Translations under genes and position numbers: made by a program | Shown here: positions 1 to 64,000 of the stretch, piece after piece | How the letters are laid out: each line of letters begins with the position of its first letter | How positions within the stretch are numbered: the stretch's first letter is position 1 | Notes under the pieces: model-generated | Seen by the model: the letters and a program-made list of their open reading frames with translations, nothing else | Databases searched by the model: none | What the model was told of the DNA's origin: nothing | NCBI GenBank assembly: GCA_002269645.1 | Contig: NIVC01003919.1 | Coordinates: 1 to 64,000 of the forward strand | DNA: 64,000 bases | Origin: Macrostomum lignano | Lineage: Eukaryota | Reading direction: 5' to 3'

Positions 1-132
1 CCCAGCGAGGTAGCTTCAGTCATAAGTTTAAATCAATTTATATTTTTAGAGCCTAGAACGTATTTTTTAAAAAAATTCTGTTTCTGAGTTCTGACATTAG
101 ACACATTTACCCACTGTACTTTTTCGCCGCAG

Positions 133-3100
133 TCAACCGTGGACACTTCACGTTGGCGTGACCAGAAACGCAAGCACTGGCGACTGGTTCTGGATTGATG
201 GCGATCCGATTGATCACTCGGCTTTGGGTGTCGGAGCAGCCTGGCAACCTGCACGCTGCATGGCACGTCATCTTTGCCGGCCTGATTCCTGTGGCCAATG
301 CGTCGCTCAAGTACTATTTTGCATGCCAGGTGCCTATGCAGAAAGGTTAGTCAATTGCTTCCCGATTGCCCCAACTTTTGCACCACGCAATGATTTAACA
401 TTCCGTTAGCATCGCACTGGTGTAAAATACAGTTAGCATCGCACTGGTGTAATATCCAGTTAGCATCACACTGGTGTAACATCCAGTTAGCATCACATTG
501 GTGTAACATCCAGTTAGCATCACACTGGTGCAGCATCCAGTTAGCATCGCACTGGTGTAACATCCAGTTAGCATCGCACTGGTGTAACATCCAATTAGCA
601 TTGCACTGGTGTTAGCATTCCAATGGTGGTAGCATCCAGTTAGCGTCACACTGTTGTAACATCCAGTTAGCATCGTACTGATGTAGCATCCATTAATTAC
701 TTCGTAAAATATATTACTTAACATCATAAACTGGTTTAGCTTAACGTATAACAGAGTCAAAGTACCGATAGAGCACAGTCTAGCAGATGCATGGCCATTT
801 ATTGTGCTCCAACCCGTCCGCAGTGCCCGGCCAGTGCACCAGAGGCCCACTGACGCAAATCGGCTACGTTGGAGGCCAGCTCACCTATACGGACCTGAGA
901 TATACCGGAGATGGCCCGAATGCCGCCAGAAACTTTCAGTTTCTTACGGACCATGAGTTCGAAAACTACACATACGGTGTTCAGTATTCTTACGACATCT
1001 ACGCAATATACTATTCCACACCCTGGAGTGGAGACTTGTACTTTACAGCTAATAATTATGCTACGGAGTATTTCTCTTGTCTTGAAATCGGTAAAAATGC
1101 AATGCGAAATCAACTTTTCTGTTTTTCAATGTGTTTCTTGATCACCAGAAACACGCCATTCGATATTGCATCGATTTGCAGACTGCATGCAGCCACTGTT
1201 GCACGGAATTCCCGGCAAATTATCGGTCTCCCTCACCAGCCACGGGAGATCGTCATTCAGCAGGCCCGAGGATGCCATTATAGGCAGCAAGACCAAGACT
1301 GATCGTAAGCTGTAGAGTCAATCGGTCCAAGCTGGGCTGCAATATACGTTCGCGCATTGCATGTAGATTTAGTCATTTACCTGTTTTTTCCTCTTAGGAA
1401 TTGAATCCAATCTAACTTGTAACAGGCCTAATAGATAAGGCTCCTATCTAACAGACGAACTCAAATCTAACAGACTCGCATCTTTCAGACAGACTCACAT
1501 GTACACGTCTAAATGTCTATCTGAATAGTGCAAGATTTGCTTTGTTTATGACTTTCTTATCTACATGTACACGCGCATTTGTAAATAATAACTCCTACTC
1601 CATACCCCCAGAGCCATGCATAATAAACAGAGGCGATGCAGCCTACTACCTGCACGAGTTGAATGTTACACGGGAAGGAATCGCCTGCCTTCCATGGAGT
1701 CCGTACTTGCCTTCAAGTCTGACCGGGCTAAACTACAGCCGACAGTGTATAAGTGGTAATGGGCTCCACTATCTGCCATTTTAGCTATGCACACATTATT
1801 ATTGCACTTAATGAACTGCAGACGATGGTACTTCGGGTGTGTCAAAAGTTATGTCACTGATGTGAAAACAGACGAACTTGCAATCGCAGATAAACAAAAC
1901 TGTACCACTCAACAATATAGAGTCCCCCAATATCAATCACTCTCTGGCAGTGCTCATACAGCTTGTCCACCTCAGCCTGCAGGTGTTTTTAATCCAACAG
2001 CCATAACCAGTGCAACGCGGCCTGTTTGACCTCTTCATGATTTGCGAAACTCTTCTTGGAAAAGTCAGCCTTTAGCCATTTGAACAGAAATCTGTCGCAC
2101 AAGTTGAGGTCCGGGCTGTAGGGACTCTGTCAGAGCAGATTCACTCGCCGTGCAGGTAGAAAATCCGAAACAGGCTTACAGGTGTGCGACCGTGCGGTGT
2201 CCACCTGCCACAGAACCTCGTCCAGGAGACATGGATTTGACCGAAGAGTGCGCCAAAGGACCCCAGTGTGCCGGGCAAAAGCGGATAAAAACTATTGACA
2301 ATCGAACTTGACGTTTGACCCTCGATGAGACATCTTTGTTTGGTGTAAAGGCCACCAGCAGCATGGTCTTCTTGTCCGAGACGGACCTCGTGGTCACGGT
2401 CGGCAGCAGACCCCAGCTCCTAGCCAGCAGCGATTGTCTGCCTCGCTGCCCTTGCCATCCAGGTGGAGCCAACTTTCATCCTCAGCAACCAGGCAGTTTA
2501 GGATGTCATTCAAGCCCCGGCTGCTGAACACCTTGCGGATCTGCTTGGTGCAGGCGTCTTGTCGAGATTCATGGTTATTTTTGTTTGCTGCATAGACGAG
2601 TTTTCATCGCGTTGCACTTGCTAAATCTGCTTGGCGTATTCTTGCGATAGCTTGGGCCATAAACAACCTATGCACGTCTCAAATGCACTGGTATTGCTTC
2701 ACTAAGTATTCTTTGCAGCTACACTACCCACAAGTCCATGTGCCTACATTTTTTAGACAGAGGCCTGCAGTGACATTACTTATGACACACCCGAAGTATA
2801 TGCGGTAATACCCTATCTCTTTCTCGTTTTCTTTCAGAGAGCGGCAGTTACGAACCCAGGTGTTATGGAGCGACTGGCGGTTTTTCTAGTTGCACATCAT
2901 TCTATTGCTGTGAGCTCGAATTTGGAAATTTCGGCACCGAAAGAGCAAATTTCCCAGTTATTTGCACTTTAAAGGCGTTGCAATTTTTTTTCGAAGATTT
3001 AGGAATTCGTTAGTTGTTAACAGTCGGAACGCACAAGATTTTATCTAGCTAATGATTGAAAAAAATATGCGAGACAGACATAGACAAGCCAAGATACAAG

Positions 3101-6100
3101 ATAACCACAAACTAATAACAAGCTAGCAACAAGCCAACAATAAACTGACAACAAACAAACAAACAAAAACTATTTGCAGTCCGACCGTACATCCGGTTTG
3201 CAAGCTACCGATACAATGGCAGGCCAAATGCGATAGACAGGATGTCGGTTATTCATAACGGACAGACCATCACACTGAGCTCTCTGGATTATAACACTGG
3301 ATGGATTACCATAAGCACTTCGACTCCCCCCGCCGTTAAGCTGCATTGGCTGCTGATGGACCTCAAACTGCTACATAATATTTCTGGGATCGAATTCTCG
3401 TCTTACTGTGAGTGAATCCTGAAGCGAGCTGGGATTTTCAATTAAAGTTCTAATCAGAGACATTAAAGATGAATTCAATTTATCGTGCTTTTATACAGTG
3501 AAGGGTATGCATCCCCTCACCGTGCTCGTCGGTAACAACTACGATTCATCCCTCGGAGAGGGCGCATTCAAAGACTGGCAGGTGTGCAGCTCGCTCGAGT
3601 TTTATGTAGCAAATCTGTTGGATTACAGCCTCATCTGTGACAGGCCAATCATCGGAAGATTCGCCGTGCTGACCAGGCCGGCTGATATGGGCCGAATTCA
3701 TATTTATAACCTTCAAGTGCACGGCGAGGAGTGTAAGTTTCTGCTGCAAAGTCAGCGGTTTTGTCACAATGAAATTTCTTGTCCATGATGATTCTAAAGC
3801 AACCTCAATCGTAAATGCAGATTACGTACTCAACAAAGAAGTTGACGTGAGAGTCTACTGGTTCCCGGATGAAGCGATTTCAGAGGCGCTGACAACGCGC
3901 AATGCCACGCTCTTTGTTCGAATGAGATCTAGGCTCACAAAGATCTGGCTAACTGACCAATATGGCTACCTAGAGGCCATGACCAATGTACGTATTTTTC
4001 GAATGTTTTCGTTTCGTGAATCTCTAAATAAAACTTGCGTCTTTGTGCAGTTTGCTCCGCGAATATTTACTTTCAAAACCTCGTGCTTCAGCCGCGGTAC
4101 ATCATCATGCTGAAAGGCAATGGTTTGAGTCAGATCAGCTACGCTGGAGCTGTTGTAGAGCACAAGGACTACTCAATCAATAATGCATCTATCTATACCC
4201 TAGATACGCTTAACAATACACTGAACCAGACCGCACAGGCAAACACGGACGACTTTGTTCGGGTGAGCGTCACCTGGCAGACAGCTGGTGGAGTCACGAC
4301 CATCGCTACCTACGTTGGCGACGTCAAAATTGGCGAGTCTACCGACCAGGTGCACTCCATTGCGGTCAGGAAGGTCGGCTACTCAAATGACGTCAAATGT
4401 AACTCTGACACAAACTTTCATAGCATACAAGTTTACTTCAACGTGCTCAGTAAAAAGACACTGGGGGCTTTTCGATCAACGCACTACCAGGAGTCTTCTA
4501 TTGAACGAATATATATTCAGGTTAGTTTATTAAATGTCATTAACAAAATATGATGATAAACTTGTTCACCGCTTCTGCTGCGTTTCTACTTACTCCCGGG
4601 CCCGAACTTCATGCACATGCAGCTATGAATTCACGTCCAAAAAAGAAAAAATAGATGTGATCGTACGATAATCCTAAATGCAAGAAGTGATTAAAATAGT
4701 CACAAAAGCTCGTAGGTCATTGCTCTATAGATAAGCCAATTCGTACATGTACTCCTCAAAAAAATTCTACAGGCCGCATTCGACAAGATTGTCCGGCTGT
4801 TGTGGATCTCGGTTCAGGGCGGAATCAGCAGTGCAGCCTTCGGCGGTGCGGCTTCAACGACTGGGATGAAAGCTTTTAACATTACCTATAGCGAGAATGC
4901 GCGATACTGGAGAATTTTCTATAACAACAAGGTAGAACATTTAGATAGATATGGTCTAATAATATGAGCATTGTTCAGTTTATGCCTAAATTGTTTTTTA
5001 TTTGAAATAATTTATTCTTGCGTAATTTTCCCGATTTATTTTATATTTTAACTTAGCAACTCGGCGGAATCATGGACAATCCACGCCGGGTCGGCAGCTT
5101 CAGGTTCCTGCCTGACCTGCTGGCCCTTGCAATCCGCGTCTATCCGGCTGCTGTGGTCAACTTTGCCGAGACCAGGCTGCAGCTGTACGGATGCGTGAAT
5201 GGTAAGCCCAGAATTTGTTGCTTGTGGAGTCCCGCAGGTTAGTGGTTTTAGATACTACATGCCGAGCTTGCTTGATACGAAAAAGTGCGTCCGCCAAAGT
5301 ACGTTTTAAAGCTAATTTAAACATTATTTGGATATATAAACAACAGTGAAAATTCTCGATTCCAAAAATTCTTAAAACTCTAAAATATTTTACTACGTTA
5401 AATCTACTACCAGTAGCGTGACGCTAAACTGCGATAATTCTCGACTTTTCTAAAAAGACTAAGACTGTCACACTAGTAGATTGTAAGGATTCAGCTTGCT
5501 TTATAGTGTGATAGCTTGCTTCTAGACTTCAATTTATATCAAAATTATTTTCTATGGAAAAGAGCTACACTTATGTTTTTTTTAATAAAATACTTCAAAT
5601 TCAATCGTTGGTGTGAAATTTTGAAACATTTAATCATTTAAACATCTGATCGAACAGTACAAGTTCGAAGAAAATCGGTGGAGCCATTTTTTCTTTAATC
5701 GATCACATAGATATCGACAAACCATTTTTAGTATATGGATTAACGGATTAGCTTGATTAACGGAACAAATTCAAAATAATACGAGCTAGTGGTTGGAGCG
5801 TCGGACTTACTACTCAAAGGTCGCACTCGGAACGATTTATGTCCTTCAGCAAGACGCTTAACTCTGCATTGATTCACTTCAACCAGCTGTAAAATGGGTA
5901 CCAGGATTAACTAGGGTAATTAAGGGTGGGTATGGCTGAAAGGCGTATGCAGTTGTAAGGATTTAAAGTAAATAAAAGAAAGTGAAAGGAGATAGGCGGT
6001 ATTTTTACATGTTCATCCGCCTCGCCGGACCAGTTGTAGCGGGTTTTTCAGTAATGAGGCGAGAGCAAGGTGGTGTTTCAACTGGTTAATGGGTTTATGG

Positions 6101-7528
6101 AATAATGTTACTGGAATCTAGAAGAAGAAGATTCGTGAAGAGATTCCAGCTGAGCTGCTGTATATTTATAGTGTTGAGATGCTCTTCCGGAAAGTTCTAG
6201 AAATAATGCATTATAACAAAATGATTGTTAAGAAAATACTGCTAGTTATTTATCGCTAGTTTTACCCACAGACTGCGAATACTCGTTAATTATTAAATAT
6301 ATTGAAATGCAGTAAATGAGAAATTGTTTCAGACACAGAACTTTCTAGAAAACGTACGAATAGAAATTTCTCGAAGGTCACTACACAGTCTTTAGATGCG
6401 CTGCGCAATAGCTCGCACAAAAGCTGACATGTCAACTCAAGCCAGCTAAAGTCTGCGCGTGCCTGACAGCGTGAAAGTGTGCTCTATGGTTTGATAGTCA
6501 TTTTAATCTGCAATAAATACTTACGGAACATAGCAACATTACCCTTTACCAAACGGTCGGAAGACTTATATCGTTTGCTCTCTGGTCGGAGCACGAAAAA
6601 ACGACATTGGAGAGCCATTTTTATTCAGATTACGAAGTTTCCAGTTCACAATAACTAAAAAAATAGTAGCAACTAACTATCAGTAGGAAAAAAACAGACG
6701 AGCATAGAAGATAAAATCATTTGCCGGCTGAGCAAACAGACAAGTGGTCTGAGTCAATTCGAAAGGCCTTAAAACCGGGGCGGAGGAGACAGGTAGAGGT
6801 GCACGAAAAGGAAAAAAGCAGGGAGAACGCGCACCTGGGACAGGGCCCGAACGGATATTAAACAGCCTAAAGTCCCCCAAAAAGTGTCAAGCTTACGTCC
6901 AAAAACTTGATGGGCCAGTACCCACGATTTCAAACGACTTTATGATGCGAAATCTTGTTTGGGACGCCAGGAGTGGACCCAGAGGGGGCAGGGGCCATGA
7001 CCCTCCCTCAGCCGTGGCCAAAATATCGGGCCTTACTTTTTTACCTGTAACTATGCATGTAGATTTTCCAATTTTTAGTTTTACTTGCGTGGCATAGCTT
7101 GCCCCTCTCAAATACATTCCGGCTCCATCCCTGGATATCGATGTATCAACTGTAAGTTGAGTTCAAAGTGGTAAGCACAGTGGGTCACACGGGGTGTGTT
7201 TTATAACGCATCTAAAATTCAAACCGCTCACCAAGCAAGTCATGCGTAACACAAAAGTTGAATTGGCTTTTCACTTTGCTTGCAGCCTCCGCAGACATCG
7301 CTCTACCTTACTCGATGGCTCGAGCCAAGAGACGGATTAGCAGCATCGACCCGAGCAGCTACTCGTATATCAACCTGAGGCCGAACGACGGCTACGTTGG
7401 TGCGATCAGCTCTAGCAGTAACTTCTACACGCCGCATCTGGACTTTACCAGGACTTATCACTACTGGATGGTGGACCTGGGCATTGATACCGATATCAGA
7501 TTCATCCGGGTCTACACTTATATTACAA
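133..7528 (+). CDS. Multi-exon gene for a large extracellular mosaic protein, part A (C-type lectin-like, kringle-like and F-type-lectin/discoidin-like exons); partial model that probably starts upstream of the window
   Basis: AG/GT-bounded exons with domain-like translations. 133-345 is CTL-like (W..GVTRNASTGDWFWIDG...YYFACQ, needs one frameshift). ~1607-1752 is kringle-like (C..NRG..YY...NVTREGIACLPW). ~3180-3409 has HWLLMDLKLLHNISGI. ~3498-3730 has C..PIIGRFAVL...NLQVHG. 7295-7528 has RAKRR...YWMVDLGIDTDIRFIRVY. The full exon chain could not be resolved by eye. Confidence 0.55.
408..690. repeat. 27-bp intronic minisatellite (cagttagcatcgcactggtgtaacatc)
   Basis: About 10 degenerate tandem units; explains the 9-aa periodic MLHQCDANW ORF. 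Confidence 0.9.
5783..5935 (+). mobile_element. Degenerate tRNA-derived SINE, family 2
   Basis: Body tccttcagcaagacgcttaactctgcatt...ccagctgtaaaatgggtaccag matches the reverse-strand copy at 46572-46713; the upstream part is tRNA-like. Confidence 0.6.
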
Positions 7529-10038
7529 GTACGTTATACTGACAGTAATATAAGGGGTGTGTGTGTGTGTGTGTGTGTTTGTGCATTAGGCATTTCTTGG
7601 GACAAGCGTGTATAAACTGACCCGTGCTATTAGGACCAAAAATGTGTTGGGCCAGGCCCAATAAGTGCGTCCCGACACTTCCAAAAATGAATTCTATTGA
7701 AATGAAAAAATATTCATTGGAACCGTCTTTCGATTCTCCTTTCAAAAATCAATGTCATTTTTTCATATTTTTAATCAAACACAAGGAATATAATGATTTG
7801 CAGTGTCCTAAGAAGTTTAAAAAATTATGCGAACTGATGGTCTGATCCAACAGAACAATTGGGTCTTAAATCGGAATTCTCGTTTTATTACAATATTTCT
7901 TACAATATCAAGAAAGTCTACTACAAGTAACAGATAGAGGTTCTCCACAGGGCTGCCAATCGACACTTGAAAGGATCCTGACATTTGGCATCGTGTTTAC
8001 TATAAAATATGAAATAATTTAATAAAGATTTAGAATATTACAATCAAGCATACAAACCTTATAGATTTAGTATATTTAGATTTTTGCATAGAAACAGCTA
8101 GCATCTAAATTCATTAGCTTCCAATTTCACTTATACACGAAACATGGCAAATTAAGGTTACATCCGCCTGTGCCCTCGGCCATTTTAACTGAAATTCTCG
8201 TTTTCAGTCAGCTGCATTAATCTATTTGTCATATGTGAATGGGTATTAACTGACTCAAGTTAGTGACTGGAGGCCATTAACGTAAAGTGACACTTTGAGT
8301 GAGGTAGTTTTCCGGTGGAAATTCTCACAGTCTTATGAAGCGCTTTTAGAGCAAAGAAATAAAGGGCAAAGAAAAACTTTGCATTTCCCGAGAAAACCGA
8401 GGACGAGTATTAGAGGGAAACGTTTAATCTCTAAGGCTTCAAATGACTTCCTTATTGGCCTGGGTTCGGGCAGCTATACTATGTAGCAAAATTTTTCCTA
8501 GAATTATGATAATTTTATCGTCTGGTATACTGAAAAGTACGGAGATACCAAGAAACTTAAGATGACTGCATGGACTGCTAGCACATGTTTGAGTGTCACT
8601 GTCACTGTAAAGTCGAAATCGATGACTAGTTGGCCCCTAACTACTAGGCCTTCCTGGAAAACAATTCTGCTTATCTTGGATCGTAAAGATAAACCCACGT
8701 ACAGTGCAGAAGTGTTAGGACAAGCGTGTACAAGACCCAGGCAATCCCTTACCCAGGCCACGCGTACATTCCTATCGCGGCGGGGGGAAGCGGGGAGGAG
8801 AGGCGGGCGCAAGGGAGTCAGGATAAAGTTTACACTGAAGTTGAGGCCTACAAGAGGAAGAGCCAATTCTAACGGAAAGGTACATGTAGAAGTTCCCTTT
8901 GACAAAAGGCGTACTGGCGGTACTGCATATGTTCAAACGAATATAATTCATTTACGAGACCTGCACTACACAGACAAATTGTGCCACGTCACAAGAGTTT
9001 CCATGCATGACCTGGCATGAAAAGACTTGGCTAGGAACCATTACACATATGTAAGTAGAATTTAAAATTCTTTTTAAAATTTTATGATTAAATAAAAACT
9101 TAACTGGAATTTACATATGTACTTTTCTAAAATTCCAGATACGTTGATATCGATAAGCTACCGTTTTCTTCTATAACAAACAGATTTGCCTTCATTGTCC
9201 AGTAAGTATTGTCTCGTACTCGTATATGTCGTATTTTTGTACGTTGAAAAAAATAATTAGCAGCCTAGTAATACTCTGAGCTCAGTGAAATATAAGAGAG
9301 GCGGCACGATCACCTTATTTATCAATTAATTTACAACAGCACTACACAGCACTCATAAGTAGGCAAAATTTACACTTCTAGGAAGAACAAATTTTACTAA
9401 AAGTTTCAATCAAAACATTTAGGAAAGAAATCTCGCATAACACATCGCCCACAGTACTAGAGACTTGGAGAAATACCATGTGAGTTTGCTGGGCAACTAA
9501 TATAATATATTACTGTTATAATTCGATAGTCAAATTATTTTTCTACTCAAAGCAGTATTATTACATAACTAAAGAACAGTATAAAATGACAGCATTCTAG
9601 AACGAGAAACAAAGCTTACTGCAAAGGCAAACGCCGAAAGAAAAGCAGGGCAGAGTCAGCAACAAAAAAGAAGCTCATCTGATTGGGAAGATGGGCGGTC
9701 AGCAAAGAGATAGGATCTCAGAAAATTGCAACTCCCAGTAACTGAAACTTAATTGCAATAAGTGTTTTGTTTTCTAGGGCATTATTAAAACAAGCAAGCC
9801 TGCCTGCAGTCAGCTAAGGGCAAAGTAAGTTGCTGCGGCACTATCGAGAAAGTGAAATTTGTACTCCATCTAACTGACACAAGCAGCACCGTTGGGACAA
9901 ACTACGAGTATTTTAATTGTACAGTAAAATTTCATTGACAATGAAGCATTTATTAGAACAGCGACATTTAAATCTGTTTTCAAACAAATCAAAAAGATTT
10001 CTCAATAAATGATTTTTCTTTTGTGCGCTCACGCACAG

Positions 10039-10735
10039 GTTCGTCCGCATTCAAACTCGCCGCTGCATCCGTCATTTGGTTCACTTGCTGCTCACAAGCC
10101 GCAGCAGCAGCAGCAGCAGCAGCAGCCGCTATCCGTGCAGGCAGTCAGTCTATTTGTGAATTTTCTGGTCGATCTGAAGAAAACCCGTCCGGCACAGGAT
10201 TAAAGAGAAAGAGACGATCTGTTTTGGGTGAGTATTATCTGCTGTAGAAGTATTGTACACCAGAGTACTTGTGTTACTTGGTAGAGCACAATTCAAAAGC
10301 AATGCAACAATCTCAGTGGCATTGTTGGGACACAAGCTACAAACGCAATGAATAGTAAACACAGCCCAGCCTAGCTCAAGGCTAGTAATTTGTTGGGCAT
10401 TTATTGGGACATTGCAGCCAGGCCTATTTTTTGAACAGCATTTGTTGGGTCGCACTTATTGGGACAATACTGATTCTAATCGCGACTACTTCTGAGTTCT
10501 GACTTTTCAAAACAGACCCAGCATTAGTTGAACACGTTCTATTAAAGGGTTCCTTTATAGCCTATTAATGATTACTAAGCAAGCCTATCTTAATTGATTT
10601 CTTTTCCTCGCAGATTCTGAAGTCAGCCACGCCAGCGACATGCCTAAGAGACAAGAATGCGCTTTAACGATCAGCAGCGAGCATTCTGATCTCGCCGCTG
10701 CATCCGTCATTTGGTTCACTTGCTGCTCACAAGCC

Positions 10736-10768
<33 letters not shown>

Positions 10769-13700
10769 GCTATCCGTGCAGGCAGTCAGTCTATTTGTGA
10801 ATTTTCTGGTGGATCTGAAGAAAACCCGTCCGGCACAGGATTAAAGAGAAAGAGACGATCTGTTTTGGGTGAGTATTATCTGCTGTAGAAGTATTGTACA
10901 CCAGAGTACTTGTGTTACTTGGTAGAGCACAATTCAAAAGCAATGCAACAATCTCAGTGGCATTGTTGGGACACAAGCTACAAACGCAATGAATAGTAAA
11001 CACAGCCCAGCCTAGCTCAAGGCTAGTAATTTGTTGGGCATTTATTGGGACATTGCAGCCAGGCCTATTTTTTGAACAGCATTTGTTGGGTCGCACTTAT
11101 TGGGACAATACTGATTCTAATCGCGACTACTTCTGAGTTCTGACTTTTCAAAACAGACCCAGCATTAGTTGAACACGTTCTATTAAAGGGTTCCTTTATA
11201 GCCTATTAATGATTACTAAGGCAAGCCTATCTTAATTGATTTCTTTTCCTCGCAGATTCTGAAGTCAGCCACGCCAGCGACATGCCTAAGAGACAAGAAT
11301 GCGCTTTAACGATCAGCAGCGAGCATTCTGATCTCGCCGCTGCATCCGTCATTTGGTTCACTTGCTGCTCACAAGCCGCAGCAGCAGCAGCAGCAGCAGC
11401 AGCAGCCGCTATCCGTGCAGGCAGTCAGTCTATTTGTGAATTTTCTGGTGATCTGAAGAAAACCCGTCCGGCACAGGATTAAAGAGAAAGAGACGATCTG
11501 TTTTGGGTGAGTATTATCTGCTGTAGAAGTATTGTACACCAGAGTACTTGTGTTACTTGGTAGAGCACAATTCAAAAGCAATGCAACAATCTCAGTGGCA
11601 TTGTTGGGACACAAGCTACAAACGCAATGAATAGTAAACACAGCCCAGCCTAGCTCAAGGCTAGTAATTTGTTGGGCATTTATTGGGACATTGCAGCCAG
11701 GCCTATTTTTTGAACAGCATTTGTTGGGTCGCACTTATTGGGACAATACTGATTCTAATCGCGACTACTTCTGAGTTCTGACTTTTCAAAACAGACCCAG
11801 CATTAGTTGAACACGTTCTATTAAAGGGTTCCTTTATAGCCTATTAATGATTACTAAAGGCAAGCCTATCTTAATTGATTTCTTTTCCTCGCAGATTCTG
11901 AAGTCAGCCACGCCAGCGACATGCCTAAGAGACAAGAATGCGCTTTAACGATCAGCAGCGAGCATTCTGATCTCGCCGCTGCATCCGTCATTTGGTTCAC
12001 TTGCTGCTCACAAGCCGCAGCAGCAGCAGCCGCTATCCGTGCAGGCAGTCAGTCTCTTTGTGAATTTTCTGGTGGATCTGAAGAAAACCCGTCCGGCACA
12101 GGATTAAAGAGAAAGAGACGATCTGTTTTGGGTGAGTATTATCTGCTGTAGAAGTATTGTACACCAGAGTACTTGTGTTACTTGGTAGAGCACAATTCAA
12201 AAGCAATGCAACAATCTCAGTGGCATTGTTGGGACACAAGCTACAAACGCAATGAATAGTAAACACAGCCCAGCCTAGCTCAAGGCTAGTAATTTGTTGG
12301 GCATTTATTGGGACATTGCAGCCAGGCCTATTTTTTGAACAGCATTTGTTGGGTCGCACTTATTGGGACAATACTGATTCTAATCGCGACTACTTCTGAG
12401 TTCTGACTTTTCAAAACAGACCCAGCATTAGTTGAACACGTTCTATTAAAGGGTTCCTTTATAGCCTATTAATGATTACTAAAGGCAAGCCTATCTTAAT
12501 TGATTTCTTTTCCTCGCAGATTCTGAAGTCAGCCACGCCAGCGACATGCCTAAGAGACAAGAATGCGCTTTAACGATCAGCAGCGAGCATTCTGATCTCG
12601 CCGCTGCATCCGTCATTTGGTTCACTTGCTGCTCACAAGCCGCAGCAGCAGCAGCAGCAGCAGCAGCAGCCGCTATCCGTGCAGGCAGTCAGTCTATTTG
12701 TGAATTTTCTGGTGGATCTGAAGAAAACCCGTCCGGCACAGGATTAAAGAGAAAGAGACGATCTGTTTTGGGTGAGTATTATCTGCTGTAGAAGTATTGT
12801 ACACCAGAGTACTTGTGTTACTTGGTAGAGCACAATTCAAAAGCAATGCAACAATCTCAGTGGCATTGTTGGGACACAAGCTACAAACGCAATGAATAGT
12901 AAACACAGCCCAGCCTAGCTCAAGGCTAGTAATTTGTTGGGCATTTATTGGGACATTGCAGCCAGGCCTATTTTTTGAACAGCATTTGTTGGGTCGCACT
13001 TATTGGGACAATACTGATTCTAATCGCGACTACTTCTGAGTTCTGACTTTTCAAAACAGACCCAGCATTAGTTGAACACGTTCTATTAAAGGGTTCCTTT
13101 ATAGCCTATTAATGATTACTAAGGCAAGCCTATCTTAATTGATTTCTTTTCCTCGCAGATTCTGAAGTCAGCAACGCCAGCGACATGCCTAAGAGACAAG
13201 AATGCGCTTTAACGATCAGCAGCGAGCATTCTGATCTCGCCGCTGCATCCGTCATTTGGTTCACTTGCTGCTCACAAGCCGCAGCAGCAGCAGCAGCAGC
13301 AGCAGCAGCCGCTATCCGTGCAGGCAGTCAGTCTATTTGTGAATTTTCTGGTGGATCTGAAGAAAACCCGTCCGGCACAGGATTAAAGAGAAAGAGACGA
13401 TCTGTTTTGGGTGAGTATTATCTGCTGTAGAAGTATTGTACACCAGAGTACTTGTGTTACTTGGTAGAGCACAATTCAAAAGCAATGCAACAATCTCAGT
13501 GGCATTGTTGGGACACAAGCTACAAACGCAATGAATAGTAAACACAGCCCAGCCTAGCTCAAGGCTAGTAATTTGTTGGGCATTTATTGGGACATTGCAG
13601 CCAGGCCTATTTTTTGAACAGCATTTGTTGGGTCGCACTTATTGGGACAATACTGATTCTAATCGCGACTACTTCTGAGTTCTGACTTTTCAAAACAGAC

Positions 13701-15195
13701 CCAGCATTAGTTGAACACGTTCTATTAAAGGGTTCCTTTATAGCCTATTAATGATTACTAAAGGCAAGCCTATCTTAATTGATTTCTTTTCCTCGCAGAT
13801 TCTGAAGTCAGCAACGCCAGCGACATGCCTAAGAGACAAGAATGCGCTTTAACGATCAGCAGCGAGCATTCTGATCTCGCCGCTGCATCCGTCATTTGGT
13901 TCACTTGCTGCTCACAAGCCGCAGCAGCAGCAGCGCAGCAGCAGCCGCTATCCGTGCAGGCAGTCAGTCTATTTGTGAATTTTCTGGTGGATCTGAAGAA
14001 AACCCGTCCGGCACAGGATTAAAGAGAAAGAGACGATCTGTTTTGGGTGAGTATTATCTGCTGTAGAAGTATTGTACACCAGAGTACTTGTGTTACTTGG
14101 TAGAGCACAATTCAAAAGCAATGCAACAATCTCAGTGGCATTGTTGGGACACAAGCTACAAACGCAATGAATAGTAAACACAGCCCAGCCTAGCTCAAGG
14201 CTAGTAATTTGTTGGGCATTTATTGGGACATTGCAGCCAGGCCTATTTTTTGAACAGCATTTGTTGGGTCGCACTTATTGGGACAATACTGATTCTAATC
14301 GCGACTACTTCTGAGTTCTGACTTTTCAAAACAGACCCAGCATTAGTTGAACACGTTCTATTAAAGGGTTCCTTTATAGCCTATTAATGATTACTAAAGG
14401 CAAGCCTATCTTAATTGATTTCTTTTCCTCGCAGATTCTGAAGTCAGCAACGCCAGCGACATGCCTAAGAGACAAGAATGCGCTTTAACGATCAGCAGCG
14501 AGCATTCTGATCTCGCCGCTGCATCCGTCATTTGGTTCACTTGCTGCTCACAAGCCGCAGCAGCAGCAGCAGCAGCAGCAGCAGCCGCTATCCGTGCAGG
14601 CAGTCAGTCTATTTGTGAATTTTCTGGTGGATCTGAAGAAAACCCGTCCGGCACAGGATTAAAGAGAAAGAGACGATCTGTTTTGGGTGAGTATTATCTG
14701 CTGTAGAAGTATTGTACACCAGAGTACTTGTGTTACTTGGTAGAGCACAATTCAAAAGCAATGCAACAATCTCAGTGGCATTGTTGGGACACAAGCTACA
14801 AACGCAATGAATAGTAAACACAGCCCAGCCTAGCTCAAGGCTAGTAATTTGTTGGGCATTTATTGGGACATTGCAGCCAGGCCTATTTTTTGAACAGCAT
14901 TTGTTGGGTCGCACTTATTGGGACAATACTGATTCTAATCGCGACTACTTCTGAGTTCTGACTTTTCAAAACAGACCCAGCATTAGTTGAACACGTTCTA
15001 TTAAAGGGTTCCTTTATAGCCTATTAATGATTACTAAGGCAAGCCTATCTTAATTGATTTCTTTTCCTCGCAGATTCTGAAGTCAGCAACGCCAGCGACA
15101 TGCCTAAGAGACAAGAATGCGCTTTAACGATCAGCAGCGAGCATTCTGATCTCGCCGCTGCATCCGTCATTTGGTTCACTTGCTGCTCACAAGCC

Positions 15196-15228
<33 letters not shown>

Positions 15229-16459
15229 GCTATCCGTGCAGGCAGTCAGTCTATTTGTGAATTTTCTGGTGATCTGAAGAAAACCCGTCCGGCACAGGAT
15301 TAAAGAGAAAGAGACGATCTGTTTTGGGTGAGTATTATCTGCTGTAGAAGTATTGTACACCAGAGTACTTGTGTTACTTGGTAGAGCACAATTCAAAAGC
15401 AATGCAACAATCTCAGTGGCATTGTTGGGACACAAGCTACAAACGCAATGAATAGTAAACACAGCCCAGCCTAGCTCAAGGCTAGTAATTTGTTGGGCAT
15501 TTATTGGGACATTGCAGCCAGGCCTATTTTTTGAACAGCATTTGTTGGGTCGCACTTATTGGGACAATACTGATTCTAATCGCGACTACTTCTGAGTTCT
15601 GACTTTTCAAAACAGACCCAGCATTAGTTGAACACGTTCTATTAAAGGGTTCCTTTATAGCCTATTAATGATTACTAAGGCAAGCCTATCTTAATTGATT
15701 TCTTTTCCTCGCAGATTCTGAAGTCAGCCACGCCAGCGACATGCCTAAGAGACAAGAATGCGCTTTAACGATCAGCAGCGAGCATTCTGATCTCGCCGCT
15801 GCATCCGTCATTTGGTTCACTTGCTGCTCACAAGCCGCAGCAGCAGCAGCCGCTATCCGTGCAGGCAGTCAGTCTATTTGTGAATTTTCTGGTCGATCTG
15901 AAGAAAACCCGTCCGGCACAGGATTAAAGAGAAAGAGACGATCTGTTTTGGGTGAGTATTATCTGCTGTAGAAGTATTGTACACCAGAGTACTTGTGTTA
16001 CTTGGTAGAGCACAATTCAAAAGCAATGCAACAATCTCAGTGGCATTGTTGGGACACAAGCTACAAACGCAATGAATAGTAAACACAGCCCAGCCTAGCT
16101 CAAGGCTAGTAATTTGTTGGGCATTTATTGGGACATTGCAGCCAGGCCTATTTTTGAACAGCATTTGTTGGGTCGCACTTATTGGGACAATACTGATTCT
16201 AATCGCGACTACTTCTGAGTTCTGACTTTTCAAAACAGACCCAGCATTAGTTGAACACGTTCTATTAAAGGGTTCCTTTATAGCCTATTAATGATTACTA
16301 AGGCAAGCCTATCTTAATTGATTTCTTTTCCTCGCAGATTCTGAAGTCAGCAACGCCAGCGACATGCCTAAGAGACAAGAATGCGCTTTAACGATCAGCA
16401 GCGAGCATTCTGATCTCGCCGCTGCATCCGTCATTTGGTTCACTTGCTGCTCACAAGCC

Positions 16460-16492
<33 letters not shown>

Positions 16493-17836
16493 GCTATCCG
16501 TGCAGGCAGTCAGTCTATTTGTGAATTTTCTGGTCGATCTGAAGAAAACCCGTCCGGCACAGGATTAAAGAGAAAGAGACGATCTGTTTTGGGTGAGTAT
16601 TATCTGCTGTAGAAGTATTGTACACCAGAGTACTTGTGTTACTTGGTAGAGCACAATTCAAAAGCAATGCAACAATCTCAGTGGCATTGTTGGGACACAA
16701 GCTACAAACGCAATGAATAGTAAACACAGCCCAGCCTAGCTCAAGGCTAGTAATTTGTTGGGCATTTATTGGGACATTGCAGCCAGGCCTATTTTTTGAA
16801 CAGCATTTGTTGGGTCGCACTTATTGGGACAATACTGATTCTAATCGCGACTACTTCTGAGTTCTGACTTTTCAAAACAGACCCAGCATTAGTTGAACAC
16901 GTTCTATTAAAGGGTTCCTTTATAGCCTATTAATGATTACTAAGGCAAGCCTATCTTAATTGATTTCTTTTCCTCGCAGATTCTGAAGTCAGCCACGCCA
17001 GCGACATGCCTAAGAGACAAGAATGCGCTTTAACGATCAGCAGCGAGCATTCTGATCTCGCCGCTGCATCCGTCATTTGGTTCACTTGCTGCTCACAAGC
17101 CGCAGCAGCAGCAGCAGCAGCAGCAGCCGCTATCCGTGCAGGCAGTCAGTCTATTTGTGAATTTTCTGGTCGATCTGAAGAAAACCCGTCCGGCACAGGA
17201 TTAAAGAGAAAGAGACGATCTGTTTTGGGTGAGTATTATCTGCTGTAGAAGTATTGTACACCAGAGTACTTGTGTTACTTGGTAGAGCACAATTCAAAAG
17301 CAATGCAACAATCTCAGTGGCATTGTTGGGACACAAGCTACAAACGCAATGAATAGTAAACACAGCCCAGCCTAGCTCAAGGCTAGTAATTTGTTGGGCA
17401 TTTATTGGGACATTGCAGCCAGGCCTATTTTTTGAACAGCATTTGTTGGGTCGCACTTATTGGGACAATACTGATTCTAATCGCGACTACTTCTGAGTTC
17501 TGACTTTTCAAAACAGACCCAGCATTAGTTGAACACGTTCTATTAAAGGGTTCCTTTATAGCCTATTAATGATTACTAAGGCAAGCCTATCTTAATTGAT
17601 TTCTTTTCCTCGCAGATTCTGAAGTCAGCAACGCCAGCGACATGCCTAAGAGACAAGAATGCGCTTTAACGATCAGCAGCGAGCATTCTGATCTCGCCGC
17701 TGCATCCGTCATTTGGTTCACTTGCTGCTCACAAGCCGCAGCAGCAGCAGCAGCAGCAGCAGCAGCCGCTATCCGTGCCGGCAGTCAGTTAATTGATGAG
17801 TTTTCTGGCGGAGCTGGTTATTTTTTAAGTTTCTGA
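10039..17836 (+). repeat. Tandem array of ~625-642-bp exon+intron units (13 copies of the (GCA)n core)
   Basis: Near-identical units; MPKRQ-frame starts at 10640, 11282, 11921, 12546, 13185, 13825, 14461, 15100, 15741, 16364, 17006 and 17642, plus a first unit with a unique 5' end. Units differ mainly in (GCA)n length. Confidence 0.97.
10039..17836 (+). CDS. Tandemly repeated phase-1 exons (DSEVSHASDMPKRQEC...IWFTCCSQ(A)nIRAGSQSICEFSG.SEENPSGTGLKRKRRSVL); the last unit reads on to a stop at 17836
   Basis: Units 2-13 carry the acceptor tttcttttcctcgcag|ATTCTG; the first unit has acgcacag|GTTCG. Units 1-12 carry the donor TTTTGG|gtgagt. The exon at 10614-10868 is 255 nt (a multiple of 3), and only the phase-1 frame is open. 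The last unit lacks the donor and ends ...GGAGYFLSF*, with aataaa shortly downstream. Confidence 0.7.
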
Positions 17837-17984
17837 ATCGAGAAGCCGATTAACTGTTGTGTGCTTCACTGGAATATTATTCAGAGGACGCATTTTTTTG
17901 CAGTCTGTTTCTAATAAAATCCGGTGCAATGACCGCGGTAGAGCTCTAGCATTTGCTTTTTATAGTATTTGTGTATATTCTTTT

Positions 17985-18130
17985 TCAAGCTATGCTGGAA
18001 TTGTTGGGACAGCCCCATCCACACTGGCTATGGTGGAATTGTTGGGACAGCCCTATCCACACTGGCTATGGTGGAATTGTTGGGACAGCCCTATCCACAC
18101 TGGCTATGCTGGAATTGTTGGGACAGCCCC
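17985..18130. repeat. Short minisatellite (ggctatg(g/c)tggaattgttgggacagccc(t)atccacact)
   Basis: About 4 tandem copies just after the exon array. Confidence 0.8.
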
Positions 18131-18905
18131 ATACTATAGTGTGTGCTGGCTTCTGCTATAGTGTGGTTCATTTCCGCATCCTTTTACGTAGCATTCTGTG
18201 GGTCCGAATAGCTGACATGTACCTTTTGAGTAATTCTAGTGATTGTGTCATAATCAATAAAGTACATTTTTATGAACAGTGGAGTTTCGCTACAGAATTG
18301 TTTTTTTCCCAGTGGCACTAAATGTAGCAAATTTTGTTTATTCAGATCGTAAAATTTTTTTGATATGTGTCAATGTCGTTTGTTTTCGATAACCTTAAAG
18401 TCCCTTGCCATTTACCATCCTGTCTTCTATAATCTATGATCGCTGAAATTATCCTGTGAAATTTGACGCGCTGATATTATTGCCTTAAGTGGAATTCAGC
18501 AAGACACCAGGGTTTTTTAATTCTGTTTTAGACAAGTATACATGTACAATCTGTTGTGAGTTCAATGCACCTCGAAAAATGCTTTCCAACTGTTTTCAGT
18601 AAGCCAAAAGCATGTTGTCAATAAAAATCGATTTGGTGGGTTGAAAATTGCCCGTGTGGGGACGTGTGTGTGTGTGATTTTTCGTGTGTCGGAGCAGTCC
18701 CAATATGTGCAAGCTTTTGCACACTTGGCCAATAAGTGCCTCGTGCACGTTTGTGTGTGTGTGCACGTGTGTGTACAAAAGGGCCCTATCAGCACATGGG
18801 TTTTTTACAATTTAAGAGTGTAAAGGTATCCTGGCAAAGTGATTTAAAAACCGAATTTATTGTAGGTTTTTTGCTTCTGTAAATTGCTTTATGGCTTATT
18901 ATTCG

Positions 18906-19182
18906 TAATCAAATCGAATCATATCGAATCAAATCGAATCATATCGAATCAAATCGAATCATATCGAATCCAATCGAATCATATCGAATCAAATCGAATC
19001 ATATCGAATCCAATCGAATCATATCGAATCAAATCGAATCATATCGAATCAAATCGAATCATATCGAATCAAATCGAATCATATCGAATCAAATCGAATC
19101 ATATCGAATCAAATCGAATCATATCGAATCAAATCGAATCATATCGAATCAAATCGAATCATATCGAATCAAATTCGAATCA
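18906..19182. repeat. 10/20-bp satellite (atcaaatcga atcatatcga)n
   Basis: Directly visible near-perfect tandem repeat. Confidence 0.95.
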
Positions 19183-19443
19183 TAGATTCCTGTTACAATA
19201 TTTTTATAATATTTGATTAAAAATGCCTCGGAGAGTACTTTCATTTTTCCGCTTACATGTCTGGCATAGCATTTTTACATTTTACCTTCACATACTTCGC
19301 TCAACATAGTACTCATATGGAACAAGCAAAGGTTTAATTTGCTATTATGGAATTTAAAATTTGAAGAACTAGTCAATTTAGTGCCCCAAAATTGAGCAGC
19401 GCCATTCCAAATGTACATAAAACTTATCCCTGATGACTTTTAG

Positions 19444-19720
19444 CTGGTTACGGCCATGACGTATGCGGCACTGTGTCCTACAAGAACTACTATGGCTTGC
19501 AGAATGTAACCGTAGGAGGCCTGGCCTGCCAGAACTGGAGCAGCTCCGGACCGCACACCATACCCTACCAGTGCCAGCTTGATGCAAACTTTCCAGGAGA
19601 TGGCGCCAAGAACCGCTCTAGAAACTATTGTCGCAATTGCGAGAGCAAAGATTTTTACTACTGCTACACAATGGACCCGACTGTGCCGTTTCAGGCCTGT
19701 GAGGTGCTGCCCTGCAACAG
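19444..19720 (+). CDS. Kringle-domain exon
   Basis: Acceptor ttttag at 19443. Translation C...YYGLQNVTVGGLACQNW...H...NFP...RNYCRNC....YCYTMDPTVPFQACEVLPC shows the kringle Cys pattern with NYCRN and CYT motifs. The 3' splice boundary is uncertain. Confidence 0.85.
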
Positions 19721-20642
19721 GCAGTCAATGCACTACGGTTTGTACAGACAATCAATCAGAGCAATCAGAAACACACAGCTGGCTGGCGAGGGTGCTGGAA
19801 TATAAGAATTGTTTATCCGTGGTCATAGGTTCATCTAAACTTGGGGTTTTCCAAACCGTGGCGTCTGCAACTGACTACTGCAATTTGCCTGCCACAAATT
19901 GACTGTAAACCCTAAACCCTGTGCTTCTACATGGATTAACTGGTTTTCAAGTCTTATAAATCTTTTTCTGCATCAACCCTAGTGGTAGAAAACTGAACGA
20001 ATGCAGGTACTCATGGTTTTAATTGTTGTGTAGCAATAGCTTTGTCCATATTTCCTAACGCTTGTTAAAATATTGGCAACTTGACTAGGCATGGCTCTGC
20101 TCGTCATTGGTTGTTTCTACGACTTATACGAGTAGTCCGCATATGAGCAGAATAATATATTCCTTCATCCATGCTCCGTAGAACAAATTACGCTCGTATC
20201 TTCATTGTATCGGCTTCCGGTGATTTAATCATAAATGGTTTCTTACTGCCCTAATTGTTCTGCTGTGTTTTGTCAAAAAACTTTCAAGATGTAGAATGCA
20301 TTTTTGGATACTTAAAGATAACAACAACTAACTAAAATACTATTGATTTCAGATTACGAATATTTGGATCACTCAGAAATATTCATTTCGAATAGCTCTG
20401 CCGTCGAGAGTCCTGCAGTAAAGGTGGTCAGCAGACATACCGTTGGTCCCCAAAGGAGCGATACTGGATGGTACCATCTATCAATCAGGTATGAATACTT
20501 ATGATTCGTTTTAGAAGTTATTGTGCATCAGTTTAGACATCCGAGTGATTTTTCTAGGCCGCCGTTAAATCGTTCAGGCTAGTTTGAGTAAAAGTCATAG
20601 CAAAATTGAAATGAAAATAAAGCTAGCTTTGTTGAAATTCAG

Positions 20643-20733
20643 GTTGCTCGGTACGCTGGAATCAGGAAGCTGACCTACTATCGGCGCCCCATCTACCTGC
20701 CCGAGTTCGAAGTGTTCGGCTTTCCTGCTGCTA
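20643..20733 (+). CDS. Exon encoding the C-terminal strands of an F-type-lectin/discoidin-like domain
   Basis: cag|GTT...A|gtgagt; translates VARYAGIRKLTYYRRPIYLPEFEVFGFPAA, matching the ARYV.I...L.EVEVFG pattern. Confidence 0.6.
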
Positions 20734-22014
20734 GTGAGTAATTTATTAGTTTGGTAACCCATAAACCAGGCTCGGTGTAGAGTCAACATTCATCATCATC
20801 ACCAATATACTAAATCTCTCAGGTTTGACCGGTATTTCAGTCTACAGCCTGAATGCCTGAACCGATTTTTTTCAAACTTGCTTTATTCAATTGCAAATTT
20901 TTGTGAGATTGTGCGGATCTAATTGCATTGAAAAATTCGAATGGGAAGATGGTTAAATATTCGAAAAACGAGTTTTCCCAATGCTTTCAATGGGAGGCTA
21001 GAAAAGGTCAAAATCTTGACTAACTGAATAGCAATTCCAATTAAGATTGCGCCACAACTTTTCTCTCTTCATTGTGAGTAGTAGGCCTCAGTACTGGATG
21101 CAGCAAGGGAGAGGAAAATAATGCTCAGTGGCGGCGTGTGTACATTTTGCTCTGGCTGACTGCATAGACAATTGCTATTTATAGATTTCACTCAATTGTG
21201 CATTTGCTCTGCCTGCACACAACCTGTGCACACTGAGCAGCCAATCACTGCTATGTATTTGACTGCAGTGCCGAAGCATATATGGCTGATTTTTGCGATT
21301 TTTGAGGATGATTAAAATTAAATTCATTTATTCATTTATTGCTTCCTGCTCAACTAATAGGGATATTTTTGTTGAATTCGCAAGGCACACTTAATAAATA
21401 ATTTTTGCCATACAAAATTTGATTTGTAAAAAACTGCTTCGAGTATTACTCATCGCATCAATGGGTATTGCCTAGATCCATGAAAGTATCAAAGTGCTAT
21501 GCTGCTAAATTTATAGTTAAAATGAAGGCTGAATTGTGAAAAAACTGCCGATATGTATCGAAAATTGATTTAGTGAACCATAATAAATGATGAGAAAAAT
21601 TCTGATTCTTAAAAGGATCCTTTATTTCAGTTTGCTGAGGATTCTGAGGAGTGGGCCGAGAGGAGAACTGCAGACTGCTGAGGGACAAACTGAAAACTGC
21701 TAAGGTAGTTCATATAGATCATATTGTCTGGAGGATCATAACATAGATGTAAAGATGTGAGATGTGCAGACGGAGTTTCTCCAGACCATATTCAGAAGCA
21801 ATGATATGATTTTTGCTCCAGACTTATGAGTGTATAGCTGCAAACTGCTGAGGTAGTAAGTGTGGACTACTGAGTAAATTATTGTTTGCTGTGGGGACAA
21901 TTCTAGGCCGCTAGAGTATGACTGAAGCCTGTTTTTTGGGATTGGAAGGGATAATTTCAGGTTGTTGTGGAGACATCTCAGGAATTGCTGAGATTTCAAG
22001 GCTTATTGGTTGAA

Positions 22015-22300
22015 TTGCTGAGATGTCATGGCTTTTTGGGGTAATTTCTGAGATTTCAAGGCTCATGGGAATTGCTCAGATATCAAGGCTTACCAGTACT
22101 GGGGTAATTGCTGAGATGTCAAGGCTTACTGGGGGAATTGCTGAGATGTCAAGGCTTACTGGGGGAATTGCTGAGATGTCAAGGCTTACTGGGGGAATTG
22201 CTGAGATGTCAAGGCTTACTGGGGGAATTGCTGAGATGTCAAGGCTCATGGGGATGGCTGAATTGTTGAGATATCAAGGCTTATGGGAGATGGCTGAATT
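22015..22300. repeat. 30-bp minisatellite (gctgagatgtcaaggcttactgggggaatt)
   Basis: About 9 tandem units; shares the core gctgagatgtcaaggct with the array at 56765-57595. Confidence 0.9.
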
Positions 22301-22753
22301 GTTGGGGGGGGGGGTTAGGTTGTTGAGCGATTGTCAGATCGTCAAGTAGTACGGCTCAAGTAGTTCATTTAATTCAGATAATAAAATAGTACACACAAGT
22401 GACGCTGAATTCTGCTGATAGGAAATACCAGCGTATTTATTAAAGATTTGATTCTTTGAGTTAGGCTAATAAAGAGGCCGTCAGGGATTGGCATATTGAG
22501 CTCCTGCTGCGGACCAGAATATGCCCAGGCCAATGACGATATGCACTAAGAGTTTGTGCTTGAAAGCAATTTTATTTTTTTTCAAAATGAGAAAAAGTAA
22601 CTTTTTATTAATGGAAATGAAAATTAATGGTTACTGTTGGGCCAAAATAAAAACCACTAGGTGTCATTTTAAAGCCCCCCAGCGGGGGGCTAAATGGCTA
22701 GTCATTACTACTGAAGTGATAAATTTGGCCCTGAAATTTTCCATAAAGTTTAA

Positions 22754-22980
22754 GGGGGGCCGTAGCCCAGCGGTAGCGCAGCTGCTCTGGTGTGCCAGCG
22801 ACCCAGGCTCGATTCCAAGTGCAGTCACATTAATTTGGGGCTGAATTGGAATCTCGGCTTGGCTCTGCTCGTGCAATTAACGGCCTTGAGGGCCAACCCC
22901 CCAAGGCGCAGTGAAGTGTACATGCCTAACGATAAATAAAGTTAGGGCCGCTGTACACTCCTGTGTGAGTGTGTGCCTGC
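22754..22980 (+). mobile_element. tRNA-derived SINE, family 1, 5' half (interrupted by the P element)
   Basis: Head GGGGCCGTAGCCCAGCGGTAG...GGCTCGATTCC has Pol III A/B-box-like motifs; near-identical to the intact copy at 36875-37236. Confidence 0.85.
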
Positions 22981-25900
22981 CACAGACCAAGAAATATAAC
23001 TAGACTGCGCATGAGGGTAAAAAAAGTTGTGCCTTTTTCCTAGTAGGAAAAGTGGCACCCCAGTGCCCACTCCCCCACGATCGATAATTGTGCCCGGGCC
23101 TTTCTTCTTACCCTCAGCCAACTCAGCTTGTCGGGGTCTCTTTTTTTTATGTTCGTAACTAGTGAAAATTCAGACTCAGTAAGAAATAGGATTAACAAAT
23201 CAACAACTACAGATTCATTTTTAATTTATCTAGAATTTTTTGCACGCATTTAATGGCAAATATATAGTTTATCACGGGAATAAGCTTAAACAGAATCCAT
23301 TGAAGCCATAACTTACCAGCTTCCATATTCGGATACGCTGATTACAAATTAAGAAAAATCGATGTTCGAAGCAGCCTTTGCCTCTTGCCGGGTTTTCTTC
23401 CAGCGCGTGAAAGATCCTTAGCCAGCTTCTTCATTCGAATATTTATAAAAAGCATAGCCATTACTCGAATCAAATGCAGCTTGTGAGACTCAATGCTGAT
23501 ACTCGCGGATGCCGAATGAGAGTCCAGTTCAGGGAACAGATCGATTGACATGCGCAGAATCTCCTGAACAGCTACATCACTAGAGAATCCGCTGCTGTAG
23601 CTGGCACGCCGAACAACAGTCTCTGCATTGAGCAGCACCCGCAGGACATTGCTGCTAGGAAAAATCAGGCCGCCAGTTCCTTCCTTGTTCAAAACATTTT
23701 TATGGCAACGAGTGAGCATGGTCCGCGTGAAGCTCCTGGCGTCTCAGAGCTTGCGATCAGAGCTGACCTGCACGGAGCACATTCAACTGCTTTCATCATT
23801 CTTCGGACGACCGCGCCTGCGATATAGCACACGATGGACTGGCAAATTTCACACACCGATGCATTCTTGCAGTGTTGGATTGAACCCAGACTCAGTCCCA
23901 TTTCATTTTGAGCTTTCATCTGCTTCCATGGCTGCTGTCCTGATGATGATGGCAGACAAGACAATGATAACTGAATAGTGGCATCCTGCTGCCTCACATT
24001 CGGACTCACGGACTGTAGAATTCCACCTCCGGCATGCACCAACAGCTGCCTGAATGCTGAGCGAAATTGCGTGGGCGTTGGGTTATGGTTCCAGCCATTT
24101 CGTAGCCTTACTGCATTAAAAAACAGTTCGAGAAAATCCTGCGAAAGCTTGTAAGTGCAAAGAAAGAAGAATTCGCCAGTCGAAAATAAATACTTAGCGA
24201 GCTCCATAATGCCATGGCAGTTGGTGATGAAGCCTAGGAAGCCAGTCTTCTTTGCGGTTTCTACTATCTTACAGCCAGCCGGAGTTTCAAGGCTACGGAG
24301 AAGTTCGATCGAGCTAGAGAAGAAATCGATCCAATCCGACTGATTGTCAGCTCTAAGCGCCATTTTGGCGCCATAACTGACCAGCCGCTTGGAATTGAAA
24401 GCGTCGAACAAATCATTCATGTGCTCAACGAAATCTGCGGTGACTAGCACATCAGAGTGCTCAAATCCGATCACACCTTGCTGATGCACCCATCGCAAAG
24501 AGTCGGCCACTGACTTGCTAAACAGTTGTGATGCCAAATAGACCTTCATCTTTAAATTAGCAAAGTTGATGTGATGCCTGCTTAACTTGTTTCCAAGTCG
24601 GAGTCCATGACTTTCTTGTACTTGCTGCAACATGGAAACATATTTCCATTCAATATTTCCTCTGTTCGGCCAAACAAATCTTCCCAGTGACTGCCACTGA
24701 TTGCGAATCAGCTTTAACATGTGAGGCACATCCAGGAAGGCTGCAACCTGAATGCTAGGATCGCAGGGGTGCGGGAAGCAGGCGACGACCTCGTTCGGAG
24801 AACTTATCCTGGAGCCAAGGAGTTCGATCGCTCGAATGTTGTGCTGAGTTCCATCGCATGTGAATGATGTTGCTATGACGCCAACCTGGTACAGTCGCTG
24901 AATGGATTCCTCTACAACGCTCGAAAGAAATTCGCCGTCAACTCCATTCACTAGAAAATACCCTAAAGGCAGCTTCCAATAGCTCTTAAGCCCCACTGCC
25001 ATCACTACCAGTGCCGAAGACGCCTCCTGATCACTTGGTTTGCCATCACCTTTGTCAACGTAGCCAAAAAACATACCTTCGCTTGAATTCCATTCAATCA
25101 TCGACTCTAGCGACATTTCATCAGCAACAACGTTGCAGTAGTCAAAGGCTTGGCCGTCAGTGGAGCTGCGTCGCCGCGAAAGTTCCTGGAAAGCCTGATC
25201 GCAAAACCCTGGAAAGCACTTTGCATTTGAGAGCCATTTTCTAAGTGACGCAGGATGTGGAAGCTGAAAGTACTTTCGTACATACTCATAAGCCTTCGGA
25301 CTATAGAAATGCAATGTAGAGGCGAATTTGCGCACTTCGTCAGAGAACCTCTTTGTCCTTTTTCTATTGCAAGGCACGATGCTGCTCAGCAGTGAATCGG
25401 AGGTCAAGAAATTCAATCGAGATGCCGCTGCTTCGTTTAACATGCACTTGGCCTTTAGATCCAGAATTGCGTCCTTCAATGTTTTGGCTCTATGTTTAAT
25501 TTGCCTGTGCTTTGAGCGCAGAGATCGAATTTTTCTGTACTTGCTCTGTACCGTCCGACGCAGGATTTCAATGGCCTTAGCACTTTTCTTAGATCTCTTA
25601 TGAGCAGCCAAAAGCCTTTTGTATCTGCGCCTCAGGTTTTTTAGGACTCTCACCTTTTCTTCGAATAGTTCTCTGGCCACACAGTTGGCATGCAGTTCTT
25701 GTAGGGGTTGTTCTGGTTCATCTGCCTCCGTGTCAGTTGGCTGAGCCTTCGTCTTGCTACATTCCGGCGCTTTCAAAAATGCAGCAAAGTCAACTTCCTG
25801 AGCAGCGGCGGCGGCGGTGGCTGTTTTTCGCTTCTTTTCAACAGGCTGCAGGCGGTCAGGGAGCGTCGGGAAGATAGAAGGAACAGCATTTGGATACAGC

Positions 25901-26463
25901 CGCCTTCTTGTGGTGGGCAGAAAGCCGGCTAGTTGTTCCTTGAAGCAAGACTCTGCAAAGTGGACCGAGCAGACTTGGGTGGTCGCCGATGGTTTGAACT
26001 CCTTGCGTCGGAGCGCAACCAGCCACTTTCTCTTCATTTCAGTGTCTTTTGGAAAAAAATGGAAGGACACTGCCGGAGACATTGACGAGTTGTTCGAGCA
26101 GCCTAGAGCGCAGCAAAAGCTGCCGTGACTTTTTCTGCTAGGCAGTTTTGAAGAATTAGATTCTTCCATGGCAGTTCGATTTGGTGAGGATTGATTTAGA
26201 TTAGACTGAAGCAGCTTGCTTTGTATTTCAAGTATGTGTTTTATAAGTTTATATTTTTGGCCCCAGACCACTTTAATATATAGCTACATATCAACGCAGG
26301 CGGAAAGAAAAGCAGGCCTGTACCCTAACTTCTTGCCCAAGCACAATTATCGATCGTTTTCGAGTAGGGAGAGAGGGACCATTTTTTCCACTGTCATTTG
26401 GTCAAAAACAAGCCCAAGCAAGAAATGCGGGATGCGCAGTCTAGTTATATTTCTTGGTCTGTG
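22981..26463 (-). mobile_element. P-element-superfamily DNA transposon, full length (3483 bp)
   Basis: Perfect 32-bp TIRs (cacagaccaagaaatataactagactgcgcat at 22981-23012 and its complement at 26432-26463). 8-bp TSD gtgcctgc at 22973-22980 and 26464-26471. Internal 16-bp inverted repeat at 23078-23093 / 26341-26356. Confidence 0.95.
23342..26169 (-). CDS. THAP-domain P-element transposase with one frameshift near 23700
   Basis: N-terminal THAP (CCALGC...FHFFP...KWL...VCSVHF) and P-transposase motifs ADEM, TCDG, DVPHMLKLIRN, SQDFLELFF. The C-terminus (GGLIFPS...) continues in another frame after an A-run. Confidence 0.9.
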
Positions 26464-26606
26464 GTGCCTGCGTACGTATCCGCGCGCTTGTATGCCTGCT
26501 CAGGGGAGTCGGCGAAATGGGCAGTAATGCCTCTCGCCGGTTGTGTGACAATGTCGCTTGAAGTGCGCCAGGGTGCACACAACCCCCTGCCTCTAATAAA
26601 AAAAAA
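26464..26606 (+). mobile_element. tRNA-derived SINE, family 1, 3' half with A-tail
   Basis: Continues the SINE sequence after the TSD and ends aataaaaaaaaa. The flanks ttccat(aa/cc)agtttaa resemble a degenerate SINE TSD. Confidence 0.85.
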
Positions 26607-27477
26607 TTCCATCCAGTTTAAAGGTATTACCAGACAATCAATGCGCTCAAACAAGCAAAAAGTTGAGGATACGACTCGAGCCTCAGTCAATGAACACTAT
26701 TCATGTACCATCTAAAATATTCCTCAATTGGAAAGACCAGAAAATCTATATAAAACTTTTTTTAAACCACACAAGAAGCTCGTCTTCGCCACCCTTTTGC
26801 GCCTTTCGCCTTTTGCTCACCTTTTGCCCGTTTCCTTGCTCTTCTCCTTGCTCCTCCTATGCCCTTGCTTTGCTTTTGACTTCAACAGAGAATACACGAA
26901 TCTAATCAAACTAAAATTAAAGGATAACTAATCCCCTCCTTACAACTTGAGCTAGTCGAGCTTCTTATTTGGAACATCCTTTCATATTGTTTTTCTTTGT
27001 AAGACAACATTCTGATATTGTGAACATTTAATTAAACGGTCTGTGAGTTAATATTTCCTGATTGCATCATCAGGAAAAGTTTAGTCGAATCCGCCGCCCC
27101 AGTTATTTGGCTCTCACATTAATAATAGAAATTATTGTAGAGCCGCAGCAGTAGTGAGAGTCCAGAAGACCAAGGACACTAACATTATAAAATATTTCAC
27201 TTCAGCAGACAGACAGTTTATGCTACCCTGTCAAATTGTGGCTGCATGGAAAAATAGGCGTCGCATTTCACTTTTTCTATCATAATGAATCATCATTTCT
27301 GCATATAATGGTCAAAATAGAAACGAAACGTACTTATATATCCGATGCATGTGCTTAAATTCAACTAAACGTACATAACTATTGGCCCCTTCACTGGCTG
27401 CAGGTCGAATTTCATTTTGATAACGAAGAAATGAAGGAGATCATGTTTCTATATAAACTAACGCGTACTTTTATTAG

Positions 27478-28777
27478 GAGTGCCACTGGATGCGACCTTG
27501 TTAAAGCTGCCCCTGTTCAAGCCATGTTTTAAAAATCCCACAGGCCCGAAACACTTGATTGGAAATCCTGTTGGCATCGAGGAGGGAATAATCGGAGTCA
27601 ATCAGCTTGACGTTCAGTTCCATAACTTCAGTGGCTACTCTATACAGCCAACCACGCATCCTTCGCCCTACATGCTGCGACTGAACTCTCCGCAGAAGCC
27701 ACTGCAGCCTCCCGGCATGTTTTTTACCCACGGTGAGTAGCTACTATTTTGCATTAAGAGTAGTCAATGTGTAACAACAATATAAGCGCGTTCACGCAGC
27801 CCCGTTAAATCTTTTCAATTTCCAGTTTTCTCCGTAAATATTTACTTGATAACGAGGCACACGATCTTAGGCGTTGTCGTGCAGGGCTCGTCCACAATGG
27901 ATTTGACACGAGCTTGGTTCGCTTACGTGAGGTCTTTTACTCTGTCATACGGTGATCACCACAGAGCCTTGATACCTGTGACATCATATCAGATGTCGAA
28001 TACATTAAATGTTGTAAGTTGAAGGCAGATTTTATTGAGGTTAATCGACCATTATAGTTACTATCTTCTATAGAAAACAAGAAAACTAATTAAGAGAACT
28101 CCACTTTTTTGTAGCACAAATTCAACGACTTCGCCAATGACAACACGCCGATTCGAATGGACCTGCCAGTGCCAATCAAAGCCAAGATTGTTCAGTTCAC
28201 GCCGCCAGACACTAACTTTATCGGGAATCGGGTGATGAAACTGGAGCTACTCGGCTACCCCGACGGTAAGAATTTGCTGTGTTATTCAGACGCACACAAA
28301 AAGTTCTGTGACTTTAGTTAGCAGCAAAGATTTTTTAATTCAAATTTTAGACTGCGAGCTAATCCCGACTAGTGAAATGACGGCCAGCAGCATCTCACCA
28401 ACTGTGATAAGTTTTGAGTTCACGGAATTCTACCACATCACGGGTCTTGCATTGTCTGTCAGCGATGGAGTGAAGTTTTTGTTGCAGTTTAAGACACTGC
28501 AAAACTGGACGTTTGTCAACTTTACAGTGTTTGGCACCGACACGGTAACTGATTTCGCGCATCAACTGCCATGGTTCCTAGGTCTAATATGAGCTAACTT
28601 GGCTTGACGCCAGATTTAGTTCACAAAATATATGAAATTTTAGATTTTTGATTCAAAGAATGGCGCCGACCAGCCTTTGCCGCATTTGATTCGTTCGAAT
28701 GAGCTGCGAGTCCTGCTGCTCAACGGGTCTGCAGCGGCGAGCCAGTTTCAGTTCCGCGGTTGCATCATCAAAGAGGG
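27478..28777 (+). CDS. FA58C (discoidin/F5-8 type C) domain exons of the mosaic protein, part B
   Basis: Exons 27478-27732, 27826-28013, 28115-28265 and 28351-~28544 have canonical splice sites. Joined translation: NPVGIEEGII...MLRLN / VNIYL...ILGVVVQG...WFAYVRSFTLSYG / LPVPIKAKIVQFTP...MKLELLGY. Confidence 0.8.
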
Positions 28778-28987
28778 TATGAATTTCGGGGTTACTGAGG
28801 CTATTGTTGATTTTTATTAGTCGGCTTCTTTTAATCCAGTCAGCTACTTTGTGACACTTTTGGTCGAAGTGTATTGCGAGTACTCAACTTTACTGGTTCA
28901 TTTGTGTTATCAGTAAGCAAGTAAAATTACAGGTTTTCCTAATCATCCTATCTCCAGCAGGGTGTCGCTAAAGGGATAATATAGAGT

Positions 28988-29771
28988 AAAGAAATATAAA
29001 AGTGAAAATCAACATAGATTATATTCTTTCGACGCGTTTCGGTCCAACTAGGGCCATCTTCAGGTCTGGTGTATTTTTAGTCACACAACAACTTTTTTAA
29101 GAGATAAGCGAACAAATGTTTACTGTACAGTCCAAGGGGCATATCATGGGCAGAATTTTCAAAGTTGAGCAGAGATTACGAGTACATTGTTCAGGTTTGT
29201 GCCTTCACTTAGAACACCTTGAGCAAATGGCCCGCACCACTATGGGAGAGCTGAATATTCAGATTTGGTTTTTGGTTTTTAATGTACATGGATTCAAGTA
29301 TATTAAGCCTAAAGTCAGTCCTACACCGATCAATAAATTTGAACTGCTGAGTTTGCTCAATTTCGCAGCAACTGTTGCAACAGAGCAGGTGGTCTTGGAT
29401 AGCCGACCTTTTCAACCAATGCTCTCTGACTCTGGTGTACAAGTGCCTTTTAGTTTTACCTATATAGGTAATGTTCTGGTCAACAGAACAAGAGAACTTA
29501 TACACAAACACCTGTTGCCAGAGCAAGAGGAACATGGGATTTCAGTCTACTAACGTATTGGCCGACCTTAGCAGTGTGGAAAACTATCTTAATAGGCGTG
29601 TTAAAGAATTTACGGAAGAATTTACGGACTGTACAGTAAACATTTGTTCACTTATCTCTTATAAAAGTTGTTGTGTGACTAAAAATACACCAGACCTGAA
29701 GATGGCTCTAGTTGGACCGAAACGCGTCGAAAGAATATAATCTATGTTGATTTTCTCTTTTATATTTCTTT
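28988..29771 (-). mobile_element. 5'-truncated Penelope-like retroelement (GIY-YIG endonuclease fragment) with inverted pseudo-LTRs
   Basis: ORF 29209-29535(-) reads YKFSC...YIGKTKRHLYTRVREH...LESMYI...KPNLN, the PLE GIY-YIG pattern. It is flanked by ~145-bp inverted repeats at 28988-29133 and 29626-29771. Confidence 0.85.
29696..29728 (+). ncRNA. Minimal hammerhead-ribozyme-like core in the pLTR (second copy at 29031-29063 on the minus strand)
   Basis: CTGAAGA-tggctctagttggacc-GAAA-CGCG-TC contains the CUGANGA, GAAA and NUH core with a palindromic stem III. Stem I pairing is not evident. Confidence 0.5.
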
Positions 29772-30320
29772 GCCTTCTAAAGCGTGCTCCCTTACCTCAA
29801 TATAGAGGTAAATTTTTGCAGAAAGTATACCAGGGGCATACGAGTATATCGGTAGGTATTAAAAGTTCGTCTGCGATCAAAAACCATTGGTTGCTAAACG
29901 TACATGTAATCGGAATAATTCAATGTATTTTTTCAGCGGCAATAAACTTGAAGACACTATCTCTCAGTAATAATATAAACGTTGCATCTTCTTAATAGAA
30001 CTAGTCGTTGCAAGAGACATGCCTCCGGCAATGGTGCGGACGCTTCAATTTTGTTGTGTACGCTCGTATGGACTTTTGGTTTAGCAAATGCACTAATGCT
30101 TCCCTTCTTTTGTCTATAGTCTAGGGTACAATCTTTTATTTCTTTAAGAGCCGAAGGCTAACAGTATTACAAAAAGGCAAGCAAGACGTGCGCTAGCTAG
30201 AGGCAAATAAAGCTTGTGAACAGCTCGTATTTTAAATAATGCTTCTTCGACTTGACTTTGATGTCAGATGGTAGCCTGGAGGCAATAGTCGGTATAGAAG
30301 CAGAAGAAGAGGACATAACA

Positions 30321-31625
30321 ATGGCGAGGAGTGTAAAAATCGGAGAGTTCGACGTGGCTAAACCGGAGCAATGGGAAGCTTATGAAGAACGACTCGAGCA
30401 GTTTTTCGTCGTAAACAAAGTGACCGAGGAGGCACATAAGCGAGCAAATCTGATTACAGTGATTGGTAATGACTGCTATCAATTGCTCCGCAACCTGCTG
30501 TCACCAAAGAAGCCCAAGGATGTGAACTTCGACGATCAAGTCAAGGCCCTGAGGGAGCATTTTAACCCAAGGCCTAAGATCGTTGTCGAGAGATTCAACT
30601 TCCACAGCAGAGCCCAACATGAAGGAGAAAATGTGAGCGATTTCATCGCAAGTCTGCGGAAGTTGGCTGCCACGTGTGGTTTTAATGAATTCTTGGACGA
30701 GGCACTGAGAGACAGGTTCGTTGTCGGCCTAAGGAATCGCCTGACACAGCAGCGTCTGTTGCAAGAAGACACACTGACACTAACTGGAGCACTTACCCTT
30801 GCGACTGCGATGGAAGCAGCGGAAAGAGGTGTGGTGACAATTTCGTCAACCGGTGCAATCCAGGCGGTGAAGTCTTCGAGAGCCAGTAAAAATCTGACAG
30901 ACGGCTTGTCAGAGAAGAACAACAGAAACAATCAATCTGGATGCTTCCGCTGCAATGCACAAGATCACTGGGCAAAGAACTGCCCCTACCGTAGCAAGAC
31001 GTGCAGCAAGTGCGGTCGAGTGGGACATAAAAGTGATGCCTGCCGCACAAAGGACAGGACTAAAGATTCCGGAGGTGGAAAGCAAAAGAAACTCAGCTCG
31101 TCCAGACATAAGAGACACGGCAGAGTGCACTATGCACAGGACAAAGCTAGTTCAACCAGCTCACACAGCAGGGACTCAAACTGTACGAGTCAGGGACACC
31201 ACAGGGAGTGCTTTGAAGTCAGGACAGTGTGCTCGACTGGACAGGTCGCGCATGTCACTTCTCCACCATACGAGTGCGAACTGGAACTGAACGGAAAAGC
31301 TGTAAGATTTCAAGTGGATACTGGTGCGGATAAAACCCTGATCAACGAGACCAGCAAGCAACTAGGCCTGAAGCTTTCAAGGACTACCGTAAGGTTGTCC
31401 AGCTACACGGATCACTCAATCCCAGTATTAGGTGAAGCAACAATCGACGTGGTTAGCCACAACGTCCGGCGTTACCAATTGCCTGTACTGATTGTCAAAG
31501 GAGAACGAGTAAATCTGCTTGGACGCGACTGGCTTTCTAAGATCAAGATTGACTGGGACAAGTTTGCGAGTGTGAACGTGACCACATTAGTCCAGCCTAT
31601 TGGATCTATTGGTAAGGAGGCATGA
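30321..31625 (+). CDS. gag: Gag plus aspartic protease of the LTR element
   Basis: ATG immediately after the LTR; two CCHC knuckles (CFRC...H...C; CSKC...H...C); protease motif VDTGA. Confidence 0.85.
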   Translation: MARSVKIGEFDVAKPEQWEAYEERLEQFFVVNKVTEEAHKRANLITVIGNDCYQLLRNLLSPKKPKDVNFDDQVKALREHFNPRPKIVVERFNFHSRAQHEGENVSDFIASLRKLAATCGFNEFLDEALRDRFVVGLRNRLTQQRLLQEDTLTLTGALTLATAMEAAERGVVTISSTGAIQAVKSSRASKNLTDGLSEKNNRNNQSGCFRCNAQDHWAKNCPYRSKTCSKCGRVGHKSDACRTKDRTKDSGGGKQKKLSSSRHKRHGRVHYAQDKASSTSSHSRDSNCTSQGHHRECFEVRTVCSTGQVAHVTSPPYECELELNGKAVRFQVDTGADKTLINETSKQLGLKLSRTTVRLSSYTDHSIPVLGEATIDVVSHNVRRYQLPVLIVKGERVNLLGRDWLSKIKIDWDKFASVNVTTLVQPIGSIGKEA

Positions 31626-33994
31626 GCAAGTGTTTGCTGAGACATTGGGAACCATTAAAGGATTGAAGGCCAATATAGTGCTGAAGGAGAATTCAATACC
31701 AAAGTATTTCAAAAGTCGGCCAGTTCCATTTGCAATCAAGGGTCTCATTGAGGACGAGCTCAAAGAGTTTGCAAGCCCAAGGAATCATCACGAAGGTGAA
31801 GGCATCGGATTTCGCATTGCCAATCGTTCCTGTTCTCAAGCGCGATGGAAAATCAGTGATAATTTGCGCTGACTTTAAAAGGACAGTCAATCCACAATTA
31901 GAGGTCGACAAGTATCCTCTGCCACGACCAGAAGAAATTTTTGCAACATTAAATGGCGGGAAATATTTTACCAAACTGGACATCTCGCAAGCATTCCTGC
32001 AGCTTGAGTTGGAAGAATCCTGTAGAAGGTTCACCACTATCAACACTCATCTCGGTCTGTTTCATTATAACCGACTCACAATGGGACTGGCATCCGCACC
32101 GGCTCAGTTTCAGGAGGCCATGGAGAAAATACTGCAGGGCCTGGACGTCGTTGTATACATAGATGATATTCTGGTGTCTGGAACCAGTCTGGAAGACCAC
32201 GATAATAGGTTGAACGCTGTGTTGGAGCACCTTTCAGATTATGGCGTGCATTTAAACAGAAAGAAGTGTGAAATTCGTCTCAACAAGATTGCATTCCTCG
32301 GATACGTTATTGACGAAAATGGACTTCACCCATCAAACGAGAAAGTTGAGGCAATTCACAATGCACCGGCACCAACAAATGCAACCGAAGTTCGCTCTCT
32401 AATTGGAATGATAACCTACTACGCGAAGTTCATCCCGAATCTGTCGTCGATTCTGGTACCGCTCAATCGACTGTTGTGCAAGGAATCGGAGTTTCACTGG
32501 AGTGAGGAGTGCAACGCTGCATTTGACAGAGTGAAGAAAACGCTGACATCTGACCGAGTGCTAGCGCATTTCGATCCGAAGAAGCAGCTCGTTCTACAAA
32601 CGGATGCTTCAAAGTATGGAATCGGATGTGTCATCTCGCACGTGATGCCGAATGGTGATGAAAGGCCAGTTGCCTATGCTTCGAGGACGCTATCAAAGCC
32701 GGAGATTAACTACTCGCAGTTGGAGAAGGAAGCGCTGGCCATAGTATTCGGAGTAAAAAGGTTCCACCAGTACCTGTTTGGACATCATTTCGTGCTTGTG
32801 ACGGACCATAAGCCGCTCCTAACCATCTTTGGAGACAAAAAGGATATCCCTAGCATCGCAGCAAGTCGTCTTCAGCGTTGGGCCGTACTTCTGTCCGCCC
32901 ACCAATACACAATCAAATTTCGAAGGACAGAGGACCATTCAAATGCGGACGCGCTTTCACGCTTACCAGATCGAGCCAAGAACATCTCATGTGACAAAAT
33001 TCTGGAAGTCAGGCTTGAGATGCTACCGATCACGGCAGAGACGATTAGAACCGCGACACGGAAGGACGCAGAACTTCGAAAAGTCGTTCACTACTGCCAA
33101 AACGGCTGGCCAGAAACAAGTGAGCCAGGTTTGGAACAGTATTTTCGTAAAAAAAATGAGCTTTGTATCGAGCAAGGAGTGATTTTCTGGGGACTGCGCG
33201 TCGTTATTCCAAGGAGTGTGCAACGAATGGTTTTGGAGTTGCTTCACGACGGACACCCTGGAATAGTTGCTATGAAGTCTATCGCTAGGCTGCATGTTTG
33301 GTTTCCTGGAATCGATAGTGCCATCGAAGACCTAGTCCGAAGCTGTGAAGGTTGCCAGTTGCAAAGAAATTTACCTGCACAGGCACCTGTACAACCTCTT
33401 GTTTGGCCAGAGCAGCCATGGACAAGAATCCAGATGGACTACATGGGACCATTTCACGGATATTTCTGGCTTATCATTGTCGACGCAACTAGCAAATAGG
33501 TCGAGATTTTTCCTATGAAACATGCGACTACAAGTAAGACAATTGAGTGCCTGCGAGATACTTTCACAAGGTTCGGAATTCCTCAGCAAGTCTTAAGTGA
33601 TAACGGCAGTCAGTTCTGCTCATCTGAGTTTCGTGCGTTTTTGAAGCGAAATAATATTCGTCAAATTTTAACGGCTGTTGGACATCCGCGTACTAATGGA
33701 CTTAGCGAAAGGATGGTCCAGACTGCGAAGTCTGCTATTAAAGCCGGAATCAAAACGCATGGAGACCCAATACTGAGTATGCAGAACTTCTTGTTCAGAT
33801 ACAGAAGTACACCTCACTCTACAACTGGTAGGACGCCAGCTGAAATGATGCTGTGCTACAAGCGCCGGACTCAATTGGACTTTCTTAGGCCGGACACCTA
33901 CTCAAAAGTACTGGATAAGCAGACTGATGTGACCGAACGACAAAGCCATAGAGGAGCGTCGCCGAGGAGTTCCAGGAGGGAGAAAAAGTTCTGA
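31600..33994 (+). pseudogene. pol: Pol (RT, RNase H, integrase), disrupted
   Basis: YIDDILV, TDAS, HDGHPG...CEGC and SDNGSQF motifs. Frameshifts near 31600-31800 and an in-frame TAG at 33497-33499. Confidence 0.9.
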
Positions 33995-34916
33995 CGCTGG
34001 ATTTCAGAAGGGAGAAAGAGAACAGATGGATTCCTGCCGAGGTGGTCACCCGCACAGGACCAATGTCTTACAGACTGCAGGTCAACGGTCAAATCTGGAA
34101 GAGGCACGTTGATCAAATTGTCAAGACAGACGTTCTTCCCACCCGAATTCCACCAATCATGAAGAGGCATCAGGACGATCAGACTGATATATTCCTGCAC
34201 GGTCACGAGTGCGGGAATGACATCTGCACGAGTGCGCGCTAGCGCACGAGTGCACGATGTCCTTCACGCACGAGTGACCGTGAAGGAATTCCATTGTCGG
34301 GTGATTCATCGTGCAGGAATGCACAAAACCGTGCAGGAATGCATTTCTGCGCCTAATGCTTTTTCAGTGAGATTTTACCATAGACATCCATTCCTGCACG
34401 CAAAAGAGTGCAAGAATGCCATTCTTGCATGGAAAATCAGCCGACAATGACTTGGCTCGTGAGCAAATGCAGAGTGAGGACATCTCAAATCCAGCAACCC
34501 AAAGCGTGCCCGTGCAAGACGAACCACAGACAACCGACTCAGACGGAACTCGTGGCAAGAGCACTGACACATCGGCTAAAGAACCTAGACGACTGAGGGA
34601 CAGAGACAAATTGCAGAAACCGGACCGGTTGAGATATTAATTGACAAAGGGGGGAATGTTGTGTATGGACTTTTGGTTTAGCAAATGCACTAATGCTTCC
34701 CTTCTTTTGTCTATAGTCTAGGGTACAATATTTTATTTCTTTAAGAGCCGAAGGCTAACAGTATTACAAAGGGCAAACAAGACGTGCGCCGGCTAGAGGC
34801 AAATAAAGCTTGTAAACAGCTCGTATTTTAAATAATGCTTCTTCGACTTGACTTTGATGTCAGATGGTAGCCTGGAGGCAATAGTCGGTATAGAAGCAGA
34901 AGAAGAGTACATAACA

Positions 34917-35051
34917 CCTCTCCTCTCCTCTCCTCTCCTCTCCTCTCCTCTCCTCTCCTCTCCTCTCCTCTCCTCTCCTCTCCTCTCCTCTCCTCTCCTC
35001 TCCTCTCCTCTCCTGTCCTCTCCTCTCCTCTCCTCTCCTCTCCTCCCCTCT
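34917..35051. repeat. (CCTCT)n microsatellite abutting the 3' LTR
   Basis: Directly visible. Confidence 0.95.
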
Positions 35052-35743
35052 CATAACCCCTACCTTAGAATAGAGCATAACCTTGGCGTGATTGACAACC
35101 AGGTGCTCTTTCTATGCACTCATCATGAGCCTTGAAAATAGCAAATTAAATGCAAGCTTGATGCCCTCATTTACGGAATGCTGTCAATTTTAAAGTTAAA
35201 TTAAATAAAAAATTTTCTTTTGACGTCAATGCCATATCGACTTGTGTAGTTAATCAATTAGCAAATAGACTAACTATTAAAAGTTAAATAGCAACTTACT
35301 ATTTTGATAAATTCTTTTAGAAAGAAATCTTTTTAAGATCTGTCAAGAAAATCTATATAACTAAATGACTTTCAGTACTAAAATTAGAATGCCCCTTCTT
35401 AATTGGCAACTCAAGTTTCAGAAATGATATTTCCGCTCAAGTTTATTGGTGTTTTCGATTGCCTGCTTGTTTGTCTGACCTTTCGTATTTTCATTGTAGG
35501 CCTTGTGTATATCTGTACGGACATTATCAACTTTTATCGATTGCCTCTACCGTGTTGCTCTCTCAAGTATCTAATGTACGGCTCGTACGCTCTGTACTCT
35601 GCAATCAAAATTACAGATGTATCGATCCAGAGGCTCTCGCCGAGAAGGGTGTTGTTTACTTTGCAGTGTTTTTGTTGCGCACTTTTGTTATACTTGTGAA
35701 TCTTGCCTTCGATTTATTTAATATGGTTGATTTCCGAAAAAAA

Positions 35744-36073
35744 GGCCATAGTCTAGTGGTCTAGCACGGCGCTCTGATGTGCCAGCAGCCCAGGCTCGAT
35801 TCCAAGTGCAGTCACATTAATTTAGTGCTTAATTGGAATCTCAGCTTGGCTCTGCTCGTGCAATTAACGCTCCTCCAAGATACAGTAAGGCGTACATGCT
35901 TAACGATAAATAAAGTTAGGGCCACTGTACACTCCTGTGTGAGTGTGTGCCTGTGCGTATGACTGCGTACGTATCCGCGCGCTTGTGTGCCAGCTCAGGG
36001 GAGTCGGCGGAATGGGCAGTAATGCCTCTCGCCGGTTGTGTGACAATGTCGCTTAAAATGCGCCAGGGTGCAC
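35744..36073 (+). mobile_element. tRNA-derived SINE, family 1, diverged copy
   Basis: Shares ggctcgattccaagtgcagtcacattaattt...gggcagtaatgcctctcgccggttgtgtg with the other copies; variant head and no A-tail. Confidence 0.8.
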
Positions 36074-36874
36074 GCCGCCACCCTTGAGCATTGACTTCAA
36101 GCTCACCGCACCGCAGAGCTGATCATAAACCCCATCGAGCATGTCTGGAATTTCCTCAAGCGCAGCATACTCGTACAAAGAGAAAATCCACCGCAGAATG
36201 TTGTGCAGCTGCGCCAGGCCATTGCAGATACTTGGCAGAACCTTTCCCAGAACTTTCTCATCCGCCTCATCTTGGAGATGCTTATTGACAACACGTGGTA
36301 ACACGTGATGACAACACGTGGTATCAAGCATTGCAATTTCTTCTTCTTATGCAATACATAATTAACATGCAATATTGTTTGAATATTGCTTGATAATCGA
36401 TGCACACCTCAATCAAAATAGTTAATAAGCAAACACGCTCGTAAACTGTTGAACTACTGAAGTTCTCTTTGACTGACGCACGATATGCTTGCGGGTTTCC
36501 GAGAATCAGTGAGCTTAGTGCGGAAGAGCTCTGCAATTTCTGACAGGAAGATTAATGGGATAAAGGCGGTGACTGGAAGTTACCTAAAAGAGTCGCACAG
36601 GGAGTTCAAGCCACAAAAGCCCGACTTTGATGAAAGCTTGGACTTCATCTCTGGAAATCTATCGATAAGCAATACCTGGTCGTCAGTACCAATGCATGAG
36701 CAAGTTGCGCAATACTAAAGATCACTGGAATTCATGGAGACTGTGACTCACACAGTTTGGAGTCACTGTGAAGCATATCTCTTCACTGTGAAGCTGCAGA
36801 GAATGAGAACTCTGAGGACAAGCTGGAGAATGCAGCTGCAGTTGCAAAGCAAGCTGAAAGTAAGGCAGCCGTTC

Positions 36875-37236
36875 AGGGGGGCCGTAGCCCAGCGGTAGCG
36901 CAGCTGCTCTGGTGTGCCAGCGACCCAGGCTCGATTCCAAGTGCAGTCACATTAATTTGGGGCTGAATTGGAATCTCGGCTTGGCTCTGCTCGTGCAATT
37001 AACGGCCTTGAGAGCCAACCCCCCAAGGCGCAGTGAAGTGTACATGCCTAACGATAAAATAAAGTTAGGGCCGCTGTACACTCCTGTGTGAGTGTGTGCC
37101 TGCGTACGTATCCGCGCGCTTGTATGCCTGCTCAGGGGAGTCGGCGGAATGGGCAGTAATGCCTCTCGCCGGTTGTGTGCCTATGTCGCTTAAAGGTGTG
37201 CCAGGGTGCACACAACCCCCAGCCTCTAATAAAAAA
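36875..37236 (+). mobile_element. tRNA-derived SINE, family 1, intact copy
   Basis: tRNA-like head and A-tail; 13-bp TSD aaggcagccgttc at 36862-36874 and 37237-37249. Confidence 0.92.
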
Positions 37237-38282
37237 AAGGCAGCCGTTCTGGCGTTGTTGAAAACAACCGGAAGCTCGAGTTTGCGATGGTCTTGATGGT
37301 AGATCCGCTGCTCGCCTCCAGTACAATACTAGTCGGTTGTAGCGGATGCCTCGCGAAGAGATTCATGAAAGTCTTCGTGTTTAACAACGAAACGGTGGGG
37401 GGGGGATTGTCACTGACTATTGACTGGTTGTCGTTCCGATGCGAGGTACACAGGTTTCCTCAAGGAGTTCATCCCCGATCAACTCTTGAAGCGTCGTGAA
37501 AAGTGCCGAAGTTGCAAGTTCTCCTAAGGCCATCATCTAGTCACCGATGCTCTCGCTGTCGTGCTGGGCTCGCTACAAAAAAGGCGAATGACGCTCTGCA
37601 ATGACACTTCTTGACTTCTCTTCTGAATTTGTACTTAAATTAAAGTACAAAAACATATTAAAAACGACGATGGTGTTTAAAATCTTCAAGAGAAGAGTGC
37701 CGGTTTGTAATGATCTGGCTTTCTTAGTCAGTTAGTGCGTTAATATTGTATATGAAAGAAAGGCTTGGCAGGACAAGATTTGAGTTTCTTTGGAAAAGCA
37801 ACGTGAGTTCGAGTCCTGAGGGTCCTCCATCGTCTTCTGTCACTAGGTGCAGAAACCTGTTAATGCACCTGCTTGAGCTGCCATGACTAAATATGACAAC
37901 AAGCAGGTATCAGCAATGGTAAAGTTTGCATTAACTAACATATTCACGCGCTGAACATGTGTTGACTTTTCCCACGTGTCCACAAAGTTAATCAGCTTGA
38001 GGGCCATCCGTCGGTGTTAAGACAATCTTAACACTGAAGTGTGTATTAGGGACGGAATCAATTATCAATAAACCAATAATAGCAATACAGCGCTAAAATT
38101 AATATTACCAAATCAAAATATAAGACTGCGTGCCCAAATGTTTTGAATTTACTCTGAAATATAATTTTAGCATTCATATCCAGCATATAAATTGCCAGCG
38201 ATCTGTAACCGTGACAGCCAACACCAACTGAGCTTTCATCAATGTCTGAATTTCAATAAGCCACACTTATTGGTGTTTCGAC

Positions 38283-41200
38283 ATGCAAATGCCGATGTGG
38301 CTGCTGCTGCTGCTGCTGCTGCTGGCCTCATCAGTGAGCACCAGCATCCGAGGAGACTGTGAGTGCGTTTTCACCAAATCAACAATTATAAATGAATAGC
38401 ACGGAATTAAATTGAGCTGACTGCTCAGCCTGTGCTCACCATTGCAGGCGAGTTCCCGATTCGCCAGAGCCGCGTCCTGAGCTCCTGGCAGTCGTCCTTT
38501 GATGACGGCCCGACTTGCTTTTACAACAGAAGCCGCGCTGATGAGGAATCCGTGCTCAAAAACAAAACCTTTAGCTACCGGTTCTTCCACAGCAAAGGCC
38601 AGAGCTCAGCAGACGGCGGGTTTCACTGGTTTGCAGTGCAGCTGAATGAGCCAGTGCTCATCAGATCTGTGACTGTGAAGGGCAGAGAGGGTGAGTCACT
38701 CACTCAAATGCGGGCTCAAAGTCTGCTTCCTCTGCTCACGGTGCTCTCGCATTCCAGATCATGCATCGTGGGTCTTTGAAAGAGCCAGAGGCGTTGAGAT
38801 CTGGACATCAGACAGCAGCAGCCAGCTGTTCTCAGGAGATCACTGCAGCTCAAGGAGCATGAGCAGCCAGTTCAATCAGTCCCAGCAGCACTGGAGACTG
38901 TGTGGGGTCACGGAGAGCAACAATTCACAAATCATAGCTGGAGAGATCTTCACAGTGAACTGCGTTGCAGAGGTAAGATTACAGATAGAGATGTGTACAA
39001 AAAGTTGAAAAGCTGAGGGCGTGATCAACTCAAGTAATTAATGATCATGCAATGCATGGAGGAGGAACTCTCTTGACCTTAAATCCATTTCGATACTTAT
39101 AAATCTGTTTGACACATCTTTCTAAGTCTATTTCAACAAAATTGATATGCAATTCAGACAGTTCTCGTTTCACTCTCAATTGTCTCTTAAGACAAATTCA
39201 TATTAATCAGTCATCATCTTATTTAGATAAGTTTTATTCAGTCATTTGGGCGACACTTTCCAATCTTTCCAATCTTTCTATTCGATGCTGGCATGCCTAA
39301 ACAGACGCATAGAAATAATTTTCTAAAATGATATTACGAAATTGCATAATGAGATATCTGAATCACAGAATTTACAAAACACACAGTATATTCTGTGGTC
39401 TGAATTGCATATCGGTTTTGTTGAATTAGACAGGGAAAATGTGATAACTCATAACGTATTTTGTTTTATCATTCGATTCTCTCAACTTTAGACAAGGCAG
39501 CTGCTGCTCAGAAGAAACATTACGTCAGCCGATGCATCGAGCTATCACGATTACATGAGCTTTGCAGATCTCAGGCTTCAAACATTTCAGCTGGGTGAGT
39601 CCGCAACTCTGATATGTAATTCTGCAGATTGTGGATACTGTCGAAACATGAATTAATGCAAAAAGCCCATCAAGATGATGCTCTTTGAAAATCCACTTTG
39701 GAAATTTACAGAGGCCTCAAAAGCTGAGTTGGTGGCGGAGAACTCCAGCTTCTCAGTGAGCTGCGCACTGCGATGCAGCGGCCCACCGGACGCAACTTCA
39801 AGGGATCTGCAGCTCTGCTCTCCGAACGGCAGCTGCACTGCATCACAGGAGCTGCGGGTTCCCAGAGCGCAGCCTCAGCACTCTGGAAACTACACATGCA
39901 GACTGGGCTCTGTGGAAAAGCGCACTGGCGTGGCTGTGCTGTGTTAGTGGCAATACTTTGTTCGGCTTCATTTTAAATATACTTTCGGGCTTTCTCAAAT
40001 GATAGAAATATTATTAAATGCTCGCATGGTCGAAACACAGAAAATTATTCTCTTTGTAAATCTTGCTGCATCACTTAACATGCATTTTTTATCAAGCTAG
40101 CATTTTCAGAAGCGGTCAAGGAATATTGTGCTAAACTCGATCTCTCCAGCGCCCTCAGGCCCACAAGTGGTGGCGGAGAACTCCAGCTTCTCAGTGAGCT
40201 GCTCGCTGCACTGCAGCGGCTCAGATCTGTGCTCAAATTCAAGCACACTGCAGTTCTGCTTGCCGAACGGCAGCTGCACAGGCAGCCACAGGATGGCCGT
40301 TGCAGTGGCGCAGCCTCAGCACTCTGGAAGCTACACCTGCAGACTGGGCTCTGTGGCGACTCGGACTTCCGTCACCGTACTGTGTGAGCTCTTGAAACTT
40401 TATATTTTGATGTGCACAAGCGACTAATGCTTTGAAACTTCTGAAAATGCTTCCAGTGAAAAGAAGTTTATTCTAAATATTAGAACTAGAATCATGAACG
40501 AGTAGGCACACGAGTCACAACGTGGCGCACGTTTCGCACCTGGAAATGAATGCTCTGTACATTATTTTTGTCTGACTTACGCTCGAATTCATTCCTAATT
40601 GACTTATTACACGCTTTTGTTTTCGAAAGCCCAGCTGAACAAATGAATTTGCTTCATTGGTTGAGTAACAAAAATTACCTGCCTCTTTCTCATTCAGCAT
40701 CCTCTCAGCCCCAGATCGTGGCGCAGAACTCCAGCTTCTCAGTGAGCTGCTCGCTGCACTGCAACTGCTCAGATCTGTGCTCAAACTCAAGCGGACTGCA
40801 GCTCTGCTTGCCGAACGGCAGCTGCACAGGCAGCCACAAGATGGCCGTTGCAGTGGCGCAGCCTCAGCACTCTGGAAACTACACCTGCAGACTGGGCTCT
40901 GTGGAGTCTCTGACTTCAGTCACCGTGCTGTGTGAGTGGGCGAACTACTTTGATTTGCATGTACACTCTTCTATAGATGGTTTAACTGAGAAACCTAATC
41001 GAGCACTGACTGCATCGCTGCAGACCCGCCATCGAAGGTGTACATAACATTTCTGAATCAGGGTAGCTGCGTCAGCCCATCGGATGTGACAGTGCAGTTC
41101 GCTTCCTCTGCGTCTCATCCGCGTGTTGAGCACAAATGCAGCGCCGCTGACGCCAAGGGTGTCTCACTGCTCAATATGACACGCCTGTCTTTGGTGAGTT

Positions 41201-42655
41201 GCAGTTTGAGAAAATATGAGTCAAGATTGGCTGACTGAATCATATGACGCGATGCGCATTGCAGAGCTCGGGTGGAGACGGCTCTGTCAGCCAGTGGAAA
41301 CTGGACAGCGATGGAGAACAGAGTCTGGGACTGAAAATCCGCATCAACTGTAGCGCACTGCAGGAGCTTCCAAAAAATCAGCTTCCAGGCCACCAACCTC
41401 CAGGACTTAGCTGAGCTGACCTGCCCAATGCTTGCCACCATCCAATCTCTCTTTGGTGTCCTCGCAGCATCCGTCATCTGTAGCGCCGGTCTGGTCTTCC
41501 TCAGTGCAACCATCGCAGCTCTGGTAAATGATAAGCCTCTCCTTGAGTCAGTTCTCGTCACAGACACACACTAGTTAACTTACTAGATTGCTTGAAAAAA
41601 CATGAAACACCTAAATACAGCGCGTGTGCATGGCGAGCAAGAGATAAGAGGAATGGTGTCCCTGCCCCCAGCCAGGCGATAAACAGTTAGGCGCTATGTC
41701 TAACCTTAACCTCTCTCCTTACTGCTCTCTCATTGGCTGAGCTAGATTGGGCCTGCCCCCTAGGCTGAGTTCGTCCGTCTAACTTTCACCTCTCTCCTTA
41801 CTGCTCTCTCATTGGCTGAGCTAGATTGGGCCTACCCCCTAGGCTGAGTTTCGTCCGTCTAACTGTAACCTCTCTCCTTACTGCTCTCTCATTGGCTGAG
41901 CTAGATTGGGCCTACCCCCCTAGGCTGAGTTTTGTCCGTCTAACTTTAACCTCTCTCCTTACTGCTCTCTCATTGGCTGAGCTAGATTGGACCTACCCCC
42001 TTCTATGCTGAGTTTCCGTCCGTCTTGCATTTACTGTGTACATGGAGTTAAACATTCTCAACTCCATTATGCTGGTGAGGTTGCAAACCTCGAGGACGGA
42101 GAGGAAATTTTATCTGTGACAGAAAATTAAAGTGACACTGCGCAAAACAACTACTGAAAAAGAGTTGACGCTCTGCTTTTTTTCAGAAATTTTATTGCGA
42201 GTGGCATATTTAGTTATTTTTATATCTGCAGTTCTCGTGTACTAATTGCCAGTGCATAATGCCCTGCGTTTCAGCGCAAGGCTCGGTCCAGCCACCCACC
42301 AGCAGCCCCGCCGAATGTCAACTCAACTTGCATCGTGGACTCGGAGCTGCAAGCGGTTGCTGAAGAAGCTCCCGTACAAGGCGGGGTGAGTCTCTGCTAA
42401 TGGGGATAGCCATTGCTTTTTGGAATGCAAAAGACAGCGGGTCATTTGGCTTCGGTAGCGGCTGTCGGGTGCTGCTTAGATGTCAAGCAGATGGAGCCGC
42501 CTGCCCACCTCACCCGATTCCAGGCAGTCGGCAGCAGCGAGCCGGAGTGCAGCTACCTCACTGTGGCCGCCGCTGCACCAGCTGGTCAGGATGAGCTGCG
42601 CGACTCCGACAGCGAATGCACCGAGTTCATCGAGATGGTGGCTGACGGCGACTGA
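38283..42655 (+). CDS. Type I membrane receptor, paralog 1: signal peptide, F-type-lectin/discoidin-like domain, three Ig repeats, a further Ig-like domain, TM and Tyr-containing tail
   Basis: Exons 38283-38358, 38448-38690, 38758-38972, 39492-39594, 39712-39942, 40150-40383, 40698-40931, 41024-41193, 41265-41523, 42275-42385 and 42524-42655, with canonical splice sites and compatible phases. Ig motif SVSC...SG.YTC. One frameshift at ~41370 (ttccaaaaaatc). Confidence 0.8.
41693..42020. repeat. ~80-bp intronic tandem repeat, about 4 copies
   Basis: Repeated aacctctctccttactgctctctcattggctgagctagattgg. Confidence 0.85.
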
Positions 42656-43466
42656 CTCAGCTGGGGTGCTGCAGGCTGGAGAGCAAGCAATGAAAATTTC
42701 ACTCCGGCATCTGAAATTGATCTTGAATGGATCTAAGATCCTAATGATAATAAATTACTCGCAATAAATGAGTTAATTCAGAAATCGTTAAAACAAAACA
42801 TGGTTGTTAAGTGGAAATACAAACTGGAAAATATCGAGCATCTGGAGGCTGCAGGCCCATGGAGTTCTTTGGTGAACATTTAAGAGTGGCGCATTAGCTT
42901 CCTTTATAATGAATATGTTGCGTTCATAATGGATTTTTTTCTGCTAAATCAATTGGTATTTTACTATTTAGTCTGTTGTGAATTCGTAACTCATATATTT
43001 GCCCTTACTGTAGTCTCTCTATCTCTCTCTCTCCCTCTGCCAACCCTCCCCACCCCTTCCATGCTTGCAACTTGTTGTGAGCTATTTTCTTAGAGTACTT
43101 TATTTATTTTTTTGGTGCCACTGCACTAGACCCAATCAATTGATGAACTATTATTGTAGTTGTTTATTTGTCCAGCCTATGTCTGCAACTTTCTCACCCC
43201 TGATTATTATTATTATCCCTCCCCCTCCGTGCTCTCTCATTGGCTGTCGCTGTTTTCTGTAATTCTGGTTTTCTACCCCCCAGTCGCGTTTTGTGTGGCT
43301 GCAGCCAATCCCCGCTCGCTCTCTCTACGCACCCCGCCTTTTCTCTTACCCTGCAGCTTTTGCCCCACCCCATGTTGTGCTGGCAGATATTTATTGGCGT
43401 GCGCTCCTGTCCTCTCCCAAACCTCGAACTAATTTTACACCAATAATTCGGAATACCAAATATATA

Positions 43467-43876
43467 CTAGTAGCGTAAGAGCCCCGGATAGGGGCTGACG
43501 CGCTCGAACTTATCAAGTGAAAAAAAGTCCTCTCCCCCCCCATGCGACCGCTTCTCCTCTGACTCCTTCGCCGCAAATAGTATATGACAATAAACCAAAA
43601 ACAAGCGTGCCAACAATCGTCTTCAACATAGACGCCCAGCGCGCCAAGTATCAGCGCCACAGTAAGTATCGTTCTGTTCCTGTTATTTCGGGGTCAAGTG
43701 CCTCTAGGATTTTGTCACCGGGGCCTGTGCGTTCGCTGCGACCCTGGTTGCTGGCCTACTGCCTGCGCGTTTGTGCGACAGTGGGTTGGCAAGCAGCAGG
43801 ACTGGGGCTGCGTTTTCCTGCTCGTACAGAGCGCCAGACGTAGCTGGCTGGTCCGTCTCGGGACACAACATTAAGA
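43467..43876 (-). mobile_element. Candidate non-autonomous Helitron (~410 bp)
   Basis: On the minus strand: 5' A|TCTTAATG at 43876 and a 3' hairpin AGCCCC-tatcc-GGGGCT about 9 nt before CTAG|T at 43467. Single copy in the window, so the 5' end is tentative. Confidence 0.5.
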
Positions 43877-44405
43877 TTATCATTATCATTATGATGTTGA
43901 GGAAAACTTTGAAATAATTTTCACGTTCAAGCTTTTGTTTATCAAAGCGTCAAAAAAAATTCAATCATGAATTCTGTCAGATTTGTGGCGCAAAGTCTTC
44001 GAAATCCGTGAATTTGGTTTTTGTTAATAAATTGGTGTCTATTTTTACTTGTCAACCACAGTAAGCTGCGCCGAATGCATCCAAATTAGTGAATTTTTAG
44101 ACGGAGGCGCTGTCCAATTTCTGACTGGAACAAACACTTGTTAACCTCAGTTAAACTGGTTGCAAGTGCAAGTGGTGAATGAGTTTAAGATTCCTGCAGG
44201 GTATTCTTGGCAGCAGTTGGCTATATTCGGACGGTAACATCAACTGGGCGGGCTAGGAATGCATATGCTGTGAATCACGTGACCGTCCAAAAGACTTTAA
44301 ACAAAAGATCGCTAATTTAAGTGTTTTTTTCGACCATTTTCCGAATACGTCGCCGCCAACAAGACACTTCAGAAGAGAATAAAATCTTGAAGAAAGCACT
44401 TGTCA

Positions 44406-47400
44406 ATGAGATCCTGGCTCCGTTTGATGTCGCTGCTGCTGGCATCAGTGAGCGCTACAGTCTACGGAGACTGTAAGTCTGTGCTTGCTACTGAATCTCA
44501 TGCTCTGCTGAAACTAATTACCAATTTGTGCTTGACTTCCTGTGCTCACCACTGCAGGTGAGTTCCCGATTCGCCAGAGCCGCGTCATGAGCTCCTGGCA
44601 GTCGTCCTTTGATGACGGCCCGACTTGCTTTTACAACAGAAGCCACACTGATGAGGAATCCGTGCTCAAAGACAAAACCTTTAGCTACCGGTTCTTCCAC
44701 AGCAAAGGCCAGAGCTCAGCAGACGGCGGGTTTCACTGGTTCGCAGTGCAGCTGAATGAGCCACTGCTCATCAGATCTGTGACTGTGAAGGGCAGAGAGG
44801 GTGAGTCACTCACTCAAATGCGTGCTCCAAGTCTGCTGTCTCTGCTCACGGTGCTCTCGCATTCCAGATGACAAATCGCATGTCTTTGAAAGAGCCAGAG
44901 GCATTGAGATCTGGACATCAGACAGCAGCAGTCAGCCGTTCTCAGGAGATCACTGCAGCTCAAGGAGCATGAGCAGCCAGTTCAGAGAGTCCCAGCAGCA
45001 CTGGAGACTGTGTGGGGTCACGGAGAGCAACAATTCACAGATCGCAGCTGGGGAGATCTTCACAGTGAACTGCGTTGCAGAGGTGAAATTACAGATAGAG
45101 ATATGTTTACAATAAAATGTAAAAAATCGGAGGGCGTGATTAACTCTAAATTATATGCTTGTAAAATGCATAAAAGAGGAACTCTCTTGACCTGAAATAC
45201 ATTTCGATACTCCCAAATCTGTCTGGTAAAGTGGTGGCATCTCGTAACGCATTTATGTTTTATCATTTGATTCTCTCAACTTTAGACAAGGCAGCTGCTG
45301 CTCAGAAGAAACATTACGTCAGCCGATGCATCGAGCTCTCACGATTACATGAGCTTTGCAGATTTCAGGCTTCAAACATTTCAGCTGGGTGAGTCCACAA
45401 CTCTGATATGCAGATCTTCAGATTGAGGATAGTGTCGAAGTATGAAGATAAATGCTTTAAATTTCATCAAGAAGAAGCTCTTAATAAGCCATGTTAACAA
45501 ATTACAGAAGCCTCAAAAGCTCAGTTGGTGGCGGAGAACTCCAACTTCTCAGTGAGCTGCGCACTGCGATGCAGCGGCCCACCGGACGCCACGTCAAGGG
45601 ATCTGCAGCTCTGCTCTCCGAACGGCAGCTGCACTGCATCACAGGAGTTGCGGATTGCCAGAGCGCAGCCTCAGCACTCTGGAAGCTACACCTGCAGACT
45701 GGGCTCTGTGGCGACTCGGACTTCGGTCACCGTGCTGTGTGAGTTCTTTTAACTTTACATTTTGATGCAGTATGTCAACAATGTCATTAATTAGCAGGAG
45801 TAGACGGAATAAGTTTTTTTTTCAATAAAATTCGAATTTGCTGTTCAGTTAGAAATAATCTTTGCAGACCCGCCGTCGAACGTGTCAGTCCCAGTGCTGC
45901 ACTGTCAGAGTCAGTCAGTTGGGATGGTGCAGTTCGCATCGTCGGCATCTGAGCCGGCGCCTGAGCACAGATGCAGCGCTGAGTCTGTTGGTGGAATGAC
46001 AGCGCAGAATCTTACTTTTCAGTCACTGGTATGTTTCCTGTATGCTCTGCTCTGATAGATCCTGTGTTTTTGGAGAATCACAATACAGTATGCCGATGCG
46101 GCATTGCAGAACTCAAACGGGAGCGGCTCCTTTAGTCAGTGGAAGCTGGACATTGGCCGGGACTGGCCCAATGGCGGGACTGTACTCATCAACTGCAGTG
46201 CTCTGCTGCTAAATAATCTCAGCTTCCACTTGTTCCAGTCGAGCATTGTACAACTCAACTGCTCAACGTCTAGGACCATCGCAGCCCCGATCCTCTTCAG
46301 TGTCGGACTGACCCTCTTGGCTGTTGCAATAACTGCTTTGGCCGTGTTGGTGAGTCAGGAAGTAAAAACACTGTTTTGGCGCTAGTATATTTCACAATAA
46401 GTGACAACTCCTGGAACAGCTTCAGCGCAGGGCTTGTCCGTCAAGAGATGAGCCACCAGCAACCGGATTTAGTCCAAACTCGGACTGCATCGTCGCCTCC
46501 GACACTCGAATAGTTGCTCCAGTGGAACGAGAGACTCCTGTGAGTCTGGCTTGTAATAATAATTATTACTATTAGCTCGCCAAAAACCCTCAATTACCCC
46601 AGCTAATGCTGGCACCCATTTTACAGCTGGGTGAACTGAAGCGATGCAGAGTTGAGTGTCTTGCTCAAGAACGCAAACTGTTCCAAGTGGGTCGAGATTC
46701 GAACCCCCGACCTTTCATTAGAGTGGGTGCCATCTCATTAGAGTGGGTGCCATCTCATTAGAGTGGGTGCCATTTCATTAGAGTGGGTGCCATCTCATTG
46801 TAGTGGGTGCCATCTCATTGTAGTGGGTGCCATCTCATTGGAGTGGGTGCCATCTCATTGGAGTGGGTGCCATCTCATTAGAGTGGGTGCCATTTCATTA
46901 GAGTGGGTGCCATCTCATTAGAGTGGGTGCCATCTCATTAGAGTGGGTGCCATCTCATTGGAGTGGGTGCCATCTCATTAGAGTGGGTGCCATCTCATTA
47001 GAGTGGGTGCCATCTCATTAGAGTGGATGCCATCTCATTAGAGTGGGTGCCATCTCATTGGAGTGGGTGCCATCTCATTAGAGTGGGTGCCATCTCATTA
47101 GAGTGGGTGCCATCTCATTGTAGTGGGTGCCATCTCATTGGAGTGGGTGCCTCTCATTGGAGTGGGTGCCTCTCATTAGAGTGGGTGCCATCTCACTGGA
47201 GTGGGTGCCATCTGACTGGAGTGGGTGCCATCTGACTGGAGTGGGTGCCATCTGACTGGAGTGGGTGCCATCTCATTGGAGTGGGTGCCATCTCATTGGA
47301 GTGGGTGCCATCTCACTGGAGTGGGTGCCATCTCACTGGAGTGGGTGCCATCTCATTGGAGTGGGTGCCATCTCACTGGAGTGGGTGCCTCTCATTGTAG

Positions 47401-47697
47401 TGGGTGCCATCTCATTGGAGTGGGTGCCATCTCACTGGAGTGGGTGCCATCTCATTGGAGTGGGTGCCATCTCACTGGAGTGGATGCCATCTCACTGGAG
47501 TGGGTGCCATCTCACTGGAGTGGGTGCCATCTCACTGGAGTGGGTGCCACCTCACCCGATTCCAGGCAGTCGGCAGCAGCGAGCCGGAGTGCAGCTACCT
47601 CACTGTGGCCGCCGCTGCACCCGCTGGTGAGGCCGAGCTGCTGGACTCCGACAGCGAATGCACCGAGTTCATCGAGATTGTGGCTGACGGTGACTGA
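44406..47697 (+). CDS. Type I membrane receptor, paralog 2: same layout with a single N-terminal Ig repeat
   Basis: Exons 44406-44472, 44558-44800, 44868-45082, 45286-45388, 45508-45738, 45868-46028, 46110-46349, 46426-46539 and 47566-47697; frame appears open throughout. TM ILFSVGLTLLAVAITALAVL. Confidence 0.85.
46572..46713 (-). mobile_element. tRNA-derived SINE, family 2, 5'-truncated
   Basis: Reverse complement contains ggttcgaatc (B box) and cttgagcaagacactcaactctgcat...cacccagctgtaaaatgggtgccagc, matching 5783-5935. Confidence 0.7.
46716..47552. repeat. 20-bp minisatellite (cattagagtgggtgccatct) in the last intron of receptor 2
   Basis: About 40 tandem units. Confidence 0.95.
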
Positions 47698-48309
47698 TTG
47701 AAATGGTTGCTTATCAAGGAACTGCTGGCTGAAAAGCATGGAAGTGACGTAGTGCTCGTAGTGCTGTTAAATCGCTTTTTAGTTGGAAAGCAAAGTACCT
47801 TATTCATTAATTCGAAGGTAGGGAAAATTAAGCATATCAACCTTCATTCTACCAATTTTAAAATTAGTCAAAATGTGTTTAGAGTATTACTAAAAATAGG
47901 CACAGATCTAAACCGCGTATTAAACACTGACAACGCTTAATTTCGTTATTCGAGAAGTGCAGAATGCGACAGGATTGTCATACATTAATCTATTTATCAA
48001 GCTTTGCATCCTGTATTTGTATTCCATTTCTTCACGGCTGTCTTGCTGATGTGCCCTTGAATATCCCTGTAGAATATAATTAGTATGGCTGCATGCCGAG
48101 TAAGATTTCGATGAACCTCGGTCGCCACTTTCTGTTATTCAGGCTGCACTACACAAATAGTCACAGGTGAATGTTTGAGTGCGGATGCACCTGTCTGCTT
48201 TCTGAATTGCAGCAACATTGCTGGGTTCGAATCAGAATTTTTTCAGCCTCCCACAGAGGCTGTCAGTACTTCTCAGATGTGTTAGCATTCAACGGATGTC
48301 AGTATTTTA

Positions 48310-49010
48310 CGTGTCAGCATCCCTCAGATGTGTCAGCTTCCCTCAGATGTGAGCATCCCTCAGATGTGTCAGCTTCCCTCAGATGTGAGCATCCCTCAGA
48401 TGTGTCAGCTTCCCTCAGATGTGAGCATCCCTCAGATGTGTCAGCTTCCCTCAGATTTGTCAGCATCCTCAGATGTGTCAGCATCCCTCAGATGTGTCAG
48501 CATCCCTCAGATGTGAGCATCCCTCAGATGTGTCAGCATCCTCAGATTTGTCAGCATCCTCAGATGTGTCAGCATCCTCAGATTTGTCAGCTTCCCTCAG
48601 ATGTGTCAGCATCCCTCAGATGTGTCAGCTTCCCTCAGATGTGAGCATCCCTCAGATGTGTCAGCATCCCTCAGATGTGTCAGCATCTCACAGATGTGTC
48701 AGCAACCCACAGATGTGTCAGCATCCCACAGATGTGTCAGCATCCCACATTTATATGTGTCAGCATCCCACATTTATGTGTCAGCATCCCACATTTATAT
48801 GTGTCAGCATCCCACATTTATGTGTCAGCATCCCACATATGATGTCAGTGGTTCTCAGATGTGTCAGCATCCCACAGATGTGTCAGCATCCCACATTTAT
48901 ATGTGTCAGCATCCCACATTTATGTGTCAGCATCCCACATTTATATGTGTCAGCATCCCACATTTATATGTGTCAGCATCCCACATATGATGTCAGTGGT
49001 TCTCATATGT
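48310..49010. repeat. Degenerate ~19-20-bp minisatellite (tcagcatccctcagatgtg)
   Basis: Directly visible; gives periodic junk ORFs. Confidence 0.9.
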
Positions 49011-49402
49011 GCCAGCACCTCATTGAATTTGAAAGTACTTATGACAAGCCTGCAACAAAAATACATTAAATAATGATTTAAACGACTTAAAAACTAAAGC
49101 CAAAGTCTTTGCAGAACAAAGTTAAACTTACGAAAGCAGATACTCAAGCAGCAGGGCATACAGTTATATTAAAGCATATTATTGAAAGCTAGAGTAACAA
49201 TTAAAAAACATAAAAAGCAACTCAGTAAAATGAAGCCCTGTTAACATTCGGGAATAATTCAGCAGAGTATCTCATTCAGAAGCCAATCTCGCAGCTATGT
49301 TGCAGAGAATTACGCAAAACAAACGGGATTTGAAGAAACTGGGATTAAATTTGTTAGCAACTGTCCAAGGTCAAAATGCTGTTTCACATTTCGAAGCCAT
49401 AA

Positions 49403-58655
<9,253 letters not shown>

Positions 58656-58680
58656 CTGAATGAGAGGGCAGGTGCTGGGG
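58656..58680 (-). promoter_or_regulatory. Candidate trans-splice acceptor of TBCD
   Basis: ctgccctctcattcAG|GCC AAA TCG... is in frame (phase 0) with the TBCD ORF; no in-frame ATG nearby upstream. Confidence 0.6.
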
Positions 58681-58694
58681 TTAGCCTGGGTGTT

Positions 58695-59107
58695 TCTGTC
58701 TTAGTGTCTTTGTCTGCCTGTCTTGTCTGTCTCAGTGTCTTTGTCTGCCTGTCTTGTCTGTCTCAGTGTCTTTGTCTGCCTGTCTTGTCTGTCTCAGTGT
58801 CTTTGTCTGCCTGTCTTGTCTGTCTCAGTGTCTTTGTCTGCCTGTCTTGTCTGTCTTAGTGTCTTTGTCTGCCTGTCTTGTCTGTCTTAGTGTCTGTCAG
58901 CCTGTCTTGTCTGTCTTAGTATCTGCCTTAGTTTCTGTCTTAGTGTCTGTCTTAGTGTCTGTCTTAGCGTCTGCCTTAGTGTCTGTCTTAGTATCTATCT
59001 GTCTTAGTGTCTGTCTGTCTGTCTGTCTTAGCGTCTGATTTAGCGTCTGCCTTAGTGTCTGTCTTAGTATCTATCTGTCTTAGTGTCTGTCTTAGTGTCT
59101 GTCTTAG

Positions 59108-59159
<52 letters not shown>

Positions 59160-59160
59160 A
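58695..59160. repeat. Low-complexity (TGTC)-rich tandem repeat upstream of the TBCD acceptor
   Basis: Directly visible. Confidence 0.9.
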
Positions 59161-59578
59161 GCCTATCTATCTAGCATTCTGAGGGATAGGGATCTGGTCT
59201 AGAGCACAAATGGATAATACAGTAAGTGTACCGGACAAGCATGAACTATACTAAAGCCAACTTACTGGATCATATCCCTACAGCTGGAACTATGGTAACA
59301 GTTCGGCCTAAATTCCTAACAACTGAGCAGTCAAAATAAAATGAAGAAAAACAGAAAACCAGCAATTCCGCTAAGTTGGCAAAAGACTGCACCATTTTTA
59401 CACTAGATGGCAAGGCTTCGGAAAAAAGAATTTCTGACTCCACAAAATTGGAGAAAGCCGTAAAAAACAGATGAAGCATAGCAGCTGCACAGACAAAACC
59501 GATTGAGATCATAATCGGGCTATTTAACAGTAGAACTACTAAGGGGAAATTCCCCCTGACAATTTTTTGCTGATAAAC

Positions 59579-60091
59579 AAAACTCCAGAACACGAGCTAA
59601 CTCTCAAACAAGAATCAAGTCGCCAGCCCTCCGGACCATCGATATATTCAACCATTCTGCCAGAAGGCCTGATTTTTTCCATAAGCGCAAACTGTATTCA
59701 GTACACCCCTGTGCGCCAATCAGCACTGCGCCTCGGTGCCGGCTTAGCCTCCAAATCTCATCATCACGTTGACCACATGTCTGCATCAGCACTGACTTCG
59801 TTGGTCACTGGCCTACACCCAGGCGGAGCATCTGGACCTTCAACAGGTGGCACCAGGTGACTATGGACACCCTGATGCGAATTTCTCTAGTTTCGCTGAT
59901 CAAGCCTCGACAGTGGGCAAGCCTCAACTGCTGGGCATCCTCAGCTGGTCTCTCAAGCATTCCGTCACCACCCCGAAGCCGTCATCGATCCTCTGACAGA
60001 ATCGTCAAATATCTCGACGGTCCGGAGGGCCGGCGACTTAATTCTTGTTTGAGAAAGTGCGCAAAAAAAGTTAGCCCGTATTCTGGAGTTT
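59579..60091. repeat. ~510-bp foldback / MITE-like element with imperfect ~75-85-bp inverted arms
   Basis: 59579-59652 (aaactccagaacacgagctaac-tctcaaacaagaatcaagtcgccagccctccggacc) is matched by the reverse complement of 60004-60091, with one ~14-nt indel. No TSD seen. Confidence 0.7.
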
Positions 60092-60222
60092 CATGTCTCT
60101 GCGTTGCTCCGTTCCGGCGCAGCAAAAAAAATCATGGGGGAATTCCTCCCCCCCCCGTGGTAGTTCGACGGGCGGAAAAAGGTTCGGTATTCCTACTGTT
60201 AAGCAAAGCTCGGGGATGCTCG

Positions 60223-60672
60223 TCAACTCTTCAATCGCGCCAGAAACTTGTCGATAGCCGCCAGAGCTTCGGATTCCTCCCTGTAGAGACGGGTCTGCAC
60301 CTCCGGGCACCCGGCAACCATGGAGGACAGGTGCTTGCCGTGCACCGGCTCTCCCTCGCTGTTCAGCCTAAACAGGCACAGCGTCGGCTTCTCCATGGCA
60401 ACCGCTTGGCCAATCTCGTAGCCAACGCCAAGAGAGGGAATGCTGACCTCGGCCACTAGGCAGTCGCACTCGGTCAGCCAGGCCATGTCCTGTCCGTAGA
60501 TTTCCGTGTCCGACTTAAACCCCATGCGTGCCAGCCGCTCAGGCTTGGCGACATGCTCAGTGAGCACACAGCCATGCTTGGACAGGTGCTGCACCAGGCT
60601 CTCGTACAGGGCGGCATCGCCTCGGCCCGCCGCTATGGAGCCAGCAAAGTAAATCTTCAGCTGCTGGCTCGA
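60223..60672 (-). CDS. DNPH1: 2'-deoxynucleoside 5'-phosphate N-hydrolase 1 (Rcl family); single coding exon lacking an ATG
   Basis: LKIYFAGSI..GRGDAALY...L...G.VLTEHVA...IYGQDMAWL..CD.LVAEVSIPSLGVGYEIGQA; 450 nt from the acceptor to the stop. Confidence 0.9.
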   Translation of the reverse strand, partial: SSQQLKIYFAGSIAAGRGDAALYESLVQHLSKHGCVLTEHVAKPERLARMGFKSDTEIYGQDMAWLTECDCLVAEVSIPSLGVGYEIGQAVAMEKPTLCLFRLNSEGEPVHGKHLSSMVAGCPEVQTRLYREESEALAAIDKFLARLKS

Positions 60673-60695
60673 CTGAAGATGTGCAATGGGTGACT
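60673..60695 (-). promoter_or_regulatory. Candidate trans-splice acceptor of DNPH1
   Basis: cccattgcacatcttcAG|TCG AGC CAG CAG CTG AAG ATT TAC; an in-frame TGA lies 9 codons upstream with no ATG in between. Confidence 0.65.
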
Positions 60696-60740
60696 GTCAC
60701 TGGCTCATGTCTAATAGTTGAATTTTGAGGCAGTCTGGTA

Positions 60741-61150
60741 ATGATGGCATCTGCTGAGGGCATGATCAGGCATTGGTGGCATCTGCTGAGGGCATGATCA
60801 GGCATTGGTGGCATCTGCTGAGGGCATCATGATCCGGCATTGGTGGCATCTGCTGAGGGCATGATCAGGCATTGGTGGCATCTGCTGAGGGCATGATCAG
60901 GCATTGGTGGCATCTGCTAAGGGCATGATCAGGCATTGGTGGCATCTGCTGAGGGCATGATCAGGCATTGGTGGCATCTGCTGAGGGCATGATCAGGCAT
61001 TGGTGGCATCTGCTGAGGGCATGATCAGGCATTGGTGGCATCTGCTGAGGGCATGATCAGGCATTGGTGGCATCTGCTGAGGGCATGATCAGGCATTGGT
61101 GGCATCTGCTAAGGGCATGGTCAGGCATTGGTGGCATCTGATGAGGGCAT
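60741..61150. repeat. 32-bp minisatellite upstream of DNPH1
   Basis: (ggcatgatcaggcattggtggcatctgctgag)n. Confidence 0.95.
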
Positions 61151-61460
61151 TATAAGCCCCAAACATTTGTCAAACAATCTAATTATGTCCAATGTAAAAT
61201 ATATCTAATATATTTAAAGTCTAATATATAATACATTTAAACAATATTATATATACACACATACATATATATATATATCTATATATATATAGGCTGATAT
61301 AGGCTATATATATATATATATATTACTTTATTAGTGACAGAATACATATATAGAATATGATACTATTATGAATATTAAAAATAAATATATGGTGCTAGCC
61401 TTTGAGTTAGCGTTAGGGGGAATTGCTAAGATTTCAAAGCTGATTGGGAGGATATTGCTA

Positions 61461-62239
61461 CGAGGGCTGTCCAAAAAGTAGTGTTACTTTCACTATATCT
61501 CTTGTTCTGCTGATCCAAAAAACATCATTTTGCACAGATTTATAGTGGCAACTCTCTTTTTTATGTTAACTTTAACATCATTAAAAACAGACAATGGAAA
61601 CAAAAGTTATAAACTAAAATGTAGCAGGACCTCGACTATAGACTTACAGTAATTTGACAAGTTAGTGGAAAGTAGTGAAAGTAATTTTGATAGAATGCAC
61701 TCAGACTTCTTTGTTAGGCTGCTATAACAAAGAGATATCTATGGAAAATATTGGAGAAGCATATGGCTTTTAAAGCAACAAAATATTTCAAAGTGGGCTT
61801 CAACTATATTGCTGTTTGCTCCCTCTTTTTGCTGCACTAAAATTCCTGGATTTGCATTCAAGTGTTGCTCAAAGGAGTGTAATATATACCCTTTGGGGGA
61901 CGGAGGACAGTTGAGCCAAGATTCATGCTCAACTTTCATCGGCTCATAGGTCTATCACAGTCATTTACTGCAATCATTTTGCAGCATTCACTGCAGCCAA
62001 TTACCCATTTGTCAGCTACCACTTCAATTTTTTAACTTGCCTATCTACTGTAAGTCTATTGTTGAGGTCCTACTATATTTTAGTTTATAACTTTTGTTTC
62101 CATTGTGTCTGTTTTTAATGATGTTAAAGTTAACATAAAAAAGAGAGTTGCCGCTATAAATCTATGCAAAATGATGCTATTTAGATTAGCAGAGCAAGAC
62201 ATATAATGAAAAGTAACACTACTTTTGGGACAGCCCTTG
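61461..62239. mobile_element. Tc1/mariner-type MITE A (779 bp, ~200-bp TIRs, TA TSD)
   Basis: TA|cgagggctgtccaaaaagtagtgttac... and ...gtaacactacttttgggacagcccttg|TA; long imperfect TIRs and no transposase ORF. Confidence 0.85.
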
Positions 62240-62490
62240 TAAGATATCAAGGCTCATAGGGGGAATAACTAAGATGTCATAGCTTATTAAGGGAAATTGC
62301 TAAGTTTATTGCAAGGAGAAGCTAAATGCAGTTTATTCAAAAATTTATATTCTATTCTTTGCTGGCTCTACAACAAGAGGTACTGATTGCTAGTTTTAGC
62401 TAATAGGCCTAATTATTTTTGTAAATATAAAAAATATAAATATTCCTTTATAATTACTTATAACTTTAAAAGCCTAGTTAGAACAATCTA

Positions 62491-63318
62491 CGAGGGGTGT
62501 CCCAAAAGTTCCCGGAATGTCTAACGTAGCTCTTCAACAGAGCCATGAAATTTCACGCCCATGGTGTCAAATGAAAGGAAATTTTGTCACAAAGAATACA
62601 AAGTTAAAATCATGTTGATATCTTTTTTTATTCAAGAGCTACAGCAAGAAACTTGCGCAAAGGTCAGGGGTAGTGTTACACAACCTCAACAATCTATGGC
62701 AATAATTTTTTCATCTCCATTTTTGGAGTTTTTCATTTTGAATTCGTGCTACTGACGTGTCAGAAAGACGTGGTAGTGTCTATGGAAAAAGCAGAAATGC
62801 TCATAAAGCTAATCTGAGCTTTTGCGCAAGTGCAGATAATTTGTACCAAGCACTTGCTTTCAACTTGAAATTTCTTTGCAAAAATGAGTTCTCTTCAGAG
62901 CCTTGAAAGTCAGCAAAGTCAAGTTTTTGCCCTTTGGTCAGTAGGATGGAGTGGAGCCAAGATTTCTGACCACTTATTCTTCATCCACGGTGAGAACAGC
63001 CTGAAAAAAACTGCAATTTATGGATAGATTGAACGCTTTAGAGATGGCCAGTCTGCTGTGAATGAATTCAAAATGAAAAACTCTAAAAATGGAGATGAAA
63101 AAATTATTGCCATAGATTGTTGAGGTTGTGTAACACTACCCCTGACCTTTGCGCAAGTTTCTTGCTGTAGCTCTTGAATAAAAAAAGATATCAACATGAT
63201 TTTAACTTTGTATTCTTTGTGACAAAATTTCCTTTCATTTGACACCATGGGCGTGAAATTTCATGGCTCTGTTGAAGAGCTACGTTAGACATTCCGGGAA
63301 CTTTTGGGACACCCCTTG
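62491..63318. mobile_element. Tc1/mariner-type MITE B (828 bp, ~256-bp near-perfect TIRs, TA TSD)
   Basis: TA|cgaggggtgtcccaaaagttcccggaatg... and ...cattccgggaacttttgggacacccctt g|TA; the same junk ORF appears on both strands. Confidence 0.9.
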
Positions 63319-64000
63319 TATATATCCCAATGGCCTATTCATTATTGATTAAATTTAAAAATATATAATGGCACTTTAAAAATCATTTTGACCAAACAAA
63401 TTAAAATATTTTATATTTGTTAAAAATAATTATTTAAAGAGAATACTAAATAGTTTAATTTGTAGATTATAGTTGACAAAAAAATTATGAAATTTAGGGA
63501 TAAAATTTATTAGGTCTAATGATAGAAATAATATTAGCTAGGCATAAGATAGCCCCTAGCCTGCCTACCCCTATGGCATGTTTATGCTTAAAATAATTCA
63601 GATTAGATCTAGAAACAAAAGACTAAAAAAGCATCTTGAACATGGTCATTTAGTAGGTCATTAATAGACTTATAGCTATGGCTTTAGGGTACATATAGAT
63701 ACATATTAGATCATATTAGATATTTTATTTTTGAGATAGGGTACATTTCCTTTATAATAATAGTATTTTTCTTAGTATGTATGTTACAATTGTGATTCAT
63801 TTTCTTAGAAACTGCAATATTCAAATTTCCACCAATAGTAATAATTTTTTTAATGTTATGAAGTCAAATAATATTGTATGAAATGACCTGTTTGTTATAA
63901 ATACATCTTTTAAGTAGTATAAATAGAAGCCTAGAGCAGGCCAAGAAACCAACTCATTGCAAGCATTCAATTTTGCTCAGCACAGTTAATACAATTGTTC

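Follow-up and report, generated by a model that had tools for sequence, protein, structure and literature searches.

The locus considered here raises the following question: does a long run of near-identical exons encode a repetitive protein, or is it a repeat that is spliced but whose reading frame is not maintained? In a 64,000-nt stretch of a Macrostomum lignano contig (NIVC01003919.1, positions 1 to 64,000 of the forward strand; hereinafter, the window) 13 exon-like, near-identical units occupy positions 10039-17836, with a start-to-start spacing of 624-642 bp. The sequence-only reading had described them as symmetric exons for Cys/poly-Ala peptides ending in KRKRR-S, and had proposed that, spliced together, they would yield a polyprotein cut into many near-identical peptides. 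We favor another explanation, to which we assign a probability of roughly 58%, namely, that the array is a young, M. lignano-specific macrosatellite of spliced exon-intron units, whose capacity to encode protein is either unconstrained or in decay.

The existence of a 13-unit tandem array with exon-like splice sites is confirmed by the spacing and by the sites themselves. Each array unit is a complete exon with an acceptor and a donor, plus an intron, and the units follow each other head to tail. The cassette is ~640 bp long, with a 386-nt intron that is ~100% identical across the copies. The donors (TTTTGG^gtgagtat, n = 12; here and below, ^ marks a junction or a predicted cleavage point) and 12 acceptors (ttttcctcgcag^) are uniform, but the acceptor of exon 1 and the first 17 nt of that exon are unique, repeat homology beginning only at 10056. 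At the opposite end, the last unit diverges past ...TTTTCTGG[C/T]GGA, and its peptide ends in ...GAGYFLSF followed by a TGA stop; two public gene models, P0002 and P0007, have a like ending. The phase-1/phase-1 symmetry, given by the split codon G^AT, is retained in nine of the 12 donor-bearing exons and lost in the other three (exons 3, 7 and 9), each having a one-nucleotide deletion. As exons 3 and 9 carry one identical deletion, this frameshift allele was copied within the array.

The array is real and not an assembly expansion, since the independent assembly Mlig_3_7 carries the same array at two other loci, with 8 units at one and at least 17 at the other. The copy number thus differs among the three loci, and within a locus the units are homogenised (identity ~99-100%). 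One-base deletions might in principle be assembly errors. This is unlikely here, as one deletion is common to two units and there is also a G>A nonsense substitution.

Table 1. Features of the array and of the block that carries it (window coordinates).
Feature	Start	End	Strand	Size	Description
RAKRR ORF, exon-like	7295	7528	+		outside the block; no Pfam match
Host block	7558	18759	+	~11.2 kb	recurs at another M. lignano locus (L001); sharp ends, unrelated flanks
Block 5' end	7576	7612	+		imperfect inverted-repeat arm (TGTGCATTAGGCATTTCTTGGGACAAG) adjoining a (GT)n run
Tandem array proper	10056	17815	+	~12.1 units of ~640 bp	starts with first-unit homology to internal units
Exon 1	10039	10227	+	189 nt	own acceptor cacgcacag^; no ATG; module-frame reading SSAFKLAAASVIW...KRKRRSVL
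Exon 2	10614	10868	+	255 nt	intact; first ATG at 10640
Exon 3	11256	11506	+	251 nt	frameshift by GG>G in TTCTGGTGGATC; reads ...EFSGDLKKTRPAQD, then stop
Exon 4	11895	12131	+	237 nt	Ala7, I>L variant
Exon 5	12520	12771	+	252 nt	intact
Exon 6	13159	13410	+	252 nt	intact
Exon 7	13799	14046	+	248 nt	frameshift, 1-nt deletion within (GCA)n run
Exon 8	14435	14686	+	252 nt	intact
Exon 9	15074	15327	+	254 nt	frameshift, 1-nt deletion identical to that of exon 3
Exon 10	15715	15951	+	237 nt	Ala7, G>R variant
Exon 11	16338	16592	+	255 nt	intact
Exon 12	16980	17228	+	249 nt	intact
Terminal exon	17616	17918	+		module diverges to ...SQLIDEFSGGAGYFLSF; TGA at 17834-17836; AATAAA at 17913-17918
38-bp minisatellite	17989	18132	+	3.8 copies	within the block; carries the TTGTTGGGAC core
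Block 3' end	18690	18759	+		second imperfect inverted-repeat arm, then a GT-rich run

The proposal that the units serve as exons in spliced RNA holds. The M. lignano gene annotation was built from RNA-seq with StringTie/TACO (PMC5730564), and the GenBank model BOX15_Mlig026960g1 (P0007) joins three units at the predicted donors and acceptors, its junctions (...KRKRRSVL^A^SEVS...) being reproduced from the DNA of the related locus L001. The models P0001 and P0002 join five to six modules in the same way and are intact through to the natural stop. Thus, at the level of public RNA-seq-derived models, neighbouring units are cis-spliced. About half of the junctions in the public models use alternative, frame-changing sites, and at least 17 of about 28 models terminate at frame-shifted stops. 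Exon 2 has three alternative sites, one acceptor (10677^10678) and two donors (10784^10785, 10827^10828), and the resulting junctions match the joins IRAG^N, IRAG^T, KKT^H and RRSVL^ASILIS of the public models. Three models start at the very first base of exon 1 (V[R/H]PHSNSPL).

The module, in one frame, reads DSEVS[H/N]ASDMPKRQECALTISSEHSDLAAASVIWFTCCSQ(A)7-13IRAGSQS[I/L]CEFSG[G/R]SEENPSGTGLKRKRRSVL. Splicing of all 13 exons in silico produces four separate ORFs of 151, 312, 151 and 311 aa rather than one, owing to the frameshifts in exons 3, 7 and 9; the last ORF, formed by exons 10-13, is intact up to the natural stop. By itself, the open frame lends coding only weak support: 5.7% of dinucleotide shuffles leave the phase-compatible frame open (p about 0.06), and at least one open frame is present in 16% of shuffles and 19% of the region's other 252-nt windows. 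As the 13 units copy one sequence, the open frame constitutes a single observation. Searches in Pfam, PDB and across species found no homolog outside M. lignano, and the mean pLDDT of the single-sequence AlphaFold2 model is 42. Upstream of the array, we found neither a start codon nor a signal-peptide exon.

In a sample of 31 units from three loci, the fraction of columns with substitutions was similar in exons (11/259) and introns (13/390; Fisher p = 0.53), and nine nonsynonymous and three synonymous changes yielded dN/dS about 0.94. A nonsense substitution, TGG>TAG, is present in 10 of the 14 units of locus L002. Between the consensus units of the loci, introns diverge by 0.8-1.0% and exons by 0.4-1.3%. 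The module peptides show no purifying selection in this comparison. Given also the four ORFs, the predominance of frame-shifted public models and the lack of a start or signal exon in the upstream search, the suggested polyprotein of 13 near-identical peptides is not supported.

The array is embedded in a longer block. Positions 7558-10049 of the window match positions 4420-6900 of L001, and positions 17741-18759 match 11401-12458; comparison of the flanks of these two loci past the block limits revealed no similarity. At the 3' end the homology stops at one and the same base in both loci. The upstream RAKRR exon, pointed out in the sequence-only reading, lies outside the shared block and matches no annotated protein, and is at most a putative exon of the array transcript. 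Between loci, array units diverge by about 1% vs 2-3.4% for the upstream part of the block, which could reflect either constraint on the entire unit or inter-locus gene conversion.

In the macrosatellite explanation, one ~640 bp cassette, in which a ~250-nt exon flanked by strong splice sites adjoins a 386-nt TTGTTGGGAC-rich intron, would have been amplified by unequal recombination inside the ~11.2 kb block, and the block would have been copied to several unlinked sites of the genome. The spliceosome would treat each unit as an exon, producing polyadenylated multi-exon RNAs, which probably begin at the acceptor 10038/10039, possibly via spliced-leader trans-splicing. The module frame would then be either a relic or a proto-gene, at present not maintained by selection, frameshift and nonsense alleles presumably having been amplified together with the intact ones. 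Such a locus would make nothing longer than short products, 2-4 modules in length, and no 13-module polyprotein.

Alternatively, although we consider this unlikely, the array could encode a secreted repeat precursor cut by furin-type convertases at KRKRR^S and possibly also at PKR^Q, with the copy number arising by cassette amplification and this locus being partly degenerate and producing 2-4-module products. R-X-K/R-R is the furin/proprotein-convertase consensus, and a predicted site of this type is present at the module boundary, KRKRR being encoded in 12 of the 13 units; the exon phases carry the ORF across the junctions. Downstream of the first ATG, which lies inside a module, there is a hydrophobic stretch, long and atypical (KD 11-residue maximum 1.9-2.05), and the resulting N-terminus, MPKRQ...LAAASVIWFTCCSQAAAAAAA^IRAG, by eye resembles a long signal peptide. 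Moreover, UniRef names two models 'Secreted protein', and there are public models with 5-6 intact modules. These models, and the 311-aa ORF of exons 10-13, count against the macrosatellite explanation. On the other hand, most public models are broken by frame changes, the amplified alleles include frameshift and nonsense ones, substitutions accumulate in exons at the same pace as in introns, and the product has no homolog beyond the species. The upstream search for a start or signal exon was negative, and the spliced-leader ATG would be in another frame. The KRKRR codons themselves form a purine-rich segment, AAGAGAAAGAGACGA, whose end lies 10 nt short of the donor and which may have been conserved as a splicing enhancer instead of a cleavage site.

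A diverged sister family (family B, P0031; about 50% overall identity) bears on the same question. It keeps the modular ORF and the exon phases, and its terminal exon is similar. The best-conserved blocks between the array family (A) and family B are GLKRKRRSVL and SDMPKR, both identical in P0031, which speaks for a secreted precursor. Such conservation exceeds simple neutral decay, but P0031 was found via predicted proteins, among which only open copies are visible. Given this conservation, KRKRR may be a cleavage site. The 'C, CC, C + poly-Ala' core, by contrast, is missing in family B. The conserved product of a precursor could be the 14-mer SVL[D/A]S[E/K]VS[N/H]ASDMP, which spans the exon junction. 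In an extended version, which we regard as doubtful, the array family would be a flatworm-specific secreted peptide factory, where cuts after KRKRR and ahead of KR free this 14-residue peptide, the variable Cys/Ala part serves as a spacer, rapid cassette amplification tunes dose and diversity, and the alternative 5' sites ACCC^GTCCGG and GGCA^GTCAGT restore the frame past frameshifted cassettes.

It is also rather improbable that the function resides in the intron or in the DNA itself, the introns forming a TTGTTGGGAC protein-binding array or releasing a small RNA, or that the block is a non-autonomous transposon with an exonised internal satellite. The window contains 42 occurrences of TTNTTGGGMC, vs 1.1 expected, all of them within 7594-18124, and the TTGTTGGGAC core is found three times in every array intron; confinement of this motif to the block, with a 40-fold excess over expectation, would suit a binding array. 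The lower divergence of entire units, introns included, compared to the upstream block, is in line with such a function. A transposon would be consistent with the sharp ends, the unrelated flanks and the imperfect inverted termini (about 26-32 nt), where the 5' arm is similar to the reverse-complemented 3' end (CGTGCACGAGGCACTTATTGGCCAAG), but both block ends are seen at two loci only. We found no clear target-site duplication, although the GT-rich flanks would mask one, and no transposase encoded within the block; its ends are unrelated to the inverted repeats of the neighbouring P-like element. As for an intron RNA, Rfam produced no family match at E<=1 save one chance-level match, and the intron folds no better than its shuffles (z = -0.49). 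By the same data, we rejected a SNORD116-like small-RNA host array, as they indicate no structured intron RNA.

It seems very improbable to us that the units are separate small genes, freed one by one from a polycistronic RNA because each acceptor receives a trans-spliced leader. Every unit does have an ATG in ATGCCTAAGAGA, 26 nt 3' of the acceptor, and its intron contains an ATTAAA that precedes the next acceptor by ~70 nt; many public models begin at MPKRQ, and in M. lignano, which has operons, about 30% of the genes are trans-spliced (PMC8629364). However, a transcript reading through the donor (...RRSVLGEYYLL, then stop) was not found in the public models, and P0007 cis-splices the units; both observations speak against a spliced-leader operon of tandem small genes. 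Finally, one can hardly credit LAAASVIWFTCCSQ(A)n as a membrane anchor with KRKRR as a stop-transfer or nuclear-localisation signal: although a basic cluster follows the hydrophobic stretch by ~35 residues, the KD 19-residue maximum of 1.51 is below the usual cut-off of 1.6, the stretch is broken by S and Q, the corresponding segment is not kept in family B (KD maximum 0.57), and the neutral-evolution data apply here too.

Several known systems resemble the array in part. The LPA kringle IV-2 and NBPF Olduvai arrays have exon(s) plus intron in each repeat and belong to conserved, selected genes with recognised domains. They share with our array the exon-intron units, near-identical introns, phase-compatible splicing and copy number changing via unequal recombination, whereas here there is no known domain, only one species, no purifying selection, and frameshifts. 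The macrosatellites D4Z4/DUX4 and RS447/USP17 carry an ORF in each unit, every unit being a self-contained gene; common features are the long period, the ORF per unit, homogenised copies in variable number and transcripts whose coding value is doubtful or conditional, but the units considered here are spliced together and much shorter (0.64 kb). ABA-1-type nematode polyprotein allergens, as well as multi-copy precursors of neuropeptides or of antimicrobial peptides such as apidaecin, are convertase-processed tandem modules, similar to the array in having near-identical modules between R-X-K/R-R sites. Unlike them, the array shows no sequence or structure match, no continuous ORF, no signal-peptide exon in our search and no constraint on the module, and its modules are separated by introns. 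Schistosome micro-exon genes, with symmetric exons of 6-36 nt that differ from each other in sequence, are comparable in flatworm restriction, exon symmetry and combinatorial splicing of secreted products. A gene of that type was rejected, as the exons here are 237-255 nt long and near-identical. Helentron-associated arrays of the Pacific oyster (PMC7492417), borne by non-autonomous mobile elements, are likewise short satellite-like arrays in an end-defined block recurring at unlinked loci, with length varying by copy; here, no Helitron/Helentron hallmarks and no relation to a transposase were found, the termini are imperfect inverted repeats, and the array contains spliced ORF exons.

Under either the macrosatellite or the precursor interpretation, the public models of the array family are in need of re-evaluation. 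If the neutral interpretation is true, the array clearly illustrates how a cassette with strong splice sites can be amplified into a gene-like multi-exon array which, once transcribed and spliced, enters the annotation as dozens of proteins called 'uncharacterized' or 'secreted'. This would call for caution in annotating repeat-rich genomes such as that of M. lignano, and the locus would possibly be a snapshot of gene birth or death. If, instead, the secreted precursor is real, it would represent a novel lineage-restricted design of a peptide precursor in a regeneration model organism.

The array consists of 13 exon-like units at 10039-17836 with a start-to-start spacing of 624-642 bp, in which exons of 237-255 nt are bracketed by 12 acceptors (ttttcctcgcag/ATTCTG) and 12 donors (TTTTGG/gtgagtat), while intron segments of 300 nt show 100% identity in all but a few copies. 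The coordinates, spacing and strong splice sites described in the sequence-only reading are confirmed. The module has one open frame, DSEVS[H/N]ASDMPKRQECALTISSEHSDLAAASVIWFTCCSQ(A)7-13IRAGSQS[I/L]CEFSG[G/R]SEENPSGTGLKRKRRSVL, which includes SVLDSEVSHASDMPK; the terminal unit departs from it to ...SQLIDEFSGGAGYFLSF, and the array has the C-terminus ...GAGYFLSF, followed by a TGA stop (17834-17836) and AATAAA (17913-17918). Exon 1 has no ATG, and its acceptor is unique, as are its first 17 nt; homology to the repeat begins at 10056.

The exons had been taken as symmetric, phase 1/phase 1, and the codon G/AT is indeed divided at each junction, but exons 3, 7 and 9 are asymmetric due to single-nucleotide deletions. 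As exons 3 and 9 carry the identical deletion, the deletion allele has been copied within the array. The spacing, the common deletion and the Ala7 units hint at a 6-unit higher-order repeat; a strict one was nevertheless rejected, since the H/N, G/R and I/L variants are distributed as a mosaic. It had also been noted that only one frame is open. One frame is open, but all units derive from one sequence by copying, hence they amount to a single observation. Among dinucleotide shuffles, 5.7% keep the required frame open and 16% have at least one open frame, as do 19% of 252-nt windows taken elsewhere in the region.

Related arrays are present at two further loci of the Mlig_3_7 assembly, L001 and L002, and the unit counts differ among the three loci; thus, the assembly has not expanded the array artificially, and the array is unstable in length. 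The similarity between the window and L001 is restricted to 7558-18759 (+) and ends at matching bases in both loci, the flanks being unrelated over 4-9 kb. The block thus behaves like a unit of about 11 kb that is either mobile or segmentally duplicated. Its ends are imperfect inverted repeats beside GT-rich runs, with no resolvable target-site duplication. Against 1.1 copies expected, the window contains 42 of the motif TTNTTGGGMC, and all lie inside the block: at its 5' end, in each intron (three copies) and in a 38-bp minisatellite (17989-18132).

Divergence of the window from L001 and L002 is 2.0-3.4% in the upstream part of the block (7558-10038), about 1% in the array units (10056-17815), exon and intron alike, and 0.5% in the downstream part (17837-18759); this unevenness could reflect gene conversion from locus to locus or constraint on whole units. 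Between the consensus units of the loci, introns differ by 0.8-1.0% and exons by 0.4-1.3%.

Public M. lignano protein models (n = 25) match the array with E-values down to 1e-238, and many of them join the modules exactly as predicted (...KRKRRSVL-D-SEVSHASDMPKRQEC...). P0001 comprises six modules, and P0002, five modules ending in GAGYFLSF; the GenBank models from Mlig_3_7 are BOX15_Mlig026960g1 (P0007) and BOX15_Mlig003618g1 (P0009). The Mlig_3_7 annotation was made from RNA-seq (StringTie/TACO) and a de novo transcriptome (PMC5730564), and L001 conceptually spliced at the predicted donor/acceptor pairs reproduces P0007, save for the length of one Ala run. Hence public RNA-based models support use of the predicted sites in RNA, and with it the proposal that the units are spliced together. 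At the same time, alternative sites serve approximately half of the junctions in the public models and toggle the poly-Ala and poly-Gln frames. Of about 28 public models, the natural stop is reached by P0002 and P0007 alone, while 17 or more terminate at frame-shifted stops (after ...KKTRPAQD or ...RYPCRQSVYL). The models P0008, P0014 and P0020-P0025 bear UniRef names such as Rho-GAP, Dymeclin, UCH or BAF250_C domain-containing protein and consist of array sequence alone, without such domains; array copies may lie in or beside those genes, or the names may be an artefact.

Positions of exons, alternative splice sites, related loci and other elements
Feature	Position	Strand	Remarks
Exon 3	11256-11506		251 nt; 1-nt deletion, asymmetric
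Exon 7	13799-14046		248 nt; 1-nt deletion, asymmetric
Exon 9	15074-15327		254 nt; 1-nt deletion, asymmetric
Exon 2 alternative acceptor	10677/10678		From public models
Exon 2 alternative donors	10784/10785, 10827/10828		From public models
Exon-like ORF with RAKRR	7295-7528	+	Outside the block; no Pfam match
Kringle-domain exon	about 19442-19790	+	Pfam E=1.2e-11; just downstream of the block
Window locus	this window		13 units
L001	NIVC01000487.1		8 units
L002	NIVC01001277.1		At least 17 units; contig end cuts the array
P-element-like DNA transposon	22980-26464		Perfect 33-bp terminal inverted repeats, 22980-23012 and 26432-26464
Its transposase ORF	23689-26271	-	Intact, 860 aa
Gypsy-type LTR retrotransposon	30066-34916		255-bp LTRs, 96.9% identity
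Gypsy ORFs	30252-31625, 31730-33499, 33515-33994		gag/protease, RT/RNase H and integrase domains spread over three
Tubulin-folding cofactor D exons	about 50000-58600 and 60223-60594	-	Pfam ARM_TBCD, ARM_TBCD_2nd, TFCD_C

The array had been proposed to encode a polyprotein cut into many near-identical peptides. Two tested features that define such a precursor, an uninterrupted ORF and module constraint, are not found at the array. When all 13 exons are spliced, four successive ORFs result (151, 312, 151 and 311 aa), and release of 13 near-identical peptides is not supported for this locus. With 31 units of the three loci aligned, substitutions affect 13 of 390 intron and 11 of 259 exon columns (Fisher p = 0.53), and of 12 exon changes nine are nonsynonymous and three synonymous, as compared to 76% nonsynonymous sites (dN/dS about 0.94). 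One of these changes, the nonsense mutation TGG>TAG, is seen in 10 of 14 L002 units, hence the array continued to grow after it. For the family, the polyprotein reading is doubtful.

We favour, with a probability of about 0.58, a young species-specific exon-intron macrosatellite carried on a duplicated or mobile block of about 11 kb, spliced, with the module frame unconstrained. The array would lengthen and shorten by unequal recombination, its units would be spliced since each has strong splice sites, and the frame would at present be that of a proto-gene or a decaying orphan gene. In kind, the array is most akin to exon-bearing tandem repeats and ORF-bearing macrosatellites.

The alternative that survives best, although we consider it unlikely, is a weakened form of the original proposal: a secreted repeat family that is processed by convertases and includes many degenerate copies. 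The main reason for it is the conservation of the KRKRR and PKR blocks in a diverged sister family, family B (P0029, P0031, UniProt A0A1I8HX90), which is about 50% identical to the array family (family A), has the same exon phases, a module ASKVSNASDMPKREDSTSTINSEHSDIADALATSCLLAAQEQQQTLLMQTGCSQSIDDLSCGAKDNSSGKGLKRKRRSVL and a comparable terminal exon (...CGAGFFIVSES), and which, being found via predicted proteins, is visible only in its open copies. The blocks S.VSNASDMPKR, SEHSD, SQSI and GLKRKRRSVL are kept. As the VIWFTCC/poly-Ala core is missing from family B, the features stressed earlier (C, CC, C, the Ala tract and the possible anchor) are not conserved, whereas the basic sites are; over 19 residues, the KD maximum reaches 1.51 in family A against 0.57 in family B, where the microsatellite seems to be read as Gln. 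Since the conserved blocks sit at exon ends, and KRKRR is coded by purine-rich AAGAGAAAGAGACGA ending 10 nt before the donor, they may have been kept for splicing, not cleavage.

If the units were tandem small genes freed by trans-splicing, donor read-through would be relevant; none is present in the public models, which argues against this variant. The M. lignano spliced leader has an ATG at its end (PMC8629364), and its conceptual join to exon 1 opens the poly-Gln frame, with a stop inside exon 1. Three public models start in this frame exactly where exon 1 begins, which is consistent with a trans-spliced 5' end of the array RNA. A small-RNA host array received no support, as there was no Rfam family match and no unusual structure of the intron; a bacterial-type promoter/terminator scan was disregarded, M. 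lignano being a eukaryote.

In Pfam, neither the modules nor the upstream exon nor a block ORF (8562-9020) scored above threshold, and a PDB sequence search with a 5-module model gave no match. AlphaFold2 produced no confident fold for a 2.5-module model (mean pLDDT 42). Exhaustive HMMER against 1.84 billion representatives retrieved only M. lignano array models and one spurious bacterial PKD-repeat protein; no homolog outside M. lignano was found in this or in a 5.8-billion-protein search, whose databases probably lack other Macrostomum proteomes. No paper on the array family was found, and Mlig026960 and Mlig003618 are absent from the searchable literature and two supplementary files.

The upstream RAKRR exon, also pointed out earlier, could not be linked to the array; it lies outside the block and matches no protein model. 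Its phase-1 donor fits the phase-1 acceptor of the Kringle exon, which suggests a host gene bearing the block in an intron; neither exon occurs in any M. lignano protein model, hence such an insertion is tentative.

The neighbouring P-like transposase has THAP, P-element HTH, RNase H-like and GTP-binding insertion domains, and the flanks of the element have (G)TGCCTG in common, resembling a target-site duplication; this copy of the element seems to have been active recently. A relation of the block to this element was rejected, its perfect inverted repeats being unlike the block ends. The tubulin-folding cofactor D gene, adjoined by a nucleoside 2-deoxyribosyltransferase-like (DNPH1-type) exon, has introns packed with 19-32-bp minisatellites of 20-40 copies each. 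Minisatellites are very dense in the window (53 Tandem Repeats Finder rows, overlapping rows being the same array), many with periods of 19-38 bp and 15-40 copies, in agreement with the approximately 15% share of simple and tandem repeats in the M. lignano genome (PMC5730564).

The main value of the array is as a caveat for annotation, and it may also document the birth or death of a gene in a model flatworm rich in repeats.
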